DNA of 64,000 nt. It comes from Bacteroidales bacterium. GTDB taxonomy: Bacteria > Bacteroidota > Bacteroidia > Bacteroidales > CAIWKO01. The notes beneath the pieces were generated by a model. That model was not told the DNA's origin. It did not search any database and saw nothing but the letters and a program-made list of their open reading frames with translations. The translations under genes and the position numbers were made by a program. The stretch is from the NCBI GenBank assembly GCA_963678485.1, contig OY782882.1:4066339-4130338 (forward strand), in the 5' to 3' direction. How positions within the stretch are numbered: position 1 is the first letter of the stretch; each line of letters begins with the position of its first letter. This document shows, in pieces, positions 1-64,000 of the stretch.

Positions 1-1127
1 TGATTGGTTATTTTGTTGATGGTATCTCAGGTGGTATATGGGGAATCATCATTGCCACAGCCGTATGGCTGATTCAATTATTGATCAGTTTTATGGCTGG
101 TGGCGACATCATGCTCAGCACTAGCGGGGCAAAGCCGATTACTCCTGATATTCATCCTCAGCTTTACAACGTGGTAGAGGAAATGCGCATTGCAGCCGGC
201 ATGAATGCTACACCTAAAATATATATCATCAATAGCGAAATGCCAAACGCCTTTGCAACAGGCATGTCACCAAATAATTGTTCAGTTGCAGTTACGGCAG
301 GATTACTTGGACGGTTGAATCGCGATGAACTTCAAGGTGTCGTGGCGCATGAAATGTCGCATATCATAAATCGTGATATTCGCTTTATGACCATTGCGGG
401 TATTATGATGGGTACCATTGTGCTTATCGCTGAAATCGTGCTTCGCGGAATGTTTTATTCTGGTGGTGGAAGTCGCAGAAGCGACAATAGTGGCGGCGGT
501 GGCGGGCAAATCATAATGATTCTTATTGTACTTGCGGTGGCTATTCTCGCACCTATTTTTGCACAACTGCTGTATTTTTCTATCTCGCGAAAGCGTGAAT
601 ACCTTGCTGATGCTTCTGCAGTGAGACTTACAAGATACCCGGAAGGTCTGGCATCGGCTCTTGAAAAAATTGCTAACTCGGATGCTACCATTCCTACAGC
701 AAATAAGGTGACAGCCCCAATGTATATCGTTAATCCATTGAAGCGCACAAAAACTAAAAAAGTATCCGATTTAAGTAGTACGCATCCTCCAATTTCGGAG
801 CGCGTCAGGATACTTAGAAGTATGTCAGGTGGAGCTAATTTTGTGAATTACGATCAGGCTTACCAATCGGTTCGTAGCAGATCTGGTATCATTCCAAAAT
901 CAGGCTTATCAGATCTTAGTTCAATGCCACTGCGACAAGGATTAGTGAACGAAACAGCATACAGCGATATAAAAACCACTACTCGTGCAACAGGCGATAT
1001 TATGATGACCGTTGATCATTATAAAATTATTGACTGCAGCTGCGGATTAAAACTTAAAGTTCCACCCGGATTTGCTGGCAAGGAATTGTATTGCACCAGA
1101 TGTGGTGCTGTACATAATTTGTCCTGA
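1..1127 (+). CDS. htpX: HtpX-like M48 zinc metalloprotease, 5' partial, with a C-terminal Cys-rich (zinc-ribbon-like) extension
   Basis: The ORF is open to the window start in frame 3. The HEMSH zinc-binding motif is present (VAHEMSHIINRD). There are hydrophobic segments flanking a Gly-rich loop. The C-terminus carries CSCG...CTRCG. Confidence 0.6.
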   Translation, partial: IGYFVDGISGGIWGIIIATAVWLIQLLISFMAGGDIMLSTSGAKPITPDIHPQLYNVVEEMRIAAGMNATPKIYIINSEMPNAFATGMSPNNCSVAVTAGLLGRLNRDELQGVVAHEMSHIINRDIRFMTIAGIMMGTIVLIAEIVLRGMFYSGGGSRRSDNSGGGGGQIIMILIVLAVAILAPIFAQLLYFSISRKREYLADASAVRLTRYPEGLASALEKIANSDATIPTANKVTAPMYIVNPLKRTKTKKVSDLSSTHPPISERVRILRSMSGGANFVNYDQAYQSVRSRSGIIPKSGLSDLSSMPLRQGLVNETAYSDIKTTTRATGDIMMTVDHYKIIDCSCGLKLKVPPGFAGKELYCTRCGAVHNLS

Positions 1128-1157
1128 TCTATAATAAATACCTAAATCTATTACCCC

Positions 1158-4100
1158 ATGAAAAACCTTAAAGGTTGCCTTAAGGCTGCCATTACCTTGT
1201 CCATTTGTATTTTTCTCTTGTTTGACGCCTCAGCTCAGGCACCACAAAGTTTCAACTATCAGGCGGTATGCCGCGATAATTTAGGAAATATTATAGCGAA
1301 TCAGTCTGTAACTCTTAGATTCAATATTTTGGATCTGGCCCCTGGTGGAACCTCGCTTTATCAAGAGACAGATGCTGTAACAACAAATTCTTATGGTTTG
1401 GTGAGTGTAGCAATTGGTGATGGAACCTGGGTTTCCGGTAATTTTCTAAGCATTCCCTGGGCAAGTGGTGAAAAGTATTTGCTCGTTGAATTGAACACTG
1501 GCTCAGGCTTTATAACAATGGGTGCCCCTCAATTATTAAGCGTTCCATATGCGATCTACGCGAATCAATCCGGAACAACTGGTTCTGCGGGACCAACCGG
1601 TCCACAGGGAATCACAGGTCCTACGGGAATTCAGGGCGTAACTGGTGTCACAGGTGTAGGATTAACGGGGGCTCAGGGAGTAACTGGACCAACGGGTGTT
1701 GGGTTAACCGGAGCACAAGGTATAACAGGACCCACGGGAGCGCAAGGTATCACGGGGCCAACCGGAATCGGGTTGACAGGTGCCCAGGGAATCACAGGTC
1801 CTACGGGACTTCAGGGCGTTACCGGTGTCACAGGTGTAGGATTAACGGGGGCTCAGGGAGTAACCGGACCAACGGGTGTTGGGTTAACAGGTGCTCAAGG
1901 TATAACAGGACCCACGGGAACGCAAGGTATCACGGGGCCAACCGGAATCGGGTTGACAGGTGCACAGGGAATCACAGGACCTACGGGGCTTCAGGGTGTA
2001 ACTGGTGTCACAGGTGTAGGATTAACGGGGGCTCAGGGAGTAACCGGACCAACGGGTGTCGGATTAGCCGGAGCGCAAGGTATAACAGGACCCACGGGCG
2101 CGCAAGGTATCACTGGGCCAACCGGAATCGGGTTGACTGGTGCTCAGGGAATCACAGGTCCTACGGGGCTTCAGGGTGTAACTGGTGTAGGATTAACGGG
2201 GGCTCAGGGCGTAACGGGACCAACGGGTGTTGGGTTAACAGGTGCACAAGGTATAACCGGACCCACGGGAGCGCAAGGTATTACGGGGCCAACGGGAATT
2301 GGGCTAACAGGCGCTCAGGGAATCACAGGTCCTACAGGACTTCAGGGTGTGACTGGTGTAGGATTAACCGGAGCGCAAGGTGCTACTGGTCCGACTGGGG
2401 CTGATGGTGCATTAAATGCATGGTCTCTTACTGGTAATACTGGTATGGTGGATGGGACAAATTTCATTGGAACCACAGATAACTCGCCATTCAATATCAG
2501 AGTAAATAATCAAAAAGCCGGCAGGGTTTCACAGACCAACGCCTCCTCATTTTTTGGCTTTGTTGCAGGAAACTCAACTACAGCCACAGGTTTAACAAAC
2601 ACGGCCATGGGGGATAGCACATTTTATACGAATTCCACTGGAGATGCCAATACGGCGATTGGTGCTAAGTCAATGCTGATGAGTGCTTCAGGAAGTTATA
2701 ATAGTGCGGTTGGATATAGCGCCATGTATTCAAGTGTGGCAACCACAGGAAATGCGGCATTTGGCGCCTATGCTTTATTACGAACAACAGGAAGTTACAA
2801 CACCGGAGTTGGATATACAGCACTTAGAAATAATACCTCAGGAACATATAATACCGCCATTGGTCTGGGAGCCCAATTCAACAATATTGCAGGAGGTTAT
2901 AATGCGGCAATTGGAGTGAATTCGCTGTATACTAATGATAGTGGATCTTATAATATTTGCATTGGGTATCGCACAATGTACTTAGTGCCTCAAGGTGATA
3001 ACAATATTGCGATTGGATCAAGAGCCCAATATAGTAGCGGAAGGATTAACAATATTATCGCTATTGGTGATTCCGCATTGTTTAGTAATAGGGCACTATA
3101 TAATACTGCATTAGGTTCAAAAGCCCTGAGTGCAAACACAACAGGAACTTCAAATACTGCAACTGGATTTCGGGCACTAGCCGGGAATACTACAGGGGCT
3201 GGAAATACTGCAAATGGCGCTCTGGCATTGTATAATAGTACCTCTGGATGGGGAAACACAGCGATGGGTAGTGGAGCCCAATTGATGAATAGTACAGGAT
3301 ATGCGAATACAGCATTAGGTTATAATGCTTTAGATGCGAATGAAGATGGAGACAATAATACTGCTGTTGGTTTTGGCGCATTAGGTAGTAACACTATTGA
3401 TGACAATACTGCAGTTGGAACATATGCTTTGTATGATAATACTTCTGGTTGGCGAAATGCAGCTCTTGGTAACAATGCCCTTTCAAATAATTCCAATGGT
3501 AGTTATAATGCGTCTTTCGGATCGAATTCATTATACAATAATAATGGAAGTTATAATGCAGCGTTGGGGGCATATGCGTTATATTCAAGTTTGGATGTTT
3601 CCGATAATGTTGCCTTAGGCTATAATACACTTTATTTTAATACTTCAGGAGATGCGAATGTTGCCATAGGGTCATTAGGCCTTTATAATAACAGAGGTGC
3701 AGGAAATGTGGCTGTTGGCAGGACTGCATTAATGGCCAATACAACTGGAAATTGTAATACAGCCATTGGTTGCGATGCGGACGTTTCAGCGGGAACATTT
3801 ACCAATGCCACTGCAATAGGGTATACGTCCACTGTTAATGCCTCTGATAAAATCAGACTTGGTGATGCAACAGTTACTGTCATTGAAGGTCAGGTAGCAT
3901 ATACATATCCAAGCGACGGGCGCTTTAAATTCAATGTAAAGGAAGAAGTAAAAGGATTGGATTTTATCCTGAAGCTTCGTCCTGTAGTCTATAATTTCGA
4001 TACCAAGAAGTTTGATAGTTTTCTGATGAAAAATATGTCGGACAGTTTGCGTAATGCACGAATGAAAGACCAGAACTACGATCGTTCCACTCAGGCTGTC

Positions 4101-4382
4101 CATACTGGTTTTATAGCACAGGAGGTTGAAAAAGCTGCATTAGACTGCGGATTTACTTTTGATGGTGTGAGCGTACCTGCCGACGAAAACGGAAATTATG
4201 GCGTGGCTTATAGTCAGTTCACAGTTCCTTTGGTGAAAGCTATTCAGGAGCAACAAGCTTTAATAGAAGCCTTGCAAAAGACGAATAATGAGCAGAAGAC
4301 AATTACAGAGCAGTTAAAGAAAGAGAATGAAGAAATGAAAGCCAGACTCGATCGTCTCGAAAAATTATTGAATGAAAAATAG
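1158..4382 (+). CDS. Secreted trimeric fibre-like protein. It has a signal peptide, a collagen-like GXT triple-helix repeat region, a Hep_Hag-like N[ST]A[IV]G repeat region and a C-terminal intramolecular-chaperone (peptidase S74) domain with a coiled-coil tail.
   Basis: The N-terminus ends ...FDASAQA. There are about 260 aa of G-[PVIA]-T-G triplets. The middle region has dozens of NTAIG/NSAVG/NVAIG 14-residue repeats. The C-terminal block contains [11 protein letters not shown] (the SDxRxK motif of S74 chaperone domains) followed by a heptad-rich tail. Confidence 0.6.
1606..2400 (+). repeat. About 4.4 tandem copies of a 180-bp (60-aa) unit inside the collagen-like region. The fourth copy has a 9-bp deletion.
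   Basis: Near-identical DNA blocks begin at about 1627, 1807, 1987 and 2167. Each encodes [60 protein letters not shown]. Confidence 0.8.
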
Positions 4383-4407
4383 ACCTTGCTGATAATTGGC
4401 GAAGACA

Positions 4408-5433
4408 TTAGAGAATATTCACTTCAGGCTCAAGCCTGACTCCGAATTTATTTTCTACCGATGCGATAATGTCATTGGCAAGTTCGAGAATTTCCCTGCC
4501 TGTTGCGTTTCCATAATTGACTAGGATTAGCGCCTGATGTGCGTGAACGCCTGCATCGCCTTTACGGAAGCCTTTCCATCCACATTGCTCAATCAACCAG
4601 CCAGCGGCAAGTTTGTAGTAACCGTTGTTTTGATTGAAAGCAACCAGTGTGCGAAATTCATCTGCAATGCGATAATATTCAAAGGCAGAAACTGTAGGGT
4701 TTTTGAAAAAACTTCCTGCATTTCCAATATCAATAGGGTCGGGGAGTTTACTGCGTCGTATCCTTGTTACCGCAGCTGCAACATCAGCAACACCTGGCGC
4801 TGTAATGCCTGCATTGGATAACTCTGTTGCAATTGCTCCATAGGATGTGTTTAGAGATGTCTGTTCTGAAAGACGGAATGTTACAGAAAGTATGATGTAC
4901 TGGCCTTTGTGGGTGGTTTTAAAGATCGATGAACGATAGCCGAACTGACATTCTTCGTTTGAGAAGGTTGTAATTATACCACTTTTTATTTCCATTGCTT
5001 CCAGCGAATGGAAGCAATCTTTTATTTCTACTCCGTATGCACCAATGTTTTGGATAGGGCTACTGCCTACATTGCCTGGGATGAACGATAAATTTTCTAA
5101 TCCACACAGACCTTGAGCAACGCAGTATTCAACAAACGTTTCCCAGTTCTCGCCCGCTTCGGCTTTTACAAGTTTATAGGGATGTTGATCGTCGATTACT
5201 TCAATTCCTTTGGTTGAAATTTTAAGCGCGCAACCTTCATAAGCTTGAGTAAAAAGCAAATTGCTTCCACCCCCAAGTAGTAGCAACGGGAGCTGCATTG
5301 CAGGAAAGTCATTCGTGACGAAATCGAAAATGTCGCTGCGTGAGTGTCCTTCAGCAAAATACCTTGCACTGACTTCCATTCCAAAAGTGTGGAAGGGTTT
5401 CAGGGAAACGTTTTCTTCAACTTTCATCCGCAC
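4408..5433 (-). CDS. murB: UDP-N-acetylenolpyruvoylglucosamine reductase (MurB)
   Basis: The protein is 341 aa. An FAD-binding Gly-rich segment LLLLGGGSNLLF is present. Length and C-terminal domain are MurB-like. Confidence 0.75.
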   Translation of the reverse strand: MRMKVEENVSLKPFHTFGMEVSARYFAEGHSRSDIFDFVTNDFPAMQLPLLLLGGGSNLLFTQAYEGCALKISTKGIEVIDDQHPYKLVKAEAGENWETFVEYCVAQGLCGLENLSFIPGNVGSSPIQNIGAYGVEIKDCFHSLEAMEIKSGIITTFSNEECQFGYRSSIFKTTHKGQYIILSVTFRLSEQTSLNTSYGAIATELSNAGITAPGVADVAAAVTRIRRSKLPDPIDIGNAGSFFKNPTVSAFEYYRIADEFRTLVAFNQNNGYYKLAAGWLIEQCGWKGFRKGDAGVHAHQALILVNYGNATGREILELANDIIASVENKFGVRLEPEVNIL

Positions 5434-5438
5434 AAATA

Positions 5439-7097
<1,659 letters not shown>

Positions 7098-7211
7098 TCA
7101 AGTACACAACGAAAATTATTTTTTTTACTTGTTTATTATTTTTTTGCTACTTTTGCACTCCTGCAAACGTGCAGATGCATTAAAATTTTTCAGCCAATTT
7201 CAGCGACATCC

Positions 7212-7303
7212 GGAGAGGTGGGTGAGCGGCTGAAACCAACAGTTTGCTAAACTGTCATACTGGGTAACTGGTATCGGGGGTTCGAATCCCCCCCTCTCCG
7301 CCA
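7212..7303 (+). tRNA. tRNA-Ser (anticodon GCT) with a long variable arm and encoded CCA
   Basis: Acceptor stem GGAGAGG pairs with CCTCTCC. The anticodon loop is TTGCTAA. A long extra arm precedes the T-arm GGGGGTTCGAATCCCCC, and the gene ends GCCA. Confidence 0.85.
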
Positions 7304-8060
7304 ATCAATCAAAAGTCCCGCAACAGCGGGATTTTTTTTTACCCCCGAACGCGCAAACAACGTTTGCAAGCGTCCGGGGGTAAAAAAAAATCGCGAGTGC
7401 GCAGCACACGGGACTTTTGATTGATTGAAGCCCCCACGCCGGGATCACGGAGCAGCGTTCGGGGCGAATTATCACGAACACTGCTCCGTAATCCCCACTC
7501 AATATTGTTTTTTCAACAGACGCGCAAACAACGTTTGCAAGCGTCCGGGGGTAAAAAAAATTGATCAAGCCGGATTGTTGAGGAAAGGTTTGAAGGTAAT
7601 ATTTGCAGGACTTCTTATTGTTTATCTCTCTGATTTCGCATTTCGTTTCTCGGATCTCTGATCTGTTTTTCTCTTTTCACCCTTTTCTCTTACTTCTTTC
7701 AGGCGCACCTACCCGACTGCGTCATTCGGGCGGGCCTGCCCGAATGACATCGGTCAGGCGGGGATTTCCGATTTACGAATGACGCAATTAACGAACATTC
7801 TATAATCGAGATATGTGGAATCCATGATTTTGCTTCAGTATTTTGAAATCAGAGATCCGAGAAACGAAATTAGAAGTACGAGATAAACCAAAGGAAAAGC
7901 CCGTGCTCACCAACTTTTCGTCTTGATCCAAAAAAAATCGCGAGTGCGCAGCACACGGAACTTTTGATAGATTCTATGATGCATGTTTTGCTTTTCTTAT
8001 AAACTCACTCAGGTGGTTGTTCCGATTTATCCAAAATGCTGTACCTTTGCATATCTAATA
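7304..8060. repeat. Complex intergenic region of nested inverted and direct repeats
   Basis: There is an outer inverted repeat at 7304-7320 and 7409-7427. A 42-bp element is present twice, at 7347-7389 and 7519-7560. The element AAAAATCGCGAGTGCGCAGCACACGGnACTTTTGAT is present twice, at 7385-7420 and 7931-7975. There is an 11-bp-stem hairpin at 7721-7748. One forward copy (about 7614-7680) and one inverted copy (about 7843-7890) of the 46-bp family arrayed at 54.3 kb are present. Confidence 0.6.
7317..7340 (+). terminator. Intrinsic terminator after tRNA-Ser
   Basis: The hairpin CCCGC-aaca-GCGGG is followed by a T9 run. Confidence 0.55.
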
Positions 8061-8073
8061 ACATATTGACATA

Positions 8074-9696
8074 GTGTATATTATTAAGTCATTCAAGGTA
8101 CTAATCCTGTTTGTGATTATCCTTGCCTCCAGCGCCGACGCTCAGCCATACGTGCAATTGCAGCCAACTGTGAACACTGATTTCGGTAAGGTCTATTATT
8201 TTTTGTGTCCAACAAAAGTGGGTACTAATCCACTTAATATTAAGCCATCGAGATTAATCCTCGATAGCAAGGGCGAGGTTATCTACTATAAAATTAATTA
8301 TGGCGGTCTGTATACCGGTGATTTTACCTTGCAACCCAATGGCATGATGTCATACAGTTTTAGGGGGAAATTTTTCCTCATGGATAGTACATTTACAATC
8401 CGTGATTCTGTAAAAACTATGAATGGTATCACGGCGGATTTACACGAATTACAAATTCTTCCTAATGGCCATTTTTTGCTGCTTGGTACTGAAGAGGTCA
8501 CAATGGACCTGAGCTCTTTTAATATGTTTAGCGGTAATGGCAGTCCTGGGAGCGATACAGCTATCGTAACAAGTGGCGTGATTCAAGAACTGGACGAAAA
8601 TAAAAACGTGATTTTTGAATGGCATGCATGGCAATATTACACATTTGATGATGTCGATGAAGCATTTTTGAATAATCCGATTACAGTGGATTGGACGCAT
8701 TTTAATTCACTCGAATTCGATAGTGATGGCAATCTGCTGGTTTCATCGAGGCATTTTAATGAAATCACTAAAATAGATCATACTACCGGCGACATAATTT
8801 GGAGGTTAGGTGGAAAACGTAATGAGTTTACATTTATCGGAGATAGCCAGCAATTCAAGGGGCAGCACGATATTCGGAGAATTGCCAACGGGAATATTAC
8901 ATTGTTCGACAATGGGAATGGAAATGCAAGTTCGGTCTTTCATCCCGCTTCGGCAAAGGAATATCATCTGGATGAAACAGTAAAAACGGCAGAATTGGTA
9001 TGGCAATTTGTAGATCAATCCGATGTTTACAGTACTGCATTGGGCAATGTTCAGCGTTTGCCGGATGGCCATACCTTAGTGAATTATGGTACTGAAGATA
9101 ACAATTCAGTAATCTTCAATGTTGTAGATACTGCGTGGAATAAGGTTTTCGAGATAAGCACCCCAAATGATCTCATCAGCTACAGAGCATTTTGTTATGA
9201 GAAACTTCCCTGGGAGTTGCCGCGTCCAATAATCAGTTGCACTGAATCGGGTGGGCAATTTTATCTTGATGCTGGTCCCGGTTATCCTGCCTATCGTTGG
9301 TCGGATGGAAGCACTACACAAAGTATTCAAGTTAATGGTGTGGACTCCTTTTATGTTTTTGTGCCTATTGGTCAGGGTGGTTTTATCAGATCGGAAAAGT
9401 TTGTTGTAATCAATCCGGAAAACCCTTGTGATATGGCCTCTGTATCAATGGTCACAGAGCCGGAATTGAAAATATTGCCCAATCCTGCCTCTGATGTTAT
9501 CAGGCTTATCGCGAAAACCGCAATAAAAAGTATAAATGTATATGATGCTAGAGGCATCCTTGTTAGTACTTGGCTGGGAAGTACTGATGAGATTGAGATT
9601 CCCTGTGCGTCCTTGTCGAATGGTGCATATTACATGCATATTCAAGATGTTGCCGGTAATATAATCATAAAAAGAATGATTGTTCTGCATCCATAG
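8074..9696 (+). CDS. Arylsulfotransferase (ASST/Arylsulfotran_2)-like beta-propeller protein with a type IX secretion C-terminal sorting domain
   Basis: There is a signal peptide. The ASST-like block is HFNSLEFDSDGNLLVSSRHFNEITKIDHTTGDIIWRLGG...GQHD...NGNITLFDNGNG. The C-terminal sorting domain is KILPNPASDVIRL. Confidence 0.5.
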   Translation: MYIIKSFKVLILFVIILASSADAQPYVQLQPTVNTDFGKVYYFLCPTKVGTNPLNIKPSRLILDSKGEVIYYKINYGGLYTGDFTLQPNGMMSYSFRGKFFLMDSTFTIRDSVKTMNGITADLHELQILPNGHFLLLGTEEVTMDLSSFNMFSGNGSPGSDTAIVTSGVIQELDENKNVIFEWHAWQYYTFDDVDEAFLNNPITVDWTHFNSLEFDSDGNLLVSSRHFNEITKIDHTTGDIIWRLGGKRNEFTFIGDSQQFKGQHDIRRIANGNITLFDNGNGNASSVFHPASAKEYHLDETVKTAELVWQFVDQSDVYSTALGNVQRLPDGHTLVNYGTEDNNSVIFNVVDTAWNKVFEISTPNDLISYRAFCYEKLPWELPRPIISCTESGGQFYLDAGPGYPAYRWSDGSTTQSIQVNGVDSFYVFVPIGQGGFIRSEKFVVINPENPCDMASVSMVTEPELKILPNPASDVIRLIAKTAIKSINVYDARGILVSTWLGSTDEIEIPCASLSNGAYYMHIQDVAGNIIIKRMIVLHP

Positions 9697-9764
9697 ACTC
9701 ATTGCGTTTTGCTATTTTTCCAGGAGGAGTCGATTACATCAAATTAATTTTGTAATTTTGACCT

Positions 9765-10076
9765 ATGAAGGCGTGGTCTCTCATTATGTGTCTGTATGTT
9801 TGTTCACTGTTGTGCTTCCCTTGTCAGGATAATGGAGTACACTCAGGAGTAGCCGGACATATGGCAAGCGATGCAACCCACCATGATAAGGATGATGGTG
9901 AATGTCATCATTGTTCCCCCTTCTGTACCTGCAATTGCTGTCATGTTACTGCAATAACGAGTCTTCATATATTTGCAGGTGTCTCCAGTGATGTTATTAT
10001 TCCTACGATTCCTTCAACAGTAGGTAATATTTCAGAGGGCGTGCGTTTCTCTATCTGGCAGCCTCCCAAAGCTTAA
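9765..10076 (+). CDS. Small Cys/His-rich hypothetical protein (candidate metal-binding) immediately upstream of the efflux pump
   Basis: The ORF is 103 aa with a hydrophobic N-terminus followed by HHDKDDGECHHCSPFCTCNCCH. It is co-directional with the pump gene and 100 bp upstream of it. Confidence 0.35.
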   Translation: MKAWSLIMCLYVCSLLCFPCQDNGVHSGVAGHMASDATHHDKDDGECHHCSPFCTCNCCHVTAITSLHIFAGVSSDVIIPTIPSTVGNISEGVRFSIWQPPKA

Positions 10077-10176
10077 CAAACATTTCTTGTTTGGTTAATG
10101 TCCGGAATGTTCATTCCGGCGGCAGCATACATATATTCTGCTGTGTTCATATTTTTTACGATTAAATATATTTATT

Positions 10177-13100
10177 ATGATTGACAGGATCATTCGTTTT
10201 TCCCTGAACAATAAGTTGATCATTGGACTCATGATTTTTGGGTTGATAGGGTGGGGTATATATTCGCTTACAGAGTTACCGGTTGATGCAGTGCCTGATA
10301 TCACAAACAATCAGGTTCAGGTGATTTCTATAGCACCTACGCTGGCTGCCAATGAAGTTGAGCAGTTTATTACAGCACCCATCGAAGTTTCGGTGGTAAA
10401 TATTCCTGATATAGTTGAATTGCGTTCTATCTCTCGTCTTGGGCTATCGGTGGTAACCATAGTTTTTGAGGATCATGTGGATATTTACAAAGCCCGGCAA
10501 CAGATAAGTGAACGCCTTAAAGATGCCGAGGGTCAGATTCCAGAGGGGTTGGCTAGTATTGATATGGCGCCGGTCAGTACGGGTTTGAGCGAGATTTATC
10601 AATATACACTCAAGGTTGAACCTGGCTACGAATCAAAATATACCCCGCTCGAACTACGTACGATTCAGGATTGGATTGTACGTCGCGAAATGCTTGGTAC
10701 GCCGGGTGTTGCTGATGTAAACAGCTATGGAGGATATGTCAGCCAATATGAAGTGGCCGTGGATCCAGTGCGTTTAAAAAGTATGGGTATCACACTCAAT
10801 GAGGTGTTTGATGCACTGGAAGCGAATAATCAAAATACAGGAAGTGCCTATATTGAGAAAAGCCGCAATTCCTACTTCATTCGTGGAATTGGTCTCGTGA
10901 ACACGCTCGACGACATTGGAAAGATTGTCGTGAAAAACCGCGAAGATGGGGGACCCATATTAATCAGGGATGTTGCTACACCACAAATCGGAAGTGCTCC
11001 ACGATATGGAGCCTTGGTGATGGATACCACCGGTGAAGCGGTTGGTGGCGTAGTTATGATGCTCAAGGGCTCCAACGCCTCTCAGGTGATTGAAGTGGTG
11101 AAAGAACGCATGGAGACGATCAAAAAATCGCTGCCAAAAGGAGTGGGTATTGAAGCCTATCTAGATCGTACCGATCTTGTAGATCGCGCAATTAACACGG
11201 TTTCTCGAAACCTGCTTGAAGGAGGACTCATCGTAATTTTTGTACTTGTGTTAATGCTTGGGAATCTTCGTGCCGGGTTTGTTGTTGCGTCTGTGATCCC
11301 ACTTTCCATGCTATTTGCGGTTTCTATGATGAATGTCTTTGGTATTTCAGGAAACTTAATGAGTTTAGGTGCCATCGATTTCGGTTTAATTGTCGATGGT
11401 GCGGTAATCATTGTCGAAAGCGTGGTTCATCGCATAACAAAAAGCAAGACACACCATCAGGGTTTGCTAAAATTGAGCAGGCAACAAATGGATGAAGAAG
11501 TGTACGATTCATCACGTCGTATGATGAATTCGGCCACCTTTGGTCAGATGATTATTCTGATTGTTTATTTACCCATCCTTGCCTTGATTGGCATCGAAGG
11601 AAAAATGTTCCGGCCAATGGCACTCACGGTTGGTTTTGCAATCATTGGCGCTATTATATTGTCGCTAACCTATGTACCTGTCGCATCATCGCTCTTTATC
11701 AGCCGTAAGACAAAAAGCCGGCGAAATATTTCCGATGTTATCATGGATTTTTTACAGAAGATTTTTACTCCTGTGATTAATTTGGCATTGCGTGCAAAGA
11801 TTGCAGTTGTAGTGATTTCCCTGTTATTACTTATTTCGAGCCTTTTTGTCTATTCTCGTTTAGGGGGCGAATTTATTCCAAATCTGGAAGAAGGAGATCT
11901 TGCATCATCTGTAATTACGCTACAAGGCGGTTCATTGTCGAATACGATAGAAACGGTGAAAAAGGCCAACAAGATTTTGATGACCAAATTTCCTGAAGTA
12001 AAACATGCAGTCTGTAAAATTGGTTCTGCCGAAATTCCAACTGACCCAACGCCAATGGAGACGGGAGATTACATCATCGTTATGAAAGATAAAAGTGAAT
12101 GGACGAGTGCTTCCTCAAGAGAGGAGATGATGGATAAGATGCAGGAAGAATTGTCGGTCCTACCTGGAGTTGTCTTTGAATTACAGCAGCCCATACAGAT
12201 GCGGTTCAACGAATTAATGACTGGCTCAAAGCAGGATGTTGCCGTTAAAATTTTTGGAGATAATCTGGATCTCCTTGCGGAAAAGGGCCGGCAGACTGAA
12301 AAGCTGATTCGTGATATTCCCGGAGTGGTAGATATTAATGTAGAAAAGGTAACGGGATCAGGACAGATTCAAGTCATTTACAATCGTGATAAAATTGCAT
12401 TTTATGGACTGAATATCGCCGACATCAACCGTATGTTGAAGACGGCATTTGCCGGAAGCAGTGCAGGTGTGGTGTACAATGAGGAAAAACGGTTTGATTT
12501 GGTTGTCAGGTTTGATAAGCAGTTCAGGCAGGATATTGATTATGTTCGAAATCTCTATATTCCTCTTGCCTCAGGAAAGCAGGTTCCTCTCTATGAGGTA
12601 GCCGATGTAAGCTATCGTACAGGTGTGGCGCAGGTTTCGCGCGAAGACACCAAGCGAAGGATTACAGTTGGTTTCAATGTAAGAAATCGTGATGTTGCTT
12701 CAGTAGTTGATGAGGTGCGAACAAAACTCGATGCGAAGCTGAATCTTCCTGCAGGTTATTATACCACATATGGCGGACAATTCGAAAACCTTATTGCAGC
12801 AAGAGAGCGTCTGATGGTGGCTGTTCCTGTGGCATTGCTACTGATTTTTGTGCTATTGTTTATCACATTTAAATCGGTGAAGCAAGCATTGCTAATTTAT
12901 ACGGCAGTTCCCTTTTCCGCTATTGGCGGGATATTCGCCTTATATTTCCGTGGATTGCCTTTCAGTATTTCAGCTGGTGTAGGCTTCATTGCATTGTTTG
13001 GTGTGGCTGTGCTAAATGGCATAGTGCTGATTGCTGAATTCAATCGTCTGGAAAAAGAAGAAGGAATTGAAGATATATATGAGCGCGTACGCAGAGGTAT

Positions 13101-14541
13101 TAAAATCCGCTTGCGTCCTGTGTTTATTACTGCTCTAGTGGCTTCGTTGGGATTTCTTCCGATGGCTCTATCAATATCAGCAGGAGCTGAAGTTCAGCGT
13201 CCATTGGCCACCGTAGTAATTGGAGGATTGATTTCTTCAACGTTTTTAACATTGATTGTACTTCCAGTGCTGTACATTTTATTTTCGCGCAAGCGTAAGA
13301 AAGGTGCAGTTGCGGGAACTATTCCGGCGGCCGTGATTCTAATGCTTGTATTGTTCTTTGCACTAAGCATTCCTTCTCAGGCGCAACAACAACTTCCAGC
13401 GAAATATACCATGGAGCAGGCAGTAAGCAAAGCCCTGGAAAGCAATGGCGGACTGCAATCTTCTGTCTTAAAAACAAGGCAAATGAAAGCCTTGCAGGGT
13501 GCAGCATGGGACATTGGAAAAACCAATGTTGATCTTACGTATGGACAAAGTAATTCTTTTGAGCGTGATAATAATTATAGTGTGACTCAGGAAATCGAAT
13601 TTCCTGCAGTGTATGCTAGTCAGCATCGTTTAGCAAAAGCGGAGACGCGTAGTGCAGAAATGGAATTAGCTGTTGCTCGCGGCGAGCTTATTCGAGATGT
13701 GAAAATTGCCTGGTGTGAGATAGTCTTTCTTCACGCACAAAGCGCGTTACTCGACTTTCAGGATAGTATCTATTCGTGGTTTTTGCAGGCGGCTGAATTA
13801 AAGGCTGCATCGGGCGAAAGCCCTCCACTGGAAAAGACCGTTGCTGAAACTCGTTTGATGAAAACCAGGACAGCGAAAGTGCAGGCTGCGGTTGAATTAC
13901 AAAATGCGCAACGTAATCTGGCTTATCTGCTTAACGAACCCCTTGCTGTTGATGCTACAGATTCAATACTTAGTGCGCTGGTACTGCCTGCAATTGCTGA
14001 TACCTCATCTAAAGATAGTCCGTTGCTCAACTATGCGCAACAACAGTTAATGATACGTCAGGCAGAGCGCGGTTTGGAGCGATCCAAACTTTGTCCTGGA
14101 ATATCTGCGGGTTATTTTAATATGAGCAATAAAGATCTTGATGCCAATGGGCGTTTTACGGGATTTCAGGTAGGACTTAGCATTCCCGTATTTTTTGGAG
14201 CTCAGGCCACTCGCATCAAAGCAGCAGGATTGGGGATAGCGGTTGAAAGGGCGCAGTACGATTACTATTCGCAGCGGGTACAGACAGAGGTTTCCATACA
14301 GCGAAACGAATGTTTGAATTACCGGTCCACACTGGATTACTATGAAAGCTATGCGTTGAAACAGGCGTCGCTTCTCTTGGAACAGGCATCGACTAGTTTT
14401 AGCAGTGGCGATATTAGTTACTCAGACTACCTGCGTAATGCCAGTGACGCACTCGATATACAGGCTGCCTATCTGGAAATGCTTAATGCATATAATGCAG
14501 CAGTAATAAAGTATCAATTTCTCACAGGTATTGAAAAATAA
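10177..14541 (+). CDS. czcA: CusA/CzcA-family heavy-metal efflux RND pump fused in frame to a TolC/CzcC-like outer-membrane factor
   Basis: The first ~1040 aa have a typical CzcA N-terminus and a 12-TM RND body. There is then no stop codon. A signal-peptide-like segment (AAVILMLVLFFALSIPSQAQ) follows. After it come about 400 aa of outer-membrane-factor-type sequence. Confidence 0.7.
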   Translation: MIDRIIRFSLNNKLIIGLMIFGLIGWGIYSLTELPVDAVPDITNNQVQVISIAPTLAANEVEQFITAPIEVSVVNIPDIVELRSISRLGLSVVTIVFEDHVDIYKARQQISERLKDAEGQIPEGLASIDMAPVSTGLSEIYQYTLKVEPGYESKYTPLELRTIQDWIVRREMLGTPGVADVNSYGGYVSQYEVAVDPVRLKSMGITLNEVFDALEANNQNTGSAYIEKSRNSYFIRGIGLVNTLDDIGKIVVKNREDGGPILIRDVATPQIGSAPRYGALVMDTTGEAVGGVVMMLKGSNASQVIEVVKERMETIKKSLPKGVGIEAYLDRTDLVDRAINTVSRNLLEGGLIVIFVLVLMLGNLRAGFVVASVIPLSMLFAVSMMNVFGISGNLMSLGAIDFGLIVDGAVIIVESVVHRITKSKTHHQGLLKLSRQQMDEEVYDSSRRMMNSATFGQMIILIVYLPILALIGIEGKMFRPMALTVGFAIIGAIILSLTYVPVASSLFISRKTKSRRNISDVIMDFLQKIFTPVINLALRAKIAVVVISLLLLISSLFVYSRLGGEFIPNLEEGDLASSVITLQGGSLSNTIETVKKANKILMTKFPEVKHAVCKIGSAEIPTDPTPMETGDYIIVMKDKSEWTSASSREEMMDKMQEELSVLPGVVFELQQPIQMRFNELMTGSKQDVAVKIFGDNLDLLAEKGRQTEKLIRDIPGVVDINVEKVTGSGQIQVIYNRDKIAFYGLNIADINRMLKTAFAGSSAGVVYNEEKRFDLVVRFDKQFRQDIDYVRNLYIPLASGKQVPLYEVADVSYRTGVAQVSREDTKRRITVGFNVRNRDVASVVDEVRTKLDAKLNLPAGYYTTYGGQFENLIAARERLMVAVPVALLLIFVLLFITFKSVKQALLIYTAVPFSAIGGIFALYFRGLPFSISAGVGFIALFGVAVLNGIVLIAEFNRLEKEEGIEDIYERVRRGIKIRLRPVFITALVASLGFLPMALSISAGAEVQRPLATVVIGGLISSTFLTLIVLPVLYILFSRKRKKGAVAGTIPAAVILMLVLFFALSIPSQAQQQLPAKYTMEQAVSKALESNGGLQSSVLKTRQMKALQGAAWDIGKTNVDLTYGQSNSFERDNNYSVTQEIEFPAVYASQHRLAKAETRSAEMELAVARGELIRDVKIAWCEIVFLHAQSALLDFQDSIYSWFLQAAELKAASGESPPLEKTVAETRLMKTRTAKVQAAVELQNAQRNLAYLLNEPLAVDATDSILSALVLPAIADTSSKDSPLLNYAQQQLMIRQAERGLERSKLCPGISAGYFNMSNKDLDANGRFTGFQVGLSIPVFFGAQATRIKAAGLGIAVERAQYDYYSQRVQTEVSIQRNECLNYRSTLDYYESYALKQASLLLEQASTSFSSGDISYSDYLRNASDALDIQAAYLEMLNAYNAAVIKYQFLTGIEK

Positions 14542-14547
14542 GCAAAA

Positions 14548-15849
14548 ATGAAAGATCTTAATAAAATGAATAATTTTAATATTTCTGTTATGAAACATTC
14601 AGAAAATGCCAGTATTATCGGGACAGCCAGAGTATATCATCGGAGCAGCTTTTTAGGTCGGTCAGGAATTACTTTCAGATCGTTGATGTTAGCTCTTGCA
14701 ATTTCGATGGTCGTTTTTCTAGGTAGTTGCGGACAAGCGGTGGTTGAAGAGGAAGAATCGGCGCACGAAGTACTTCCTGAAAACATTGTAGAGATGACCA
14801 GCGACCAGTATAAGGTTGCAGGCATCGAGCTGGGGAAAGTGGAAGAAAAAGCCATGAGTAAGCTGATTAAAGCAGCGGGAACCATTACTGTACCGCCGCA
14901 AAATCTTGCAACCGTATGTGCCAGCTACGGCGGCTACATTAAGAGCACCTCACTGATGCAGGGTAGTCCGATTAAAAAAGGACAGGTGTTGGCAATCATT
15001 GAGAACCCCGAATTTATTACGATACAGCAGGATTATCTAGAAAGTAAAAGTCAGTTGCAATTTTTGCAACAGGAGATCGATCGTCAGGAGTCGCTGTATA
15101 AAGGGAATGTAAGTTCTGCAAAGACCTATCAGCAGGCACTGGCTGATTACAAAACGATGAAGAGCAGGGTCAGTGCGTTAGAGCAAAAGCTGTTGCTTAT
15201 TGGTTTAGATGCATCCAAATTAAAGGAGGATAATATTCGTGCTGCATTGCCAGTATTATCGCCCATATCAGGCTTTGTAAAATCGGTGAATGTCAATATC
15301 GGGAAATATGTAGCGCCAACGGATGTGCTCTTCGAAATCGTTAATAATGCTGGTTTGACCTTAGAGATAGAAGTATTTGAAAAGGATGCAGGACGCATTA
15401 TAAACGGTCAGGCAATTCGCTTTTCGGTCTTGAGTTTTCCAGATAAAGAGTTAACAGCTACTGTCTATCAATCGGGCAAAGCATTGGACCAGGATCAGGC
15501 AGTACGCGTATACGCAAGAATTGATAAGGGAGATGTTACGCTGATGCCAGGTATGGCAGTAAATGCTTTTATACAAACTGATGAAGCTACCACCACCGCT
15601 ATTCCGTCTGATGCAGTGGTTTCTTTTGATGACAAATATTTCATCTTTGTGTTTAAAGGAGAAAGGGTCGAAGGGGAGAAAAAAGTGAACGACTTTGAAG
15701 TGGTTGAGGTTCGCAAGGGTATCAGTGAAAACGGATACACTGAAATTATGCTACCTGCTAGTTTTGATATTAAGAAAGCACAGGTAGTTATAAAAGGTGC
15801 GTTTGAAGTACTTTCTAAAATGAAGAATGCGGGAGAAATGGCATGCTAG
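14548..15849 (+). CDS. Efflux RND periplasmic adaptor subunit (CzcB/HlyD-type membrane fusion protein)
   Basis: It has biotinyl-lipoyl-like and beta-barrel segments (GQVLAIIENPEF, coiled-coil LQQEIDRQESLYK). The likely true start is the internal Met before the lipobox FLGSC, at about 14686. Confidence 0.7.
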   Translation: MKDLNKMNNFNISVMKHSENASIIGTARVYHRSSFLGRSGITFRSLMLALAISMVVFLGSCGQAVVEEEESAHEVLPENIVEMTSDQYKVAGIELGKVEEKAMSKLIKAAGTITVPPQNLATVCASYGGYIKSTSLMQGSPIKKGQVLAIIENPEFITIQQDYLESKSQLQFLQQEIDRQESLYKGNVSSAKTYQQALADYKTMKSRVSALEQKLLLIGLDASKLKEDNIRAALPVLSPISGFVKSVNVNIGKYVAPTDVLFEIVNNAGLTLEIEVFEKDAGRIINGQAIRFSVLSFPDKELTATVYQSGKALDQDQAVRVYARIDKGDVTLMPGMAVNAFIQTDEATTTAIPSDAVVSFDDKYFIFVFKGERVEGEKKVNDFEVVEVRKGISENGYTEIMLPASFDIKKAQVVIKGAFEVLSKMKNAGEMAC

Positions 15850-15904
15850 GGAGCATTGCATTTTGCTAGTAATAGCAAAGATTTCACCGCAACAGAAAAC
15901 GAAA

Positions 15905-15929
15905 AGGGCTGTCCTTACGGGACAGCCCT
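15905..15929. terminator. Bidirectional intrinsic terminator between the convergent adaptor and csp genes
   Basis: A hairpin AGGGCTGTCC-ttac-GGACAGCCCT is flanked by an A-run upstream and a T-run downstream. Confidence 0.6.
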
Positions 15930-15957
15930 TTAACTTAAATGTTTTATAAGAGCTAAA

Positions 15958-16149
15958 CTAAACTAGTTTAACGTTTACTGCATTTAATCCTTTTTTTCCT
16001 TGTTCGAGGTCAAAGGTTACTTCATCATTTTCTTTAATGCTGTCTTTCAAGCCAGAAGAATGCACGAAGTATTCTTTTTCTGAATTAGCGTCTTTAATGA
16101 ATCCGAAACCTTTCGAATCATTGAAGAATTTTACGGTACCCTTGTTCAT
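15958..16149 (-). CDS. Cold-shock protein (CspA family)
   Basis: The ORF is 63 aa and contains KGTVKFFNDSKGFGFI, i.e. RNP1-like KGFGFI. Confidence 0.9.
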   Translation of the reverse strand: MNKGTVKFFNDSKGFGFIKDANSEKEYFVHSSGLKDSIKENDEVTFDLEQGKKGLNAVNVKLV

Positions 16150-16542
16150 TTTGATATTGTGAATTAAAATTATGGCGCAAGATACACAAAATTATTGAAA
16201 TAACACATATTTTTTTATTTTAATGCTATTGATATATATCACGCAACGATTTTTGAAGGATAATAAAATGTGGATGAGAGTGGGCGTGAGAGTGAGTGTG
16301 AGAGTGAGTCAGGAGGGCGGGAGTGGAGAGGTAGACCGTTTTTAAGGATATTGACCAATACTGCAAATATGTGGAAATATTGGATAAGTCCCGTGAAGAG
16401 CCTTATTAAGGAATTTTGCTAATTTGATATTTGTAATTTTATCAAGCCTCTTTAACCCCGCTGGACCAATCCTCTAAAACTCAACTTTTCAAGGTTTTAT
16501 CACTAATTTACTAATTAACTATTTAACTAGTTTACCAATTAA

Positions 16543-18189
16543 CTACTTAGCTATCCTCTTAAACAACTCAAGCTTCTTTGATGACGAGCTAAAGATTAAG
16601 GTGAATTCCTTATTGAGTAGGGTTGCGGTTTGTTGCTTGCAGCTATCTGCCGGGTCGTCTGAATAATACCAGCGACTGATATAATCGATACTATGTCCTG
16701 TCTGTTGCTCGTATTTTTCTATTGAAATGCAGGGATCAGGATTGCCGAAATCACCTATAAGTTCATAAGGGTTTTGATTCTTTTTCCATTGTAGAGGAAA
16801 GTGCGGTTTTGTAGCCTCGTAATTATCGAGTACAATGAAGAACTTCTGAGAAGCCAAATAATTTGAGAAGTTGCTGTGAAGCCAATTTCCTGAATAGTTT
16901 AATGGAAGGACTGTTTTTCCCGCTTCAATCATTGGTTCGGCCTGCATCAATTCTTCGACATCTGCACTAAGAACTTTAACTGTTTTATAATGGTAATTGA
17001 CTAGTAGTACTGAGGGTATTAGTAATGCCAAAACAGGAACGATTATGATTTTCGATGGTATTTGTTGTGCAGCAATCCAGAGAATCAGCAATAAGAAAAA
17101 ATATAGTGATAACCTGATAGAGATAAAACCTCCGGAGATCATCCAGTCAGGAAGGGTGAAATACATCAATAGCACTATCATTGCTGAGATTAACAAATGA
17201 GTACTCGAAGGCAGCCGTTTTGTTTTGAACCATTCACGGAACAGCAGGAACAGGCTGATAGCAATCATAATCAGGATAGCCCAGAATACAATGCTTATGT
17301 AATTTTTTTCAGCTTCGTAATTGATTGTAATCAGCGGCTGCATCTCGCTAAGACCTTTAACAAGGTTTGCCATCGGAAGATAAACCGATTTTTCTGCTCC
17401 ATAGTTTTTTATTGCAAAGACCATTGTCAGTGCCAGTCCGGGAAGGCAGGCAATCAATAGCATTAGTAATTTGCGCAGCGTGACAATTAACTTCTTTTGC
17501 AATATCAATTGTTGAATCTCAAAAACCAGCAGTATCAGACCAAATAGTAGAAAATTGAAAAGATGTGAAAAATATAATAGCGTGGATAGTAGCAAAAGGC
17601 TAATGACTTTCTTTATATTAATTGTATCGTGGTTTTTTATCCAGTATCCAAGAGCGAAGAGCAATATGGGTAAGCCAATACAAAAGTTGTAGAAGCCAAT
17701 ACATAATGGAAAAGAATATATGAAAGGGAAGATTAAATAAACAGAAATTGGGGTTTCGTTCTTTCCCTTTTGTAGGTTTTTCACCAAATACCGGAACGAC
17801 AATGGTAATAACACCACATACACAATCAGCAAGGATTTTTCAACCATCCATGAGGGCAGGAACGTTCCCATCAGCACATCCCAAAGATGGTTAATCCAAT
17901 TGGAAGACCAGCCCGAATTAATATCAAAAAATGAATTTAGTGAGCTCTGATCATTCAGCCATAAGTGGCGCAATAAATTGGCATTGTATAGATGCGCTGG
18001 TCCATCAACAGTAGGAAAGTATTTGATGAAAAGGAGTGGTATCAGGAATACTAAAATCAATACATAAAAAAAATACTTCTCATATGATTGGTAGAATCGC
18101 GTTTTGATAAAATCCATTTGGCGAAAAATGTTTGTTAGTGTTGGTAGAAAACTATTGTTTGAGGATATAATATATTTATTTCGAAACAC
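16543..18189 (-). CDS. Polytopic integral membrane protein of unknown function (at least 12 predicted TM helices and a C-terminal soluble domain)
   Basis: The ORF is 548 aa with many long hydrophobic segments. No recognisable catalytic motif was seen. Confidence 0.5.
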   Translation of the reverse strand: MFRNKYIISSNNSFLPTLTNIFRQMDFIKTRFYQSYEKYFFYVLILVFLIPLLFIKYFPTVDGPAHLYNANLLRHLWLNDQSSLNSFFDINSGWSSNWINHLWDVLMGTFLPSWMVEKSLLIVYVVLLPLSFRYLVKNLQKGKNETPISVYLIFPFIYSFPLCIGFYNFCIGLPILLFALGYWIKNHDTINIKKVISLLLLSTLLYFSHLFNFLLFGLILLVFEIQQLILQKKLIVTLRKLLMLLIACLPGLALTMVFAIKNYGAEKSVYLPMANLVKGLSEMQPLITINYEAEKNYISIVFWAILIMIAISLFLLFREWFKTKRLPSSTHLLISAMIVLLMYFTLPDWMISGGFISIRLSLYFFLLLILWIAAQQIPSKIIIVPVLALLIPSVLLVNYHYKTVKVLSADVEELMQAEPMIEAGKTVLPLNYSGNWLHSNFSNYLASQKFFIVLDNYEATKPHFPLQWKKNQNPYELIGDFGNPDPCISIEKYEQQTGHSIDYISRWYYSDDPADSCKQQTATLLNKEFTLIFSSSSKKLELFKRIAK

Positions 18190-18476
18190 TATAAAAACTT
18201 CAATGTCAAAGGTAAATAAATTCCGTAAAGAGGGATATGGGGGAATATTTTTCTTGATTGCCCATTGCTTCTCCTAGGTAATCAAATCATTTGGAAAAAT
18301 ATTTCATCTTATGCAGCCTTGACCATCATTTAAATGTCTAGTGCCTGAAAGATTTAATAGTGGCGTTAATTGATTCTCCTCAGAATTTCTTTGATTCACC
18401 TATTAATTTTTCGTCATCGTTAATTTTTACTCATATTTGTTTACTTAAGCTCGATACCTCACTTAAATTATAATCA

Positions 18477-20219
18477 ATGAAACCTTCAAAATTATTTGTG
18501 ATCGTGGCCGTGCTATGCACAAGTTTATTTGTGACCAAATTACAAGCACAGCAATGGGGTTATTACACCTTATATGCTACAAAGAATGGGACACAAGCAT
18601 TCTTATGTGATACTAATGGGACAACAGAGCATACATGGACATTCCTCTCTTCTAAAAAGTCGGCCTATTCAGCTTACCTCGTGCCAGGTGATACCTTGGT
18701 GCGCACCTATAGTTATACAGCGGCTGGTGGTATGAGTGGCGGTGGTGTGACTGGGGCTGTGCAGAAAGTTACCTGGGACGGAACGGTTGTTTGGGATTTT
18801 CAATATAACTCTTCGACGTATACATTACATCATGACATTTGTCCATTAGCTAATGGCAATGTGTTGATGATTGCTTATGAATTAAAGAGTGCAGCTGAAG
18901 CTACCCAGGCTGGTGCTTCAAGTAGTGTATCCATAAAGGCAGAGAAGATAATTGAGGTAAAGCCAACAGGCGCAACCACAGGAACCATTGTTTGGGAGTG
19001 GCATCTATGGGATCATCTGTGTCAGAATTACAGTGCAGGTGTAGATAATTATGTGACATCCATTATTGATAATCCACAATTGTTGAATATTAATTATTTG
19101 AATGCATCAAACCCCGATCAGTCGGATCGTTGGCATATGAACGGTATTGATTACAACCCGGCACTTGACCAGATTGTAGTCAGCATGCATTTTATGAATT
19201 CAGTTTTTATAATTGATCATAGTACAACCACCGCTGAAGCAGCGGGCCATACTGGCGGCAATTCGGGCAAGGGTGGTGATTTTCTTTATCGTTGGGGTAA
19301 TCCTGCTTCGTATGGAGCAAGTGGGACGGCCGATTTTAATGTTGTTCACGATGCGCATTGGGTGCCCTCTGATAATCCTAATTATCCAAGTTATTTGGCC
19401 GCATACAATAACAAAGGGGGTACTTCCGGAAAGACCGCAATTGATGTCTGGAATCCACCATATGATGGCAACAATTACTCCTATACTGCAGGAACGGCCT
19501 ATGCACCTGCAACCTATGCATATCGCTACAATTCTTCTTTCTCAGCAAGTAACGAGGGTAACTCACAGCAATTACCTAATGGAAATATGTTGGTAAATAA
19601 TCCTTTTGGATCTGTGTATGAAATCAATTCTGCAGGGACTGTGCTCTGGAGCAAATCAACCAATTCGTCGCACGCTTACCGATATTCAACTTGTTATGTG
19701 AGAGGACCCGTTGCATCGGCAACTGCTTCAGAAACAGCCATTACTGCAGGAACTCCGATAACACTGAATGCAACCGGATTTTCTGTAACTGAAACCAGTC
19801 CGACCTATACTTATGAGTGGTCATCCAATTCTTCGGCATTTACATCAACATTGCAGAGTCCTACAGATTCCCCCACTTCTACAACAACTTACACGGTCAC
19901 CATTACCGATCCAGCGATTGGATGTTCTGCGACTGCAACCGTACAGGTGAATGTGGGATTGGGTATGGGTGACGCGCAAAGCAATGAATTGCTGATGGTG
20001 TCGCCTAATCCAACTACGGGCATAGTTAGCCTCTCTGGAAGTATTGTAAAGGATCAGTCATTTGAAGTCATGGTTTATAATTCTGTTGGTCAGCTTGTGC
20101 TGAAAAACGCTAATGTCCAGACAATCGACTTATCGACCATGACTCCGGGTATCTATTCGTTGCTTGTTACCACTGAGACATCAGGTGTTTATGCACGAAA
20201 AATATACCTTTCAAGATAA
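18477..20219 (+). CDS. Second arylsulfotransferase-like propeller protein with a type IX secretion C-terminal sorting domain
   Basis: There is a signal peptide. It shares the block WHMNGIDYNPALDQIVVSMHFMNSVFIIDHSTT with the ASST-like family pattern. The C-terminal sorting domain is VSPNPTTGIVSL. Confidence 0.45.
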   Translation: MKPSKLFVIVAVLCTSLFVTKLQAQQWGYYTLYATKNGTQAFLCDTNGTTEHTWTFLSSKKSAYSAYLVPGDTLVRTYSYTAAGGMSGGGVTGAVQKVTWDGTVVWDFQYNSSTYTLHHDICPLANGNVLMIAYELKSAAEATQAGASSSVSIKAEKIIEVKPTGATTGTIVWEWHLWDHLCQNYSAGVDNYVTSIIDNPQLLNINYLNASNPDQSDRWHMNGIDYNPALDQIVVSMHFMNSVFIIDHSTTTAEAAGHTGGNSGKGGDFLYRWGNPASYGASGTADFNVVHDAHWVPSDNPNYPSYLAAYNNKGGTSGKTAIDVWNPPYDGNNYSYTAGTAYAPATYAYRYNSSFSASNEGNSQQLPNGNMLVNNPFGSVYEINSAGTVLWSKSTNSSHAYRYSTCYVRGPVASATASETAITAGTPITLNATGFSVTETSPTYTYEWSSNSSAFTSTLQSPTDSPTSTTTYTVTITDPAIGCSATATVQVNVGLGMGDAQSNELLMVSPNPTTGIVSLSGSIVKDQSFEVMVYNSVGQLVLKNANVQTIDLSTMTPGIYSLLVTTETSGVYARKIYLSR

Positions 20220-20354
20220 TTCCACTGTGCTTTAAGTAAGGATGTTGCAGAAATGTTTTTCAATATTTTTTAATTTTTGGAAAATCATTTCTGTAATATC
20301 CTTGTTTGCTTCAAATTTTTTTCTACCTTTGCCGGCCAATTGACCTTTGACATT

Positions 20355-20429
20355 CGGGGTATAGCGCAGTCCGGTTAGCGCACCTGGTTTGGGACCAGGG
20401 GGTCGCAGGTTCGAATCCTGCTACCCCGA
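20355..20429 (+). tRNA. tRNA-Pro (anticodon TGG), CCA not encoded
   Basis: Acceptor stem CGGGGTA pairs with TACCCCG. The anticodon stem-loop is CCTGG-TTTGGGA-CCAGG. The T-arm is GCAGGTTCGAATCCTGC. Confidence 0.85.
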
Positions 20430-20585
20430 CTTTTTCAGAGATACAGGCGAGAGAAGAGCTGGTATAACACTCTTCGATAATATTAATCGTGATTTCAGGG
20501 AAGCCATGATGCTTCTCAGCCAGAAGGCAAAGCTTTTCAGCGTGCTAAGTTAACCAGCCCCCCCGAAGCACAAAACAACAACAAC

Positions 20586-22352
20586 ATGACATTTGAAGAA
20601 TTGGGAATTGCCCCCCATGTATTAAAGGCAATTCAGGAACTTGGCTTTGAAAATCCAATGCCGGTCCAGGAAGAAGTAATCCCATTAATGCTTAGCGGGA
20701 AAAGGGATATTATAGCTTTAGCGCAAACAGGAACTGGAAAGACCGCAGCCTTTGGACTTCCTTTGATTCAGGAAGCCAATCCGGAGGAACACAACCCACA
20801 GGCACTCGTATTATGTCCAACACGTGAGCTCTGTGTACAGATTACCAACGACCTTACAAATTACGCAAAATATTCAAAAAATATCCATATACAGTCGGTG
20901 TATGGCGGTGCCAGTATTTTAACACAAATGAATGCACTTAAAAAAGGAGTGCAGATTGTGGTAGCCACACCGGGTCGTATGATTGACCTGATTGAACGCA
21001 AGGCTGTAAAGCTTTCGAGCGTTACCCGCGTTGTGCTTGATGAGGCTGATGAAATGCTTAATATGGGATTTTTAGATAGCATCAATGCTATTCTTGCAAA
21101 AGTTCCCGATGGCCGCAATACCTTACTTTTCTCGGCAACTATGCCCGATGGTATTGTGAAGATCTCGCGTAATTATATGAAGAACCCACTGGAAGTAACG
21201 ATTGGGGTCAAAAATGCAGGAGCAGCAAATGTCCGTCATATCTGCTATACCGTTCATGCTAAAGATAAATATTTTGTATTGAAACGTATTGCTGATTATA
21301 ATCCCGGGATTTATGGTATTGTATTTTGCCGTACCCGTCGCGAGACACAGGAAATCGCCGATAAACTTATTCAGGATGGTTACAATGCTGATGCATTGCA
21401 TGGTGATCTTTCGCAAGGTCAGCGCGATAGCGTAATGGCGAAGGTTCGTACACGTAATGTAAAACTACTGGTAGCTACTGATGTTGCTGCCCGTGGATTG
21501 GATGTGGACGATCTTACGCACGTAATTAATTTCGGATTGCCTGATGATTACGAGATCTATACTCACCGTAGCGGACGTACCGGAAGGGCAGGAAAATTAG
21601 GAACCTCTGTGGTGATTGTGAATCTGAAAGAAAAAGGTGGTATTAAGCATATTGAAAAGATGATTAAAAAAACTTTTCAGCATGCTACAATTCCTACAGG
21701 ACAGGAGATTTGCGAAAAGCAATTGTTTCATCTGATTGATCGTATGGAGAAGGTTGAAACAGAGCAATCCGGTATTGAGACTTATCTTCCCGCGATTTAT
21801 AAAAAACTTGAATGGCTCGACAAAGAAGAAATAATCCGTCGTTTCCTCTCTTTGGAATTTAACCGTTTTCTTGATTATTACCGCGATGCACGTGATATCA
21901 AGGCTCCCGAAGAGTATAGCAGAAATAATCGTGATGACCGTGACGATCGCGAAGATCGTGGCGCACGGGGTGGTTATAAGGAACGTCCCGGCAGAGGTGA
22001 GTTCTCGCGTATGTTCATTAACCTTGGCCGCGTAGATGGCCTGAAACCAGGTGACCTTATCAGTATCATCAATTCATGTACACCGGGAATGAAAGTCGGT
22101 ATTGGCCGCATCGATCTGCAAAAGACCCATTCCTTTTTCGAAGTGGAGGCACGTTACATTAAGCAGGTTATAGCATTAATGAAGACTGCACGTTTCCGCG
22201 ATCGCAAGGTACAGGTTGGAATGGGTGATGGTCATCCCGGGAGCAATGCACCGGTAGAAACCACGCGTAAAGAACGAGCATTGGAGCCCACCCGCAAGGA
22301 ACGTGGTTTCCGCGAAGAACAGAAGTGGAAGAAGCGCAGTAAAAGTAAATAG
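20586..22352 (+). CDS. deaD: DEAD-box ATP-dependent RNA helicase (DeaD/CsdA-like) with a C-terminal DbpA-type RNA-binding domain and an RD/RG-rich linker
   Basis: The Q-motif, AQTGTGKT (motif I), DEAD, SAT and HRSGRTGR are present, followed by a C-terminal DbpA-like domain. Confidence 0.85.
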   Translation: MTFEELGIAPHVLKAIQELGFENPMPVQEEVIPLMLSGKRDIIALAQTGTGKTAAFGLPLIQEANPEEHNPQALVLCPTRELCVQITNDLTNYAKYSKNIHIQSVYGGASILTQMNALKKGVQIVVATPGRMIDLIERKAVKLSSVTRVVLDEADEMLNMGFLDSINAILAKVPDGRNTLLFSATMPDGIVKISRNYMKNPLEVTIGVKNAGAANVRHICYTVHAKDKYFVLKRIADYNPGIYGIVFCRTRRETQEIADKLIQDGYNADALHGDLSQGQRDSVMAKVRTRNVKLLVATDVAARGLDVDDLTHVINFGLPDDYEIYTHRSGRTGRAGKLGTSVVIVNLKEKGGIKHIEKMIKKTFQHATIPTGQEICEKQLFHLIDRMEKVETEQSGIETYLPAIYKKLEWLDKEEIIRRFLSLEFNRFLDYYRDARDIKAPEEYSRNNRDDRDDREDRGARGGYKERPGRGEFSRMFINLGRVDGLKPGDLISIINSCTPGMKVGIGRIDLQKTHSFFEVEARYIKQVIALMKTARFRDRKVQVGMGDGHPGSNAPVETTRKERALEPTRKERGFREEQKWKKRSKSK

Positions 22353-22353
22353 T

Positions 22354-22497
22354 GTCTGTCCATTAAATCCTTAGGCTGCATTGTCTTCTCGATGCTCGAC
22401 AGTCGATTATTTGAGCAAACGCCTGCCCGGCAATAATTCGGATGCTTTGCCTCCGGAACTTTGTGGTCAGCCACTTAGTTTGTAGACATCTCTAAAG
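22354..22497 (+). repeat. Structured ~145-bp element (copy A) immediately 3' of deaD, related to the element at 24208-24362
   Basis: It is about 70-75% identical to copy B. The termini are inverted (GTCTGTCCATTAAA ... TTTGTAGACAT). There is an internal CGACAGTCG...CTGCCCGG core. Confidence 0.5.
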
Positions 22498-22662
22498 AGT
22501 ACTTTTTGTTGATGCTTATTGATTAAGGATTTTTTTCTGATTCAATCATTTTCGCTACTACCAAGGCTTTCGCAATGTCAATGGTAATGATTCTATTCAA
22601 GTAATAGTAATTAGTATATGTTTATTTTGTAATTTGGCTGCACAAATTTTAACGGCTGAACT

Positions 22663-24162
22663 ATGAAAAAACTATTCTTACTTTGCTCTCTTTTTCTGCT
22701 TTTTTCCATTGGCCTGAAGGCCCAACCAATTCAGGGAGAAATTCTTGCTGACTCCGGAAACTTAAAAGTGGTGCGAGTTTGGGGCACACATTACGAGCGA
22801 GGTTATGCATACGGATATTTGTGTGAACCTAATATTATGGCAATATGGGAAGACTATATTGTTCCCAATTACTCTACAGTTCTGCCTTTTGCACGCATTT
22901 TAATAGGCAATCCGTCAAATTTTTCTATTGATTCGATTTACATTCGCGAGGCACAGGGCATACTTGACGGTTTGGGTGCTGCTGGTGCAGATACCGCTGG
23001 GTTAAGCTATCTGGATATTTTTGTTGTGAATTTTATGACCGACCTTGAAGGTTTCATGCCGAAGGCGGGCTTTATGACGCATCAGTGTTCGAGTATGATG
23101 AACTGGGGAACTTCCACACTCGCCTCTGATTTATCTGGAAAATCTGTGATAGCGCATCATTTGGATGCTGTTGGTTATGATTCGATTGTTGCGCATAATC
23201 AGGTAATGGTAGTGCACATTCCAAGTGAAGCGAATGAGCAGGCCTGGTTGTTAACCGGTATTGCTGGTCAAATGGTGGCTTCACAGGCAGTGAATGAAAG
23301 TGGTATTGCAGCATTTCTGAACACGGTAAATGGATTTTCTGCACAAACAGGACAGGGCTATGAGCCCATGACGATCACATTGCGTAAGAGTATTGAACGT
23401 CTGGATTACAATGGTGACGGGCTTCACAATACTAATGATGTACGTGCAGCCATTCAAAGCAATACGAAATATTCCCGCGGTTTTATTGTATGTGCATTAG
23501 CACCTTCAACATGCATTGAAGATACATTAATCTCTATGGTTGCAGAACTGGCTTCTGTTGCGCCTTTTATCACATTTCGTCATATAAATGATGTAGATTC
23601 TATTGTCGGCGATAATCTGTATGCCGCGAATGATATGATAAAGCGTAATAATGCACAGCAGTATTGTAGTCGGTACTTACAAGTGAAAGCAGCCATTAAT
23701 GGCGACTATGCAGGTGTAGGCATTGGTGCCCAGGATAATTGGGATATCATGCATGACCATTCCACACAGACCAGTAATCTACAATTCATACAAGTCATCC
23801 CTGAACTCAATAGATTTAGCATTTCTGTGAGCGACAATGCACAGCCGGGTTATCTATTTGCGCCGCAGGTTTTCGACATGCTGCAATTGTTTGATCACAC
23901 AGCAGGAATGCCACAAGTGGGGGAATCGAATTCAGCGATGCATCTATATCCTAATCCAGTTACCTCAAGTCTATCTGTTTCTATACCTGATCAACAAGGA
24001 AGAATGAAATGCTATTTGAGTGATATCGAAGGTCGTGTTTTGAATGTTGTTGATATTGATAATTATTCGACCATCGATGTAAGTGGACTTTCTTCGGGCT
24101 TGTATTTTCTGCACGTCAGTAGTTCCAATGGTTCCTTTAGCGGGAGGTTTGTGAAGGAATAA
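22663..24162 (+). CDS. Secreted hypothetical protein with a type IX secretion C-terminal sorting domain (possible Ntn-hydrolase-like fold, very tentative)
   Basis: There is a signal peptide. The C-terminal sorting domain is HLYPNPVTSSLSVS. An internal Cys (HQCSSMMNWG) might be an autoproteolytic nucleophile, but this is unverified. Confidence 0.4.
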   Translation: MKKLFLLCSLFLLFSIGLKAQPIQGEILADSGNLKVVRVWGTHYERGYAYGYLCEPNIMAIWEDYIVPNYSTVLPFARILIGNPSNFSIDSIYIREAQGILDGLGAAGADTAGLSYLDIFVVNFMTDLEGFMPKAGFMTHQCSSMMNWGTSTLASDLSGKSVIAHHLDAVGYDSIVAHNQVMVVHIPSEANEQAWLLTGIAGQMVASQAVNESGIAAFLNTVNGFSAQTGQGYEPMTITLRKSIERLDYNGDGLHNTNDVRAAIQSNTKYSRGFIVCALAPSTCIEDTLISMVAELASVAPFITFRHINDVDSIVGDNLYAANDMIKRNNAQQYCSRYLQVKAAINGDYAGVGIGAQDNWDIMHDHSTQTSNLQFIQVIPELNRFSISVSDNAQPGYLFAPQVFDMLQLFDHTAGMPQVGESNSAMHLYPNPVTSSLSVSIPDQQGRMKCYLSDIEGRVLNVVDIDNYSTIDVSGLSSGLYFLHVSSSNGSFSGRFVKE

Positions 24163-24207
24163 ATATTCTTCAACAAGCACAAACATTATTTAAATTATTA
24201 CAAACTA

Positions 24208-24362
24208 ATTAGTGCCTGTCCATAAAGTCCGTCTGCGGCGTTGTCCTCGTATTGTCGGGCAGTCGATTACGCCAGTAAACTCCTGCCCGCCAACACTTCG
24301 GACGCCTTGTCTCGCCTTAGGCGAGAGAGCTTTCTGATCAGTCACTGAGTTTATGGACGGAC
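24208..24362 (+). repeat. Structured ~150-bp element (copy B) immediately 3' of the gene at 22663-24162
   Basis: It is homologous to 22354-22497. The terminal inverted repeats are GTCCATAAAG and CTTTATGGAC. It also contains an internal palindrome CTCGCCTTAGGCGAGAG. Confidence 0.5.
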
Positions 24363-24363
24363 T

Positions 24364-25497
24364 CTAATTAATGTTTCGAACGGCCCAGCAGCGAAATTCG
24401 TAATTCGTTTCTTTGCCATCGAGGGTTTTGTTTTCGAAGTCAACCACGTTTTTGCCTGACTCAGCGCCGTTTCTGATAAATGGATCTCCGCACCAGTAGG
24501 CCTTAGGAAGCACATTGGAAAAACCATTTTCGTTGAGCCATTTGCATTCGTAGGGTGCATCTTTTATTTTTGAGATTTTCATCATTTCTTTTAATTCTTT
24601 CAAGGTTGGAAGACGCCAATCGGTATAACCTGCCAGTGAAAGCGAATCCGTATATGCCTTAGCGTTATCCCAGTACATGGCCTGATCAGGCGGGGTTTTC
24701 ATCCACATCAGTTTGGCTTTTCCATCAGTGACCGTACCATTGCCATTATCAGTAAAGCGTCCTGTGAAATCTTCATACGCATCTATCTCAACAATACCAA
24801 CTGCAAGCGGATCCGAATAGACATAACCTATACCGCCTGTAGAAATTCTGGGTTCCCAAATGTAAAGGTCAGCGTTCCATTTTTGTTCAATTTGTCCGCC
24901 GGGTACTGAATACTCATATGCAACGCGGAAGGTAATATAGAACTTATCGCCCGGAACGGCTGATTGCAAATCGCTTCCAATAAAAAATTTGAGATTTGAG
25001 CCTTCCGGCGACCAATCTAGGCCTGTTGTATTTCTTGATGCTACTGTTTCATCGTAGGATTGCATTAGCTCAGCGCATGGTGCTGCCCAAAGAGGAATAT
25101 CGGTTTTTGTTTTGGGCCATTTACTTGCATCTGTTGGCTGGCCGTTGATTTCAGGATGCCAGCACCAGATGGTCCAGACCATAAATTCGTTGGTTTTACT
25201 ATTTAAATTTTGAGGTCTTTCTTTCTCAAGTTTAGTAATAAAGCTGCCAACGGTAGTTCCCTGGGGGAGGATTGCCCTAAGATCCATTGTAGTTTCTTCT
25301 CCAACGGGAAACATGAATTTTCCGTTTTTATAATTGAATTGTGCCGCATCATATTTTACAAATTGAGGAAATCCATCAAATGATGGCAGAACGATGCCAT
25401 AGCCAAAGGTTTGAGTGTAAGCGGGGTCGAGCGATTGTGAAAATCCACTTTCGACCAACAAGGTCATTAAGATTAACGATACAATAATCTTTTTCAT
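24364..25497 (-). CDS. Secreted DUF1566 (Lcl C-terminal domain) protein
   Basis: There is a signal peptide. The C-terminal signature TDWRLPTLKELKEM is typical of DUF1566. Confidence 0.55.
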   Translation of the reverse strand: MKKIIVSLILMTLLVESGFSQSLDPAYTQTFGYGIVLPSFDGFPQFVKYDAAQFNYKNGKFMFPVGEETTMDLRAILPQGTTVGSFITKLEKERPQNLNSKTNEFMVWTIWCWHPEINGQPTDASKWPKTKTDIPLWAAPCAELMQSYDETVASRNTTGLDWSPEGSNLKFFIGSDLQSAVPGDKFYITFRVAYEYSVPGGQIEQKWNADLYIWEPRISTGGIGYVYSDPLAVGIVEIDAYEDFTGRFTDNGNGTVTDGKAKLMWMKTPPDQAMYWDNAKAYTDSLSLAGYTDWRLPTLKELKEMMKISKIKDAPYECKWLNENGFSNVLPKAYWCGDPFIRNGAESGKNVVDFENKTLDGKETNYEFRCWAVRNIN

Positions 25498-25800
25498 AAT
25501 CTTTAGTGTTAGGGATGATTGGTTTGATACACACTACAAAGGAACAACAATTCGGCAACACCAGCGCCTTAGATTCACCGGATTCTTACTAGTGAAACAC
25601 GGGTTTTGATGTTATGTGATTGGATTAATAAAATTCGGCTCAATGATTAAGTAGGCATATTTGAGAGATTGATATTATTTCGTTTTTCCATCATTGTTCG
25701 AAATTCAATACTTTTTTTCATACCTTTGCACCCCTAAAACTGTATTACGCGATTTGATGGGGTGTTTATAATCAAGTTATAGTAATACAACAATAGTTGA

Positions 25801-25874
25801 GGTTCCGTAGCTCAGTTGGATAGAGCAACAGCCTTCTAAGCTGTGGGTCGCGCGTTCGAATCGCGCCGGAATCA
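25801..25874 (+). tRNA. tRNA-Arg (anticodon TCT)
   Basis: The acceptor GGTTCCG pairs with CGGAATC, including one G-U pair. The anticodon loop is CTTCTAA. The T-arm is GCGCGTTCGAATCGCGC. Confidence 0.85.
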
Positions 25875-26063
25875 CTAAGGATTCAGAAGGTTTTCAAAAA
25901 GCAGGTTTAACAGGGTTTAAATCTGCTTTTGTTTTTTTAATCTTTCATTTAAGCTGCAACAACACGGGTATCCATCCAAAGTTGCTTCTGTAGTCTGCCG
26001 TTACCTTGTAAAAGTTAACCGTTATCTGATTCAATGTAATACAATAATAAAAGTCTTATATAT

Positions 26064-27299
26064 TTGTTATTTCTAATTTACTTTTCTCTACTAATAAAAG
26101 TTGACAGAATGAAAAAAATAATTACGTTTATTTTGTTTCTTGCTGCATGCAATATTTCTTCGGCGCAGTGGACAGCCATTGATACCGCAGATATAAATGC
26201 GATATGGCTTGTTGAGCCAGATAATGGGTGGTCATTTCAACAGCAATTCAAACATTGGGATGGAGCCAGCTGGAGTGTTGCAGTGCAAGATTCGGCATTT
26301 GGCGCTTCTTGCTGTGCTTTTCCAGCTGCAAACAATGGCTGGGCATTTGGTTATCAGGATAGCTTGTACAGATTTGATGGTTCCTCATGGACAAAATACT
26401 TTTCAGGAATGCCCTATATTCGTTATTGTGATTTTTATGATAGTGACCATGGTTGGGCATTAACAGGTGGACTCTCATATAAATATCATAATGGAATATG
26501 GACACCCTATCCAATAAATTTACCTTCATACATTTTTTGCGATGTGATGGCCATTTCCGCAAGTGATTCAGCTGTCGCCTGGATATCTGGAATTGCTAAC
26601 TTTAATAATCCAAATACAGATACTTCTTATCTGTTAAAGTTTGTGACAAATCAATGGGTGATCGATACTGCGATTGCTGATACATATTTATTTAGTGTTT
26701 GTTTTACTGATCAAAATCATGGCTGGGCTAGCGGATTATGTGATAATAATTCTGTAATATATAAGTATAACGGTAGCCATTGGTCTTTGGATTACCAGAG
26801 TCAAGATCCCTATGGTACAAGTTGTATTTATATGTATGATAATAATCATGGATGGGCATCAAGTGAATCTAGAAAACTATATAATTATGATGGATTTAAC
26901 TGGTTCATTCAGGATACAACTCTTAGGTTGATTTGTCAATTCTCTTTTGCTAACCAAATGAATGGCTGGGCATTAGGGAGAAGCACTGCTCATATTGGGC
27001 CGTATAATGTTGTTTATAGCACTACAACAGGCGGATTCGGCATGGATAAACTCTTTTATGATGAATCATCGGATTATCTTGTTTTTCCAAATCCCGCAAC
27101 AACAACAATAACGCTGAATATTCCTGCAGAATTTGGTCTAACAGGATCACTTGAGGTTTATAATAGTCTGGGGCGGGTGGTAGAAGTTCACGCGCTATGT
27201 ACTCCACTAGATGTTAGGACATGGACAAGGGGGTTGTATTTTGTTGCGATCAAAAATGATAGAGGTGAAAGATTGTGCGCTAAAGTGGTTAAGGAATAG
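26064..27299 (+). CDS. Secreted repeat (propeller-like, Trp-rich NGWA/HGWA repeats) protein with a type IX secretion C-terminal sorting domain
   Basis: The likely start is at MKKIITFILFLAAC, at about 26109. It has 7-8 repeats centred on [NH]GWA[FLS]. The C-terminal sorting domain is LVFPNPATTTITL. Confidence 0.5.
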   Translation: MLFLIYFSLLIKVDRMKKIITFILFLAACNISSAQWTAIDTADINAIWLVEPDNGWSFQQQFKHWDGASWSVAVQDSAFGASCCAFPAANNGWAFGYQDSLYRFDGSSWTKYFSGMPYIRYCDFYDSDHGWALTGGLSYKYHNGIWTPYPINLPSYIFCDVMAISASDSAVAWISGIANFNNPNTDTSYLLKFVTNQWVIDTAIADTYLFSVCFTDQNHGWASGLCDNNSVIYKYNGSHWSLDYQSQDPYGTSCIYMYDNNHGWASSESRKLYNYDGFNWFIQDTTLRLICQFSFANQMNGWALGRSTAHIGPYNVVYSTTTGGFGMDKLFYDESSDYLVFPNPATTTITLNIPAEFGLTGSLEVYNSLGRVVEVHALCTPLDVRTWTRGLYFVAIKNDRGERLCAKVVKE

Positions 27300-27385
27300 C
27301 AAATTAATGAATTTGAACTCGTTCTATTGAGATTTCAATCGTTAAGTAAAACGATAATGAAGGCACTCTGATTGAGCTATTTTTT

Positions 27386-28204
27386 TTACTCAATCAGATC
27401 AAATTCGAATTTTCCAATATCATCCCGCATTAGCCATAAGCTAGGCTTAGCAACAAAATTCCCTGGACGAATTCCGCATTTTATATAGTACTCTTTGCCC
27501 GGTTCTATAGTGATAGTCAGTGAAGCCCGAGATTCGGTAACTGCAATTATTGTAACTGTACCGTAATGATTAATAATAACATCTTTGCTACTGCTATTGA
27601 TGGAGTTATAAACCAAGGAATCGTTAAGCAAAACGGGATAGACCCAAATGTTTCCGTAAGTGGTATTTGTTCGATAAAAATGAAGTATAGCATGTGTTGT
27701 AGTGTCTGAACTTTGTTGCACTGACGGTTCCGTGAAATTCGTATCTAAAGGAATTCTATAGATCTCCGCCCTGAGTTTTCGCTCAGATGTGACATAATCG
27801 GTCGGAGAGGGCATTGTTATACGAAGCGCATTACCACCAATCTTCTTTGCTTCATACTTTGCCTCTAGTATATTTTTTTCAAGGTTGTCACCTAATGCGC
27901 TCTTTGCACCGAAAATACGCACGAAACCCAATTTTTCAGCATTATCGGGCAATGTATCTCTGATTCCGTATAAAGCAATATGATTACAATTTAAATTGTT
28001 GTCATATGTTTTTATAATGGAGGTTCGGATGTGACTGCAGGCCGATAGCAGAATTGTACATATTATAATTGAAATGAATATATTTTTGGGTGCAATGGGT
28101 GATGTCATGATATCGGGTATGGCTGGTTTATTTATATTTTTCGTTGTGATATTATTGCCATCACAAACAAATGATTTCATATTTTGGAATGATTTAGATA
28201 TCAA
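27386..28204 (-). CDS. Hypothetical lipoprotein
   Basis: There is an internal Met followed by a lipobox (ILLSAC). No recognisable domain was seen. Confidence 0.4.
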   Translation of the reverse strand: MISKSFQNMKSFVCDGNNITTKNINKPAIPDIMTSPIAPKNIFISIIICTILLSACSHIRTSIIKTYDNNLNCNHIALYGIRDTLPDNAEKLGFVRIFGAKSALGDNLEKNILEAKYEAKKIGGNALRITMPSPTDYVTSERKLRAEIYRIPLDTNFTEPSVQQSSDTTTHAILHFYRTNTTYGNIWVYPVLLNDSLVYNSINSSSKDVIINHYGTVTIIAVTESRASLTITIEPGKEYYIKCGIRPGNFVAKPSLWLMRDDIGKFEFDLIE

Positions 28205-28260
28205 AAATACGAATATTAATATTGATGCATTATAGAATTTGAACCGATGTTGAAATGTGC

Positions 28261-28495
28261 GATGCCTGCGGCATCGGGATGGCGGTGCGGGTGTGATGGG
28301 AGCTACAAAGGTGGGATGCCTTCGGCATCCATTGATGCGGTGCGGTTGTGATGGGTGTTACAATGGGGGATGCCTTCGGCATCCTAGGGAGATGTGCAGT
28401 TTTGGGAGGCGTAGCATGGTTGCGATGCCTTCGGCATCTTTGGCGTGGTGCAGTTTTGAGAGATGTCAGATGGGTGAGATGCCTATGGCATCGGG
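28261..28495 (+). repeat. Array of 5 REP-like units (~56 bp each), each built around the hairpin GATGCC-TTCG-GGCATC
   Basis: Hairpins recur at about 28261, 28318, 28373, 28428 and 28477. The inter-hairpin segments are also mutually similar (GGTGCGGNTGTGATGGG, GTGCAGTTTTGRGAGG). Further GAAG and TTCG tetraloop hairpins lie at 28618-28636 and 28668-28691. Confidence 0.75.
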
Positions 28496-28702
28496 CGATT
28501 CGAGAATTGAATGTTGATGTTAATAACGACGCTTCTCGTACCTATGCTGGACTGTGTTTGTAAAACATTGATGATTGAAGAATCATAGGAAATGCTGAAA
28601 ATTCAATCCCAATGTGATTATCCCGAAGGGATAACACATTGGTGGAAAATGGCTGCAGTGTAGGTTGTGCGACCCCGAAGGGGTCGAACATTGTACAAAA
28701 AA

Positions 28703-29182
28703 TCAAATATCTAAATTTGAATATTCAATCCAATCAAATAGAAATCGATCTTCATAAGATATTTCAAATTTTTTCAAGAATCCTATGTATTCTGATTTAA
28801 AAGCGGTTTTACTATGATGTTCTTTTTGCCGCATAATATACTTGACTACTCTATCAATTTGTGATTGGCTATAAGTAAATGCCCCATATCCTTCTTGCCA
28901 GTAAAATTTCTGTTTGGTGAATTTTCCCTCGTTTATAAATGTGTTGCTTGATTTTTTTATTTCTCTCACCAAATCCGAAATCCGACATTCGGGTTTCATC
29001 CCAATAAAAATATGTATGTGGTCTGGCATACCATTTATTGCAAGCATTTTTTGACCATTTTTCTGAACGATGCCAGTGATGTATTTGTGCAATCGTTCTT
29101 CCCATGAAGGGAGGATCAGTGCATTTCGATGTTTTACAGCGAAAACCACCTGAACGTGGAGTTTTGAAAATGTTCCGGACAT
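28703..29182 (-). CDS. tnpA: IS200/IS605-family Y1 (HUH) transposase TnpA, possibly a REP-associated tyrosine transposase (RAYT)
   Basis: The ORF is 159 aa. The HUH motif is HIHIF. The upstream motif is HVQVVFAVKHR. There is a C-terminal Tyr region (QEGYGAFTYS). Hairpin repeats lie on both sides of the gene. Confidence 0.75.
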   Translation of the reverse strand: MSGTFSKLHVQVVFAVKHRNALILPSWEERLHKYITGIVQKNGQKMLAINGMPDHIHIFIGMKPECRISDLVREIKKSSNTFINEGKFTKQKFYWQEGYGAFTYSQSQIDRVVKYIMRQKEHHSKTAFKSEYIGFLKKFEISYEDRFLFDWIEYSNLDI

Positions 29183-29301
29183 AATTAGATTTATTTGTTT
29201 TGTTTCTGTAAAAATAAAAATAATTTAAATGAAAAATTGATTGTTTTTTTGTGATACCCCTTCGGGGTCGGATACAAATATTATTGTTTTTCATAATGTG
29301 C

Positions 29302-29580
29302 GATGCCGACGGCATCGGGATGGCGGTGCGGGTGGGATGGGAGCTACAAAGGGGGGATGCCTTCGGCATCCAGGGTAGCAGTGCAGTTTTGAGAGGCGTA
29401 ATAGGGTTGCGATGCCTTCGGCATCCATGCTGTGTTGCAGGTGTGATGGGTGTCACCTAGGGGGGATGCCTTCGGCATCCAACAGAGCAGTGCAATTTTG
29501 AAAGGCGTAGCATGGTTGTGATGCCTTCGGGGTCAATGGGCAGCAGTGCAAGTTGTGCGACCCCGAATGGGTCGAACACA
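29302..29580 (+). repeat. Second array of 5 REP-like hairpin units, paralogous to 28261-28495, ending in the hairpin GTGCGACCCCGAATGGGTCGAACA
   Basis: The first unit is nearly identical to the first unit of the left array. GATGCCTTCGGCATC recurs. The terminal hairpin at 29553-29577 is a direct repeat of the one at 28668-28691. Confidence 0.75.
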
Positions 29581-29752
29581 ATATGTGGTTGCGCATGAAT
29601 AGCGAGTGCATCGATGTCATTGGTTGATTTGTAAGGGGCATGGCGTCGAAAACCATATTGAATACGCTGTATTGCTTGATTAATGAATAAAAGCACATGT
29701 TTCTAATCTTTAATCATTAAATTTGTGACCATATTTCACAAACAATCTTGCA

Positions 29753-30847
29753 ATGAATACGATTCATAATCTAAAAAAAGGAATTTTTATAATCGCTTTT
29801 CTGAGCCTGACTATTTCTTCGTGTAAAAAGGATGATGAGGTAAAGCTTTCTGTAATAAAAAAACCAACCACAGCTGCTTATGTTGGAAGTTACTATCTTT
29901 CAACCGCGCGCTATATTCTGGCGGCTTCGGGTGCAGGAGACAAGGTGCTTTTTGCCGGTGGCTCCGATGGTAATATAGATAATGATCAGGTTGATATTTA
30001 CGATGTTGTTACACATTCATGGACTACTTCTCAACTTTCAGAAGGCCGGCATGGATTAGCATCCGCTTCCAATGGTGATCTGATCATGTTTGCAGGCGGA
30101 TGGATCAATGGCAACTATTCAAAGGCCGTAGATTTTTATAACGTAAAAACTGGACTCTGGACTTATTCGGAATTGAGTGCTTCAAGAGGATACCCGGCTG
30201 CAGCAAGTGCAGGCGACAAGATGGTTGTGGCTGGTGGCTTTAATGGTACATATTCTACTATTGTCGATATCTATACTATTTCTACTGGATTATGGACTAC
30301 AGGTCAATTGAGCGAAGGGAGGAATTTTATTACAGCGGCTGGCTGTGGTAACAAAATTCTTTTTGGTGGCGGGTCCACTGGTTCGCAACCTACAAGTACC
30401 GTAGATATTTATAATATTACTGACAATACTTGGTCTGTTTCCCACCTTAGCAGTCCCCGGTTTTTTCTTACCGCAACCGCGGCTGGTGGTAAAGTGTTTT
30501 TTGCCGGTGGTTCCGACAATGTGGCTTTTTCTGATATTGTTGATATCTATGATGTGGCTAGTGGTACATGGTCGGTGAGCCATTTAAGCGAAGCCCGAAA
30601 TGATTTATCCGCTGCGGCCATTGGGAACATTGTTCTGTTTGCCGGTGGTAGCAATCTCCTTGGTGAGTCAGATGTGGTAGATATTTATGATTTAAGCACA
30701 GGCTTGTGGTCGGTTTCGCATTTGAGCGAAGCACGCGGATATTTGGCCGGTGCAGCCACAAGAGATAAATTTGTTTTTGCTGGTGGTCTGAATGGTCCTA
30801 ATTGGACAGATGTTACAAAAACGGTTGATGTTTTTGAACTAAAATAG
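29753..30847 (+). CDS. Kelch-repeat (galactose-oxidase-like beta-propeller) lipoprotein
   Basis: There is a lipoprotein signal (LTISSCKKD). There are seven ~47-aa repeats of the form AGG..G....VDIYD..T..W. Confidence 0.65.
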   Translation: MNTIHNLKKGIFIIAFLSLTISSCKKDDEVKLSVIKKPTTAAYVGSYYLSTARYILAASGAGDKVLFAGGSDGNIDNDQVDIYDVVTHSWTTSQLSEGRHGLASASNGDLIMFAGGWINGNYSKAVDFYNVKTGLWTYSELSASRGYPAAASAGDKMVVAGGFNGTYSTIVDIYTISTGLWTTGQLSEGRNFITAAGCGNKILFGGGSTGSQPTSTVDIYNITDNTWSVSHLSSPRFFLTATAAGGKVFFAGGSDNVAFSDIVDIYDVASGTWSVSHLSEARNDLSAAAIGNIVLFAGGSNLLGESDVVDIYDLSTGLWSVSHLSEARGYLAGAATRDKFVFAGGLNGPNWTDVTKTVDVFELK

Positions 30848-30976
30848 TTCATCATCATCGCAGACCTATCCGGTTCAAGAATAAATATTCTTAATATTTA
30901 CTTTTTTTTCTAAAGAGTGATTACATTTATACCTTAAATGTTATTCACTCTTTAATAATTTAAAGGAGGTACATAA

Positions 30977-33025
30977 ATGATAATGAATTTAGTTTTTATC
31001 GCTGCAGGAGTGGTCCTATTAATCATCCTGTTGGCATCCAGCATCGTGGTTGTTCGCGGTGATTCCATCGCAGTACTTGAACGTAAATGGTTTGGTAAAG
31101 ACATGCCACAGGGGCGTGTTATTGCTATGAAGAATGAGGTAGGTATACAGGCCCGGACTCTTGGTCCTGGTATGCATTTCCTCACACCTTTTATTTACAA
31201 AGCACGCAAGTTTCCCTTCACTATTATTCAGGAAGATGAGGTAGGTTTGGTTGAATCCATCGACGGAAATTCTATTCCAGCTGGAAAGATTTTCGCGAAG
31301 GTGGCTGAAAATCATGATTCATTTCAAGATGGCGTCGTATTTCTTGAAAATGCAGGTGAGAAAGGTCCCCAGCTTGAAATATTACCTCCCGGAACATACA
31401 GAGTCAACCCTGTTCTCTTTAAGGTAAAAAAGGTTCCCGCAACAGTCATTAATAAAGGGCAAATTGGACTTCTTACGGCCATGGATGGTGAGCCTATTCC
31501 TACTGGTCGTTTGCTTGCTCAGAATATTTTCGGGATATCTATTTTCGAAAATGGCGAATTGTTTTTGAAGAATCATGGGCAAAAAGGTCCGCAAGCACAG
31601 ATACTGCTTGCAGGAACTTATCGTATTAATACCGATTTGATTAAGATTGAAATTTATCCTGCAACCGTTGTACCGACTGGAAAGGTTGGTCTTGTTACAG
31701 CTCGCGATGGCGAACCATTACCAGAGACAGAGTATGTTGCAAAGTCGATTGAGGGGCACAATAATTTTCAGGATATAGAGGCCTTCCTTAAAAATGGCGG
31801 TCAGCGCGGACCACAGCTCGATGTGTTGAAACCCGGTACTTATTACATCAACCCATTGATGTTCCAGGTGGAAGTCGACGAGGTGGCTATTGTTGAGCGT
31901 GGACAGGTTGCAGTGGTTGTTTCGAACGTCGGTGAGGAACCTAGTCAGATCAAGGAATTAATCACTAAAGTTGCCAGCAAGGAAAATGCTCCAACAACCG
32001 AAGAGTCTAAGATTGCAGAAGAACGTCTGAATGTGGGGATTGAACGTTATGTTGTTCCCAAAGGATACCGTGGTATACAGCAAGAGGTTGCAGGCCCGGG
32101 TCTTTATTATCTGAACCGTCGTGCTTACATTGTGTACGTTATAGACACAACGAATATCACCATCGATTGGGACGATGCAAAAGAGACTAATTTTGATCCG
32201 TTGAAAGTGATTTCACGTGATGGTTTTGAAATAAGCGTTTCCGTGAAGGTCATCATTCGTGTGCGTCCGGATCAGGCACCTTATATGGTTGCGAAGATTG
32301 GATCAATTGACAATCTCATTCAGCACGTGATTCATCCTATGATTGATTCAAGTTTCAGGAATCAGGCTTCATCGACCTCTGCCATGAATTTTATGCAGGA
32401 TCGTCAGGAAGAGCAACATAAAGCTGAGGAGCGCGCTCGCATTGAACTTGAGAAGTACCATGTGGAATGTGTATCTGTATTGATTTGTCAGATTACATTA
32501 CCTCAGGATTTGATGGATACGCAGACTATCAAAATCATTGCGCAACAGCAACAGGCCATGTTTACTGAGCAACAGAAAGCTGAACAAACGCGTATTGCCA
32601 CTGAGAAAACACGTTCTGAAGCTGATCAGCAGAAGAATTTAGTGGAAGCTGAAATAGGAGTGAAGATTGCCGAGCAAAATAAACTTAAGCAAATTAAGAT
32701 TGCAGAAGGACAATCAGAAACATTCCGCCTTCAGGCTGAAGGTGAAGCTAAAGGTATTAAAGCCAAAGGTGAGGCAGAAGCATCGAAGATTCTTGCAATT
32801 GGAGAATCAACAGCAAAAGCCTATGAGCTTCAGAATAAAGCTGTCGGAATGCAGGGTGTAACTGCGATTGAAATTGCCAAGCAGATATCTCTTGGCAATA
32901 TTAAAGTAACACCTGACTTCCTTGTTCAGGGAGGCGAAAGCATCGGAGGTTTGTTGTCTGCTTTTCTTACCAAGCAGATTATGATTAATCCGGAATCTAA
33001 AATAGATTCTCCTACTGATAAATAG
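30977..33025 (+). CDS. Flotillin-like SPFH/band-7 membrane protein with three N-terminal tandem ~88-aa repeats
   Basis: There is an N-terminal TM segment. Three repeats end in KGPQ...GTY.IN. The C-terminal SPFH region is followed by a Glu/Ala-rich flotillin-type coiled coil (KAKGEAEASKILAIGE). Confidence 0.6.
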   Translation: MIMNLVFIAAGVVLLIILLASSIVVVRGDSIAVLERKWFGKDMPQGRVIAMKNEVGIQARTLGPGMHFLTPFIYKARKFPFTIIQEDEVGLVESIDGNSIPAGKIFAKVAENHDSFQDGVVFLENAGEKGPQLEILPPGTYRVNPVLFKVKKVPATVINKGQIGLLTAMDGEPIPTGRLLAQNIFGISIFENGELFLKNHGQKGPQAQILLAGTYRINTDLIKIEIYPATVVPTGKVGLVTARDGEPLPETEYVAKSIEGHNNFQDIEAFLKNGGQRGPQLDVLKPGTYYINPLMFQVEVDEVAIVERGQVAVVVSNVGEEPSQIKELITKVASKENAPTTEESKIAEERLNVGIERYVVPKGYRGIQQEVAGPGLYYLNRRAYIVYVIDTTNITIDWDDAKETNFDPLKVISRDGFEISVSVKVIIRVRPDQAPYMVAKIGSIDNLIQHVIHPMIDSSFRNQASSTSAMNFMQDRQEEQHKAEERARIELEKYHVECVSVLICQITLPQDLMDTQTIKIIAQQQQAMFTEQQKAEQTRIATEKTRSEADQQKNLVEAEIGVKIAEQNKLKQIKIAEGQSETFRLQAEGEAKGIKAKGEAEASKILAIGESTAKAYELQNKAVGMQGVTAIEIAKQISLGNIKVTPDFLVQGGESIGGLLSAFLTKQIMINPESKIDSPTDK

Positions 33026-33069
33026 TGCAGTAATATGGGACTCCTTATGGGTTGATCGTTGATCAGAGT

Positions 33070-33831
33070 TTATTCACTTCGGGTCGACAAAGTGAACCCA
33101 TAAGTGAGTTCCAATCCTATGAAACTTAAAGGATGTTTGAGAGTTCCTGAACCATAGTCGCGGTTGTTGTTATAACTATAATAACCCACACTCTCATTTC
33201 TAACGTTGTAATTAATTAATGCTGCGCATTGAATCGTATTTCCATTGGTCATTGCCTGCAAGAAACCTAGCTTTGCAAATACACCTAATAGCACTGTTTT
33301 ATTGCTGTTGAGATTTATATCGTATAACTGCAAATTAGTGGAGTCATTCAAAGAAATAGTACTACTTTCCTTTATTGACCAGGGTTTTGAGATGTCAAAG
33401 AAAACTCTGATACCACCTTCGGCGGTAAGATAATATCGCCCTTCCTTGCCAACCTCCATGACAGCCAGATCGGATATCGCCAAGGATAGCAAACTCTGTT
33501 TGCAGTAGGATTTTTTTAAGGAGATTGACTCAAATTGAGGAGATGGAGAATCCATATTTAGTTGCACTTTTACCGGAGGCATTGTATAGCCAATTGTCAA
33601 TCCTAAACCATATCCATTGCTGAAGAAATGACGAAAAGTGGCTCCAATATCAAAACTCGTTGAATATTTGGATTGTATTATATTATGATGATTGTCGGGA
33701 AAACGCAAACGGTCGTATCCGAGGCAAGCTCCGGAAATACTCAGTTGATCTTTAATGTATATTCTTTGCGCACTTGCTTCCATCATGGAGAGCATAATTA
33801 GAATTAAAAAGACGGTGCGAAATTTTCTCAT
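33070..33831 (-). CDS. Hypothetical secreted or outer-membrane protein
   Basis: There is a signal peptide (MLSMMEASAQ). The composition is beta-strand rich. Confidence 0.4.
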   Translation of the reverse strand: MRKFRTVFLILIMLSMMEASAQRIYIKDQLSISGACLGYDRLRFPDNHHNIIQSKYSTSFDIGATFRHFFSNGYGLGLTIGYTMPPVKVQLNMDSPSPQFESISLKKSYCKQSLLSLAISDLAVMEVGKEGRYYLTAEGGIRVFFDISKPWSIKESSTISLNDSTNLQLYDINLNSNKTVLLGVFAKLGFLQAMTNGNTIQCAALINYNVRNESVGYYSYNNNRDYGSGTLKHPLSFIGLELTYGFTLSTRSE

Positions 33832-33955
33832 ACTCTAATTTTTTATTGTTTGATGATCAAAAAGAATCGAACGAATTAACTTATATCCATTTTGCAAATG
33901 TACAATTTGATAGAACATTTCTCGTATTTTTGTACCCACAAACAAAATATTTGAA

Positions 33956-35695
33956 ATGAGCATAGACCCAAACATCATTGAACGTGCACAGCGCTGGATC
34001 AACAGCAGTCTTGACAAGGATATCAGAGACGAAGTTCAAAAACTGATGGATACAAACCCGGAAGAACTTACCGATGCCTTTTATCGTGATCTGGAATTTG
34101 GTACTGGTGGTCTGCGCGGTATCATGGGTGTCGGAACCAACCGTATGAACAAGGTTACTGTGGGTATGGCAACGCAGGGACTTGCGAATTATATTCAAAA
34201 AATGTTTCCTCAAGAGAAACAGTTGAAAGTTGCAATTGCCTACGATAGCAGGAATAACAGCGCATTATTCGCGCGTATTGCAGCCGAAGTGCTTTCAGCA
34301 AATGGAATATATGTTTATCTGAGTAATGAATTAAGACCGACACCTTGGTTATCGTTTGCAGTCCGCGAATTGCACTGTAATAGTGGAATTGTTATCACTG
34401 CTTCACATAATCCCAAGGAATACAATGGTTACAAGGTATATTGGAATGATGGTGGACAATTGGTTGATCCTCACGATACGAATGTTATAGCGGAAGTTCA
34501 GAAAATAAAGGACTTTTCGGATGTTAAATTTACACATCGTCCTGAGTTGATAGAGTTAATAGGAGAGAAACTGGATACCATTTATCTGGAGAAGGTTGCA
34601 TCATTAAGTTTGTCGCCGGATATTATTAAAAAACAACACAAGCTGCAGATTGTATACACTCCATTACACGGAACGGGAATTACCCTTGTCCCTAAGGCTT
34701 TGCGTATGTATGGATTTGATAATATTCAAATAGTCGAAGCGCAGAGCATAGCTGATGGGAATTTTCCTACATTAAAATCGCCCAATCCTGAGGAAGCTTC
34801 AGCGTTGCAGATGGCCATTGAAAAAGCTAAGGAATGTGGTGCTGACCTTGTAATGGCCACTGATCCGGATGCTGACCGTGTTGGTATTGCAGTAAGGAAT
34901 ACTCTTGGTGAATTCATCCTCATGAATGGTAATCAAACGGCTGCGATTCTGATTTCATATTTATTAAAATCATGGAAGGACAAAGGAAAGCTCAAGGGAA
35001 ATGAGTTTATTGTAAAGACGATTGTGACAACAGAATTGCTAAGAGCCATTGCGAAATCATATGCTGTAGAATGTCCCGATGTACTTACAGGCTTCAAATA
35101 TATTGCTGAAATAATTCGCAAGAATGAAAGTGTAAAAACCTTTATTGGTGGTGGAGAGGAAAGTTATGGGTATCTGGTAGGCGATTTTGTTCGTGATAAA
35201 GATGCAGTAATTTCTTGCTGTATTATTGCTGAAGCAGCGGCATGCGCGCGTGAGCAGGGCAAGAGCGTTTATGAGCTCCTGATGGATATTTACGCTGAGT
35301 ACGGCGTTTATTATGAAACCTTATTATCGGTGACCAAGAAAGGAAAATCCGGAGCTGAAGAAATTCAAAAGATGATGACGGAATATCGCACCAATCCACC
35401 GAAACAGATTGGTGGCTCACGTGTGATTACCGTGATGGATTACGAGAATCATCTTGAAACCAGCCATGAGTCGGGCATTACGCGCCCCATTACATTACCT
35501 AAGTCAAATGTGTTGCAGTTTATTACACTTGACGGAAGTATTGTCACTGTAAGGCCTTCCGGTACAGAACCAAAAATAAAATTCTATTTTGGAGTGAAGT
35601 CCGATTTAAAAGCAAAAACTGATTATAGTGAAGTAGAAGTCAGGTTGAAAAACAAAGTAAAAGAAATTATACGTTCTATGGGGTTGGATTCTTAA
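33956..35695 (+). CDS. Phosphoglucomutase/phosphomannomutase-family phosphohexomutase
   Basis: The active-site Ser loop TASHNPKEYNGYK is present. The Mg-binding loop DPDADR is present. Length is 579 aa. Confidence 0.85.
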   Translation: MSIDPNIIERAQRWINSSLDKDIRDEVQKLMDTNPEELTDAFYRDLEFGTGGLRGIMGVGTNRMNKVTVGMATQGLANYIQKMFPQEKQLKVAIAYDSRNNSALFARIAAEVLSANGIYVYLSNELRPTPWLSFAVRELHCNSGIVITASHNPKEYNGYKVYWNDGGQLVDPHDTNVIAEVQKIKDFSDVKFTHRPELIELIGEKLDTIYLEKVASLSLSPDIIKKQHKLQIVYTPLHGTGITLVPKALRMYGFDNIQIVEAQSIADGNFPTLKSPNPEEASALQMAIEKAKECGADLVMATDPDADRVGIAVRNTLGEFILMNGNQTAAILISYLLKSWKDKGKLKGNEFIVKTIVTTELLRAIAKSYAVECPDVLTGFKYIAEIIRKNESVKTFIGGGEESYGYLVGDFVRDKDAVISCCIIAEAAACAREQGKSVYELLMDIYAEYGVYYETLLSVTKKGKSGAEEIQKMMTEYRTNPPKQIGGSRVITVMDYENHLETSHESGITRPITLPKSNVLQFITLDGSIVTVRPSGTEPKIKFYFGVKSDLKAKTDYSEVEVRLKNKVKEIIRSMGLDS

Positions 35696-35738
35696 CAGTG
35701 ATCTAATCGTACAAAAAATACTGTAATCTGTTTACACA

Positions 35739-35771
35739 AAAAAAAAGCCCGCATTGCGGGCTTTTTTTTTG
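35739..35771. terminator. Bidirectional intrinsic terminator
   Basis: An A8 run is followed by the hairpin GCCCGC-att-GCGGGC and then a T9 run. It lies between convergent genes. Confidence 0.7.
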
Positions 35772-35781
35772 TGTAAAGAAG

Positions 35782-38064
35782 TTACTTTACCAGAATTTTT
35801 TGAACTGTGTTTATGTCATTATTAAACATCCGTACATAATAAATTCCTTTTTTTACATTTGATATGTTGATATCAAGAAGTCCATTACTAGTTATGTCAG
35901 CAACTTGATTGTAGACAATGGATCCAATGCTGTTGGCAATAATTATATTACATTTTCCTGTAACACCATTGGTTTGAATGTTGAATATTCCATCGTTTGG
36001 ATTTGGCAGAATGCTGAAATGATTTGTTTCATTGTCTTCAACTCCGGTACAAAATGAATAAGTAACGTTTGCAGAACCAGTTCCACTACAGCCATTGGCG
36101 GTAACGGTACAGTTAACTGTTGTGGTACCGAGGCCAAGCATTAAACTATCAACAATCAGTGATTGTCCTGTTCCACCACCAACTGACCAAGAATAGCTGG
36201 AATAGCCGGAACCTGCATCAAGTGTGGGTGTTAAATCAGAGCAATATGTACCACCTCCGGTTATCGTCGGTGAAGGTTTAGCATATTCTGCAATCGTAAA
36301 TGGAGCAGAGGAGGCAACGCAGCCTCTAGCGCTCGTTGTTTGAACTGTGTAGGTTCCTCCTGTAGTGATTGATAAAGGATTGGTTGTGCTTCCGCCGGGA
36401 GTCCAAATAAATGCTGAACCTGGGCTAGAAGTTAAGTTAACTGCATCACCAGTGCAAACTTGAGGACTTGAAGCATTAATTGTTGGTTTATAAGAACTGC
36501 ACACTAAATAAGGACGGACAACCATAGATACAGGATATCCATATAAGCTCAAAGTATCAAATGCAGATGTGCCAATTTTTATGAAGGTTTTGTAATCTGT
36601 AAATTGATTGTCAGTATACGCGATACCAATATTTGTTGTAGTTGTTACCTGACGAACACCGACGAAGTAAGTACCGGCAGCTAATGCCAGTGGTCCTGTT
36701 GATATTGGCAGCTTAACCCATTGGGCTCCTGCGGTGGTAATGGTATAAACATTTGAAGAAGCCACTAAAGTAGTCGGAAGGCCAGAAGCAAAATTATATA
36801 CCACCATCTGAAGCTGATTTCCTACGATTGGGCCAGTCAGATAAGTCAATACATTGGTAAGGACATCAGCGCTAGTAAGGGTGTAAGTATTTCCTAATAT
36901 AATCTCCGACCCTGTCAATCCAAGCGAACCATCGATATAACCTGTGAACATGGCATCATCCCGAGCGAACAATGAATCATCCACCATAAATGCTTCCAAA
37001 ATAGTATCGTTTGATGCGTCAGGATCTGTTTCCGTCATATCAACTAAATTAACACCAATATAAAAGCCTGTATCAGCAGGAGGTGTGTAGCTGGGAGCGA
37101 CAAGAGTTGTTAGTCCGTTTGGTGCGAGTGTAGGAACAATGTTACTTGCATTAGTTTGAATTACAGAGAAATCGCTACCGTTAATCAACATATTCGTCAT
37201 AAATACATTGGTTATGTTTGCGCCTCCATGATTTGACGCGATGGATGATTGAATCAATGGAGCAGCTGTAAATTGTTTTTTAGGTATTACAGAATATTCG
37301 TTCATATACACCCGGTCAACCAGTGCTGCATCGTATTGGGGGCGGCTATATACAAGAATATCATCAACAACCCACCAATAATCATATTGCCCTGTCCAAT
37401 GAAATCTAATTTTTACATTTGCCTGATTCGCTGCATAGGCAGAAATATTTACATCAACTGCATTGGGATTAGCAGAGGACTCATCCTGAATCAATCCGGT
37501 TTCTGCTGCGTATACTTGTGTCCAAGTACTGCCGTTATTATTACTGACTTCGAGGTGAGCAGTATTGGTTGCACCGTATTTAATAAACTGTTCATTAAAC
37601 GATACGAATACATAATTAACGCCTGTACAATTTATTGTTGGCGATGTTAGAGCGCAATTCTCTGCGGTAGAGGCAGAACCCATACTATCGCTATAAACGA
37701 TTGCATAACCATTAGAAAAGGTAGCTCCAGTGGAAGTATTTAGGACAAGCCCGTATTTAAGAGCAGTTTTCGCTCTTCTAATCCAATTCATAGTATTGGT
37801 AATAGGAGCCGCTGTCCATCCAGATGCTGCAAAAGAAGTCGAAAAATCCTGTGAAAGCAGTGTCGTGTAAGCCTTTGGCGTATTAGCCTTTTGTGGAATA
37901 AGGTGACTCTTTTGGTCAGAAGTCATGATGACTTGTTGTGGACCGGATTGTTGCAAATTAATATTCTTAGAGGAGATCTGTTTTGTTTGAGCCTCAACAG
38001 TATTACTCATTGTTGAGCACAAAACCATCGCCACCGCAAGAAATAAAAAAGAAATGTGTTTCAT
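35782..38064 (-). CDS. Large secreted protein (760 aa) with a type IX secretion C-terminal sorting domain, possibly an adhesin
   Basis: There is a signal peptide. A Thr/Ser-rich beta region is present. The C-terminal sorting domain is FSILPNPNDGIFNIQ. Confidence 0.5.
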   Translation of the reverse strand: MKHISFLFLAVAMVLCSTMSNTVEAQTKQISSKNINLQQSGPQQVIMTSDQKSHLIPQKANTPKAYTTLLSQDFSTSFAASGWTAAPITNTMNWIRRAKTALKYGLVLNTSTGATFSNGYAIVYSDSMGSASTAENCALTSPTINCTGVNYVFVSFNEQFIKYGATNTAHLEVSNNNGSTWTQVYAAETGLIQDESSANPNAVDVNISAYAANQANVKIRFHWTGQYDYWWVVDDILVYSRPQYDAALVDRVYMNEYSVIPKKQFTAAPLIQSSIASNHGGANITNVFMTNMLINGSDFSVIQTNASNIVPTLAPNGLTTLVAPSYTPPADTGFYIGVNLVDMTETDPDASNDTILEAFMVDDSLFARDDAMFTGYIDGSLGLTGSEIILGNTYTLTSADVLTNVLTYLTGPIVGNQLQMVVYNFASGLPTTLVASSNVYTITTAGAQWVKLPISTGPLALAAGTYFVGVRQVTTTTNIGIAYTDNQFTDYKTFIKIGTSAFDTLSLYGYPVSMVVRPYLVCSSYKPTINASSPQVCTGDAVNLTSSPGSAFIWTPGGSTTNPLSITTGGTYTVQTTSARGCVASSAPFTIAEYAKPSPTITGGGTYCSDLTPTLDAGSGYSSYSWSVGGGTGQSLIVDSLMLGLGTTTVNCTVTANGCSGTGSANVTYSFCTGVEDNETNHFSILPNPNDGIFNIQTNGVTGKCNIIIANSIGSIVYNQVADITSNGLLDINISNVKKGIYYVRMFNNDINTVQKILVK

Positions 38065-38280
38065 GGGATATTAGATTGGTTAATAATTTAATTTTGAGGG
38101 CAAAGATAGAAAATATTGTTAAGTGCTTGTGAAATAGTAGTGATATTTATTTGAAATAATAAGAATTCAAGCGAACTGTGTTGTTAATATTTTTTGAAGA
38201 GTTTATGCAAGAAATCTTCATTTTTATAAATAATGTATAAAAAAGTGCAGTTAACCATCTTGGACAACGCCTAATTTAGT

Positions 38281-38288
38281 AGCTTTGC
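38281..38288 (+). promoter_or_regulatory. Candidate Bacteroidota -7 box (TAGCTTTG, consensus TAnnTTTG) about 17 bp upstream of the first gene of the FHA/kinase cluster
   Basis: The motif is present and a TTG lies about 20 bp upstream. No other support. Confidence 0.25.
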
Positions 38289-38304
38289 ATAAACTTTTAT
38301 AGCG

Positions 38305-38868
38305 ATGGGTGAGTTTAAGTTATGTAGCAATGGACATTATTACGACGACGCGCTCGCGGAATGCCCCTTTTGCCCTAAAATTTCCAAAAACATACAAAAC
38401 ATGGATCTTGACAAAACTAAGATCGACGGCGGTGATAAGCCACTGGACGATAAAACACAAATCTTTGGGGGGAGCAATCAGCCCAACCTCAACAAAACGC
38501 AAATATTCAGTGGAGATAGTCCGCAAGATATGCCGTGTTTTAACGAACAGAAAAACAATGCCGGGCGAAAGCTTACGGGTTGGCTGGTTTCGTTTACCAT
38601 GGACCCCCTGGGCGTTGATTTTCGCCTTTATGAAGGCAGGAATATCATTGGTTCCGATCCCCAGTGCGACATTGTGATTCCTAACGACAGTTCCGTTTCG
38701 GGAAAGCACCTTACGATTTTATTCCGCATGGGCGTGTTTAAATTCAAGGACGAGTTCAGTACCAACGGATCTTTTGTCAATGAGGTCTTTTGTGAAGAAG
38801 GAACGCTCAACGATGGCGATATCCTGAAAATTGGCAGTACTGTTTTTAAATTCCGCACCGCGGGCTGA
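38305..38868 (+). CDS. FHA-domain protein with an N-terminal Cys-containing (zinc-ribbon-like) segment
   Basis: The C-terminal FHA has GR...SGKH...NGSFVN. A KTQIF[GS]G linker repeat is present. The N-terminal segment is CSNGHYYDDALAECPFC. Confidence 0.7.
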   Translation: MGEFKLCSNGHYYDDALAECPFCPKISKNIQNMDLDKTKIDGGDKPLDDKTQIFGGSNQPNLNKTQIFSGDSPQDMPCFNEQKNNAGRKLTGWLVSFTMDPLGVDFRLYEGRNIIGSDPQCDIVIPNDSSVSGKHLTILFRMGVFKFKDEFSTNGSFVNEVFCEEGTLNDGDILKIGSTVFKFRTAG

Positions 38869-38888
38869 TTGTAGCACATTAAATTATT

Positions 38889-40367
38889 ATGAATATGAAA
38901 AAGTTGTTCAGCTTAATCAGCATTTTGGTGCTGACAGCAGGTTTTACGGCCTTTGGCCAAACGTTCAGCATTATAAATACTGACCCATCCAACTATCCCC
39001 AAATTGTGGTAAATGTGGATGTGCAGGATAAGGAAGATGCCCTTCAGGCGGATTTCAAAGTTACCGAAGATGGCAAAGACGTGCCTTTCACTTTCAGCAA
39101 GGATGCCGGAACTCAAGGGGGTGGCGGAAAAGCCATTTGCTTTTTGATTGAAGCTTCTGGTTATACGTATGGTGCACCCATTGAAAATTTCAAAAAAGCT
39201 ATCGCTGCCGCCATTCAGGCTTGTGGCGAAAACGATAAAATTAATGTGTGCTATTTTGGGAAAGCTAATTCTGACGGGCGTTCACTGAATACCATAAGCG
39301 CAGAATTTACTTCAGATAAAAGTACCCTGGTAAGTGAACTGAAAAGCAAAGTGACCGCAGTGCGCGATACCAATCGTGTTGCTGATGTTTTCAAAAGCAT
39401 TTACGAATGCCTCGACTTCATTAATTCTAAGCAGGATCTGCCATCTAACAAGGTTCTTATTGTAATCTCTGCTGCTATTAACAACAGTAAATCTCCTATA
39501 AAAGCTGAGGATTGCATCGATCAGGCGAATAAGTTCAGTATTCCCGTTTATACAATCACCTATAAAACCAACAATCGTTACGCTGCCGATAATTTTGTCC
39601 GCATCAGCGATAAAACTGAAGGTAAAAGTCAAAGTGCAAAAACATCTGATGAGATTAGCAGCGCCATTAACGATTTTGTGAATCGTGTTGATGAAAATGC
39701 TGTGTCTCCTTCGAATTCATATACTATTGAGTTTACCACCTCACAAAACAACGATCAAAACCTTTTTGATGTAAGCTATAAAGGCGCTAAACAATCGGGC
39801 AGTTTTACAATTCCTGAAGATAAAGTATCTTTTTGGAGTAAATATATGATTTGGATTATCATCATTGCTGCCATTTTAGTTGTTGTAATTACGCTGGTTG
39901 TTTGGTTCCTCATGCAAGGCAAAAAGAAGAAATCAGGCGAGAATGATCGTTTGCGTACTATGGAAGAACGTAATATTCAACTACAGCAGCAGATTAATCA
40001 ATCGAAGGATGTTAAAACTCAGATGACACCGCAGGAGCCTCAGAAATTTGACCTGAAACGCACTCAAATCGGTGGTGGTGGTGGAACTCCTCTGTTGATG
40101 GTGAGTTCCGGCGATTTTTCCAAGAACTTTCCACTGAACAAACCACAACTCACTATTGGACGTAATAGTGGTAATGATATCGTAATTCCTGAAAAAACAG
40201 TTTCCGGAAACCACGCAACATTAATCAATGAGAATGGTAATTGGTTTTTGCTTGATAATAACAGCACGAATGGAACATTTGTCAACGGAACCAAAATCAA
40301 CAAACAACGCATTGCTCCAACTGACGTGATTAAATTGGGCGCAGCGTTTCTTAAAATTCAATTCTAA
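38889..40367 (+). CDS. Membrane protein with a signal peptide, an extracytoplasmic vWA-like domain, one TM helix, a coiled coil and a cytoplasmic C-terminal FHA domain
   Basis: The signal peptide ends ...TAFGQ. The region IEASGYT...VLIVISAAINNS...IPVYTITYK is consistent with a vWA fold. The TM helix is IWIIIIAAILVVVITLVVWFLM. The FHA domain is GRNSGNDIVIP...SGNHATL...NGTFVNG. Confidence 0.65.
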   Translation: MNMKKLFSLISILVLTAGFTAFGQTFSIINTDPSNYPQIVVNVDVQDKEDALQADFKVTEDGKDVPFTFSKDAGTQGGGGKAICFLIEASGYTYGAPIENFKKAIAAAIQACGENDKINVCYFGKANSDGRSLNTISAEFTSDKSTLVSELKSKVTAVRDTNRVADVFKSIYECLDFINSKQDLPSNKVLIVISAAINNSKSPIKAEDCIDQANKFSIPVYTITYKTNNRYAADNFVRISDKTEGKSQSAKTSDEISSAINDFVNRVDENAVSPSNSYTIEFTTSQNNDQNLFDVSYKGAKQSGSFTIPEDKVSFWSKYMIWIIIIAAILVVVITLVVWFLMQGKKKKSGENDRLRTMEERNIQLQQQINQSKDVKTQMTPQEPQKFDLKRTQIGGGGGTPLLMVSSGDFSKNFPLNKPQLTIGRNSGNDIVIPEKTVSGNHATLINENGNWFLLDNNSTNGTFVNGTKINKQRIAPTDVIKLGAAFLKIQF

Positions 40368-40413
40368 GAAATATCATATATAAGAATTGACAAACCATTA
40401 TAAATAATCTGTC

Positions 40414-41760
40414 ATGGTTGACACCCGGAAATTAAAAAACTTCGAATTTGGCAATGCCACGGATGTTGGTCGTGTGCGTGAGCAAAACGAGGATTATCTT
40501 GGCTATTTTGAATGTATCAATGGTCATGTATTCGTTGTATGCGATGGCATGGGCGGACACGTCGGCGGAGCGACTGCATCGCGATTAGCTGTTGACAGCG
40601 TGCGCGAATTCCTCGAGAATCACTATTTTGATCTGCCAACTGATGCTTTAAAAGCGGCCATTGAAAGCGCCAATGAGGCTGTTTATCTTCGTGCTGTTGA
40701 AAATCCACAGTTGTCGGGAATGGGCACCACCATTGTCATGGCTATAGTTCGTGATGATAAAGTGTGGTATGCCCACGTTGGTGATAGTCGCATTTACATG
40801 CATTCTGGTGGAAAGCTAATTAAGCTAACGCGCGATCATAGCTTTGTACAAACCCTGGTTGATCAGGGATTGCTGAAAGAAGAAGAAATGGAATCCCATC
40901 CTCGTCGCAACGAAATTCTTGCTGCGCTTGGTGTGCGTCACGACGTTGAGGTTACTTTATGTCAGAGTCCTGCAAGACCTTCCAATGGAGATATTCTTCT
41001 ATTGTGCACCGATGGACTTAACAGCATGATTAGTGATCCCATTACAGAAGCCGTGCTTAATGAGGAAATCTCGGTTCAGCATAAGGCGCTTAAGCTAATG
41101 CAGCTGGCCAATGAGGCGGGTGGTTACGATAATATTACTGTTCAGCTTGTACATTTTTATAATGTTGTCAACAAGAAATCTGATTTTATCCCAGCTTCGA
41201 AAATGCCGATGAATAATGGCACAAACAAGGAAAATGCACAGAAACCAAAACTGACAAAGAAAATGAAAAGGAACATTTTGTATGCAATCGTTGGATTGGC
41301 GCTGGTCGCTCTATGTTATTTTATTTGGGATATGTTTGGTAGTGGAGGCACTCCAGAGCCATTGGGCAGTGGGAATGCTAAAGATACTGTGATTTCTGAA
41401 CAACCGAGAGATACAGTGCAGCCGCAGACTCAGCAGGAAAATGCCGTTGCAAAGCCTGGAAAGGATACACTCTGGGTTAAGTATACCATCAAGAGTGGTG
41501 ATGTTCTGGGCAAGGTTTCTTCAAAATTTAATATTAAGATTGCTATCCTCAAGAAGAAGAATAGCTTGAAAACCGATGTTGTTCGCGTTGGTGATATTAT
41601 TCAGGTACCTGTTAAAGCTGAACATACCGTTGCTGCTGGTGAAACCATCGATGTTTTAGCTAAGAAATATAGTTCGGATAAAGATGCAATTCTTGCTGCA
41701 AACAGTGTTAAGAATGCCGCAGATCTTAAAGCAGGAATGAAAATCTACATACCTTTTTAA
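40414..41760 (+). CDS. PP2C-family Ser/Thr phosphatase with a TM helix and two extracytoplasmic LysM domains
   Basis: PP2C motifs are present: FVVCDGMGGH, YAHVGDSRIY and LLCTDGL. The TM helix is ILYAIVGLALVALCYFIW. There are two LysM repeats (YTIKSGDVLGKVS...; HTVAAGETIDVLAKKY...). Confidence 0.8.
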   Translation: MVDTRKLKNFEFGNATDVGRVREQNEDYLGYFECINGHVFVVCDGMGGHVGGATASRLAVDSVREFLENHYFDLPTDALKAAIESANEAVYLRAVENPQLSGMGTTIVMAIVRDDKVWYAHVGDSRIYMHSGGKLIKLTRDHSFVQTLVDQGLLKEEEMESHPRRNEILAALGVRHDVEVTLCQSPARPSNGDILLLCTDGLNSMISDPITEAVLNEEISVQHKALKLMQLANEAGGYDNITVQLVHFYNVVNKKSDFIPASKMPMNNGTNKENAQKPKLTKKMKRNILYAIVGLALVALCYFIWDMFGSGGTPEPLGSGNAKDTVISEQPRDTVQPQTQQENAVAKPGKDTLWVKYTIKSGDVLGKVSSKFNIKIAILKKKNSLKTDVVRVGDIIQVPVKAEHTVAAGETIDVLAKKYSSDKDAILAANSVKNAADLKAGMKIYIPF

Positions 41761-41841
41761 GAAGAGATAGTGTTATCGCGCAATAGTTCGTCGGAATGAG
41801 AAAGGCCGCACCAGTGCGCCGCGAATAAAGGTAAAGAGTTT

Positions 41842-43617
41842 ATGATCGGAACCCAAATATTGAACTACCGCATCGAACGCCTTATTGGAGAAGGTGGCAT
41901 GGGGAACGTGTATCTGGGTGTGCATACACATATTGGGCGTAAGGTGGCCATCAAGGCGCTGAATCCCGGATTGGCCAAGAATCCTGAGATACGCGAGCGT
42001 TTTAAAAATGAAGCTTCCATGTTATCGCAGCTTCATCATCCGAACATCGTGCAATTGTACGATTATGTCGAGATGGAGCAAGGCGTTTTTTTGGTAATGG
42101 AATTCGCCGATGGTCAACCGCTGGATGAATATATTGAAAAGGTAACAGGTCCCATCCCTGAAGATAAGGCCTTACCAATGTTTGCAAAAATATTGGATGG
42201 TGTGGCCTATGCGCATAAAAAAAATGTGGTTCATCGGGATATTAAACCTTCCAATATTATTGTCAGCCCTGAAGGTAAGGTGAAGATTCTTGATTTTGGT
42301 ATTGCTAAAATTATCGGCGATAGTAATCATAAACTCACCAAAACAGGCACAAAGCTGGGCACTGTGCTCTATATGAGCCCGGAGCAAGTGAAAGGACAAA
42401 CACTTGATTTGCGAACCGACATCTATTCACTTGGAATTACGTTGTTTGAAATGCTAACGGGTAAATGTCCCTTCGATAGCAACAGCACAGAATACGAGGT
42501 TTACAAAAAAATTGTTGAAGAGCCAATGACCGACGCACGCACTCTGTATCCTGCTGTGAGTGCGCATTGCGCAAATGTTATCTTTAAGGCGACAAGCAAG
42601 GATGCCAATGATCGTTTTCAGGATTGTGCTGAATTTAAACAGTATTTACTGAACCCGCCAGTTGTTGCTGAAGCTACATCAACAAAGGACAAAAAGAAAA
42701 AACAGAAAGCTGCTGCAGTGTCCGCTGTTGGAGCAACGGCAACAGGAGTTTCAGCAAAGCGGCCACGGAAAAGGAATCTGTTGTTTTGGAATATTTTCAT
42801 GGCGTGTTTCCTTCTTACAGCATTGTGCATTACTACATACAAGCTTTTGTATGTAACTGAAGATCGTTACGTCATTGCATCCAAATTATATCTGAGAAGT
42901 TCAAAGAGCGTGGCAAGTAATGATAACGCAATCAAAGTAGTTGAATTCGGCGGACAGGTTCAAATTATTGATGAAGACAGTAATCCTGATGATGATGGAT
43001 TAACCTGGGCTAAAGTCCGCGATGCTTCGGGCAAAGAGGGATATGTTGCATTGAATTACCTTGGAACAAGAAAAGAATATGAGCAGATTCGTGGGATGTT
43101 TCTAGGCGAATCACAGGATCAAACTGTTGTTCAATATAAACTTGCTTTGCGCGATTACTTTGCTGAACAAGGATATTTCGATAGTGACCTTGATCCTAAA
43201 TGGAAGTTGAGTCCGGAAGGTGCTGGTTCAATCTACAATTGTTTTACTATAGGCGATTTTAATAATGACGGATTGGACGATTACGCTTGTGTAATCAGCA
43301 ATAAATATTACGAGGGCTGGCGATTGCTCGTTTTTGTAGCGAAAGGACATACTGAAACATCGCTTATTCTTGATGAAGAGATTTTTTATCAGGGATTAGT
43401 TTTAATTATGAAAAAGGGAGAGAAGATCAGCACTGGACGAACAAAGAACGTGATGGAATATGACGATGATGGTAATGTAGTGCAAACTTCAAAAAAAATC
43501 TATGAGTCGTTAGGCTCTGATGCATTAATATTGAAAGATAAATCCAATGGAAAGCGCCAGTTGTATGTGTTTAACCTGGGCGAAGGAAGCTTTAATCAAC
43601 CCATAGAAATGAAATGA
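41842..43617 (+). CDS. Hanks-type Ser/Thr protein kinase with a TM helix and extracytoplasmic SH3b-like and additional domains
   Basis: Kinase motifs are present: GEGGMGNVY, VAIK, HRDIKPSN, DFGIAK and SPE. The TM helix is LLFWNIFMACFLLTALCI. The SH3b-like region is VVEFGGQVQIIDE...GYVALNYL. Confidence 0.85.
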   Translation: MIGTQILNYRIERLIGEGGMGNVYLGVHTHIGRKVAIKALNPGLAKNPEIRERFKNEASMLSQLHHPNIVQLYDYVEMEQGVFLVMEFADGQPLDEYIEKVTGPIPEDKALPMFAKILDGVAYAHKKNVVHRDIKPSNIIVSPEGKVKILDFGIAKIIGDSNHKLTKTGTKLGTVLYMSPEQVKGQTLDLRTDIYSLGITLFEMLTGKCPFDSNSTEYEVYKKIVEEPMTDARTLYPAVSAHCANVIFKATSKDANDRFQDCAEFKQYLLNPPVVAEATSTKDKKKKQKAAAVSAVGATATGVSAKRPRKRNLLFWNIFMACFLLTALCITTYKLLYVTEDRYVIASKLYLRSSKSVASNDNAIKVVEFGGQVQIIDEDSNPDDDGLTWAKVRDASGKEGYVALNYLGTRKEYEQIRGMFLGESQDQTVVQYKLALRDYFAEQGYFDSDLDPKWKLSPEGAGSIYNCFTIGDFNNDGLDDYACVISNKYYEGWRLLVFVAKGHTETSLILDEEIFYQGLVLIMKKGEKISTGRTKNVMEYDDDGNVVQTSKKIYESLGSDALILKDKSNGKRQLYVFNLGEGSFNQPIEMK

Positions 43618-44909
43618 GAACACTCACAATAGGCAGGAGCAATTCGAATGATGTTGTTATCAAAGATACCTTTGTATCTGGATCGCATTGTTCGATAACG
43701 ATGGATGATAAAGGTGTGTTCTATTTGCAGGACCTCGGTTCAAGCAATGGCACATTTGTCAATGGAAAGCGCGTGCAGCAGGCATGGTTAAGAAGCAATG
43801 ATATTGTTAAGCTTGGTGAAACCGTAATTCCATGGCAGGAGTATTTTCAGGCCCCGAACGATAGTCATCTTAATGGAAATATAATCCGCAAGGTAACCAT
43901 GGGCCGTGCCCCAGATAACGAAATTGTTGTTGGTGATGATTTTGTTTCTTCGCATCATGCGGAGATTCTTATCACTGATCAAAATGAATATCTTGTTCAG
44001 GATTTAAATAGCACCAATGGTACTTTTGTTAATGACCGCAGAGTGATATCTTCTTTGCTGGTTCCCGGCGATCGTCTGCGACTTGCTCGTATTACGCTGG
44101 AATGGACCATGTTCTTCAGTGCACCTGCGTACAGTGAAACTCATACTGAAAAAAAATCCGCAAAGAGCTGGATTATTCCAACGCTGATTGCGCTAGGTGT
44201 TGTACTTGTTATAATCCTTGGCATCATGGGCATCATGAATATGAAAGGCAAGAGTACAAATGAAGAGGATCATTTGAATTCGAACGATACCACACTATCT
44301 GCCGGTAGTTTCAGTGATATGGTCAAAAGAGTTGAACAATCGGTTTTTTTGATTGAAAGCTATGATCGATACGGAAACAGCATGCAGGGTACGGGATTCT
44401 TTATTGCTGAAAATGGTATGGGTATCACCAATTATCATGTGGTTGAGGGTGGTACCAAATGGGTAATAAAGACAGTTGATGGCGCTTCCTATGAAGTCGA
44501 TGATTTTGTGGAACGGAACAAGAAATACGATTATGCCGTTTTCACGATTAATAATTCCGGCGATTATTTCAGGCCATTGCGCCGAAGCCTGAATACTCCA
44601 TCAAAAGGTGAGGAAATCTTCGTTATCGGAAATCCTCAGGGCATCGAAAGTACGGTCACCAAAGGTATTGTTTCAGGCCTGAAAGGCGGAACAGAAGACG
44701 ATATTATGAACGGAACATTCTCCGAAGGAAGTAATTTTGTTCAGATTGATGTTGCCATTTCCCATGGTAGCAGCGGTAGTCCGGTGCTAAATATGAAAGG
44801 TGAGGTGGTTGGAATTGCAACGCTCTCGTTTCAGGAATCCAATTGTATCAATTGTAACTTCGCTGTAAATATTCAATTGGTAAAACAGTATGTTGAGCCA
44901 AAACGATAG
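43614..44909 (+). CDS. Tandem-FHA, single-TM, trypsin-like (S1/HtrA-type) serine protease
   Basis: There are two FHA domains (GRSNSNDVVI...SGSH...NGTFVNG; GRAPDNEIVV...SSHH...NGTFVND). The TM helix is IIPTLIALGVVLVIILGIMGI. Protease residues are TNYHVV, DYAVF and the catalytic-Ser loop HGSSGSPV. The start overlaps the kinase stop (ATGA). Confidence 0.8.
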   Translation: MRTLTIGRSNSNDVVIKDTFVSGSHCSITMDDKGVFYLQDLGSSNGTFVNGKRVQQAWLRSNDIVKLGETVIPWQEYFQAPNDSHLNGNIIRKVTMGRAPDNEIVVGDDFVSSHHAEILITDQNEYLVQDLNSTNGTFVNDRRVISSLLVPGDRLRLARITLEWTMFFSAPAYSETHTEKKSAKSWIIPTLIALGVVLVIILGIMGIMNMKGKSTNEEDHLNSNDTTLSAGSFSDMVKRVEQSVFLIESYDRYGNSMQGTGFFIAENGMGITNYHVVEGGTKWVIKTVDGASYEVDDFVERNKKYDYAVFTINNSGDYFRPLRRSLNTPSKGEEIFVIGNPQGIESTVTKGIVSGLKGGTEDDIMNGTFSEGSNFVQIDVAISHGSSGSPVLNMKGEVVGIATLSFQESNCINCNFAVNIQLVKQYVEPKR

Positions 44910-45041
44910 CTGGAGAATTTGTAGATTGGTAAATTAGTTTTTACAGCACTTCTCACATTGAAAACCTTTTCAAATAACGTCTTGTTTCTTAGAGCAAAGG
45001 CCCTATAAGGGGTTATTGGGTTTACAAGTTAATTGGGTTTT
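44836..45041 (+). repeat. Left copy of the 206-211 bp target-site duplication flanking the IS
   Basis: It is identical to 46721-46926, possibly extended by 5 bp (TCAGG) on the left. It contains the last ~74 nt of the protease CDS plus 132 bp downstream. Confidence 0.85.
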
Positions 45042-46720
45042 CCTGACTTTGACACTTTAAAAATCACGAATTTGTAACTACCACAAATACATTCACATAT
45101 AAATTTTGCGCCACCCGTTTGGGTGACGCAAGAACAAAATGACTTATTTTAGCGTATGTTCATACGTAAAAAGAAAAATAGGTCAGGAACCACGAGTGTA
45201 GTCGTTGTAGATAAAACTCATGGGAAATATATCGAATTAAAAACAATTGGGGTAAGTAGTGATAGTTCCCAGATCGATAATCTGATAAAACAAGCAAAAC
45301 AATGGATAGATGCTCAATGTGGTATCCAAGATGTTTTTTGTATAAAAGCCAAGGAGCAAGAAGAAAAACAGGTAACTGAACACTTGTTGTCAAACATTGA
45401 AAACATCCTAATCAATGGCACGCAGTTGATTTTGGATAAGGTATTCCATCTTATTGGTTTCGATAAAATATATGATGACATATTGCGTCATTTGGTTGTT
45501 GCCCGTTTAAGCCAACCGATGAGCAAGTCGGCTACGGTAGATTATCTAAAATCATATTTTGATGAAGATGTGCAGCTATACAAGATATATCGTTATTTGG
45601 ACAAACTATACAATACCCAACAAGAGCGGATACAGCAAATCAGTGTTGAGCACACACGGAAGATATTGGGTGGTAAAATCGGCTTAATGTTTTATGATGT
45701 AACCACACTTTATTTTGAGTCTGATTATGGTGATGAACTAAGAGAAAATGGGTTTTCTAAAGACGGAAAGCACAGTCAGCCACAAGTAGTGCTGGGTTTA
45801 TTAGTAAGTAAAGGGGGCTATCCCCTTTCTTACTCTATTTTCAACGGCTCTCAATACGAGGGGCGAACGATGTTGCCCATAATTGACGATTTTGTTCGAC
45901 GTTTTAATTTGGATGACTTTGTAGTGGTTGCCGATTCGGGTTTGATGAGTAAATCAAACATATCATTGTTGGAATCCGGGGGGTACAAATACATTATCGG
46001 GGCAAGAATAAAAAACGAGACGGAAGAAATCAAGCAATGGATTTTATCTTTAGATAAATGCGATAATGAATTTCACGAACTAAAAAAGGAGAATACCCGG
46101 TTAATTGTAGGATATTCTTCAACCAGGGCAAAGAAAGACAAATACAATAGGGAAAAAGGCGTTAAACGCCTTCAGAAAGCCTATAAGAGTGGTAATATAA
46201 CGAAAGAAAATATCAACAAACGGGGTTATAATAAATTCTTGGAAATTTCGGATAATGTAAAAGTTTGCATTAATCAACATAAGATTGAAGAAGATGCTCA
46301 ATGGGACGGGCTAAAAGGATATATAACCAATACAACACTTTCGGCACAAGATGTTTATGAGCAATACAATGGCTTGTGGGTGGTCGAGAATGCTTTCAGG
46401 GTAACAAAAGGAACACTTGAAATGCGTCCGATGTTTCACTTTACACCACGCAGAATAGAAGCACATGTATGCATATGTTTTATAGCTTATAAGGTATATA
46501 AGGAGTTGGATCGGATACTAAAAACCAACAACATAAACCTGAGTGTAGATAAAGTACTTAGCATCGCCAAAACCATAACTACTGTCAAAGTCAGATTGCC
46601 ACTCAGCGATACTATCATGTCAAAGACAATGCTTGTCACGACAAGGCACAAATCTATTGCTATGCTATTTGATGAAAATTTCTGGAAAAATTTTTAGGGT
46701 GACGCATAGTCAAAGTCAGG
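45042..46720 (+). mobile_element. IS1634-family (IS4-related) insertion sequence with a 12-bp perfect terminal inverted repeat CCTGACTTTGAC and a very long target-site duplication
   Basis: The 12-bp inverted repeat lies at 45042-45053 and 46709-46720. It carries a single 513-aa transposase ORF. Flanking direct repeats of about 206-211 bp are present. Confidence 0.75.
45156..46697 (+). CDS. IS1634-family DDE transposase
   Basis: The ORF is 513 aa. The N-terminus MFIRKKKNRSGTTSVVVVDK and overall architecture are typical of IS1634-type transposases. An RNase-H-like DDE region is present. Confidence 0.7.
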   Translation: MFIRKKKNRSGTTSVVVVDKTHGKYIELKTIGVSSDSSQIDNLIKQAKQWIDAQCGIQDVFCIKAKEQEEKQVTEHLLSNIENILINGTQLILDKVFHLIGFDKIYDDILRHLVVARLSQPMSKSATVDYLKSYFDEDVQLYKIYRYLDKLYNTQQERIQQISVEHTRKILGGKIGLMFYDVTTLYFESDYGDELRENGFSKDGKHSQPQVVLGLLVSKGGYPLSYSIFNGSQYEGRTMLPIIDDFVRRFNLDDFVVVADSGLMSKSNISLLESGGYKYIIGARIKNETEEIKQWILSLDKCDNEFHELKKENTRLIVGYSSTRAKKDKYNREKGVKRLQKAYKSGNITKENINKRGYNKFLEISDNVKVCINQHKIEEDAQWDGLKGYITNTTLSAQDVYEQYNGLWVVENAFRVTKGTLEMRPMFHFTPRRIEAHVCICFIAYKVYKELDRILKTNNINLSVDKVLSIAKTITTVKVRLPLSDTIMSKTMLVTTRHKSIAMLFDENFWKNF

Positions 46721-46926
46721 AATCCAATTGTATCAATTGTAACTTCGCTGTAAATATTCAATTGGTAAAACAGTATGTTGAGCCAAAACGATAGCTGGAG
46801 AATTTGTAGATTGGTAAATTAGTTTTTACAGCACTTCTCACATTGAAAACCTTTTCAAATAACGTCTTGTTTCTTAGAGCAAAGGCCCTATAAGGGGTTA
46901 TTGGGTTTACAAGTTAATTGGGTTTT
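46721..46926 (+). repeat. Right copy of the IS target-site duplication
   Basis: It is identical to 44836-45041. Confidence 0.85.
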
Positions 46927-47016
46927 GAAGGTGGTTAAGCATACAGCGGCATAATTCTGAGAATAGTATACTACACTTAGAATACCTTGATAGCATTGAT
47001 GAAGCGATTGATATTT

Positions 47017-47442
47017 CTATTTTGAGTTGAAATCCACTCCTTCAAAATCGGATATCTTCTGCTTCCATTCCTCGGGTATTGGCTGGCTTTCCTGTTTCCA
47101 AACGTTATAACAAACCAAAACTGCAAGGCAGCTTGAATAAAGGATATCGCTCTGTGTATCGCACAACTGATGTTCAAGTGTCATGCTTTTATTGCCGATT
47201 TTTATGACTCTTGTTTTAACAACAATCTGTGTACGCATGAAGACAGGAAGAATGTAATCTATTTTTACTGAAGCACCCACTACGCCTAGTTCGTTGAAGT
47301 CCATTTCAGGCAGAACCTTATCGAAATAATCCACTTTGCCAAGATCGTAATAATTCTGATATTGAGTGTTTGAAACATGTCCTAAAGAGTCTACATCGCT
47401 AAAGCGCAGTTGAACCGGGATTATACTTTTGAATACTTCCAT
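47017..47442 (-). CDS. Hotdog-fold acyl-CoA thioesterase (4HBT/YbgC-like)
   Basis: The ORF is 141 aa. The N-terminal RFSDVDSLGHVSNTQY segment is typical of 4HBT thioesterases. Confidence 0.55.
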   Translation of the reverse strand: MEVFKSIIPVQLRFSDVDSLGHVSNTQYQNYYDLGKVDYFDKVLPEMDFNELGVVGASVKIDYILPVFMRTQIVVKTRVIKIGNKSMTLEHQLCDTQSDILYSSCLAVLVCYNVWKQESQPIPEEWKQKISDFEGVDFNSK

Positions 47443-47592
47443 TTTTACCTGATGTTTCAGTGAGCCGTTGTAATAATTTTGGTGATTAGCACCAGAGAAT
47501 ATTAAACAAATATCGGCAATATTCTTACACCTGCAAATAGTGCAGAATTTTCATGTTTAATGATGAATAATATATGAATATGACAATGGTTT

Positions 47593-48324
47593 CTACGTCA
47601 GTCCATTGTTTTCGAGAAGTGCGAAAAATGATTTTCGATAGTTCTCACCGACAGGAATCAACTGATCGCCTATTCGGATGCGATTGCGTTCCACAGAAGT
47701 GATTTTATCCAGTGCAATCATGTAGCTGCGGTGCACTCTCACAAAGCGTGGTTCGGTAAGCACACTTTCCACTTTCTTAAAACTTTGCAACGTCATGATG
47801 CGTTCTTTAGTGGTGACAATCCTTACGTAGTCGCCCATTCCTTCGATATAGAGGATATCGGAAAGAAATACTTTTTGAAGACGAAATTCGGTTTTTACAA
47901 AGAAGAAGTCCTTTTCGTTTGGTTTTGCTGCGCTTTCGAGTTGCTGCATAACCGGCATTTTCTTAAGACTTATTTTTTCGTACACTTTATCAACCGCTAT
48001 CAGGAAGCGCTCGAAGGAAATAGGTTTTAATAAATAATCGGTCACATCAAGATCAAATCCCTGAATAGCATATTCGTTATATGCGGTTGTAAAAATAACT
48101 TCCGGACGTTCTTTCAGAACTTTCAATAATTGTATACCAGAGAGTTCTTCCATTTGAATATCTAGAAATAGCAAATCTACCTTGTTTTGCTTGAGGTAGT
48201 CGATGCATTCAAGGGCACTGGTGAAGGATTTTTTAAGATCCAGATACGGAATCTTTTTAATATATTCTTCGAGGATATTCAGGGCGAGTGGTTCGTCGTC
48301 AACCACTATACAAGGGATGATCAT
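47593..48324 (-). CDS. LytTR-family response regulator
   Basis: The receiver domain has IVVDDEPLAL, the phospho-acceptor Asp in LFLDIQM, and K105. The C-terminal LytTR DNA-binding domain is present. Confidence 0.8.
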   Translation of the reverse strand: MIIPCIVVDDEPLALNILEEYIKKIPYLDLKKSFTSALECIDYLKQNKVDLLFLDIQMEELSGIQLLKVLKERPEVIFTTAYNEYAIQGFDLDVTDYLLKPISFERFLIAVDKVYEKISLKKMPVMQQLESAAKPNEKDFFFVKTEFRLQKVFLSDILYIEGMGDYVRIVTTKERIMTLQSFKKVESVLTEPRFVRVHRSYMIALDKITSVERNRIRIGDQLIPVGENYRKSFFALLENNGLT

Positions 48325-49415
48325 AATTCTTTTAATATTAGTTTAACGTGATAGGTATTGCCTTCAATACCTGCAGTTAGCTCATGTTTTCCAGGATAGG
48401 TAATTTCCAACCGGCGTTTTACATTCTGCATACCTATACCTTTTTGTGGATCTTTACTCTGGTTTTCGTTTTCGGAAAGAAAGCTGGTGATCTCGAAGAA
48501 AAAGCGAGAACCTTCGCAATTGATATTTATAATGATTCCCGGAGCTTCCACGCTTTTGCTTCCATGCTTAAATGCATTTTCGATAAAGGTGATAAGTAGC
48601 ATAGGAGGGATGAGCTTCCCTTCTGTTTGACCTTTCAAATCAAACTTTATAAAGTTGGGTGTGTTGATGCGAAGTTGTTGTAATTCGATATAACTTTTGA
48701 TGTAGGTGATTTCTTTTTCAAGAAAAACTTTTTCCGTATTGCTTTCATATAGCATATAACGAAGGATGTCGCTGAGTTTCATTAATGCTCCGGGGGCTTC
48801 ATCCGACTTTCTGTAAACCAGTGAATACAGGTTGTTGAGCGTGTTGAATAAAAAATGTGGATTGATTTGCGAACGTAATAATGCTATTTCTGCTTGCTGA
48901 CTTTGTTTTTCCAACTCATCTTTTTGTTTTTGTGCTTTTATCCATCCAACAAAAAATGTGATAAGTAGAGAAATCACTGTATAGATTAGTGTAGTGACAA
49001 AATACTGCATTATATCAATGTACCATGCAACGATTTCATCATCTGGTTTTGCGTAGTAATGGTCAAGCACCTGACCTGCATAAAATCTGATTGCAGTAAA
49101 TACAATCACTACAGGAATCAGCCACCACATATAACGTAGTGTCTGCGTACTTTTCATTACATTTTTGTTGATGAATAAAAAACAAATATAGAAGTTAAGA
49201 ATATTTGTCAATCCGAATACGAAAAGGTATTCAAACAATCCCGGATGCCCCATCTCCGTAATAATTGAAGAAGTGATTGGCAATCCCAGGAAAAGCAGCC
49301 AGAATACAGAGTGCAGTAAAATGTGATGCTTGAGTTTCATGTTGAATGATGGTTGAGAATAAAGGGTCTGTTGAAAATTAGAATGTAAATATAACATGTT
49401 TTTTTTGTGGAACAA
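48321..49415 (-). CDS. LytS-type sensor histidine kinase (5-6 TM helices plus His_kinase/HATPase)
   Basis: The phospho-His box is LRSQINPHFLFNTLNNL. It is multi-TM at the N-terminus. It overlaps the regulator gene by 4 bp. Confidence 0.8.
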   Translation of the reverse strand: MFHKKNMLYLHSNFQQTLYSQPSFNMKLKHHILLHSVFWLLFLGLPITSSIITEMGHPGLFEYLFVFGLTNILNFYICFLFINKNVMKSTQTLRYMWWLIPVVIVFTAIRFYAGQVLDHYYAKPDDEIVAWYIDIMQYFVTTLIYTVISLLITFFVGWIKAQKQKDELEKQSQQAEIALLRSQINPHFLFNTLNNLYSLVYRKSDEAPGALMKLSDILRYMLYESNTEKVFLEKEITYIKSYIELQQLRINTPNFIKFDLKGQTEGKLIPPMLLITFIENAFKHGSKSVEAPGIIININCEGSRFFFEITSFLSENENQSKDPQKGIGMQNVKRRLEITYPGKHELTAGIEGNTYHVKLILKEL

Positions 49416-49606
49416 TCAATGCACTGTTTATAAACGACCAACCTAGTTATTCATCCGTTCAAAACGATACTTTAATCGCTCAACACGTAATATGTACTTT
49501 ATAGTGCGTGTGCCTGATAATTAGGCCGTTTCAACGATTTTATTTGCATTAAGGAATAGGGTGAGGCTACTTTCGCTTCATCAAAATTCAAAAAAACTCA
49601 CGACCG

Positions 49607-52051
49607 ATGAAAACGATATTTACGATAATGATGGTTCTGCTTACCGGAATGAGTAGCATATATGCGCAATTGCCTTCACCCAATGCCAGGATTGCTGGCG
49701 GCGGTGGCACTATTCGCGGGAAAGTCCGTGATGCACAATCCGGGCAAATGATGGAATATGCAAATATCGTATTATTAAACGAAAAAGATTCATCGATGGT
49801 TGATGGATGTATTACTGCGATTGATGGAACGTTCGAATTAAAGAATATTCCTTTTGGAAATTACATATTATCAGTACAGTTTGTCGGATATACCAAGAAA
49901 AATCTTCAAGGAATCACGCTGAATAAGGAATCCAATGTGAAAGATCTTGGATTAATCGAACTAAGTATTTCTTCGAGTAATCTTGCCGGTGTTGAAATTA
50001 GCTCAGAGCAAAAAACCATTGATTTTAAAATCGATAAAAAGGTTGTGAATGTAAACAAGGATATTGTTGCCTCCACCGGTTCTGCTGTAGATGTGTTGCG
50101 TAATGTGCCTTCGGTGCAGGTTGATGCCGAAGGAAATGTTACTGTTCGCGGCAGTTCAAATTTTACTGTCCTTATTAACGGCCGGCAGGTTAGTCAGGCT
50201 GCAAATGATGTATTAAAACAAACTCCGGCCTCCACCATTGAGAATATCGAAATCATCACTAATCCTTCAGCCAAGTATGATCCGGATGGAACTGCAGGTA
50301 TTCTCAATATTATTTTAAAGAAAAATCGTGGTGATGGAATGAGTGGTTTGATCAATGCATCCTATGGCACATTCGAAAAATATTCAACCGATGCTCAGCT
50401 TAGCGTGAAAACAGGCAAATTCAATATATATGCTGGCGCAGAATATAAAAATCGTTTGGACAAGGTTACTCAAAATATCGAGAAAACCTGGTTCACAAAC
50501 GACACAGGATACAACACATTTTCCAGAGTTGATCAGCGTTATCAACCATGGCATTATAAAGTGAATTTAGGAGCCGACTGGAGTATTGATAAAAACAATA
50601 CACTCAGTGCCACGGGAACATATTTTCGTCAGGATTTTATTATCGAATCGCCCGTAAGCTATCACATCTTTTCAGAACCTTCCACGACTGAAACCTGGAA
50701 GAAAATCACCAATGATCTGTTGCTGAAACATCATTGGACTGAAGGAACGCTGAATTATGTTCATACATTTAAGAAACCCGGTCATAGCCTTTCTATCAAC
50801 GGTACATACAATGCATGGAGAGGGGATAAGAGCGATGAACAATTGAGTTCAATTACCGATGGCGAATGGGTGGCCATCTCTACCGAATCGCAGCGTCGTC
50901 GTTTTTGGGACAATGGAAGTTCAAGAATATCGGGCGATATCGATTATACTTTGCCTGTAAATGACCATATAACAATTGAAGCTGGCTATTCAGGAGATAT
51001 CACATCATTTAACTCTAAATATAATGTAGATAATTTTGATCCGGATTTGAATAGCTGGGTTACCGATAGTAGTTTGTCCAATACGGTTGATTTTGATTAT
51101 ATGATTCATGCCGTTTATGGGACCATGAGTGGTGAGGTTTGGGGATTGGGCTATCAATTGGGCTTACGTGGTGAATATTTTAAGCGCGATTTAATCACTG
51201 CTGTTCCAGATACCAATTACGCAATGGAGATTTGGAGTCTGTTCCCAACGTTTCACGTAAGCAAGAGCTTTAAGAAAGGTCATCAGTTGATGTTTAGTTA
51301 TAGTAGGCGTGTAAACCGTCCATCAGTTATGGAATTAAATCCTTTGCCATATTTTAGCGATGAGTATTTAGTACATCGCGGGAATCCTGCACTACGTCCG
51401 GAGTACACGAATTCATTTGAACTATCCTATCAGAAAACATTTGGAGAATCCTTCATTTCATTCGGGACATATTATCGTTCAACTGAGGATAAAATGGCGC
51501 AGATCATTTATATCCATGAAGGTCAAACCCAACTCACCAATAAGAACGTTACCCGAGATTGGGCTAGTGGAGTAGAGCTCATGGCCAATTTAAGCATTAA
51601 AAAGTTTTTCCGCTTGAATGTAAGTTTTGATGGTTTCTATTATCAGCTCGTGGGCGATGAATCGGCGGGAATTATGTCGCGGAATATTGTCTCTGCAAAT
51701 GTCGGTCTGAATCCAACATTCATCTTTAAATCTGGAACAACTATACAGATACAATCAATGTATAATGCACCCAGTGTTGATCCGATTGGTGATATGAAAG
51801 GATTTTTTATGATTAATGCAGCAGTGAAGCAAAACTTCCTGAAAGGAAAACTCAGCCTGACATTAAGCGCTAATAATCTGTTTAATCTTGCTAAGTACAG
51901 TTATTTGGACGAGAATCCACAGTATCGTCATCATTTTGATTACATCCCTGAAGGGAATGTATTTAACATCGGCATCAGTTATCGAATAAATAATTATGCA
52001 CGTAGGGCGTCAGCACGACAAGGCAATGGCGCCATCGACGTTGGTTTTTAA
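49607..52051 (+). CDS. TonB-dependent receptor-like outer-membrane protein with an N-terminal carboxypeptidase-regulatory-like domain
   Basis: There is a signal peptide. A CarbopepD_reg-like segment is present. The plug region is VDVLRNVPSVQVDAEGNVTVRGS. There is a long beta-barrel ending in a C-terminal Phe. Confidence 0.7.
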   Translation: MKTIFTIMMVLLTGMSSIYAQLPSPNARIAGGGGTIRGKVRDAQSGQMMEYANIVLLNEKDSSMVDGCITAIDGTFELKNIPFGNYILSVQFVGYTKKNLQGITLNKESNVKDLGLIELSISSSNLAGVEISSEQKTIDFKIDKKVVNVNKDIVASTGSAVDVLRNVPSVQVDAEGNVTVRGSSNFTVLINGRQVSQAANDVLKQTPASTIENIEIITNPSAKYDPDGTAGILNIILKKNRGDGMSGLINASYGTFEKYSTDAQLSVKTGKFNIYAGAEYKNRLDKVTQNIEKTWFTNDTGYNTFSRVDQRYQPWHYKVNLGADWSIDKNNTLSATGTYFRQDFIIESPVSYHIFSEPSTTETWKKITNDLLLKHHWTEGTLNYVHTFKKPGHSLSINGTYNAWRGDKSDEQLSSITDGEWVAISTESQRRRFWDNGSSRISGDIDYTLPVNDHITIEAGYSGDITSFNSKYNVDNFDPDLNSWVTDSSLSNTVDFDYMIHAVYGTMSGEVWGLGYQLGLRGEYFKRDLITAVPDTNYAMEIWSLFPTFHVSKSFKKGHQLMFSYSRRVNRPSVMELNPLPYFSDEYLVHRGNPALRPEYTNSFELSYQKTFGESFISFGTYYRSTEDKMAQIIYIHEGQTQLTNKNVTRDWASGVELMANLSIKKFFRLNVSFDGFYYQLVGDESAGIMSRNIVSANVGLNPTFIFKSGTTIQIQSMYNAPSVDPIGDMKGFFMINAAVKQNFLKGKLSLTLSANNLFNLAKYSYLDENPQYRHHFDYIPEGNVFNIGISYRINNYARRASARQGNGAIDVGF

Positions 52052-52340
52052 GCCTTGTCAACATCGTTCTTTATATCGGAGACCTCTTGAATAAACCCTG
52101 ACATCACGCCCAAGCTGGTTGATCAGGCAAAGCTAAACACACACACATGCTTTTTCGATTATTTTTGGTTAGATAATTCGTAATGCCTGAGGGCAGTGGT
52201 GTCGGGGAGTTCAGAGGGTATAACAGTCTATTAACATTGTGTTTTTTAAAAAAAAGTACTTTTGTAATAGAAACGCATTGTGTTTTATCCGAATTAAAGA
52301 TAAGCCCGCGAATCACGGAAACTCAACCAATAAAAAATAA

Positions 52341-54275
52341 ATGCTAATTTTACAACCAATGAAAAGATTATTTATCTCAATGCAGTTGATTATTATGGCA
52401 ACAGTATCGTTGTTTGCACAAGGGAATCAGGGCTCGAAGGTGCCAGATTATTCCATGACCGAGCGTAAGGATATTCCTGTAGCATATACATGGAAACTTG
52501 AGGATATGTACGCAAACATGGATGTGTGGAAAACAGATAAACAGCGCCTTGTTGATATGGCATCAAGAATTGATGTCCTTGGTAAAGACTGGACAGCAGA
52601 TGCTACAAAGATGCTGGCATTTCTGAAACTCTCCGATGATATTTCCATGCTTGGTGAAAAGCTCTATTGCTATGTTTCACTACAGAGCACCGGAGACCTC
52701 AGCAATACCGAGTATCTCGGATTGAAAGGTGAAATGGGAGCCTTTTTCGTTGATTTAGGTTCACGTCTTTCTTTTGTTAATGAAGACATCTTAAAATTAG
52801 GTCAGGAAAAATTCTCTGCATATCTTAAGCAGGAGCCGGGTTTGAAAACCTATGCTTTTGGCATTGAGCAGGTACTTCGGGTGAAAGATCATATTCTTCC
52901 TTCCAATGAGCAGAAAATTGTTTCGCTTAGTGGATTGTTTTCCGGTGCGGCTGGTGAAGCAGCAAATGTGCTCAGCAATGTAGAACTTCCTGCACCTGAT
53001 GTTACGCTTACCGATGGCACCAAAGTTACTTTGAATGTTGCCAATTACATGAAATATCGTGGTTCCAAGGTTGCCGCTGATCGCAGCATTGTGATGCATG
53101 CTTTCTGGAACAATTACAAAAAGTTTGAAAATACTTTTGCCGCATTACTGAATGGTGAAATCAAAGCTCATTACTTCGCTGCCACTGTTGCAAAATATCC
53201 TACCTGTCTGCAAGCCTCTCTGGATGCAAACAATATCGATACTAAAGTCTACACTCAATTGATTGCTTCTGTGAATGCACATTTGAGTTCGCTGCACCGC
53301 TATCTTAAACTGAAGCAACAATTACTGGGTTTGCAGAAATACAGTTATGATGATATTTATGCTTCGGCTGTGAAATCAGTAAATAAGGTATACACCTACG
53401 ATGAAGCTGTTGCGCTTATCGAAGAAGCAATGAAACCTTTGGGTGATGATTATGTAAATGTTCTGAAGAGAGGATTTAGCGAACGTTGGGTGGATATCTA
53501 TCCTAATAAAAGCAAAGAAAGTGGTGCTTTCAGCATGGGTGTATATGGTGTGCATCCGTATGTAAAAATGAACTATGACGGGGAATACAATGCTGTAAGT
53601 ACATTAGCTCACGAATTGGGTCACTCCATGCATTCATATTATTCAAGCAAGACTCAGCCTTATGCAACGAATGATTATGCTACTTTCCTTGCTGAGATTG
53701 CATCGACCTTTAATGAGAATATGCTCATGCATCAATTGCTGAAAACCGAGACCGATGATATGTACAAGTTATTTATCCTCGATCGTTATTTGGATGGCGT
53801 ACGCGGCACTATCTTCCGTCAGACTTTATTTGCTGAATTTGAATTAGCCATGCATACGCGTGTTGAAGAAGGTCAAACACTGACCGCTGATTGGCTGGAT
53901 GCAAAATATCTTGAACTGACCCGCAAATATTATGGTGATGATTTAGGTGTATGCAAGGTAGATGATTACATTCAACAAGAGTGGAGTTATATTCCTCATT
54001 TTTACATGAACTATTATGTTTACCAATATGCAACCGGATTGATTGCATCAATGGCATTAAGCGAAAAGGTACTATCTGGTGATGTTGCCGCACGCGACAA
54101 GTATATTACTTTCCTTTCAGCAGGAAGTAGTGATTATCCATTGAATATTCTGAAGAATGCAGGAGTTGATATGACCACCTCTACCTCCACAGATGCGGCA
54201 TTCCAGAATTTCGACAATCTGGTATCAGAAATGGAAAAGATCGTGGAGCGTTTGAAGAAAGCAGGAAAATTGTAA
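52341..54275 (+). CDS. pepF: M3-family oligoendopeptidase (PepF-like), secreted
   Basis: The HELGHSMH zinc motif is present. Length is 644 aa. The likely start is at MKRLFISMQ..., at about 52359, with a signal peptide. Confidence 0.75.
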   Translation: MLILQPMKRLFISMQLIIMATVSLFAQGNQGSKVPDYSMTERKDIPVAYTWKLEDMYANMDVWKTDKQRLVDMASRIDVLGKDWTADATKMLAFLKLSDDISMLGEKLYCYVSLQSTGDLSNTEYLGLKGEMGAFFVDLGSRLSFVNEDILKLGQEKFSAYLKQEPGLKTYAFGIEQVLRVKDHILPSNEQKIVSLSGLFSGAAGEAANVLSNVELPAPDVTLTDGTKVTLNVANYMKYRGSKVAADRSIVMHAFWNNYKKFENTFAALLNGEIKAHYFAATVAKYPTCLQASLDANNIDTKVYTQLIASVNAHLSSLHRYLKLKQQLLGLQKYSYDDIYASAVKSVNKVYTYDEAVALIEEAMKPLGDDYVNVLKRGFSERWVDIYPNKSKESGAFSMGVYGVHPYVKMNYDGEYNAVSTLAHELGHSMHSYYSSKTQPYATNDYATFLAEIASTFNENMLMHQLLKTETDDMYKLFILDRYLDGVRGTIFRQTLFAEFELAMHTRVEEGQTLTADWLDAKYLELTRKYYGDDLGVCKVDDYIQQEWSYIPHFYMNYYVYQYATGLIASMALSEKVLSGDVAARDKYITFLSAGSSDYPLNILKNAGVDMTTSTSTDAAFQNFDNLVSEMEKIVERLKKAGKL

Positions 54276-54296
54276 GATGTTATTTGTATTGATGAC

Positions 54297-54325
54297 GGGC
54301 CGCCCGAGAGGGCGGCTCTTTTTTT
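54297..54325 (+). terminator. Intrinsic terminator after pepF
   Basis: The hairpin GCCGCCC-gaga-GGGCGGC is followed by a T7 run. Confidence 0.7.
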
Positions 54326-54960
54326 CTCTCTCATTTCGTATCTCTCTCCTCTGTTCTTTGATCTGTCTTTTCTCTCTCATTTCGTATTTCGCTATTCTGT
54401 TCTCTGATCTGTCCTTTCTCTCTCATTTCGTATCTCGCTACTCTGTTCTCTAATCTGTCCTTTCTCTCTCATTTCGTATCTCGCTACTCTGTTCTCTGAT
54501 CTGTCTTTTCTCTCTAATCTCGTATCTCGCTACTCTGTTCTCTGATCTGTCTTTTCTCTCTCATTTCGTATCTCGCTCCTCTGTTCTCTGATCTGTCTTT
54601 TCTCTCTCATTTCGTATCTCGCTACTCTGTTCTCTGATCTGTCTTTTCTCTCTCATTTCGTATCTCGCTATTCTGTTCTCTGATCTGTCCATTCTCTCTC
54701 ATTTCGTATTTCGCTAATCTGTTCTCTGATCTGTCCTTTCTCTCTAATCTCGTATTTCGCTACTCTGTTCTCTGATCTGTCCTTTCTCTCTCATCTCGTA
54801 TCTCGCTACTCTGTTCTCTGATCTGTCTTTTCTCTCTCATTTCGTATCTCGCTACTCTGTTCTCTGATCTGTCTTTTCTCTCTCATTTCGTATCTCGCTA
54901 CTCTGTTCTCTGATCTGTCTTTTCTCTCTCATTTCGTATCTCGCTATTCTGTTCTCTAAT
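54325..54960 (+). repeat. Tandem array (~14 copies) of a 46-bp pyrimidine-rich unit, TCTCTCTCATTTCGTATCTCGCTACTCTGTTCTCTGATCTGTCTTT
   Basis: The period is 46 bp with a few point variants. The array is capped by inverted partial copies at 54971-55010 and 55065-55105. Two further units (55540-55640) and an inverted copy (55644-55683) lie on the other side of the gene at 55123-55497. Confidence 0.85.
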
Positions 54961-55122
54961 CTAATTTTTAAATCAGAGAACAGAAAAACGAAATTAGAGA
55001 TACGAGATGTGCAAGGAAGAAAGGCAGAATAGGCTTTTATGTTTGTTGCCGTGATTAGGCTAATAAATCAGAGAACAGAGAAACGAAATTAGAGATACGA
55101 GATGTCCTGCAACGGAGTTTTT

Positions 55123-55497
55123 TTACCTAAGATTCTCTTGATCTCTGTTTTTTACTGCAGTATTGACACTGGCAACAAAAATTGCAATCAATTCATTGTT
55201 CTCCGCAATGCTCTTCTCAAAGGTTCTATTCGGGGTTATTAGATTGGCCTTTTGTAAAATTTGAAGGCAAATATGGGTTTCTCTTAACTCTTTTAGAACC
55301 ACTTTGATTTTGTGGATGAAGTCATTTCTTGATTCACTGCTCTGACTTTCAGCAAAGTTAAGTGATACAGCTGTGCCGGATCTTACAAGTTGACCTGAAA
55401 GGTGATTGCCCGCTTTGGTAGGCTTAATCTTTTCTGAGAGTTCAATAATTCCTACGGAAAAGCTGATAAGCCTCTCCTCTGTTTTTTGTTTTTCCAT
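55123..55497 (-). CDS. Four-helix-bundle protein (23S rRNA intervening-sequence protein family)
   Basis: The ORF is 124 aa with the family pattern ...GQLVRSGTAVSLNFAESQS..S..DFI.K..V.LKELRET..CL.I. Confidence 0.6.
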   Translation of the reverse strand: MEKQKTEERLISFSVGIIELSEKIKPTKAGNHLSGQLVRSGTAVSLNFAESQSSESRNDFIHKIKVVLKELRETHICLQILQKANLITPNRTFEKSIAENNELIAIFVASVNTAVKNRDQENLR

Positions 55498-55711
55498 GAT
55501 TTTGTTTTTTGTTTTGTTTTCATTTTTTTTCTCTGTGCTTTTCTGTCTTTTCTCTCTAATCTCGTATCTCGCTTCTCTGTTCTCTGATCTGTCTTTTCTC
55601 TCTCATTTCGTATCTCGCTATTCTGTTCTCTAATCTAATTTTTAAATCAGAGAACAGAAAAACGAAATTAGAGATACGAGATGTCAGTACTCCAATTACC
55701 AGTGATTAGCC

Positions 55712-57058
55712 CTACTCCGTAATTACCCGAACCTCAGTCCGGCGGTTCTTTGCTTTGTTGGCATCGGTGGTATTCTCCACCAGCGGCATTTTCTCCCCAT
55801 AGCCCTTGGCAAGCACCCGGTTGGATGCGATACCTTTGTCGGTGAGGTATTTTTTTACTGCGTCAGCGCGACGTTGAGATAAAACCATATTATGTGAATC
55901 ATCACCATCACTATCTGTATGGCCGGCGAGTTCAACTTTCATATTTGGATCAGATTTCAGGCTATTGTATAATTGATCCAGCGCAGGATAAGAGGCAGGT
56001 TTGAGATCCCATTTATCGGTATCAAAGTAAACATTTTCCAGTGTGTAAGTGCGGATATAGTCTTCAACCACTTTTATGCGGACCATGCAGTCGAACTCAG
56101 AAAGTTTTGAGTCGAGAGGTAATTCAAGTTTTAGATTGAAGCTTTTTCCAAATTTCTCAACCACCACGTCATAGGTTTTATGCTGCTCTACGTAAGTGTT
56201 GCATTTGCCTTCAATATCGGTTTCTCCCGTATACAGCACAGTTCCGTTTAGTTTTAGTTTTATCACTGCAGTGCCTTCTGCAACGCCAATGTCATCGGTT
56301 ACAATGAAATTTACTTTACATTTACCGGCATTGGGGTCGTTTGTATTTTGTGTGGCTGCAGCACCCAACGAAATTTCGAAAATGGTTTTATCGGCCAGCG
56401 GAACAGTAAGTGTAGAGCCATAGTCATTACCCCCGGATTTTGTTTTTAATGATACAATGAGCCCTTGCTTCAGCATCACAACCACCTCCCCAGCAGCATT
56501 ACTGGTGTAATCTCCAATCTTCTCACCGCTTGCTTTGAATAAGCTTATAAGTTGTCCTGCCAATGGCACATTATCCTTGCCTTTCAACGCAACTTTAACT
56601 TCACAGTTCTTTGTTCCGGCTGGAACCACAGCACTTTGGCCCTGATCCGTAAGAATCTTGCACGTTGTACTGAAATATGCAGCTGTAGCATCGGTGCTTA
56701 TTGGTACATCGAAATACCAGTCCTGCCCACTCTCAACGAAGAATACCGAATAGGTGACGCCTCTTTTTAGTTTCGTCTTAAAATCCCCATTAGCATCAGT
56801 TTTCCCTGCTGCAGCAACGGTTTTGTCCGGATTAAATACTTGCAGACTTTTCAATGCAATCACCTTGTCAGACTTATCTTTAAGTTTGATTGTTGTGAGA
56901 ATATACTCGTCATTAACACCGACCTGAGCACTCAGGGCAAAGGAGACCATAATCAGGAAAAAGCTGAAGAATGTTTTCATAATGAAGTATTTTTTCTGGG
57001 TTAAAGATACGAAAACAGCGGTTGACGTAAAATACAAACGATAATATTTAATTAACAT
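55712..57058 (-). CDS. OmpA-family outer-membrane/peptidoglycan-associated protein with N-terminal Ig/CarbopepD-like repeats
   Basis: The C-terminal OmpA_C-like domain has NVYFDTDKWDL...LAGHTDSDG...NMVLSQRRADAV. The likely start is the internal Met MKTFFSFFLIMVSFALSAQ, at about 56980. Confidence 0.7.
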   Translation of the reverse strand: MLIKYYRLYFTSTAVFVSLTQKKYFIMKTFFSFFLIMVSFALSAQVGVNDEYILTTIKLKDKSDKVIALKSLQVFNPDKTVAAAGKTDANGDFKTKLKRGVTYSVFFVESGQDWYFDVPISTDATAAYFSTTCKILTDQGQSAVVPAGTKNCEVKVALKGKDNVPLAGQLISLFKASGEKIGDYTSNAAGEVVVMLKQGLIVSLKTKSGGNDYGSTLTVPLADKTIFEISLGAAATQNTNDPNAGKCKVNFIVTDDIGVAEGTAVIKLKLNGTVLYTGETDIEGKCNTYVEQHKTYDVVVEKFGKSFNLKLELPLDSKLSEFDCMVRIKVVEDYIRTYTLENVYFDTDKWDLKPASYPALDQLYNSLKSDPNMKVELAGHTDSDGDDSHNMVLSQRRADAVKKYLTDKGIASNRVLAKGYGEKMPLVENTTDANKAKNRRTEVRVITE

Positions 57059-58547
57059 TACTGGGCAGGCTGAATTTTGTGGGGCTATTTACTTTAGTAA
57101 ATTGTGTTATATTATATATGCCCGGAATGTGAATTGTACTTTTTGTCGAATAGTTGGATTTGAGTTCATTGCCAACGATGTCTGCGCCGAAAGCAAAGGA
57201 TGATTCACAATCAAGATATATGATTTTATCACAGTGATCAAGCACATCTGAAGGCACCATTTGCAAACTATTCACTGCATAGATATGGTCATTAAGTAGC
57301 AATTCTTTGGTATGTGAATAATCTGCAAATGCAATGTTGTTATAATGGTAACAGAATTCTAATGAAGAGTAATCAGGGCTAATAATTACTGCATCTTTGG
57401 TTTGTCGTAAACTCTTAATTTTTTCAACAACATCTTTAATATTACGATTATTAGAAGGGGCAGGATCAAAAAATAAACACATTACCAAAAGGGGAACAAT
57501 GGCCAAGGTCGTTGCAAGGATTTTCTTTAATGGCAATAATTCGAAAAAACCTGTAAGGACAAGATAAAGTGCTGGTGATGTAAAAAGGAGATAGCGATCG
57601 AGAAAGATGGGGATAAAAAAAGATATTGCAAACATTCCAATCCAAGGGATTAAAAAAAATAGTAAAACAATAATCCATGCTTTATGATTTCTAAGATTGA
57701 CAATGAATTCGCGATATTTCTTGTTGATGATTATAATCAATAGACCTATGCCTCCAACAGCAATAAACGCTAAAGTAACCCAACGTGAATTCAGAAATCG
57801 GTTTATATTACCGTAAAGTTCGCTCCATTGTGGTGGTCTTACCCAAGTACCTCCGGACGATACGATGAAACGATTATAAGCGATAATTATATTGGGAATG
57901 TATGCGATAATGAGAAGTGCAAAAGATAGTAGTACGGACTTCCAAAAATATTTCCGCCAGGGAAAGGCAACAAGAATGAATAACTGAACTAATACAGGAA
58001 TCCAACCGAAATAATGGGAATACACGAGAAGGATATTGTTTAGAAGCAACCAGACAAAGGTAATTTTCTTTTCAGGAGAACCCGTTATCGAAAGCAATAG
58101 GTAAATATTCCAAATTGAAAGAAGAACAAACAAAGGGTACACTCTTGCTTCGTGCGAAAAATATATCTGCATCGTAGATATGGTAAATACACTTGTTGCC
58201 AAAATCGCAGCACGTTGGGACAAGAATTTTGCTCCGGTATAAAATAAAATACCAGCAGCCATTGAACTAAAGATAACTGAAGGTAAACGAACAGACAATG
58301 TATTGATGCCGAAAAGTTTGATCCAGTAATGGAGAATAATAAAGTGGAGTGGAGGATTGTTCTCTGTTTTGAGCATATTAAATAGCGAACTTAAATCATG
58401 TTGTGCCCACCATATACTAAATGGTTCATCCATGGCAACATCGTTCCTATTAATGAACAATAAGCGCAGTATAAGGTTTACTACAATAAAAAGAATTACA
58501 CCAATAATCCACTGTTTTTTTGTGAATGTTGGTGTCGCTATTTTCAT
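57048..58547 (-). CDS. GT39/ArnT-like (dolichyl-phosphate-mannose-protein-mannosyltransferase-type) integral-membrane glycosyltransferase
   Basis: It has about 11 TM helices. The first-loop acidic motif is VAMDEPFSIWWAQ. A C-terminal soluble domain is present. Confidence 0.5.
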   Translation of the reverse strand: MKIATPTFTKKQWIIGVILFIVVNLILRLLFINRNDVAMDEPFSIWWAQHDLSSLFNMLKTENNPPLHFIILHYWIKLFGINTLSVRLPSVIFSSMAAGILFYTGAKFLSQRAAILATSVFTISTMQIYFSHEARVYPLFVLLSIWNIYLLLSITGSPEKKITFVWLLLNNILLVYSHYFGWIPVLVQLFILVAFPWRKYFWKSVLLSFALLIIAYIPNIIIAYNRFIVSSGGTWVRPPQWSELYGNINRFLNSRWVTLAFIAVGGIGLLIIIINKKYREFIVNLRNHKAWIIVLLFFLIPWIGMFAISFFIPIFLDRYLLFTSPALYLVLTGFFELLPLKKILATTLAIVPLLVMCLFFDPAPSNNRNIKDVVEKIKSLRQTKDAVIISPDYSSLEFCYHYNNIAFADYSHTKELLLNDHIYAVNSLQMVPSDVLDHCDKIIYLDCESSFAFGADIVGNELKSNYSTKSTIHIPGIYNITQFTKVNSPTKFSLPSNVN

Positions 58548-58592
58548 TCTTCGATTTTGGCTAAAATTATTGATAGAGATAGTCTTTAGAGT

Positions 58593-60095
58593 TTACTCAA
58601 CAACTATTTTTTGCACCCAGCGATTTCCTTCTGAAAGTGTCTCAAGAAAATACATGCCTCTAGACAATTGAGAAATATCAATACTTATATTGTCATTGCT
58701 GCCATTATTTTTTAGCTGTTGAATACAGATTCCTTGAATATTATATATTTTGATTAGGATATCTGTGTGGGGTGTGTCAGAAAAGTATAACTGGATTGCA
58801 TCATGTGCAGGATTTGGGTATACCTGCATTATTGAAGCATCGTGCATTGATGGACTATTATCGATGCCAATAGTATAAATGCATGTTGTATCAGAACTAT
58901 AATTGGGGCGCATTTTAATAACATAAAGGTTCGTGTTAGACGGACCCATTTCTGTGGTGGTGCCAAGAATTAAGTATCCATCATCAGAAGTTTGAAATGC
59001 ATTATAAGCCATCTCATCTCCAAGTGATCCCAGGGTACTTCCAAATTTATGATTATTCCATTCACCCATAATATTGATGGTAATATCGTTTCCACCACTT
59101 CCTGCACCATCAGTATAACCGCTAATAATATATTGTAAAGAATCGTTTAGTTCTACATGATTGGCGACGTCATTTCCAGGTCCAATATTCCAGAATTCAG
59201 GCATTTTCCAGACGAAATTCATATTCGAATCAATGCGCATTAACCAAACATCTTTGTTTATTGCACCATAACTGCGAGTATAGCCTACAAACACGAAGCC
59301 TTTATCAGGTAAGGCTTTGAATGAATTAATCTGATCATCCAAAGTGTCTCCATAGAAATGCGACCATAATGTATCGCCCAGAGAATTGTACTTGATTACC
59401 CAGCCATCCGATCCGCCTTTTCCAAAACTCCTGGTATTGGCTGAAACCCAGTAATTGCTGTCGGCGGACAAATCGCAGTCGACAGCAAAATCAAGACTGT
59501 CGCCACCTAAAGTCCGCGTCCAGACTGTATCTCCAATGGCGCTGAATTTTGCTATATAGATGTCAGCATCTCCTTGACCATAGCTGTATGTCTTGCCCAC
59601 CACCAGATAGCCTGAATCTGGCGTATTCATTATTGCTTCACCAAAGTCCCAATCGGTGCCACCCAGCTGTTGTTCCCATTGAACCTCTCCAAGTGAGTCG
59701 GTCTTTAATATCATAAGATCATAACCTTGCAGCGCTGAACGGTAGGTGTAGCCTGCAATTACGAATCCTTTGTCGGGAGTCCGTTTGAAATCATTTCCCC
59801 ACCGCAAGGTAGTATCAGCAATACGCTTTTCCCAACGGATGATTCCCAGACTGTCAGTTCTTATCAAATGAATACTGGTGTTTCCAACGATTCCGTTTTC
59901 ATTCGCCAGAAAAATGTATCCGTGATCCTCAAGTTGAATAACACCCCGGCCTTCGTTATATACGCTCTCACCGTAGGTGCGCTGCCATTTCAATGGAAGC
60001 TGTGCGGTAACGCTGGCAAGACCAATAAAAAGTCCTATTATAGATATTGTCAGACGTTTCATATTATAGTTTTTGATATAAAGTGAATACGCCAC
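58593..60095 (-). CDS. Secreted repeat (propeller-like) protein with a type IX secretion C-terminal sorting domain
   Basis: The likely start is at MKRLTISIIGLFIGLASVTAQ. There are ~50-aa repeats. The C-terminal sorting domain is MQVYPNPAHDAIQLYF. Confidence 0.5.
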   Translation of the reverse strand: MAYSLYIKNYNMKRLTISIIGLFIGLASVTAQLPLKWQRTYGESVYNEGRGVIQLEDHGYIFLANENGIVGNTSIHLIRTDSLGIIRWEKRIADTTLRWGNDFKRTPDKGFVIAGYTYRSALQGYDLMILKTDSLGEVQWEQQLGGTDWDFGEAIMNTPDSGYLVVGKTYSYGQGDADIYIAKFSAIGDTVWTRTLGGDSLDFAVDCDLSADSNYWVSANTRSFGKGGSDGWVIKYNSLGDTLWSHFYGDTLDDQINSFKALPDKGFVFVGYTRSYGAINKDVWLMRIDSNMNFVWKMPEFWNIGPGNDVANHVELNDSLQYIISGYTDGAGSGGNDITINIMGEWNNHKFGSTLGSLGDEMAYNAFQTSDDGYLILGTTTEMGPSNTNLYVIKMRPNYSSDTTCIYTIGIDNSPSMHDASIMQVYPNPAHDAIQLYFSDTPHTDILIKIYNIQGICIQQLKNNGSNDNISIDISQLSRGMYFLETLSEGNRWVQKIVVE

Positions 60096-61335
60096 TCAAG
60101 CCTGCTGCTCCGCTGGGACTGATGATAGAGTTTAAGGTTGACGTACCAAGTTGAATAAAGGTGTGTTGTTTTAGCTGAAGACTCAGGTTTAATCCTGCAT
60201 TCCAGCTGCCGTAGCCTCCATAGGTAATAACTGGATATATTCCTATATAAGATTTTTTTACGAAGATGCGATAGCCCGGACTGAACGAAAGAAATGGTCG
60301 GTAGACTGAGAAAAACTTATGCTTTGCTTCAGCGGTCACTGAAAAGTGAGTGTCGCCAATGTGATAGGTATAAATCATATCAATTTCCATGGGCAATTTT
60401 GTTACATAGGTAGCCTGATTGTCGCTACCAATCAACTCTTGAGCGATGCTATCTCCAAAATTCGAACTAAACATCGGTTGATCAAGATTGAAAATATCGG
60501 CATCGTAACCGTCGAATTTGATGGTGGTGTCGCGCGTAAAATTTTCCGGTGATTGATCCCAGCGAATGTATCCCAGATTGGTAAGTCGGAATTGAAATTC
60601 ATGGTTTTTAAGATCAGTATAATTATAGCTGAATTCCATTACCCCGCCATAACCGTTGAATGAGCCGAAACTAGTGCGATTGCTGTCGGTCTTTTTAACG
60701 TCCATATCCATGTCCAGCGCAACATATTCTCCATTTTTTTGAGTGAATAAGGAGGCTTTGTTAACATCAATTCTAAGATTGTTTTGCCCAATATTAAAAC
60801 CGAAACCCCATCCTAACTGATGTATACCCTTTTTTGCTTTGTACACTTTGAAAACTCCGGCTTTCACTTGCTGGTACGACAATACATTCAATTGCATATT
60901 GTCGAATTTAACAAATTGGTCGCTGTAAGGTTCATTGCCAAAGAAAACCAAATCAAAGAAACTTTTTTTGAACGACAGTTCAGCTAATGAATGTTCTTCT
61001 ATGCCTATATAGTAGCCAAAATTATCTTTATATGTTGTTGGTGCAAAGAAATAATATAATCCGGCATCCAGGCTGTAGCCTGCGGTATTTCTTTTATCCA
61101 GACGATTGCTTATACGTGTTCTCAGGTTGTCCGATAGATAAGAACCTTTATAAAACTGACCTATGAATTCATTGGTGAGTGTGGATGCATTGAGATCAAA
61201 AGAGGTTGAGAAAAATAGATGATGCGTTCCTTTATCGAAGGCAGGGATACTGTCGTGTTGCGCCATTAGCGGCGAAAACAGCATGTTTACGCAAAGTAAT
61301 ATTGTAAGTACAGCTAATTTTTTACTCCACCACAT
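60064..61335 (-). CDS. Hypothetical secreted (probable outer-membrane) protein
   Basis: There is a signal peptide ending ...PLMAQ. The sequence is aromatic and beta-rich. It overlaps the upstream gene by 14 bp. Confidence 0.4.
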   Translation of the reverse strand: MWWSKKLAVLTILLCVNMLFSPLMAQHDSIPAFDKGTHHLFFSTSFDLNASTLTNEFIGQFYKGSYLSDNLRTRISNRLDKRNTAGYSLDAGLYYFFAPTTYKDNFGYYIGIEEHSLAELSFKKSFFDLVFFGNEPYSDQFVKFDNMQLNVLSYQQVKAGVFKVYKAKKGIHQLGWGFGFNIGQNNLRIDVNKASLFTQKNGEYVALDMDMDVKKTDSNRTSFGSFNGYGGVMEFSYNYTDLKNHEFQFRLTNLGYIRWDQSPENFTRDTTIKFDGYDADIFNLDQPMFSSNFGDSIAQELIGSDNQATYVTKLPMEIDMIYTYHIGDTHFSVTAEAKHKFFSVYRPFLSFSPGYRIFVKKSYIGIYPVITYGGYGSWNAGLNLSLQLKQHTFIQLGTSTLNSIISPSGAAGLSGVFTLYQKL

Positions 61336-62908
61336 AATTGAATTTCCCGGTAACTTTCAGATCCAGATGATATGTGTCATAAATTTGAACATATTGAGAA
61401 CCTGCATTTGTTGTATTAAAATAGGCTGCAATGTATAGTTTTGAGGCCATGTAAAGCAAATCAATTCTTGAACGATTCATTGGAATGTGAATCTCTGTGC
61501 GCAATGGAGTAGCTGCAAAGCCATCCCCGTTAAGGGGAGCTTCTTTAATGTGAGAATGATCGATTAGAATATCCATCACATTGCCTTCTGCATCCAGCGC
61601 AACTAATACGATTTCTGCATCGAAAGGAAAGCCATTATCGGCCAGAAGTAATAATTCCCCATCATTGATTTGTCTGGAATCGTTGACTTCACCCAACGAA
61701 AAATCCATGGTGTCGCCAAGATTAAGATTGCTGGCCATCAGCGAAAGCGGAATCTCCATGTTGAGGTAAGCAGCGAGATAATTCCCTCCATATACAAAAT
61801 CATTCCCTGAAGATATATTGCCCATTGGATTAGATTCTACATCAAGACTGTATCGCAGCTGGTCGGGAAGATTTTCAAGCATATCAAGAATATTTGAGCC
61901 GGCCAGATCGTAAGTATAAGTTGTAGGTATGACGGGCTGTGCAGGATTGTAAGTTTCCAACGCACGGCTAATGTTGATCGTTTTGCCAATGATCGGGCTG
62001 TTCAGCGAAATAGAATTTCCGCTCTTAGTATTTATAGAAGTAAGTTCGTCGAATTTTACTCTGGCGTCAAGTCCGAAGCGGTTTTCGATCATCAAACTTA
62101 TCTTAATGCTTTCAAGGCTAATAGTTCCGCCATGGATGTTGTCGAATAACTTGATGGGCGTGGTCGATGGACCATAAGAAAATTGTTGCTGTGCGAAATA
62201 GCCTTTAGCGTAGCTTAATCCGACATCCTGAAATGTAACCAGCATGTCAAAATGATCCTGAGCGGTCAGCGTTACTGTATTTGCAGATGACGACAATGTA
62301 GCTTTGGAGGAAGTTAAGATATGGTTTGAGGATAATCCATTGGTGCCTCTCATGTCGAGACTATATCCACTCATATCGAAGCGTTTGCTGTATATATACG
62401 GAGATCCATTAGCTGCAGGAATTGTTTCACTTACCTGAAACACTTGACCATTGCGGGTTGCAGACAATATCTTATAAGTGATAACCACTTCCTCCGAGAG
62501 AGTATTTATAAAATCAATCGAAATAAAACCTTTGGAAAGATCCATGCGGCTCACTTCAGCGCCATTAAAATCAAAGGTTTCCTGAGTTGTATTATTGTAT
62601 ATATCTTGTCCGGCGGTGATTTGCACTCCCGGAAATCCGGGATAAAATTTATGGGTGATTGTGTCCGGAACATTAACTAAAGAATCTAAATCAAAGGTAT
62701 ATATAGGATTTTTGTATACTAATGTCAATGCATTGTCGCTGCCCACTTGCAGCAGTGAATCGGGAATCAAATCGTTAATCGAAAGACTGGTTTTAATAAG
62801 GGGAATCTGCACATCCACATCCCAGGAGGCATTGGATTCCCGCTTGCAAGATAATATGCTGCAAATAAGGACAAGCAGGGCAAGAAGTCGGAGCGTATGG
62901 TTGCGCAT
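61322..62908 (-). CDS. Hypothetical lipoprotein (528 aa)
   Basis: There is a lipoprotein signal (ICSILSCKRE). No recognisable domain was seen. Confidence 0.4.
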   Translation of the reverse strand: MRNHTLRLLALLVLICSILSCKRESNASWDVDVQIPLIKTSLSINDLIPDSLLQVGSDNALTLVYKNPIYTFDLDSLVNVPDTITHKFYPGFPGVQITAGQDIYNNTTQETFDFNGAEVSRMDLSKGFISIDFINTLSEEVVITYKILSATRNGQVFQVSETIPAANGSPYIYSKRFDMSGYSLDMRGTNGLSSNHILTSSKATLSSSANTVTLTAQDHFDMLVTFQDVGLSYAKGYFAQQQFSYGPSTTPIKLFDNIHGGTISLESIKISLMIENRFGLDARVKFDELTSINTKSGNSISLNSPIIGKTINISRALETYNPAQPVIPTTYTYDLAGSNILDMLENLPDQLRYSLDVESNPMGNISSGNDFVYGGNYLAAYLNMEIPLSLMASNLNLGDTMDFSLGEVNDSRQINDGELLLLADNGFPFDAEIVLVALDAEGNVMDILIDHSHIKEAPLNGDGFAATPLRTEIHIPMNRSRIDLLYMASKLYIAAYFNTTNAGSQYVQIYDTYHLDLKVTGKFNYVVE

Positions 62909-63105
62909 AGGAGAAAATGAGAGGTAAAAGTATAAAAAAATATATAATTATTGAGAGTTATTTGCCACTAAGTCCGATCCTTCTCCCAAACCAGATAATG
63001 GAGTCACGAATGCTGATTCTTTTTATTGTTTCAGAGAAGGAGCTGATTTAGCCGCCATCATTTCAAGCTCTACCTAGACACCCGCCTTTCTTCAAAGGTT
63101 GCACC

Positions 63106-64000
63106 TTAGTAATTGTACTTCTTACCCCAAAGGTTTTTTAGTCGGGTACGAATCTCATTTTCCCGAGGATTGTCGCCCGGTTCATAGAATTTTTTTCCCT
63201 TTATACCCTCGGGGAGGAATTCAAGATCGGTAAAGTTTCCCTTAAAGCTATGAGCGTATTTATATTCTTTTCCGTAACCAAGGTCTTTCATTAGTTTGGT
63301 GGGTGCGTTACGAATATGTAGTGGTACAGCCAGGTCTCCGCTATTTCTCGCCTCTGCCAGTGCTTCGTCGATGGCCATTATTGACGCATTACTTTTAGGT
63401 GATGATGCAAGATATAAGGCTGTTTGTGAGAGAATGATACGACATTCGGGATAGCCGGTCATTCTAACAGCATCAAAGCAAGAGGTGGCAAGAAGAAGAG
63501 CATTGGGATTGGCATTACCAATATCTTCTGAAGCAAGAATCAGCATGCGTCGTGCAATGAACACCGGATCTTCTCCGGCATTTATCATTCTGGCAAGCCA
63601 GTACACCGTGGCATTCGGGTCACTTCCGCGCATCGATTTGATGAACGCAGAGATAATATCATAATGTTGTTCGCCCGATTTATCATAAAGTGCTAGGTTT
63701 TGCTGAATCAACCGAAGGACCATCTCATTGGTTATATGCAGAGCCTCTTTTTTTCCTGCACTATGCGCCACTAGTTCAATGGCATTCATTAGCTTGCGGG
63801 CATCGCCTCCGGATATTCTTAGCAGGGCTTCAGGTTCATCGATAGTGATTTCGATGTTCAATTCCTTCGAAAGGAATTCAACAGCCCGGGCAAGCAGTAG
63901 TTGCAGTTGTTCTACTTCAAGATTTTTCAGAATATAAACCTGACAGCGGGAGAGGAGTGGTGAAATGACTTCGAAGGATGGGTTTTCGGTGGTGGCGCCA
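63106..64000 (-). CDS. rarA: Replication-associated recombination protein A (RarA/MgsA AAA+ ATPase), 5' partial. The ORF continues past the window end.
   Basis: The frame is open to position 64000. The sequence ATTENPSFEVISPLLSRCQVY (sensor-1/arginine-finger region) is present. The MgsA_C region is ...SEDIGNANPNAL.... Confidence 0.75.
   Translation of the reverse strand, partial: GATTENPSFEVISPLLSRCQVYILKNLEVEQLQLLLARAVEFLSKELNIEITIDEPEALLRISGGDARKLMNAIELVAHSAGKKEALHITNEMVLRLIQQNLALYDKSGEQHYDIISAFIKSMRGSDPNATVYWLARMINAGEDPVFIARRMLILASEDIGNANPNALLLATSCFDAVRMTGYPECRIILSQTALYLASSPKSNASIMAIDEALAEARNSGDLAVPLHIRNAPTKLMKDLGYGKEYKYAHSFKGNFTDLEFLPEGIKGKKFYEPGDNPRENEIRTRLKNLWGKKYNY

Follow-up and report, generated by a model that had tools for sequence, protein, structure and literature searches.

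Does the small Cys-rich open reading frame (ORF) at the head of a heavy-metal efflux operon in a Bacteroidales genome encode a metal-binding partner of the pump, or does its translation control the pump gene? The locus lies in a stretch of 64,000 nucleotides (the window) of contig OY782882.1. The original prediction had read the ORF as a metal-binding chaperone, sensor or metallothionein-like buffer that was probably missed or labelled hypothetical in annotations. To our knowledge, the regulation of heavy-metal efflux in Bacteroidota is largely uncharted.

A DUF6660 gene heads the efflux operon

9765-10076 (including the stop codon), + strand: DUF6660 ORF, candidate translated metal-sensing leader of the czc operon (family match, conservation, pN/pS)
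10177-14541, + strand: CzcA-type heavy-metal RND permease fused to a CzcC/OEP outer-membrane-factor domain, 1454 aa, the proposed regulated gene (Pfam, TIGRFAM)
14548-15849, + strand: CzcB-type periplasmic adaptor, last gene of the operon (HlyD_D23, TIGR01730 and TIGR00999 matches)

The small ORF runs on the + strand from an ATG at 9765 to a TAA at 10074-10076, and its 103-aa product, with the hydrophobic N-terminus first described for it, matched PF20365 (DUF6660) over the full length of the model in hmmscan (E = 1.8e-10; 41.6 bits versus a cut-off of 27; residues 1-103 on model positions 1-102 of 102). The same family was matched by all 100 aligned relatives. DUF6660 is a Bacteroidota family without an assigned function, and literature searches on DUF6660, PF20365, WQPP and CutF-like found nothing treating the family. 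A word-indexed protein search returned only 3 relatives, and an exhaustive profile search was needed to recover 2,379 representatives clustered at 50% identity; relatives of the window ORF are encoded in 296 genome loci. Where sources name the product it is ‘hypothetical protein’, as had been expected, but the gene was not missed, as a Pfam family exists. Against its closest relative (L083, 69% amino acid identity), which served as the reference for pN/pS, synonymous sites were saturated (pS 0.85) and pN was 0.18, while the Cys core showed 6 synonymous and 0 non-synonymous changes (pN 0.00). The family match, the 296 loci and 2,379 representatives, and the pN/pS values therefore place the ORF beyond chance, and it is a genuine gene under purifying selection.

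The pump gene starts at 10177 on the same strand, 100 nt past the stop codon of the small ORF, in agreement with the spacing and orientation originally given. Its product comprises an ACR_tran domain (residues 5-1036) and an OEP domain (1279-1451), scores 1150 bits against TIGR00914 (CusA/CzcA), has ZneA as its nearest solved structure (664 bits, versus 621 for CusA) and shows the TM4 motif DFGLIVDGAVIIVES in its translation. No regulator gene adjoins the operon within the window, and czc operons of this kind have neither a sensor kinase nor a metalloregulator as a neighbour. Among 80 fetched genome loci, out of the 296 known, a CzcA-type RND pump lies on the same strand 74-300 nt downstream of the DUF6660 gene in 74, bearing out the view that this is a conserved small gene heading a metal-efflux operon, for which conservation upstream of CzcA-type pumps had been proposed as the check. 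Two further, distant DUF6660 members likewise precede CzcA. In 4 loci DUF6660 instead heads a TonB-dependent receptor gene, and in one (L061) it precedes a gene for a His/Met-rich lipoprotein-like protein. Some loci have a second conserved small membrane ORF inserted before czcA.

Conservation is confined to three blocks of the peptide

9768-9830, + strand: N-terminal hydrophobic helix KAWSLIMCLYVCSLLCF (residues 2-18), then P19-C20-x-D22 (AF2, conservation)
9903-9944, + strand: Cys cluster C47-H-H-C50-S-P-F-C54-T-C56-N-C58-C59-H60, presumed metal-binding site (conservation)
9945-10046, + strand: spacer, residues 61-94, variable in sequence but fixed in length (information content, pN, spacing)
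10047-10073, + strand: C-terminal motif F-S-I-W-Q-P-P-K-A, candidate ribosome-pausing or arrest motif (conservation)

Residue conservation, scored in an alignment of 100 diverse DUF6660 members, is confined to the N-terminal hydrophobic helix with PCxD, the cluster CxPFCxCxCC and the C-terminal IWQPP[K/Q/R], with C20, C50, P52, C54, C56, C58, C59, W98, Q99, P100 and P101 invariant or nearly so. The window ORF carries every family signature (P19-C20-Q-D22, C50-S-P-F-C-T-C-N-C-C59 and W98-Q-P-P101). At the N-terminus, AF2 predicted a helix at residues 2-17 (pLDDT 80-93), in which I7, Y11 and L15 are kept across the family, and P19, C20 and D22 are each at least 90% conserved among the 100 members. 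This segment looks like a signal anchor or a signal-like segment; neither an AxA cleavage site nor a lipobox is visible in the N-terminus of the window ORF, and it may be an uncleaved signal anchor. A lipoprotein was ruled out by the invariant Pro directly before C20 (position -1).

Residues 39-60 (HHDKDDGECHHCSPFCTCNCCH) do hold 6 Cys and 5 His in 22 residues, the density that had first drawn attention to the ORF, but it is the Cys that form the conserved core, C-[ST]-P-F-C-x-C-x-C-C. Across the 100 members C50, P52, C56 and C59 never vary, and C54 and C58 are conserved in at least 90%, whereas the His residues and C47 of the window cluster are unconserved across DUF6660, so that the His richness falls away as a family trait. 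We infer from the sequence that the cluster binds metal. The spacer that follows has an information content near zero and the highest pN of all segments against L083 (0.36), but its length is held: the last core Cys and the first Pro of the PP are 39-44 residues apart in 215 of 215 sequences, and 40-41 apart in 75%. At the C-terminus, W98, Q99, P100 and P101 are each at least 90% conserved (100 members), IWQPP[KQR] is the dominant form, and in 208 of 215 sequences (97%) 2-4 residues separate the PP from the C-terminus, with P100-P101 ending 2 residues before the stop codon in the window ORF. All four Pro codons are used for the PP across the family; the motif is therefore kept at the level of the peptide, not of the RNA.

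With the 100-sequence alignment, AF2 found no fold past the N-terminal helix (pTM 0.31). Residues 71-90 nevertheless received a pLDDT of 81-85 although they lack secondary structure, which may point to a conformation adopted on binding a partner. Searching PDB sequences with the profile of the family gave no match, and no CusF (PF11604) or metallothionein Pfam match was found in the window ORF or its relatives. Among the three functions first suggested, a sensor comes closest to these results, while the low pTM and the missing CusF and metallothionein matches leave no specific sign of a soluble chaperone or buffer.

Probable promoter boxes and predicted RNA structure flank the ORF

9745-9760, + strand: two overlapping Bacteroidota-type -7 boxes TAATTTTG (9745-9752 and 9753-9760; read from sequence)
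10077-10143, + strand: three hairpins, A (10077-10093), B (10102-10119; CCGGAAUG...CAUUCCGG) and C (10120-10143) (folding)
10144-10176, + strand: unstructured A/U-rich stretch ahead of the czcA start codon (unpaired in the centroid structure)

The two -7 boxes sit 20 and 12 nt upstream of the ATG of the small ORF, implying that the 5' leader of its transcript would be very short or absent. They probably act as a promoter: of 67 related loci, 54 carry TAnnTTTG within the 120 nt that precede the DUF6660 start codon, mostly at -12 to -26, and none of 62 intergenic regions between DUF6660 and czcA contains it. The pattern also matches within the window ORF at 9795 and 9968, at chance level, and inside the relatives’ ORFs in 5 of 67 cases versus about 9 expected. 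An internal czcA promoter was rejected on these grounds; in this genome, the match at 9968 might still serve czcA as a promoter of its own. A scan for classical terminators and sigma-70 promoters around the small ORF did no better than on shuffled sequences.

Downstream of the stop codon the RNA is predicted to be structured. The intergenic RNA of the window has a minimum free energy of -21.6 kcal/mol (z = -2.57), equalled by 2 of 200 shuffles, and that of L083 likewise folds into three hairpins in this arrangement (z = -3.11), A and C differing in sequence. Across the family, post-stop RNA has a mean z of -2.04 versus -0.20 and -0.46 in controls (Mann-Whitney p of about 1e-12 and 5e-10), and a strong post-stop hairpin is present in 55 of 63 loci. 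The window hairpins end 33 nt before the czcA AUG, leaving the start region predicted to be unpaired; among relatives, the median distance from the end of the last strong hairpin to the downstream ATG is 37 nt. Support for the hairpins comes from per-sequence folding statistics, as MAFFT and RNAalifold yielded no consensus structure for the six closest loci, whose intergenic regions have diverged too far. Rfam matched nothing at the locus up to E = 1, and only tRNAs in the whole window, which excludes a known riboswitch or leader RNA. Intrinsic terminators were likewise rejected, as T-rich tails follow only a minority of the hairpins.

Likeness to translated metal-responsive leaders

The closest architectural parallel is CutF of Rhodobacter capsulatus, encoded in the cutFOG operon, which defines the ‘CutF-like’ proteins and acts in cis only, and only when translated (Ozturk et al. 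2023, PMC9973294). In that study 19% of 5,334 CutF-like proteins, gathered by iterative jackhmmer, came from Bacteroidota, with ACR_tran, OEP, HlyD and TonB genes as frequent neighbours (PMC9973294), and DUF6660 may already be among the proteins reported there. For both CutF and DUF6660, a metal-homeostasis operon opens with a small gene (<150 aa) whose product has a hydrophobic N-terminus (an export signal in CutF, a possible one in DUF6660), a Cys motif in the part that follows and a PP motif in the last 15 residues, and stem-loop RNA precedes the next gene; among the features by which CutF-like proteins are recognised, the window ORF shows the small size (103 aa), a PP near its C-terminus and a 100-nt gap to a CzcA-type pump. 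The two differ, however, in having no detectable sequence similarity, in the Cys motif (CxxxC in CutF versus CxPFCxCxCC and a distal PCxD), in the C-terminal motif (IWQPP[KQR] in DUF6660), in the downstream gene (a Tat-exported multicopper oxidase versus an RND pump) and in the metal (Cu for CutF, with Zn, Cd or Co likely for DUF6660). Moreover, the CutF stem-loop masks the ribosome-binding site of the next gene, whereas the window hairpins leave the start region uncovered. Translation initiation in Bacteroidota is not based on Shine-Dalgarno pairing, and for both reasons the unmasking step of CutF is not directly transferable.

CruR of Bordetella pertussis (Pfam DUF2946) is an upstream ORF (Roy et al. 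2022, PMC9426467) for which arrest has been demonstrated in vitro (PMC12992588). It shares with DUF6660 a conserved Cys motif, a conserved xxPP motif that lies some 3 residues short of the C-terminus, a near-constant Cys-PP spacing (45 +/- 1-2 in CruR, 39-44 in DUF6660) and an AlphaFold model that is largely unstructured, and it heads a TonB-dependent transporter operon, as DUF6660 does in 4 loci. In contrast, its terminal motif is RAPP rather than WQPPK, and it has a CXXC in place of the six-Cys cluster, the C47-H-H-C50 of the window ORF containing the unconserved C47. Relief of CruR arrest, followed by Rho-dependent termination, represses an importer, whereas the usual target of DUF6660 is an exporter, which should be induced. 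RAPP/RGPP Cu-related upstream ORFs have been reported to be absent from Bacteroidota (PMC12992588), and none of the 100 aligned members, the window ORF among them, matched PF11162 (DUF2946) at an E-value of 10 or less.

CzcI of Cupriavidus metallidurans (PF28244, weakly DUF2946; CutF-like) is encoded by a small gene directly before czcCBA, much as DUF6660 directly precedes a Czc-type RND efflux operon, and its elements follow the same order: signal, YCxHE, His-rich linker, DCGxCH, about 40 residues and PPDRPQW in CzcI; signal-like N-terminus, PCxD, His/acidic linker, DxCSPFC, about 40 residues and IWQPPK in DUF6660. Profile-profile comparison nonetheless indicates no homology (hhalign probabilities of 16% against CzcI and 10.6% against the CzcI family), with only the hydrophobic N-terminus aligning to the family, so the parallel may be superficial. 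CzcI of strain CH34 itself has APDRP in place of the PP, and the CH34 czc operon has the CzcRS two-component system, whereas the window locus has none. SilD of pMOL30, another CutF-like protein, also has no Pfam match, which together with the negative hmmscan and hhalign results indicates that ‘CutF-like’ is an architectural class and not a family captured by a single HMM.

CusF and SilF are small proteins of heavy-metal RND operons, thought to handle metal in the periplasm, but CusF is a folded OB-type beta-barrel with Met, His and Trp ligands encoded mid-operon, in contrast to the presumed Cys ligands and lack of a predicted fold in DUF6660. SecM, VemP, MifM and the NSP-stop and NAP-stop upstream ORFs of Bacteroidota (PMC10987492) pair an N-terminal export or insertion signal with an arrest motif at the C-terminus, and each of these small ORFs immediately precedes a gene for membrane machinery, as DUF6660 would. 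They sense translocation activity rather than metal, however, have no Cys cluster and use other motifs, and WQPP is absent from those described.

A cis-acting leader or a stable partner of the pump

We give about an even chance to the reading that the small ORF is a translated, cis-acting metal-sensing leader of the czcA(-czcC)-czcB operon; by analogy, DUF6660 would then be the Bacteroidota counterpart, in architecture, of the proteobacterial CutF/CruR/CzcI class. In such a mechanism, the promoter immediately 5' of the ORF would drive transcription of the operon, and the hydrophobic N-terminus would bring the translating ribosome to the membrane. Peptide-bond formation or termination would be slow at I-W-Q-P-P-K, at the end of the ORF, and the Cys cluster, about 40 residues back, would at that pause be just out of the exit tunnel. 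A thiophilic divalent metal, which the ZneA/CzcA-like pump suggests is Zn, Cd or Co, could then be bound by CxPFCxCxCC and C20 and alter the dwell of the ribosome; the altered dwell might in turn change the folding or accessibility of the hairpins, and with it read-through into, or translation of, czcA.

Several observations favour this reading of DUF6660 as a leader: its near-invariant first position, with neighbour classes as reported for CutF-like proteins (PMC9973294); conservation limited to three blocks, with a fixed Cys-PP spacing despite a variable spacer and the PP close to the end; varying Pro codons, by which the peptide and not the RNA is kept; the lack of an AF2 fold beyond the helix; structured RNA after the stop codon; a promoter box upstream of the small ORF only; no adjoining regulator gene; and the element order shared with CzcI. 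The IWQPPK near the stop codon, the fixed spacing, the structured intergenic RNA and the TonB-receptor loci are hallmarks of CutF and CruR (PMC9973294, PMC9426467) and argue for a leader over a free chaperone. The original prediction had set a metal-binding product against a regulatory leader that contains the ORF, an opposition that gives way here, since the evidence suggests that the ORF is itself the leader; as a whole, that interpretation is partly supported. Weighing against a leader, WQPPK is not a recognised arrest motif, and EF-P normally relieves ordinary pauses at PP. The hairpins leave the czcA start uncovered and have no alignable consensus structure, and profile comparison with CzcI and its family shows no homology. 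Six invariant Cys, the SPF and the helix residues exceed the needs of a minimal sensor and would suit a stable protein, as would the pLDDT at residues 71-90; the chance-level promoter-box match at 9968 also counts against it, and opposite regulatory logic would be required ahead of an exporter and of importers.

More tentatively, DUF6660 might represent an independently evolved class of metal-sensing arrest peptides, non-homologous to DUF2946, in which a new motif, W-Q-P-P-[K/Q/R], would hold the ribosome at the end of the ORF and let a nascent Cys6 cluster, some 40 residues away from the peptidyl-transferase centre, assemble a metal-thiolate site. This class could be the main switch of HME-RND pumps in Bacteroidota, tuning some TonB-dependent metal receptors as well, without Shine-Dalgarno pairing or adjacent two-component, MerR or ArsR regulators and probably on a leaderless or near-leaderless mRNA; we regard this as possible rather than expected. 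Should DUF6660 sense metal co-translationally, a function could be assigned to thousands of ‘hypothetical’ genes, and the CutF/CruR principle would reach a second major phylum with another arrest motif and another metal site. It would also offer a natural example of metal-dependent nascent-chain folding that controls the ribosome, in bacteria that initiate without Shine-Dalgarno pairing. The system is compact (a promoter, a 103-codon ORF and a 100-nt spacer) and might serve as a small metal-responsive switch for Bacteroidota.

A stable, membrane-anchored (N-in, C-out) metal-binding protein acting in trans with the pump is the main alternative, though a rather unlikely one: its cluster would hold Zn, Cd or Co as a periplasmic-face chaperone or metal funnel (cf. 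CusF) or as an accessory subunit (cf. AcrZ), and IWQPPK would dock on CzcA or CzcB. The family-wide retention of a specific N-terminal helix (I7, Y11, L15), PCxD and six Cys, the strong purifying selection and the tight linkage to CzcA/CzcB all suit such a protein, as does the confident prediction for residues 71-90 (pLDDT 81-85). The hairpins after the gene could merely set a high ratio of small protein to pump, and the second small membrane ORF found before czcA in some loci indicates that such proteins recur in these operons. However, no globular fold is predicted (pTM 0.31), similarity to CusF, metallothionein or any solved structure is lacking, the 34-residue spacer is free in sequence but not in length, and the PP is fixed 2-4 residues before the stop. 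The DUF6660 gene is never elsewhere in the operon, whereas cusF lies mid-operon; a pump-docking motif would make no sense ahead of TonB receptors or an unrelated lipoprotein gene; and a six-Cys cluster would tend to oxidise in the periplasm. Should the product prove to be such a partner, HME-RND pumps would gain a new, Cys-based type of accessory subunit.

The two functions may also be combined, the nascent chain regulating czcA in cis and the released, anchored product binding metal or contacting the pump, which would reconcile the arrest-like C-terminus and fixed spacing with the invariant Cys cluster and conserved helix. We consider this improbable: it is less parsimonious, nothing separates it from either single-function model, and the analogue known in most detail, CutF, is broken down once it has been exported (PMC9973294). 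Hardly any weight falls on a chance ORF in a non-coding leader or riboswitch, or on a secreted Cys-rich peptide precursor (RiPP or bacteriocin) unrelated to the pump. The surrounding RNA is indeed structured, and 3 of 100 members gave weak putative-bacteriocin Pfam matches (E about 0.009), but Rfam gave no match, no modification or export genes lie near DUF6660, whose neighbours are metal transporters, and 2,379 relatives are recognisable as proteins. Both variants are effectively refuted by the codon-level evidence, namely pN/pS of 0.18/0.85, zero non-synonymous changes in the Cys core, and Pro codons that vary freely.

A conserved ORF at the head of the czc operon

The 103-aa ORF that the original prediction placed at 9765, with six cysteines and five histidines in residues 39–60, was recovered with the same start, length and cluster, and lies, as had been claimed, on the same strand as the pump gene and 100 nt upstream of its start at 10177. 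The operon comprises the following genes.

9765–10076, plus strand: DUF6660 ORF, 103 aa, from ATG at 9765 to TAA at 10074–10076; sequence MKAWSLIMCLYVCSLLCFPCQDNGVHSGVAGHMASDATHHDKDDGECHHCSPFCTCNCCHVTAITSLHIFAGVSSDVIIPTIPSTVGNISEGVRFSIWQPPKA
10177–14541, plus strand: CusA/CzcA-family RND permease fused to an OEP/CzcC-like domain, 1454 aa (TIGR00914, 1150 bits)
14548–15849, after the pump gene: CzcB-type adaptor (domain and family matches)

The nearest solved structure to the pump is the zinc exporter ZneA (664 bits versus 621 for CusA), and its fourth transmembrane helix, read from the translation as DFGLIVDGAVIIVES, is close to DFG-DGA-VEN, the signature of divalent-cation HME pumps. No regulator gene adjoins the operon in the window. 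The pump ORF carries ACR_tran (5–1036) and OEP (1279–1451) in one chain, a topologically odd joining of an inner-membrane pump to an outer-membrane factor that is common to relatives (1458 aa in locus L086 and 1470 aa in L087, with same-frame adjacent matches in several genome loci).

The ORF matches Pfam family PF20365 (DUF6660) end to end (E=1.8e-10; 41.6 bits, cut-off 27), while NCBIfam has no model for it and no paper was found that mentions either family name. It had been expected to be missed or labelled hypothetical: members are indeed called 'hypothetical protein' where sources name them, but the family is catalogued. Searching 1.84 billion representatives exhaustively with a profile recovered 2,379 relatives at E≤1e-3, and scanning genomes, one for each species, gave 296 loci; all 80 of those fetched belong to Bacteroidota, with hosts including Chitinophagaceae, Flavobacterium, Dyadobacter, Pedobacter, Prolixibacteraceae, Bacteroidales and Saprospiraceae. 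Comparison with the nearest relative (L083, 69% amino acid identity) shows saturation at synonymous sites (pS 0.85) and a pN of 0.18, with six synonymous and no non-synonymous changes in the 14-codon Cys core, indicating that the peptide is under purifying selection. The ORF is thus a real gene and an ordinary member of a catalogued family, none of whose members has been studied so far, and the system is directly testable.

The expected conservation upstream of CzcA-type pumps holds in 74 of the 80 loci, where the same strand carries a CzcA homologue (58–75% identity to the window pump) that begins 74–300 nt 3' of DUF6660, and then CzcC and CzcB. Two distant members, looked up separately, have the same gene order with a fused pump of ~1460 aa. 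Among the six exceptions, the downstream gene encodes a TonB-dependent receptor in L015, L039, L043 and L046 and a PAP2 protein in L041; in L078 the contig ends. A second, divergent copy in L061 (1158–1469, minus strand; CSPFCTCNNCH ... IFWHPPHLS) heads a 240-aa His/Met/Asn/Gly-rich lipoprotein-like gene without a Pfam match, and this region looks like a copper island because a TonB-dependent receptor and a T9SS-tagged multicopper oxidase adjoin that gene. DUF6660 is the first gene at every locus and was found neither inside nor after an operon.

Three conserved blocks at fixed spacing

In a family alignment of 100 sequences (mean identity about 30%), C20, C50, P52, C56, C59 and P101 are invariant and M1, L15, P19, D22, C54, C58, W98, Q99 and P100 are at least 90% conserved. 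Information is concentrated in three islands, the N-terminal helix with PCxD, C-[ST]-P-F-C-x-C-x-C-C, and [FY]-[SA]-I-W-Q-P-P-[KQR]; the two intervening stretches are nearly unconserved in sequence. The histidine richness stressed originally does not extend to the family, in which the His residues are not conserved; nor is Cys47. A lipobox at C20 is disfavoured by the invariant proline directly before it.

The final core Cys and the first Pro of the PP motif are 39–44 residues apart in all 215 sequences with both motifs (40–41 in 75% of them), and PP is followed by two to four residues and the stop in 208 of the 215. Both PP positions draw on all four Pro codons, which places the conservation in the peptide rather than the RNA. 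AlphaFold2, supplied with the 100-sequence alignment, predicted only an N-terminal helix (residues 2–17; mean pLDDT 68, pTM 0.31) and no globular domain, and no solved structure is related to DUF6660 by sequence.

Promoter placement and intergenic RNA

Two copies of the Bacteroidota −7 promoter box and three consecutive hairpins flank the ORF.

9745–9752 and 9753–9760, just before the ATG: TAnnTTTG boxes (sequence)
10077–10093, 10102–10119 and 10120–10143: hairpins (folding, z=−2.57)

The box occurs within 120 nt upstream of the DUF6660 ATG in 54 of 67 related loci, in none of 62 DUF6660–czcA intergenic regions, and inside 5 of 67 ORFs, which is no enrichment; this distribution fits a single promoter serving the whole operon. 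Because the box usually begins just 12–26 nt before the ATG, the mRNA is probably leaderless or carries a leader of a few nucleotides, an unusual arrangement possibly relevant to translation of the ORF in a phylum that does not use SD-based initiation.

The first 90 nt after the DUF6660 stop are more structured than dinucleotide shuffles (mean z=−2.04, 63 loci), whereas czcA coding segments gave −0.20 and upstream DNA −0.46 (Mann–Whitney p about 1e-12 and 5e-10, respectively, values that overstate independence because of the relatedness among loci). Of the 63 loci, 55 have a strong hairpin, whose median distances are 20 nt from the stop to its start and 37 nt from its end to the next ATG. Between the window hairpins and the czcA start codon, which they leave uncovered, lie 33 unpaired A/U-rich nt, and L083 has the same three-hairpin layout (z=−3.11) with different first and third hairpin sequences. 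A consensus structure could not be aligned across loci, and no Rfam family matches the locus.

Where the gap between DUF6660 and czcA is 224–297 nt, it holds a second conserved ORF of ~48 aa with a Lys-rich N-terminus, one transmembrane helix and a His-containing tail (e.g. MAKGKKSKKANHPLAIRVIKFIVIALCCVILLAAIAERIVHYYRYITK). This was identified in Chitinophagaceae and relatives (L012, L020, L023, L032, L049, L058, L074, L075) and in Bacteroidales (L036, L061, L072); L087 has a 36-aa gene called in this position, and the window has no such ORF.

Comparison with known metal-sensing upstream ORFs

The small exported protein CutF of R. capsulatus carries CxxxC and, at its C-terminus, a Pro-rich motif of stalling-like character; copper on the nascent, co-translationally exported chain delays its completion, unfolding a stem-loop that masks the cutO RBS, and the protein works only in cis and is degraded once exported (PMC9973294). 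In CruR of Bordetella pertussis, copper relieves an arrest, later shown in vitro (PMC12992588), leading to Rho-dependent termination before a TonB-dependent transporter (PMC9426467). Ozturk et al. counted 5,334 CutF-like proteins, including CzcI, SilD and CusD and 19% from Bacteroidota, defined by length below 150 aa, PP among the final 15 residues, a signal peptide and a co-directional neighbour, most commonly OEP, ACR_tran, HlyD or TonB-type genes (PMC9973294). DUF6660 may be among their Bacteroidota entries. The window ORF falls within this definition, with a putative signal peptide, and shares with CruR a fixed Cys–PP spacing signature.

CzcI of C. metallidurans (pMOL30) has its elements arranged in the same order (signal, YCxHE, His-rich linker, DCGxCH and ~40 variable residues), and most CzcI family members end in PPDRPQW, comparable to the C-terminal PP motif of DUF6660. 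The ORF is not placed in DUF2946. Homology is undetectable: none of the 100 aligned DUF6660 members matches PF11162 at E up to 10, and hhalign against CzcI or its family gave a probability of 10–16%, aligning the hydrophobic N-terminus alone. RefSeq misnames the 115-aa CutF-like product of pMOL30 czcI (L085:25176–25523) as 'CDF family cobalt-zinc-cadmium transporter CzcI', and SilD (L088:20023–20418, pMOL30 silD; 131 aa, LCQAHCH ... PRPPPRP) has no Pfam match. Copper-related RAPP/RGPP uORFs were reported absent from Bacteroidota in a RAPP-based survey, and the arrest-peptide candidates described for that phylum carry other motifs, NSP-stop and NAP-stop (PMC10987492). The concept of such sensors is already in the literature, as is a count of CutF-like proteins from Bacteroidota; what is new in DUF6660 is a different arrest-like motif and putative metal site, with no detectable homology, in an SD-less phylum.

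A candidate cis-acting metal sensor

Coding selection, the invariant first-gene position, three conserved blocks with a fixed Cys–PP spacing and PP beside the stop, together with structured downstream RNA, promoter placement, the lack of any predicted fold and the missing regulator gene beside the operon, suggest, with about an even chance of being right, that the czc operon has in this ORF a translated metal sensor acting in cis, in the manner of CutF or CruR. The N-terminus would target the membrane, the Cys cluster would bind metal and the ribosome would pause at WQPPK; in the most conjectural step, ribosome dwell time would be coupled to czcA expression. As the hairpins miss the czcA start codon and the phylum is SD-less, transcription attenuation, RNA processing or stability, and re-initiation are candidates for this coupling. 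DUF6660 precedes both exporter and importers, which implies that the sign of the response would be set by the intergenic RNA and not the peptide, as is the case between CutF and CruR.

The main rival, essentially the original idea, is a stable metal-binding protein that is anchored in the membrane and partners the pump; it is viable but less likely. The Cys cluster and helix exceed the needs of a minimal sensor and would suit such a partner, which nevertheless accounts poorly for a spacer conserved in length but not sequence, for the fixed PP-to-stop distance and for the presence of DUF6660 before unrelated metal genes. The original interpretation is borne out in part: a real conserved ORF heads a metal-efflux operon, and the metal-binding partner is retained as the main rival.

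Flanking sequence

The gene 5' of the operon (8074–9696) encodes an ASST (arylsulfotransferase-like) beta-propeller with a type IX secretion C-terminal sorting domain and is unrelated to the ORF finding; L083 has a different upstream neighbour. Further upstream, tRNA-Ser(GCT) (7212–7303) is followed by ~500 nt (7300–7800) without a long ORF, in which translations of short ORFs look repetitive, with FFYPRTLANVVCA strings recurring on the minus strand; this may represent a repeat or an integration scar beside the tRNA.

Follow-up and report, generated by a model that had tools for sequence, protein, structure and literature searches.

Several families of short intergenic repeats have been described in bacteria. 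Correia elements (CREE/NEMIS) of Neisseria are ~100-160 bp long, carry terminal inverted repeats, occupy intergenic regions in many copies and form a long hairpin; they often adjoin genes and are co-transcribed with them. ERIC sequences (IRU) of enterobacteria are imperfect palindromes of ~127-150 bp that occur across genera, in either orientation, within transcribed intergenic regions. Their fold appears to be preserved and, to our knowledge, no autonomous element matching them is known. Within the Bacteroidota, Porphyromonas gingivalis carries the MITEs BrickBuilt, 464/PgRS, MITE293 and MITE700, which are intergenic and species-specific, reach 10-20 copies per genome, contain minisatellites and irregular duplications, and have repeats that match resident insertion sequences, the IS5-family ISPg elements (PMC4596501).

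Here we describe two related elements, copies A and B, in a 64-kb window of a Bacteroidales genome, the window being the whole stretch of DNA that was analysed (Table 1). A reading made from the sequence alone had reported two related elements of ~150 bp on the + strand, and our analysis agrees: the copies are homologous and about 70-80% identical, depending on the method. A repeat finder paired 22342-22453 with 24202-24313 (72%, ungapped), MAFFT gave a mean column identity of 80% with one 11-nt insertion in copy B, and blastn gave 70% across 159 nt. The copies lie in the same orientation, 1860 bp apart, and the similarity ends at the element boundaries. The core pattern common to both, CAGTCGATTA-N7-AAAC-N-CCTGCCCG, has exactly two matches in the window and was seen in 0 of 100 shuffles. 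A search of the window with the covariance model of the wider family found no third full-length match; the remaining matches were weak, on the minus strand and within copies A and B themselves (E 0.3-0.4). Taking all the evidence below together, copies A and B are very probably copies of a non-autonomous transposon (MITE) that has spread in many Bacteroidota genomes.

Table 1. Parts of copies A and B and their positions in the window (TSD, target-site duplication).
Feature	Position	Strand	Basis
Copy A, covariance-model extent	22350-22494	+	93.5 bits, E 3.5e-17
Copy A, left TSD, TAAATA	22346-22351	+	read from sequence
Copy A, element proper, 141 bp, degenerate MITE copy	22352-22492	+	covariance model
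Copy A, transposase-distal-type end, GTGTCTGTCCATTAAAT	22352-22368	+	
Copy A, other end, decayed, TTTGTAGACATCTC	22479-22492	+	
Copy A, right TSD, decayed to TAAAGA (4 of 6 bases as in left TSD)	22493-22498	+	read from sequence
Copy B, covariance-model extent	24210-24366	+	113.4 bits, E 3e-21
Copy B, left TSD, TAATTA	24206-24211	+	read from sequence
Copy B, element proper, 153 bp, well-preserved MITE copy	24212-24364	+	covariance model and folding z
Copy B, inverted end, GTGCCTGTCCATAAAGTCC	24212-24230	+	
Copy B, inverted end, GAGTTTATGGACGGACTC	24347-24364	+	
Copy B, core hairpin (family-model helices 8 and 9)	24252-24293	+	MFE structure
Copy B, specific inserted hairpin, TCTCGCC-TTA-GGCGAGA (not in copy A)	24310-24326	+	alignments
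Copy B, subterminal block, AGCTTTCTGATCAGTCAC	24328-24345	+	alignment
Copy B, right TSD, TAATTA, identical to left	24365-24370	+	read from sequence

In copy B the two inverted ends, as read from the sequence, match each other at 14 of 18 positions; its 3' terminus is GTTTATGGAC and not, as originally given, CTTTATGGAC. The core hairpin consists of a variable stem, TTGTCGGGCAG / CTGCCCGCCAA, around a small conserved hairpin (ATTAC-GCCA-GTAAA) with conserved flanks. At the site of the hairpin specific to copy B, other members of the family have unrelated insertions in the alignment. The subterminal block is a degenerate, inverted second copy of the 5' terminal repeat; its family-wide conserved form is GAACTTTCTGAAYCAGACAC, and the family covariance model pairs it with the 5' end.

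Both copies are found at gene ends. The deaD reading frame ends at 22352 in the ORF list, and its stop codon TAG (22350-22352) is composed of the last two bases of the TSD and the first base (G) of copy A. Copy B starts 47 nt past the stop codon of a + strand gene for a secreted protein (22663-24162). The placement at gene ends proposed by the sequence-only reading holds, but the distance of 2-45 bp from a stop codon does not, since copy A overlaps the deaD stop and copy B begins 47 nt away. That reading also overlooked the far end of copy B, which contributes to the stop codon TAG of a convergent minus-strand gene at 24364-25497 (bases 24364-24366, CTA) encoding an Lcl_C domain.

Each copy is flanked by its own TSD, perfect for copy B and partly decayed for copy A. 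The perfect duplication and intact fold of copy B suggest that it inserted independently and fairly recently; copy A is probably older and decaying. Because of the separate duplications we rejected the idea that the gene between the copies had moved as part of a composite transposon. Relatives were compared as well. One of them (L003) is 99.96% identical to the window and therefore carries no independent information. In another (L004) an element starts at the same deaD stop codon, the only such case among the relatives compared. In three more (L001, L005 and L006), whose DeaD proteins are 78-83% identical, deaD is followed by a tRNA or short tandem repeats and no element, with flanks that cannot be aligned to the window. 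A conserved deaD 3'-UTR element was rejected because these three have other sequence there. An empty site for copy B was found neither in the metagenomes searched nor among the loci examined, so the case for mobility rests on the TSDs, the copy number and a matching insertion sequence.

Additional copies were abundant. At least 117 stretches from genomes of Bacteroidota contained a 21-nt pattern taken from the 5' end, and the covariance model (R1) gave 110 matches across 100 loci. These come from genomes of Bacteroidales, Flavobacteriales, Cytophagales and Chitinophagales; dozens of loci belong to the MAG binchicken_co228_355, several each to Marinilabilia salmonicolor, Cryomorpha and others, and for the source organism we counted the two copies within the 64-kb window. 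The productive probe was the 5' terminal repeat and not the core: the strict core pattern (CAGTCGATTA...AAAC.CCTGCCCG) had no match in the genome or metagenome collections because the core loop and stem are too variable between subfamilies. Neither search of plasmids and viral contigs gave a match to the family. Literature searches retrieved no published description of it, and it seems to have been undescribed so far, although a MITE as such is an ordinary kind of element.

Most members are 140-170 bp long. Their terminal inverted repeats span 17-20 bp; one terminus reads GTGTCTGTCCATAAAGT and the opposite one is the reverse complement of GAGTCTGTCTATAAAGT. They are flanked by a 6-bp TSD of the form TANNTA, whose sequence differs between copies. 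In 54 delimited copies both flanks carry TA, and 32 of these had identical flanking 6-mers; the middle two bases agreed in 32 of 38 copies compared with 11.3 expected, a value reached in 0 of 10,000 permutations.

A 1680-bp insertion sequence was found to share both ends and the 6-bp TSD with the MITE, and it contains a gene for a 450-aa DDE transposase. Its complete copies (L129-L131) terminate in GAGTCTGTCTTTAAACT and GTGTCTGTCCATACAGT and are flanked by TAATTA on each side. The 450-aa reading frame of one locus (L031) scored 351.3 bits against NF033593, the ISNCY family transposase model (cut-off 325), and also matched Pfam DDE_Tnp_1; IS5 and IS1182 models stayed far below their cut-offs with the partner transposase. 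From these model scores we assign the transposase to the NCBIfam 'ISNCY family' type, a distant relative of IS5 and IS1182. The 1680-bp element would fit the ISDol1 group that ISfinder lists within ISNCY, with lengths of 1.6-1.9 kb and 6-7-bp duplications. The same ends also break the contigs of one MAG at eight places. No ISNCY-type transposase is encoded in the 64-kb window, and among the loci examined MITE copies and the full-length element did not co-occur in one genome. Terminal-repeat pairs 0.8-1.3 kb apart at three loci (L112, L101 and L027) were considered as transposase carriers and proved to be separate elements around ordinary genes; another locus (L054) has a single lone end without a transposase.

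Thus the MITE reading accounts for the further copies, the TSDs and the autonomous insertion sequence that shares the MITE ends, and the MITE-like interpretation offered earlier is borne out. We infer that mobilisation occurs in trans by the ISNCY-type transposase. The MITE itself has no gene; its terminal inverted repeats, which differ slightly from each other, are those of the 1.68-kb insertion sequence. The transposase would bind these ends and insert the MITE at TA-rich hexamers (TANNTA), and a 6-bp staggered cut would duplicate the target hexamer on both flanks. Where the duplicated hexamer meets the G of the terminus, the sequence reads TAG, which explains why the elements adjoin stop codons; in the other frames, too, the termini contain stop codons. 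Insertions at or just past a stop codon therefore leave the protein unaltered and persist, and this accounts for the position of both window copies at gene ends.

The surroundings of the family as a whole are consistent with such a process. Of 84 adjacent gene ends, 19 use the TAG at the element terminus as stop codon and 11 use the TAA within the TSD, and gene ends are more frequent neighbours than gene starts within 300 nt (84 vs 60). None of 103 elements overlaps an ORF of at least 110 aa by more than 40 nt, indicating elements that lack coding capacity and are strictly intergenic. Placement relative to genes is therefore non-random, as had been suspected, and we attribute this to the choice of target site and the purging of disruptive insertions.

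Across the family, the core of ~100 nt shows strong compensatory change and the fold is unusually well kept. In the family alignment, 85.4% of cells were paired compared with 71.4% in shuffles, and 580 cells compared with 188 were changed on both sides, in counts that are inflated by the kinship of the aligned copies and by their fitting to the model; for both measures, 0 of 500 shuffles reached the observed value. Slid controls gave 26-43% pairing. A thinned set of 31 representatives (<80% identical) was 84% paired vs 66%, with double changes at 28 pairs vs 13.9. Every pair of model helices 8 and 9 had compensatory changes. The strand complementary to the TAGTG orientation folded better in 78 of 80 copies (z -6.4 vs -4.7). 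G-U vs A-C counts left the choice of strand ambiguous (252 vs 168 overall; 85 vs 162 without two fixed U-G columns). Unpaired motifs are conserved across orders in the alignment.

The window pair presents a different picture from the family. Copy B has folding z values of -4.4 (+ strand) and -5.6 (- strand), but those of copy A are about -1.1 on both strands, and copy A retains 26 of the 46 model pairs, with many non-canonical pairs marked in the covariance alignment. Hence the earlier statement that structure is retained applies to copy B and not to copy A, and the argument that divergence with kept structure reflects selection fails for these two copies and finds its support in the compensatory changes of the family. 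Copy A is probably the older of the two, yet about 20 of its 46 model pairs are gone; selection on the fold is thus not apparent at the deaD locus, which points away from a host function for it there.

We infer that the conserved fold serves the spread of the element and not the host; it might bring together both ends of a very short DNA. The strong covariation of the core and the consistently better-folding strand go beyond what a plain MITE model predicts. In addition, the covariance model matched the full-length insertion sequence at the terminal repeats only, the MITE core was not found in it, and by eye its transposase-distal end has no similarity to this core. Because only the terminal repeats are shared, the MITE is not a simple internal-deletion derivative. 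One could go further and propose a phylum-wide MITE that is not a passive deletion derivative, with a core selected as a single-stranded fold and termini built for harmless insertion at stop codons, a proposal that we regard as rather unlikely. On this proposal the core, absent from the parent insertion sequence, would owe its persistence in at least four orders to compensatory changes, the better-folding strand would match the transposase sense, and a DNA hairpin or cruciform would help the transposase to join the ends of a DNA shorter than the persistence length. Alternatively, the fold could act as an RNA made from the element.

The same observations raise the question of whether all or part of the element is a structured RNA under selection (a 3'-UTR stabiliser, a processing site or a small RNA), with the transposon-like ends as a secondary feature. 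The compensatory changes, which persist after thinning, the preferred strand and the conserved unpaired motifs would all suit such an RNA. However, the orientation of the elements is unbiased with respect to flanking transcription, with 42 genes reading into the forward strand and 42 into the reverse strand, and copies are frequently back to back. The inflation of the pair counts and the loss of pairs in copy A weigh against it as well, and template switching at quasi-palindromes could produce matched changes without selection. Rfam 15 gave no match over the window elements, at the gathering score or at E up to 10, nor did Rfam match in 18 loci containing the best family copies. We consider a selected RNA improbable, and the 3'-UTR RNA structure suggested by the sequence-only reading is unsupported.

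That reading had also offered a terminator family, which would here mean intrinsic transcription terminators located downstream of genes. Both window copies do follow + strand genes, copy B lies between convergent genes, and there is the excess of gene ends over gene starts. Nevertheless, a simple scan found no G+C-rich hairpin followed by a T-run within either copy on either strand, and the alignment shows TTCGC or CTCC, not a T tract, after the conserved hairpins. Moreover, 60 neighbours within 300 nt are gene starts, seven element-bearing intergenic regions lie between divergent genes, and terminators are not characterised by TSDs or inverted ends. Terminators are thus a very improbable explanation.

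We give equally little credence to REP/REPIN-type palindromic repeats moved by a Y1 (IS200-like) transposase. Such a transposase is encoded in the window at 28703-29182 (Pfam Y1_Tnp, E 1e-27) and is flanked by repeat arrays, and the elements are intergenic and form hairpins. The repeats around the Y1 gene differ in sequence, however (GGATGCCTTCGGCATCC hairpins), and the family model has no match near this gene. REPINs and IS200/IS605 elements are not known to duplicate their target, whereas the MITE family has a 6-bp TSD, and a DDE insertion sequence with exactly the MITE ends exists. We also rejected an integron attC site, a candidate because a gene precedes each copy: the ends are GTGYCTGTCC / GGACRGACTC and not the core sites RYYYAAC / GTTRRRY, and the elements occur in both orientations and also after housekeeping genes such as deaD. 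Local duplication or chance resemblance, for which one could cite that the window contains no more than two copies, in the same orientation and separated by 1860 bp, can be dismissed, given more than 100 homologous copies in unrelated genomes, similarity confined to the element with its own TSD at each copy, and an expectation of zero for the shared core pattern.

For annotation of the window, the MITE reading means that both elements are transposon relics and not regulatory RNAs, and that element ends fall within the stop codons of deaD and the Lcl_C-domain gene. More broadly, the ISNCY-type DDE partner, the TANNTA target and the covariance model should allow hundreds of intergenic repeats of Bacteroidota to be masked or annotated, and the family helps to account for breaks in MAG contigs. 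With its well-conserved, covarying core, the family is well suited to asking why a fold is retained in certain bacterial MITEs, such as ERIC and Correia elements.

Like the Correia elements, the MITE family is small, has terminal inverted repeats and is intergenic and multicopy. Correia elements, however, have a TA-only duplication and unrelated 26-bp repeats and are found in Neisseria only, whereas the MITE family has a 6-bp duplication and extends over several orders of Bacteroidota. ERIC sequences are unrelated to it, and the MITE family, in contrast to ERIC, has a matching autonomous element. A 'novel widespread MITE' of Cardinium was rejected as the same family since it is an IS982-derived, strain-specific element. 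The P. gingivalis elements are, like those described here, intergenic MITEs of Bacteroidota, with terminal repeats (GAGACCTTTGCA and others) unrelated to GTGTCTGTCCATAAAG of the MITE family. Besides MITEs derived from insertion sequences in general, the closest known systems are the ISNCY insertion sequences with a DDE transposase (NF033593), which share both terminal repeats, including the GTG vs GAG difference, and the same 6-bp TANNTA duplication, and which differ from the MITE in possessing the transposase gene.

Copies A and B, the first degenerate and the second well preserved, are MITEs (small non-autonomous transposons) of an ISNCY-type insertion sequence. That the two are homologous, as the sequence-only reading had claimed, was borne out by a repeat finder (72% identity, ungapped), by MAFFT (80% column identity, with a single 11-nt insertion, in B), and by a core pattern common to both that has just two occurrences in the window and none in 100 shuffles. 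The same reading held that they had diverged with their structure kept. This is true of copy B, which folds far better than shuffled sequence (z -4.4 and -5.6 on its two strands), but not of copy A (z about -1.1), in which about 20 of 46 pairs are gone and the duplication is partly lost. Over both copies Rfam gave no match at gathering score, nor at E up to 10, and a simple scan placed no terminator-like sites.

Features of the window, in window positions
Feature	Position	Strand	Remarks
Collagen-like coding repeats	1605-2403		180-nt period, 4.2 copies, 89% identity, 9-nt GGN-type units
Two small repeat pairs	7331-7389 / 7502-7560 and 7383-7426 / 7930-7973		just after tRNA 7212-7300
Single units related to minisatellite	7622-7670 / 7845-7887		47 kb away from it
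Gene before copy A	20586-22352		DEAD-box helicase (deaD), DbpA domain
Copy A duplication	22346-22351, 22493-22498		TAAATA, TAAAGA; not identical
Copy A	22350-22494	+	homologous to copy B
Gene before copy B	22663-24162		type IX secretion sorting domain
Copy B duplication	24206-24211, 24365-24370		TAATTA, identical
Copy B	24210-24366	+	homologous to copy A
Convergent gene whose end copy B abuts	24364-25497	-	Lcl_C domain
Repeat arrays on both sides of Y1 ORF	28253-28492 and 29356-29550		~54-nt repeats, GGATGCCTTCGGCATCC hairpin in each
Y1 transposase ORF, IS200-like	28703-29182	-	Pfam Y1_Tnp, E 1e-27
Perfect direct repeat, 211 nt	44831-45041 and 46716-46926		1885 bp apart
46-bp minisatellite	54322-54962		13.9 copies, 94% identity
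Short second array of minisatellite	55542-55636		600 bp downstream of first array

Strict patterns from the shared A/B core had zero matches in public collections. The 5' terminal 21-mer TAGTGNCTGTCCATNAANTCC matched genome contigs in at least 117 stretches, which supplied the further copies that the earlier reading had proposed collecting. Among the matches listed, the hosts include Bacteroidales (many MAGs, Marinilabilia salmonicolor, Anaerophaga, Geofilum, Salinivirgaceae), Flavobacteriales (Cryomorpha ignava, Cryomorphaceae), Cytophagales (Cyclobacteriaceae, Roseivirgaceae, Chryseolinea) and Saprospiraceae; dozens of loci come from a single MAG, and none was found in viral contigs and plasmids. 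The terminal repeat is also present on two contigs binned outside Bacteroidota, L019 (a MAG labelled Clostridia) and L125 (a MAG labelled Thermodesulfovibrionia), where the element interior differs from the canonical core; mis-binning or a rare transfer could account for them.

A typical copy of 140-170 bp starts GTGTCTGTCCATAAAGTCC. Next come two variable stems with the motif GCGTTAC between them, the first short and the second longer and enclosing a small hairpin (YCATTTAC-NNNN-GTAAACTCC); these are followed by the motif CTTCGCAAGCCTTG, a subterminal block GAACTTTCTGAAYCAGACAC that repeats the 5' end in inverted and degenerate form, and the 3' end ...TTTATAGACAGACTC. The two ends are inverted repeats with a consistent difference, GTG...TCC versus GAG...TCT. 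Deletion derivatives of 41-57 bp and copies bearing extra inserted hairpins also occur, and copies often adjoin each other with the flanking hexamer in common. The target-site duplications that the earlier reading had suggested looking for are present and 6 bp long: identical 6-mers of the form TANNTA flank 32 of the 54 delimited copies that have TA on each side, and the two central bases match in 32 of 38 copies, where 11.3 would be expected (0 of 10,000 permutations as high). One copy has a 7-bp duplication. Because each window copy has its own duplication, the gene between A and B was not brought in as a composite.

The partner was met in one MAG, in which a MITE-type 5' end runs at eight places into unrelated sequence, with the contig ending about 135 nt on; at the opposite contig ends lie the other terminal repeat and an ORF start, MKLFNDL.... 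A complete ORF of 450 aa at locus L031 scores 351 bits to NCBIfam NF033593 'ISNCY family transposase' (cut-off 325) and also matches Pfam DDE_Tnp_1; its homologues number more than 2,900, and most are on contigs of 1.6-2 kb. The insertion sequence is present complete in L129-L131, where it measures 1680 bp, starts GAGTCTGTCTTTAAACT 97 nt ahead of the ATG, finishes ...GGGACTGTATGGACAGACAC, and has TAATTA on both sides. The MITE therefore has both ends of the partner and makes the same duplication, its forward orientation (TAGTG first) being antisense to the transposase gene. The family covariance model matches the full-length partner at the terminal repeats only, and by eye the sequence adjoining the transposase-distal end has no likeness to the MITE core. 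No ISNCY-type transposase was found within the 64-kb window. Five loci from different metagenomes with full-length copies of the insertion sequence (L131, L132, L134-L136) have one right flank (TAATTAACAAAACTACGCTTCC..., then an Lcl_C-domain gene) with three different left flanks, which suggests recombination between insertion sequence copies, or chimeric assemblies.

Overlaps of more than 40 nt with an ORF of at least 110 aa were seen in 0 of 103 elements. Their neighbours are 84 gene ends versus 60 gene starts, and element-bearing regions lie between convergent genes 14 times and between divergent genes 7 times, against an even background (60 versus 63). There is no bias of orientation: the strand that flanking genes would transcribe is the forward one 42 times and the reverse one 42 times. 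In 19 cases the neighbour's stop is a TAG made of the last two duplication bases and the terminal G, and in 11 it is a TAA at the start of the duplication; as read from the sequence, the consensus ends also hold TAG and TAA in the remaining two frames. That the elements adjoin stop codons is explained by their target, TANNTA(G), and by the purging of insertions that were disruptive. At both window copies a neighbour's stop is a TAG made of duplication bases and the terminal G (deaD, 22350-22352; Lcl_C-domain gene, 24364-24366). In the reconstructed pre-insertion sites both genes already ended at these TAGs; both proteins were unaltered by the insertions.

The nearest named relatives of the window DeaD are from Bacteroidales MAGs. 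Locus L003, from an ENA assembly, is effectively from the same organism, since it is 99.96% identical to the window. At L004, with deaD 79% identical at the DNA level, the beginning of an element is at exactly the same place (...AAA TAG TGACTGTCCATAAAGTCCGTCTGC), and the contig stops there; the insertion of copy A may predate the split from this lineage. Three further relatives (DeaD 78-83% identical in protein) are without an element after deaD, which shows that it is not a conserved part of the deaD transcript; in two of them the next feature is the tRNA found at 25801 in the window. In L006 this tRNA (window 25801-25874) is within about 110 nt of deaD, and in L001 within about 280 nt. The window gap (22353-25800, about 3.4 kb) holds copy A, the secreted-protein gene, copy B and the Lcl_C-domain gene, and all of this may have been gained in one lineage only.

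The family model, built from 15 diverse copies, gave 110 matches, and the covariation that had been proposed as a check was found at family level. In an alignment fitted to the model, of related copies and with a few rows that are opposite-strand matches of the same element, standard pairs fill 85.4% of cells versus 71.4% with shuffled partners, and 580 cells are changed on both sides versus 188 (0 of 500 shuffles as high in either case); helices 4, 8 and 9 have both-side changes in every pair. Sliding the partners lowers pairing to 26-43%. After thinning to 31 representatives (<80% identical), 84% versus 66% is paired, and 28 versus 13.9 pairs have double changes. As these compensatory changes show, the lineage that goes on transposing has kept the fold. 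The lost pairs of copy A, its part-lost duplication and its possible age, before the L004 split, speak against the fold being selected for at this host locus; we therefore infer that the fold serves the element's own propagation. It is possible that mutational correction of quasi-palindromes keeps the fold, and possible too that it has an RNA role. The reverse strand is better folded in 78 of 80 copies (mean -58.3 versus -46.7 kcal/mol; z -6.4 versus -4.7), about 5 kcal of the gap being base composition, and counts of G-U versus A-C pairs on the family alignment did not distinguish the strand.

The window holds other repeats. The Y1 ORF scores 76 bits to the NCBIfam IS200 model and only 32 to the REP-associated model; with its flanking arrays (28253-29550), whose sequence is unrelated to the MITE, it resembles a REPtron in layout. 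The 211-nt repeat brackets an ORF of 513 aa (45156-46697), its first unit overlapping the end of ORF 43614-44909. One of the small repeat pairs is a long palindrome, ACCCCCGAACGCGCAAACAACGTTTGCAAGCGTCCGGGGGT, with A/T runs at its flanks. The deaD relatives likewise have short tandem repeats between genes, such as 8-mers (TAGTGCCT in L005, GGTCACCC in L006) that directly follow deaD or a neighbouring gene, and in L006 genes close to deaD encode Pfam Collagen and PTL_trimer domains.

No published account of this MITE family was found in the literature searched. The MITEs of P. gingivalis (BrickBuilt, 464/PgRS, MITE293, MITE700; PMC4596501) and the IS982-derived MITE of Cardinium (PMC9769881) have different ends and are species-specific. 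A bulk survey tallied 81,380 unique MITEs in Bacteroidota, individual families not being characterised in the passages concerned (bioRxiv 10.1101/2024.01.18.576219). The feature is real, its kind is ordinary, and the family is a new instance of that kind; its interest is modest and rests on the conserved core and the stop-codon targeting. Its nearest functional analogues are the Correia elements of Neisseria and the ERIC repeats of enterobacteria.

Follow-up and report, generated by a model that had tools for sequence, protein, structure and literature searches.

A probably resident IS200-like Y1 HUH gene between hairpin arrays in a Bacteroidales genome, and the hairpin modules that accompany its relatives

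The window (the whole 64-kb stretch of Bacteroidales DNA analysed here) holds a gene for a Y1 HUH enzyme between two arrays of short hairpins. On balance, and with moderate confidence, we read this locus as a resident IS200-like gene, probably domesticated or nearly immobile, that is kept together with its cognate hairpin repeats. The pairing of gene and flanking hairpins is a family-wide trait, not a one-off; it is absent from the only published survey of the family and recurs in most of the relatives examined.

The Y1 gene and hairpin arrays of the window

The tnpA-like gene (28703–29182, minus strand) encodes a protein of 159 residues that the first-pass annotation had assigned to the HUH transposases of IS200/IS605 type. 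This assignment is borne out by an intact open reading frame, by a match to Pfam Y1_Tnp (PF01797; E = 9.6e-28, 97.2 bits against a cut-off of 23) and by the sequence PDHIHIF, which aligns to the HUH motif of ISDra2 TnpA; KYIMRQ likewise aligns to KYIESQ of ISDra2, which includes Y132. The key residues are H55 and H57 (HUH), W95-Q96 and Y115-x3-Q119-K-x-H122-H123. H55, H57, Y115 and Q119 are invariant among 30 homologues, as are, in the C-terminal part of the homologue alignment, K125, F128, E131, Y132, L136, L148 and W151. When the AlphaFold model (pLDDT 77.6) was compared with the PDB using Foldseek, ranks 1–29 were taken by ISDra2, IS608 and Sulfolobus TnpA (E = 6e-8 to 6e-6); E. coli TnpA_REP (4ER8) appeared only at rank 30, and a sequence search of the window protein against 4ER8 gave no match at E ≤ 1.

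Judged by profiles and motifs, the protein is an IS200-like TnpAY1 of subclass 1.2. It bears the signature of this subclass (YIMRQKEHH, DHIH, WQ and a conserved C-terminal tail) and scores above the cut-off of the NCBIfam IS200 equivalog NF033573 (76.5 against 55). It is not a class-2 RAYT, since its score against the NCBIfam model REP_Tyr_transpos (NF047646) lies below the cut-off (32.5 bits against 80) and its tyrosine motif YIMRQKEHH is that of class 1 rather than the YIxxNP of class 2. At several nearly invariant N-terminal positions (Q7K, Y9H and Y32H) the protein deviates from the family consensus, and for this reason it might be inactive. One neighbouring gene encodes a T9SS Por_Secre_tail domain, and PADLOC matched neither the Y1 protein nor its neighbours. 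An independent short-read assembly (Logan ERR12015700, contig L001) reproduces window positions 25840–32773 with 0 mismatches, so the locus is not an assembly artefact; because this assembly spans the gene, it also suggests a single copy.

As first described, the two arrays that flank the gene are paralogous (28254–28358 and 29295–29399 are 87% identical). Array A lies 3' of the gene (28253–28495, minus strand) and consists of five hairpins with a period of 54–55 nt (28260–28276, 28314–28330, 28368–28384, 28424–28438 and 28478–28492). Array B lies 5' of the gene (29295–29535, minus strand), with hairpins at 29301–29317, 29355–29371, 29411–29425, 29464–29480 and 29520–29534. Nine are perfect copies of GATGCC-NNN-GGCATC (starting at 28261, 28315, 28369, 28424, 28478, 29302, 29356, 29411 and 29465), and the tenth, at 29520 (GATGCCTTCGGGGTC), is a degenerate hybrid, GATGCC-TTC-GGGGTC, which joins the 5' arm of one hairpin type to the 3' arm of the other. 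The palindrome is matched 10 times in the 64 kb, against 0.2 times expected from shuffles; the only match outside the arrays is at 9544, with 1 mismatch, and is attributed to chance. The count of five units in each array stands, with nine perfect and one degenerate, whereas the unit length of ~56 bp does not: the periods found by Tandem Repeats Finder are 54, 54 and 55 nt.

The hairpin itself had been written as GATGCC-TTCG-GGCATC, with a UUCG tetraloop. The actual palindrome is 15 nt long, with a stem of 6 bp (7 bp in six copies) and a loop of 3 nt, and C(UUCG)G cannot form on a GATGCC stem. The loop is TTC, replaced in three of the nine hairpins by TGC, TAT or GAC. All array units of the window are in direct orientation, so the inverted REPIN pairs that had been asked about are not seen in these arrays. 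Two types of spacer alternate irregularly within the arrays; among these G-rich spacers, four G3 runs, of interest with regard to G-quadruplexes, occur in the a-type spacer only.

Further hairpins had been reported as direct repeats and were recovered as such: a GACCCC hairpin with its flank occurs at 28651–28690 and again at 29539–29578 (both minus strand; 90% identical). The first copy holds CGACCCC-GAA-GGGGTCG (28670–28686) and the second an imperfect counterpart, CGACCC-CGAAT-GGGTCG (29558–29574). Two other hairpins had been missed. One is TTATCCC-GAA-GGGATAA (28618–28634, minus strand); the other, ACCCC-TTC-GGGGT (29256–29268, strand unassigned), precedes the ATG by 73 nt and is fully complementary, over 15 nt, to 28670–28684.

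On the gene strand, a TTT(A/G)TAG motif follows the A-type hairpins (defined below) at a distance of 4–5 nt on their 3' side. No consistent GT[AG]G is present 0–2 nt 5' of the hairpin foot, where the plus-strand flanks read GTGC, GTGG, GGGG, TTGC, GTGA and TTGT. No open reading frames were called within the arrays of L001. A CRISPR-like array was ruled out, as the 'spacers' are paralogous and cas genes are absent; intrinsic terminators were ruled out by the absence of T-runs after the hairpins. Rfam returned nothing above chance over 27800–30000 and only three tRNAs over the whole window, and no Rfam family covering these hairpins was found. The matches listed from a scan of viral contigs with the 15-mer GATGCCTTCGGCATC, and from a scan of 185,579 genomes with the 18-mer GGGATGCCTTCGGCATCC, were mostly chance, terminator-like or coding (WDAFGI) and came from many phyla; the 18-mer matches listed comprise 119 stretches, and the source genome is not among them.

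Hairpin modules across the protein family

Close homologues number at least 8000 at 90% clustering, and 152 clusters at 50% identity were obtained at E ≤ 1e-30, with host names from Chitinophagales, Sphingobacteriales, Cyclobacteriaceae and Bacteroidales. Two or more GC-rich hairpins lie within 400 nt of the open reading frame in 25 of 30 related loci, and hairpin density is 6.1 per kb within 400 nt of the gene versus 0.45 per kb beyond 1.5 kb. The spacing between neighbouring hairpins peaks at 50–54 nt (41 of 103 spacings).

A frequent layout in the related loci is a module of three hairpins, A, B and C, with a covarying long-range stem. Hairpin A carries a TTT(A/G)TAG tail, B reads CGACCCC...GGGGTCG and has an invariant stem, and C is an inverted A-type unit; in relatives, each such unit has the order hairpin, 4–5 nt, TTTRTAG, and the tails of A and C pair to form a stem of 11 bp. 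The four helices of the module are paired in 89.7% of cells, versus 28–51% when the partners are slid, and compensatory changes are found at 14 pairs, a count reached in 0 of 500 shuffles. With default settings, RNAalifold returned the three local hairpins and nothing more. The long-range stem, which was entered by hand and counted on its own, is 87% paired and covaries in six of its 11 pairs. Modules lie in gene orientation on both sides of the gene in L124, L125, L127–L129, L132, L134, L147, L149 and L278. A covariance model of the module (R1) matches related loci only beside the gene, with the better score on the gene strand; applied to unrelated control loci (741 kb in all), it has two matches, both in one Bacteroidota metagenome-assembled genome (MAG).

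The window arrays are amplified copies of A, the first unit of this family module, with GATGCC as the stem. This stem is not the distinctive hairpin that had been proposed: it is the usual A stem in L276, L283–L289, L292 and L297, and GATGCC hairpins also flank homologues of 40% identity in Verrucomicrobia. Array A, read on the minus strand, ends in an A-type unit with the sequence GGATGCC-gaa-GGCATCC cacc TTTGTAG and, after it, a B-like hairpin, CGATGCC-gca-GGCATCG cacatt; R1 also matches here (28195–28347, E = 4e-4). The window further retains a B–C module just past the stop codon and, before the start, a partial B hairpin, that at 29256–29268. The best R1 match in the 64 kb, in gene orientation, spans the B and C hairpins (28601–28740, minus strand; 48.2 bits, E = 5.3e-8; 40.3 bits on the plus strand), its A position being degenerate and overlapping the 3' end of the open reading frame. 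The B hairpin (28670–28686) lies 17 nt past the stop codon and is followed on the gene strand by CACA, as in relatives, and the C-type hairpin (28618–28634) lies 52 nt from it, centre to centre.

Covarying helices, and modules that are always in gene orientation within co-directional operons, could also point to a function in RNA, as could the stabilization of mRNA by known REPs (PMC6006769). The modules would then be structures of 5' or 3' untranslated regions that act on the transcripts of the gene and of genes further downstream, such as hsdS, by stabilizing, terminating or attenuating them, and would not be substrates of the enzyme. We consider this very improbable. The wobble cells show no strand bias (18 G-T versus 23 A-C), as expected of a Watson–Crick DNA palindrome; neither T-runs after the hairpins nor an Rfam match is found; and such a reading would not account for the tight linkage to an enzyme that acts on hairpins in single-stranded DNA.

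Of the RAYT-like arrangement described in the first-pass annotation, what stands is a REPtron-like layout: the Y1 HUH gene has hairpin repeats of its own on both flanks. Its protein scores below the cut-off of the RAYT model. A true RAYT/REP (REPIN) system, in which a single-copy domesticated transposase maintains hairpins dispersed over the genome and the local arrays are a REPtron, nevertheless shares several features with these loci: the gene's own hairpins at its flanks, the single copy suggested by the short-read assembly and the inverted, REPIN-like pair formed by the A and C units of the module. Moreover, in L202, and in L203 with L205 (two Bacteroidota MAG contigs), arrays built from the same types of hairpin, among them CGACCCC and GGATGCC-TTC-GGCATCC, fill successive intergenic regions, with no Y1 gene within 8–14 kb. 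Such a system is unlikely all the same, given the RAYT score and class-1 tyrosine motif of the protein, the lack of GT[AG]G 0–2 nt 5' of the stems and the direct orientation of the window units. In addition, the other 62.7 kb of the window contain zero copies of the hairpin or the R1 module, and hairpins with the same stem are rare more than 1 kb from the gene in relatives. The idea that such systems are mostly described outside Bacteroidota is not supported, as hairpin-associated Y1 genes are already known in Bacteroidetes from subclasses 2.4 and 2.6 (PMC6006769).

Copy number, position and operon context

The number of units varies between relatives, and also between strains with an identical protein. 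A 51-nt A unit beside an identical protein (P0042) is present in one, two or at least four copies, depending on the assembly, and ~17 whole modules extend across 2.6 kb in L297. The 5' foot sequences of the one-copy and two-copy alleles differ (GCCC versus AACG), and neither a guide nor a cleavage tetranucleotide emerged consistently from the unit boundaries.

The position of the gene is kept in L123 versus L126 and in L127 versus L129, with flanks that are just 83–90% identical. The neighbour genes of the window were sought at the related loci examined and are shared by none of these; for the SPFH-domain neighbour gene, the closest relative is P0123 (88% identical), with which the window shares that gene alone.

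This persistence bears on whether the locus is an ordinary, active IS200-type insertion sequence, in which the modules form the two ends, left and right, and the additional arrays are incidental tandem duplications. The score above the IS200 equivalog cut-off would suit such an element, as would the identical orientation of the modules on both sides, which resembles the ends of IS608 and ISDra2; the open reading frames of L127 and L129 are 98.9% identical versus 83–90% for their flanks, which hints at recent exchange, and a subgroup of 35% identity (L151–L153) occurs in partial tandem copies. Besides the conserved position, however, the exact window protein is on record for the window locus alone, and the protein is very strongly conserved, with a mean column identity of 78% across orders. 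Related genes sit co-directionally in operons, with a 4-nt overlap with hsdM or an ABC ATPase gene, and the published survey, which counts 1.7 copies per genome that are 36% identical to one another, describes the family as low-copy and lacking IS properties (PMC6006769). An active insertion sequence is thus distinctly unlikely.

In five of nine relatives looked up, the gene adjoins the Type I restriction-modification gene hsdS, a recurrent adjacency that suggests a possible cellular role. One tentative extension, which we think unlikely, is that subclass-1.2 enzymes and A-B-C modules form a distinct, undescribed domesticated system of Bacteroidota, active on hairpins in single-stranded DNA, in which the length of the arrays or their rearrangement by the Y1 enzyme controls or diversifies the specificity subunit HsdS. 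The enzyme would amplify and trim hairpin arrays phased at ~52 nt within Type I operons, most often arranged as hsdM, tnpA, hairpin array, hsdS, hsdR, and the window would hold a copy of the system unlinked to a restriction-modification operon.

For the favoured reading of a resident gene kept with its cognate repeats, a mechanism can be outlined. The enzyme would bind the hairpins in single-stranded DNA, for example in the lagging-strand template, cut beside or within them by means of Tyr115 and the metal ion that the HUH motif binds, and rejoin the strands. Because cutting and rejoining would duplicate, delete or move hairpin units, assisted by replication slippage between repeats of 27–50 nt, the arrays would grow and shrink beside the gene, and units would, in some genomes, also reach intergenic sites elsewhere. 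Replication slippage alone could also explain the changes in array size. Phased, covarying and variable in copy number, the modules are a candidate DNA substrate for the family, and they bear on the domestication of IS200-like transposases.

Comparison with known systems

The literature search found nothing on subclass 1.2 beyond the sole survey that names it (Quentin, Siguier, Chandler, Fichant 2018, BMC Genomics 19:475; PMC6006769), where it is described as IS200-like and present in Bacteroidota and Cyanobacteria. The window protein agrees with that description in its motifs (DH[IV]H, WQ, Y---Q--HH), its length (~150 aa in the survey), its conserved C-terminal tail, its probably low copy number and its host phylum. 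Unlike the present loci, of which 25 of 30 have phased modules, subclass 1.2 was reported in the survey with neither REPs nor IS-type ends. The automatic REP search used there required GT[AG]G within 0–2 nt of the stem and stems of ≥7 bp, and would therefore miss the hairpins of this family.

In the PDB, IS608 and ISDra2 TnpA are nearest to the window protein, whether judged by sequence or by structure; shared features are the fold, the catalytic motifs and subterminal hairpins that lie on one and the same strand on either side of the gene. The ends in the present family differ in being multi-hairpin A-B-C modules with a long-range stem, often repeated two to ~17 times; the gene apparently occurs in few copies, its position is stable between related genomes, and no target or guide tetranucleotide was found here.

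TnpA_REP/RAYT with flanking REP/BIME sequences (the REPtron) is reportedly the subject of Ton-Hoang 2012, and REPINs are said to go back to Bertels and Rainey 2011. Like the REPtron of E. coli yafM (Corneloup 2021, PMC8266576), the window has a probably single-copy Y1 gene amid clusters of its cognate short, GC-rich palindromes; tandem amplification of these clusters recalls BIME-2, and cleavage and rejoining of folded single-stranded DNA would be common to both. The enzymes differ in class (1 here, 2 there, with the RAYT model below its cut-off), and the hairpins here have perfect stems of 6–7 bp, no GTAG at the foot and direct units phased at 50–55 nt. With REPINs, the relatives share A and C units that are inverted copies of one layout with paired tails, but they carry a third, invariant hairpin, B, between the arms, and the window arrays contain direct units only. 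The REPtron idea would in this way be extended from class 2 to class 1 Y1 enzymes, and the locus is best read as extending the theme common to the REPtron and to IS200 ends, that of an enzyme with its own cognate hairpin arrays.

The tnpA-like gene and its hairpin arrays

The tnpA-like open reading frame (ORF; 28703–29182, minus strand, 159 aa) is intact and, as the first-pass annotation had described, lies between two hairpin arrays, one downstream (28253–28495) and one upstream (29295–29535). The 15-nt palindrome GATGCC-NNN-GGCATC is present in nine perfect copies, five at 28261–28492 and four at 29302–29479, with a tenth, degenerate copy at 29520; elsewhere in the 64 kb it is matched only at 9544, with one mismatch (10 matches observed versus 0.2 expected from shuffles). 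The arrays are indeed paralogous (87% identity across the first 105 nt), and the direct repeat also stands: a 40-nt segment with CGACCCC-GAA-GGGGTCG is found both at 28651–28690 and at 29539–29578. Two details of the annotation require correction: the unit given as ~56 bp has periods of 54–55 nt (Tandem Repeats Finder), and the supposed UUCG tetraloop is absent, since the real stem is 6–7 bp and the loop 3 nt (TTC; TGC, TAT and GAC in three copies). Two hairpins had been overlooked, at 29256–29268 and 28618–28634. An independent Logan assembly is identical to the window across 6.9 kb.

The arrays are built of A-type units, A, B and C being the hairpin types of a module found at many related loci. 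Read on the gene strand (minus), the locus begins with a degenerate B hairpin (29574–29558), followed by the upstream array, a partial B hairpin (29268–29256), a 73-nt AT-rich stretch and tnpA; a further B hairpin lies 17 nt past the stop codon, a C hairpin 52 nt beyond that, and then ~125 nt of non-repeat sequence precede the downstream array. At the 3′ end of both arrays on this strand, an A-type unit (GGATGCC-gaa-GGCATCC) is followed by 4 nt, TTTGTAG and a B-like hairpin (CGATGCC-nnn-GGCATCG cacatt) that has the layout of B and a stem with two compensatory changes. The neighbouring genes are ordinary, encoding an uncharacterised 272-aa protein, a Kelch-repeat lipoprotein and a T9SS cargo protein.

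Hairpin loops coincide with breakpoints: at 29520–29534, a hybrid hairpin (GATGCC-TTC-GGGGTC) combines the 5′ arm of one type with the 3′ arm of the other, and two contigs from one metagenome with 96% identical genes (L131 and L136, position 480 in each) diverge exactly at the end of the 5′ arm (CTGAACCC) of their first downstream hairpin. Elsewhere in the window, a pyrimidine-rich 46-bp tandem repeat (54322–54962; 13.9 copies, 94% identity), with 2.1 more copies ~600 bp downstream (55542–55636), is probably non-coding because 46 is not divisible by 3. A 180-bp tandem repeat (1605–2359; 4.2 copies, sub-periods 9 and 42 bp) encodes a collagen-like Gly-X-Y stretch, and a palindrome with its flank (GCAAACAACGTTTGC aagcgtccgg) is duplicated 171 bp apart (7353–7377 and 7524–7548) shortly downstream of a tRNA (7212–7300).

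A three-hairpin module at related genes

Relatives were sampled as 35 metagenome loci, context look-ups for nine further homologues, and two Verrucomicrobia loci met by chance. Perfect GC-rich hairpins with 6–7-bp stems cluster at the gene ends: 25 of 30 loci have two or more no further than 400 nt from the ORF, and density drops from 6.1 per kb in this range to 0.45 per kb beyond 1.5 kb; centre-to-centre spacing has a sharp peak at 50–54 nt. Many loci contain a three-hairpin module, A-B-C in gene orientation. In hairpin A the stem varies (TGAACCC, TGACCTC and GATGCC are examples), and ~5 nt and TTT(A/G)TAG come after the hairpin; B, with an invariant stem and a variable loop, reads (T)TCGACCCC-loop-GGGGTCG and then CACA; and C, reading CTA(C/T)AAA, ~5 nt, (C/T)AATCCC-loop-GGGATT(G/A), is by this layout an inverted A-type unit. 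The GATGCC stem, part of a hairpin that the first-pass annotation called distinctive, is the usual A hairpin in several relatives (L276, L283–L289, L292 and L297) and also occurs beside 40%-identity homologues in Verrucomicrobia; some homologues translate through a GATGCC-type hairpin, yielding C-terminal ‘...DAEGI...’ tails.

A four-helix structure (hairpin A, a long-range stem around B, B itself, and C) was scored on 18 aligned modules drawn from nine loci. This structure is 89.7% paired, versus 28–51% with the 3′ partners slid by 1–3 columns, and shows compensatory changes in 14 pairs, more than any of 500 shuffles gave, in modules that were chosen by the B hairpin and by eye and whose relatedness inflates shuffle statistics. 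Of the long-range stem (11 bp), 87% is paired, with covariation in six pairs. A covariance model of the module (R1) matched the related loci almost exclusively in the vicinity of the gene, with higher scores on the gene strand (for example, 147 versus 90 bits), and matched unrelated control loci (741 kb) twice, both times in one Cyclobacteriaceae MAG; in the window, every match with E < 0.05 falls at the tnpA locus, the best being 28601–28740 on the gene strand (E = 5e-8). G-T cells (18) are as frequent as A-C cells (23), which fits a DNA palindrome better than a one-strand RNA structure, and we consider it very improbable that the hairpins are RNA-level elements.

Protein family, genomic context and array dynamics

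The protein matches Pfam Y1_Tnp (9.6e-28), but its proposed RAYT identity was not borne out: it scores 32.5 bits against the RAYT model (cut-off 80) and 76.5 bits against the NCBIfam IS200 equivalog (cut-off 55). By sequence, its closest solved relatives are TnpA of ISDra2, Sulfolobus and IS608, with which the HUH and Y-x3-Q motifs align; E. coli TnpA_REP gave no match at E ≤ 1 in this search of solved structures, and is the 30th structural match of the AlphaFold model (pLDDT 77.6), matches 1–29 being IS200/IS605 TnpA. Judging by DHIH, WQ, YIMRQKEHH, its length and a conserved C-terminal tail, the protein is a member of TnpAY1 subclass 1.2, described as low-copy, confined to Bacteroidetes and Cyanobacteria, without IS properties, ‘REP: no’, and outside the coverage of Bertels et al. 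2017 (Quentin et al. 2018, PMC6006769). A literature search turned up no subsequent work on the subclass. Large in number and very conserved in sequence, the family has at least 8000 close homologues (~65–72% identity), a mean column identity of 78% in a 30-sequence sample, and 152 clusters at 50% identity (E ≤ 1e-30). Several proteins of ~290 aa (P0244, P0245, P0246 and others) have two Y1 domains in tandem and may be single-chain ‘dimers’ of this family.

Of nine homologues whose genomic context was inspected, five adjoin hsdS in Type I restriction-modification loci. The gene order is hsdM, tnpA (4-nt overlap with hsdM), modules, hsdS, hsdR for P0042, P0062 and P0054, and hsdR, module, hsdS, module, tnpA, module, hsdM for P0070; P0105 has tnpA, hsdS and a Bro-N gene without hsdM or hsdR, and the same Bro-N gene adjoins tnpA in L122. 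The remaining four have unrelated contexts, one within an ABC-transporter operon, and the window contains no restriction-modification genes. Adjacency of tnpA and hsdS comes in at least three gene orders (loci L283–L290, L292–L293, L297, L278, L294–L296 and L122), often with the 4-nt overlap of tnpA and the hsdM stop and frequently with a Bro-N gene close by.

Assemblies encoding one identical protein (P0042) differ in their number of 51-nt A units: a single unit in each of four assemblies, two units in L288 and, in L285, four or more surrounding a scaffold gap. In L297 (6462–9040), ~17 whole A-B-C modules fill the 2.6 kb between tnpA and hsdS with a 131-nt unit and higher-order periods of 347 and 429 nt, an array that gene callers report as a string of 50–92-aa ORFs. 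The gene occupies the same position in L123/L126 and in L127/L129, with flanks just 83–90% identical, and L129 has additional modules and a 2.7-kb insert with modules at its bounds; this indicates that the gene has long resided at one fixed site and that its arrays are unstable. Between L127 and L129 (8001–8459 in each), the ORF is 98.9% identical and the flanking genes just 83–90%, which may reflect recent recombinational replacement or unusually strong constraint.

Dispersal and comparison with known systems

The other 62.7 kb of the window contain no further hairpins or modules, and relatives seldom have same-stem hairpins more than 1 kb away from the gene. Two Bacteroidota MAG contigs (L202; L205+L203) carry same-type arrays in successive intergenic regions, each of 2–8 different GC-rich hairpins ~50 nt apart (stems GAACGCC, CAACCCC, GAATCCC, CGATGGC, CGACCCC and GGATGCC), with no Y1 gene within the 8–14 kb fetched. 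These arrays indicate dispersal in some genomes and look like the REP/BIME type. In a Chlorobiota MAG (L269:2569–6830), nine GGATGCC-TCC/GGA-GGCATCC hairpins with a common 5′ flank (GGTTGTGG) are interleaved with a longer palindrome (CCTAGGGTC...GACCCTAGG), repeating about every 75 nt; this 8-kb block has no Y1 gene.

On balance, we lean towards a Y1 enzyme of class 1 that is resident here and probably domesticated, and whose cognate hairpin modules are amplified and trimmed locally; the enzyme would itself amplify and trim them, through binding and cleavage steps that are all putative. The subclass-1.2 family and the general REPtron idea (a TnpA_REP/RAYT gene with flanking REP hairpins) are already known, whereas the conserved A-B-C module with the phasing and orientation it shows, the variation in its copy number around subclass-1.2 genes and the recurrent link to hsdS appear to be unreported.

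A true REP system is unlikely for this locus, despite the REP-like arrays of the two MAG contigs: the protein class differs from RAYT, the hairpin foot lacks GTAG, and the units are in direct orientation and, within the 64-kb window, confined to one locus. An active insertion sequence, to which the IS200 equivalog score might point, is a little less likely again, as the locus seems to lack active-IS200 behaviour. What holds of the earlier REP/RAYT-like description, RAYT/REP membership having failed, is the general arrangement: as in REPtrons or at the ends of IS200 elements, a Y1 enzyme adjoins folded-DNA sites that are presumably its targets.

Follow-up and report, generated by a model that had tools for sequence, protein, structure and literature searches.

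The window, i.e., the whole stretch of 64,000 nucleotides of Bacteroidales DNA that was analysed, contains a five-gene operon, encoded entirely on the plus strand, which comprises in this order the genes of a Zn-ribbon-FHA protein, a vWA-like-TM-FHA protein, a Stp1-type PP2C phosphatase with a transmembrane (TM) helix and two LysM domains, a Hanks-type kinase with a TM helix and an SH3b/beta ectodomain and, in last position, a protease. The first product (38305-38868; Pfam and sequence) is soluble and combines an N-terminal Cys/His zinc-ribbon-like motif (C7..H11..C20..C23) with an FHA domain. The second (38889-40367; Pfam, hydropathy and TIGR03436) consists of a signal peptide, a vWA-like ectodomain, a TM helix and a cytoplasmic FHA domain, the vWA assignment being weak insofar as TIGR03436 matches residues 38-291 with an E-value of 7e-9 and 35.6 bits vs. 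a cut-off of 81 and Pfam yields no VWA match. The phosphatase (40414-41760; Pfam, NCBIfam and hydropathy) belongs to the Stp1/IreP family, whose model it matches with 253.5 bits, above the cut-off of 230, and its catalytic domain is followed by a TM helix and two periplasmic LysM domains.

The fourth gene (41842-43617; Pfam, hydropathy, NCBIfam and structural model) encodes a Hanks-type Ser/Thr kinase of 591 amino acids having a cytoplasmic kinase domain, a disordered juxtamembrane segment (residues 275-310), a TM helix at about residues 311-336 and periplasmic SH3b-like, helical and beta-rich domains. The PASTA-kinase model gives 317 bits vs. a cut-off of 450 and matches the kinase domain alone, there being no PASTA repeats in this ectodomain. 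A cluster of Thr residues in the activation loop (LTKTGTKLGT) is conserved among the relatives, whereas the juxtamembrane Thr residues are not. The kinase ectodomain, used as the sole query, returned 2 matches, and the full-length kinase was then used as the query. As to the signals flanking the operon, scans for sigma-70 promoters and terminators were uninformative, with counts not exceeding the shuffle expectation, and the promoters of Bacteroidota are of a different type; a search ahead of the operon found no strict Bacteroidota -33/-7 promoter pattern but a lone TAGCTTTG at 38280-38287. A few kb upstream there is a phosphoglucomutase gene, as there is in a relative with 68% identity, and an IS element is located immediately 3' of the protease gene. 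T9SS sorting domains are encoded nearby and, together with the homologues, place the sequence in Bacteroidota.

The protease gene is a complete ORF (43614-44909, plus strand) that specifies 431 amino acids with the architecture FHA-FHA-TM-S1C, as indicated by the ORF call, Pfam, the homologues and the AF2 model. Its junction with the kinase gene reads ...GAA ATG AAA TGA GAA..., so that the protease ATG (43614-43616) and the kinase stop TGA (43615-43617) share the 4-nt sequence ATGA (43614-43617). This overlap of start and stop codons, already pointed out in the preliminary description, recurs in two relatives, P0007 and P0014, with identities of 68% and 51%, respectively, whereas in more distant relatives it is not kept and the two genes are separated by gaps of 11 nt and 283 nt. 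The translational coupling that had also been proposed is suggested by the overlap alone.

The preliminary description further depicted the product as carrying two complete FHA domains, a single TM helix and, beyond the membrane, an S1 protease with an intact triad, and all these elements are upheld by the evidence set out here. On the 431-aa protein Pfam detects FHA (2.6e-43) in two stretches and Trypsin_2 (6.3e-26) at residues 259-401. The public data hold an identical protein and a sequence search yielded ~60 homologues of the same FHA-FHA-TM-S1 architecture; the architecture is confirmed as real and is far beyond chance. The AF2 model has a mean pLDDT of 84.8 and a pTM of 0.50, a value uninformative on the inter-domain arrangement.

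The two FHA domains (PF00498, 146.7 bits vs. a cut-off of 20.7, in two separate stretches) occupy residues 2-72 (43617-43829) and 90-162 (43881-44099), where AF2 places two beta-sandwiches with pLDDT >90. Each contains the canonical residues, namely G7-R8, S22, H25 and N45-G46 in the first and G97-R98, S112, H115 and N135-G136 in the second. In an alignment of 28 homologues R98, S112, H115 and N135 are invariant, as are S22, H25 and N45, while the Arg of the first domain is replaced by Lys in 6 of the 28. By their conserved contact residues (Arg of the b3-b4 loop, Ser/His of b4-b5 and Asn of b6-b7) both domains are of the pThr-binding type and are predicted to bind this ligand. The linker between them (residues 73-89) consists of ~17 residues and has no Thr; the sole disordered Thr-bearing segment of the protease is the Lys-rich cytoplasmic linker that follows the second domain (residues 171-185, ...YSETHTEKKSAKS; 44124-44168; AF2 pLDDT <50). 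Within it T176 and T178 might be candidate phospho-acceptors, the Thr residues of this linker being only loosely conserved among the 28 homologues.

Hydropathy reveals exactly one hydrophobic segment (residues about 187-208), which corresponds to the TM helix (residues 187-210; 44172-44243) that AF2 builds between two disordered linkers, and a single TM segment is found in every one of the 28 homologues examined. Hydropathy and sequence analysis detected no N-terminal signal peptide in the protease, and the K+R residues counted across the 28 homologues number 123 before the TM helix vs. 56 after it. Since there is no signal peptide, the TM helix is single, the distribution of charges follows the positive-inside bias and the nearest protease relatives are the periplasmic DegS/HtrA, the protein is predicted to be a type-II (N-in, C-out) inner-membrane protein whose FHA domains would be cytoplasmic and whose protease would be outside. 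A cytoplasmic location of the protease is unlikely, given the missing signal peptide and the positive-inside bias.

The extracytoplasmic part is an S1C (DegS/HtrA-like) protease domain without PDZ (residues 233-427; 44310-44894), recognized by Pfam, PDB search, alignment, AF2 and Foldseek. When aligned with HtrA/HTRA1 its catalytic triad, far from being degenerate, comprises H275 (44436-44438, in TNYHVV), D306 (44529-44531, in YDYAVF) and S387 (44772-44774), the middle Ser of G385-S-S387-G-S-P390, i.e., of the loop GSSGSP to which the nucleophile had been assigned. These three residues are invariant across the 28 homologues, which are 28-76% identical, and this invariance rules out that the protein is a pseudo-protease. 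The best PDB sequence matches are HtrA, HTRA1 and DegS (E down to 5e-22), while the top Foldseek matches of the AF2 model are DegS-deltaPDZ structures (E 1e-15, TM about 0.8). The chymotrypsin fold, the H-D-S triad, the GxSGxP oxyanion loop and these nearest relatives define an S1C-type protease; the domain nevertheless does not reach the curated NCBIfam thresholds of the HtrA families (degP_htrA_DO, 106.8 vs. 416 bits; DegS, 81 vs. 423; HhoA, 90 vs. 450). Pfam finds no PDZ domain in the protein, which in the AF2 model stops 4 residues past the last helix of the protease domain. The domain also contains a CxNC motif (C411, 44844-44846; C414, 44853-44855).

The operon, or at least the association of kinase and PP2C, is encountered again in other Bacteroidota and in Spirochaetia, Clostridia and Gemmatimonadota. 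The entire five-gene operon is also found in relatives with 68% and 39% identity, the kinase-protease pair with the 4-nt overlap at 51% identity, and PP2C, kinase and protease together at 41%. Loci of Spirochaetia, Clostridia and Bacteroidales display the order protease, Zn-FHA, PP2C, kinase, with other kinases (STK-FHA or a kinase of 1256 aa) and no vWA protein, and in Gemmatimonadota the kinase adjoins the protease. A contig scan with full-length alignment, keyed on the generic FHA motif DLxSxNGTFV, yielded mostly unrelated FHA proteins, the useful loci being L001, L007 and L037. The first of these, a Bacteroidales example (Sangeribacter, 28% identity), encodes an FHA-FHA-TM-S1 protein of a long-insert subtype adjoining Zn-FHA, PP2C and kinases; a Zn-ribbon-FHA gene lies next to PP2C and kinase there and in L086, L002, L003 and L005. 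The parts that remain constant across the family are the FHA-FHA-TM-S1 protein, the Zn-FHA protein, the PP2C and the kinase domain.

Of 15 FHA-bearing loci 9 have a kinase gene no more than 8-10 kb away, vs. none of 32 loci that encode the closest FHA-less paralogues (Fisher p 4e-6, the loci not being phylogenetically independent), and at six FHA-bearing loci, the Raineya-like ones included, there is no kinase within 7-10 kb. Because the gene neighbourhood is conserved across phyla, a functional linkage of the protease to the kinase is strongly supported. The protease belongs to a conserved multi-phylum family whose architecture has already been catalogued.

Among the known systems, PknF/Rv1747 offers a close parallel, and the protein of the window may be regarded as its protease analogue. 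Rv1747 of M. tuberculosis, encoded in the PknF operon, is an ABC exporter whose two FHA domains are cytoplasmic, and it is positively regulated by phosphorylation (PMC3138270, PMC3908365, PMC8339232). In both cases the kinase gene is directly upstream in the same operon and two N-terminal, cytoplasmic FHA domains are borne by a membrane protein whose working part is across or outside the membrane. On the other hand, the output of Rv1747 is an ABC transporter, instead of a periplasmic serine protease, its inter-FHA linker is long and contains pT150/pT208, unlike the short Thr-less one found here, and beyond the FHA fold there is no sequence orthology between the two proteins. With E. coli DegS and other membrane-anchored HtrA (S1C) proteases, its best sequence and structure matches, the protein shares an N-terminal anchor followed by a periplasmic chymotrypsin-fold protease with H-D-S triad and GxSGxP; it differs from DegS/DegP by the absence of their regulatory PDZ and by a 185-residue tandem-FHA cytoplasmic module that replaces the short tail. 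MarP of M. tuberculosis, by which the peptidoglycan hydrolase RipA is activated, is likewise a membrane-tethered S1 protease of the periplasm; it has cell-wall enzymes as targets and shows a weak NCBIfam similarity (63 bits vs. a cut-off of 250), but it possesses four TM helices, lacks FHA domains and is without a link to a kinase. Among the membrane-anchored HtrA proteases, that of mycobacteria controls an amidase of the cell wall (PMC6538288).

The domain string FHA-FHA-Trypsin was listed once in a 2008 protease survey, where B. thetaiotaomicron NP_811686.1 is reported as a unique architecture under "metabolism and signalling" (PMC2605481); the comparison with this protein is by the catalogue description, which gives no topology, operon or function. 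In the literature this entry is the only record that was found, no functional study of FHA-FHA-Trypsin proteins having been retrieved. As to the other genes of the operon, in Sulfolobus ArnA is a Zn-finger-FHA protein and ArnB a vWA protein. Clusters of vWA, FHA, PP2C and Hanks-kinase genes have been described, as in the case of Deinococcus DRA0331-0334 (bioRxiv 10.64898/2026.01.23.701218). In the operon, similarly, Zn-ribbon-FHA and vWA-like proteins are encoded together with a PP2C and a Hanks kinase, but the described clusters are without protease and the vWA-like domain, which remains below the family cut-off, is here periplasmic and TM-fused to FHA. With the Stk1/Stp1 PASTA-kinase pair the operon shares the Stp1/IreP PP2C but not the PASTA ectodomain of the kinase.

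What could be the function of a protease endowed with such a cytoplasmic module? Since members of the family are encoded in operons alongside a Ser/Thr kinase and a phosphatase, proteolysis in the cell envelope is probably under the control of kinase signalling. In the explanation that we favour, and to which we attach a slightly better than even chance of being right as a whole, the FHA-FHA-TM protease would be the output, or one output, of the membrane Hanks-kinase module of the operon, its state being set by pThr docking. The TM kinase would autophosphorylate and/or phosphorylate Thr residues on proteins of the module, and the Stp1-type PP2C with the LysM ectodomain would remove these phosphates. 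The tandem FHA domains would dock on the pThr residues made by the kinase, for which the kinase activation loop, its juxtamembrane region and the protease's own linker between the second FHA domain and the TM helix are candidate sites; in this way the protease would be brought to the kinase complex or clustered with it. As control of HtrA-type proteases is exerted through their oligomeric and allosteric state, docking could determine how the periplasmic protease is clustered, where it is placed or how active it is, and hence where and how strongly envelope proteins are cleaved; as the protease is joined to the FHA domains by a single TM helix and disordered linkers, only clustering or localisation would seem to offer a route. 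As the partners have LysM and SH3b domains, a role related to the envelope or to peptidoglycan is suggested. That control proceeds from the inside, with cytoplasmic pThr governing proteolysis outside, is a reasonable inference, but a scaffolded cleavage of the partners' ectodomains and a sensing from the outside fit the same data.

According to the former of these two alternatives, the FHA domains would do no more than hold the protease at the kinase complex once this is phosphorylated; there the protease would clip the SH3b/beta domain of the kinase, the LysM region of the PP2C or the vWA-like ectodomain and switch the signal on or off, much as DegS, a site-1 signalling protease, does by cleaving RseA; proteolysis would then be feedback within the circuit and not its output. 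Consistent with such processing, the operon's four membrane proteins all have ectodomains exposed beside the protease, whose closest structural relative is DegS, and the genes of kinase and protease overlap; the ectodomains of the partners, however, vary across the family, other kinases and no vWA protein being found in Spirochaetia, Clostridia and Bacteroidales, and we deem this alternative unlikely. Sensing from the outside would entail that the periplasmic domain binds misfolded envelope proteins or peptides, as is the case for DegS/DegP, and by its occupancy or oligomerisation repositions the FHA domains, which would sequester pThr or present it to kinase or phosphatase. HtrA-family proteases are indeed ligand-activated sensors, the model has a DegS-like fold, and FHA domains can serve as kinase regulators and adaptors. 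But PDZ, the peptide sensor of DegS/DegP, is absent, the protein ending at residue 431, the kinases at every locus have ectodomains of their own and the strict invariance of the triad points to catalysis as the selected function, so that we find this possibility rather improbable.

Many proteins that are annotated "serine protease Do" and have Trypsin_2 alone, with no FHA, are 40-49% identical to the protease domain, which could also mean that the protein is a housekeeping enzyme of periplasmic quality control, for which the FHA domains and the kinase neighbourhood would be of little consequence; yet in both FHA domains the residues for pThr binding are kept from 28% identity upward and, in different phyla, linkage to kinase and PP2C goes along with the presence of FHA, which makes this very unlikely. 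Finally, an anti-phage or abortive-infection module, in which the kinase would trigger a protease effector, might be evoked by domain-level matches in PADLOC-DB 2.0 (the kinase with PD-T4-6/MAD6, the protease domain with RT-Protease_XI and the protease regions of LmuA/HamA) and by the IS element directly downstream. These matches, however, are generic to kinase and trypsin folds, no system-specific partner is found and two of the operon proteins are without any PADLOC match; moreover, the effector domain would face the periplasm, envelope domains of the LysM, SH3b and vWA-like kinds are found in the partners, and the chromosomal context is conserved, with the phosphoglucomutase gene upstream here and in the 68% relative. 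This function is thus exceedingly improbable, and with matches so generic and a context that is syntenic a defence island is an unlikely reading of the locus.

Returning to the protease as an output of the kinase module, a more specific proposal, which we advance only tentatively and are inclined to doubt, is that phosphorylation by the Hanks kinase in the cytoplasm is read by the tandem FHA domains and relayed outward, where pThr-driven clustering switches on this PDZ-less HtrA-type periplasmic protease, which would then remodel envelope or peptidoglycan enzymes or shed the sensor ectodomains of its own signalling complex. To our knowledge, few direct outputs of bacterial Hanks-type kinases have been identified and almost all are cytoplasmic; a conserved fusion in which pThr recognition is coupled to a protease of the periplasm would represent a concrete and testable route from the state of a kinase to the envelope proteome, and suggests how an HtrA-type enzyme could be regulated without the usual PDZ. 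The LysM, SH3b and vWA-like ectodomains of the partners hint at a complex for peptidoglycan or envelope surveillance, which in Bacteroidota would correspond to the PASTA-kinase/Stp1 systems. As gut Bacteroidales have members of the family too, it is accessible to study in Bacteroides, which is genetically tractable. If the proposed wiring is correct, it would be the first described case of inside-out control of extracytoplasmic proteolysis by Ser/Thr phosphorylation in bacteria, and this control would be conserved in Bacteroidota, gut Bacteroidales included, Spirochaetota, Clostridia, Chloroflexota and Gemmatimonadota.

The protease gene is the last of five co-directional, tightly packed genes separated by gaps of 20, 46 and 81 nt and then by a 4-nt overlap; it occupies positions 43614..44909 of the plus strand, encodes 431 residues and begins within an ATGA in which its own ATG (43614–43616) overlaps the TGA of the kinase gene (43615–43617), the junction reading ATGAAATGAGAA. 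Pfam searches return FHA (2.6e-43) in two stretches and Trypsin_2 (6.3e-26) at residues 259–401, and the canonical phosphothreonine-contact residues are present in both FHA1 (R8/S22/H25/N45) and FHA2 (R98/S112/H115/N135). The catalytic triad consists of H275 (TNYHVV), D306 (YDYAVF) and S387, the middle serine of G385-S-S-G-S-P390; since it aligns residue-for-residue with the triads of HtrA and HTRA1 and is invariant across 28 aligned homologues having 28–76% identity to this protein, the triad is not degenerate, and the possibility of a dead protease is effectively excluded. Thus, the preliminary description of two complete FHA domains, an intact triad and a start codon overlapping the kinase stop proved accurate overall; what it omitted is the S1C-like, PDZ-less identity of the protease, the five-gene operon and the multi-phylum family.

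A Kyte–Doolittle scan of the protein detects a single hydrophobic segment (about residues 187–208) and no N-terminal signal sequence. The AlphaFold2 model built on the alignment of the 28 homologues (mean pLDDT 84.8) consists of two FHA β-sandwiches (2–72 and 90–162), a disordered Lys-rich linker (171–185), one long helix (187–210), a second disordered linker (212–229) and a chymotrypsin fold (233–427), so that the single transmembrane segment proposed earlier is borne out. Exactly one hydrophobic segment is found in each of the 28 family members, whose summed Lys + Arg content is 123 in the 15 residues before this segment vs 56 in the 15 after it. This positive-inside bias points to a cytoplasmic FHA module and a protease lying outside, and the same orientation, already put forward in the preliminary description, is suggested by the lack of a signal peptide and by the need of the FHA domains to meet ATP-dependent phosphorylation; a cytoplasmic protease is very unlikely in view of the bias and the missing signal peptide.

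The nearest solved relatives by sequence are T. maritima HtrA, human HTRA1, HhoA, MucD and DegS (E 5e-22 to 1e-17), and by structure the crystal forms of DegS-deltaPDZ rank first (E 1e-15, target TM about 0.8), followed in the fold search by the RsgI9 S1C domain, DegP and HTRA1. No PDZ match is found in the protein, whose chain stops 4 residues past the final helix of the protease fold, and its scores with the NCBIfam HtrA/DegS/MarP models are far below every cut-off. As judged from sequence, the enzyme is an S1C-like domain devoid of the defining regulatory PDZ, outside the DegP/DegS equivalogs, and is predicted to work like a membrane-anchored HtrA. The only cysteines of the ectodomain, C411 and C414, form a CxNC pair (44844–44855) towards the C-terminal end of the protease domain. 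This pair is >90% conserved in the close clade of Bacteroidota, is lacking in distant subtypes, and may form a disulfide in the periplasm, bind a metal or have a redox role.

The other genes of the operon, all on the plus strand, encode, according to domain searches and hydropathy, a soluble protein with a Zn-ribbon-like Cys/His N-terminus and an FHA domain (38305–38868); a protein with a signal peptide, a ~290-residue ectodomain of weak vWA similarity (TIGR03436, E 7e-9, below cut-off), a transmembrane segment and a cytoplasmic FHA domain (38889–40367); a PP2C phosphatase (Stp1/IreP, 253.5 vs a cut-off of 230 bits) with a transmembrane segment and two periplasmic LysM domains (40414–41760); and a Hanks kinase with a disordered juxtamembrane stretch, a transmembrane segment and a periplasmic region (41842–43617) in which AlphaFold2 confidently predicts SH3b-like (340–405), helical (410–443) and β-rich (454–590) parts. 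From these assignments the four membrane proteins are therefore predicted to point catalytic or FHA modules into the cytoplasm and modules for binding or enzymatic activity into the periplasm. A transmembrane Stp1/IreP-type PP2C bearing LysM, a peptidoglycan-binding domain, is unusual, and this cell-wall-binding ectodomain suggests that kinase and phosphatase both read the envelope. The kinase ectodomain (residues 339–591, 42856–43614) has a pLDDT around 90 and contains the motif GDFNNDGLDDYAC with an invariant D480 and a nearly invariant C483; orthologues matching the kinase over its full length (35–83% identity) are widespread in Bacteroidota, Bacteroidales included. In Sulfolobus, the Zn-finger-FHA protein ArnA is paired with the vWA protein ArnB; the first two products of the operon (38305–40367) resemble this pair as well as the vWA/FHA/PP2C/kinase operon of Deinococcus, the vWA match being sub-threshold.

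A TAGCTTTG at 38280–38287, 18–25 nt upstream of the first ATG in a divergent intergenic region of 240 nt, fits the Bacteroidota −7 consensus TAnnTTTG and is a candidate operon promoter. In the window, as in the 68%-identical relative, the operon is preceded at a distance of a few kilobases by a phosphoglucomutase gene, which indicates a stable chromosomal locus and not a mobile island. The flanking genes are ordinary, encoding a secreted protein of 760 aa that bears a C-terminal sorting domain of the T9SS (35782–38064, minus strand) and a two-component pair consisting of a LytTR response regulator and a LytS-type His_kinase (47593–49415, minus strand). Directly past the protease stop codon is an IS element (45040–46722) with perfect 14-nt terminal inverted repeats, TTCCTGACTTTGAC, and a 513-aa DDE_Tnp_1 transposase (45156–46697), flanked by a perfect direct repeat of 211 bp (44831–45041 = 46716–46926) comprising 79 nt from the 3' end of the protease gene, whose ORF is intact, and 132 nt downstream. 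We take this long target duplication to be reminiscent of IS1634-family elements, and the insertion may have separated the operon from the genes that come after it in relatives.

A word-indexed search found an identical protein on an NCBI contig and about 60 full-length homologues of the same architecture, mostly unnamed or automatically annotated as "FHA domain-containing protein" or "S1-C subfamily serine protease". When representatives at 50% identity were searched exhaustively, 174 proteins had E<=1e-30, and among the best 150 some 20–25 cover both the FHA and the protease parts; the family is real and modest in size. In the literature library searched, no functional work on FHA-FHA-trypsin proteins was found, the sole mention being a survey from 2008 on serine proteases of prokaryotes, where "FHA-FHA-Tryp" has a single entry (B. 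thetaiotaomicron NP_811686.1) classed as "metabolism and signalling", without further analysis (PMC2605481). The protease thus belongs to a catalogued but functionally uncharacterised family.

The entire five-gene operon recurs with homologues of 68% (P0007) and 39% (P0038) identity; at 51% (P0014) a 584-aa kinase with a homologous ectodomain precedes the protease with the same 4-nt overlap (locus L081), and at 41% (P0036, locus L085) PP2C, kinase and protease are adjacent. A long-insert subtype, found in Spirochaetia (P0094), Clostridia (P0119) and Bacteroidales (Sangeribacter, L001), has the order protease, Zn-FHA, PP2C, kinase-FHA, after which a second large transmembrane kinase often comes, and the FHA-FHA-TM-S1 architecture is also present in Anaerolineales (L007) and Gemmatimonadota (L037), in the latter with an adjoining kinase. 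As a control, a metagenome scan with the alignment of the protease domain only yielded the closest FHA-less paralogues (S1 32–49% identical); a Hanks kinase or PP2C is nearby in none of their 32 loci that span 6 kb or more vs 9 of the 15 FHA-bearing loci (Fisher p = 4e-6, indicative only, since the loci are not phylogenetically independent). Six of these 15, including Raineya-like ones, lack an adjacent kinase. In four of these six (L082, L105, L106 and L108, seemingly two distinct proteins) the equivalent of R8 in FHA1 is Lys (IGK) and the Arg of FHA2 is kept; in the small sample of kinase-adjacent members examined, Arg is found in both domains in all cases. Large FHA-rich clusters in a Bacteroidales MAG (L003, 8000–20600) and a Prevotellaceae MAG (L005, 480–14300) each contain a Zn-FHA, several different FHA-plus-TM proteins, a PP2C and at least one Hanks kinase, and L003 additionally encodes a vWA-TM-FHA protein. 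Kinase loci of Bacteroidales seem to share the FHA-TM-effector design as a common theme, in which the FHA-FHA protease would be one among several alternative "heads".

The closest working analogue of the kinase–protease pair is PknF/Rv1747 of M. tuberculosis, in which the kinase shares an operon with Rv1747, a membrane protein whose N-terminal part carries two cytoplasmic FHA domains and which is positively regulated by phosphorylation through FHA–phosphothreonine interactions (PMC3138270, PMC3908365, PMC8339232). By analogy, the operon kinase would generate phosphothreonines to be bound by the tandem FHA module, candidate sites being the activation-loop cluster LTKTGTKLGT, conserved among the kinases with T166 invariant, and T176 and T178 in the disordered linker (171–185) of the protease; PP2C would erase these marks. 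Once bound, the FHA module would bring the protease to the kinase complex or cluster it there. Proteases of the HtrA type are controlled by their oligomeric and allosteric state and are normally gated by PDZ; since PDZ is absent here, clustering or localisation is the plausible control point. The LysM and SH3b ectodomains of the partners suggest an envelope or peptidoglycan context, for which mycobacterial HtrA (PMC6538288) and MarP, membrane-anchored S1 proteases acting on cell-wall hydrolases, offer precedents. Beyond domains, topology and linkage, this model is inferred as a whole, and we lean only slightly towards it; the "inside-out" reading of the preliminary description is plausible.

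Alternatively, the protease might be tethered so as to cleave the ectodomains of its own partners in a DegS/RseA-style signalling or feedback, but these ectodomains differ between subtypes and such a role is unlikely. That the protease domain acts as an outside-in sensor is quite improbable, given that it has no PDZ, that the kinases carry ectodomains of their own and that the triad is strictly conserved. The conservation of the FHA residues and the restriction of kinase linkage to FHA-bearing proteins speak against a housekeeping protease with incidental FHA domains, to which we accord very little probability, and an anti-phage module is hardly credible in view of the generic kinase and trypsin matches, the only ones returned by PADLOC, of the periplasmic effector and of the syntenic locus. 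If reversible FHA docking does control the protease, the mechanism would join FHA-mediated Hanks-kinase control of membrane machines with the membrane-anchored HtrA proteases.
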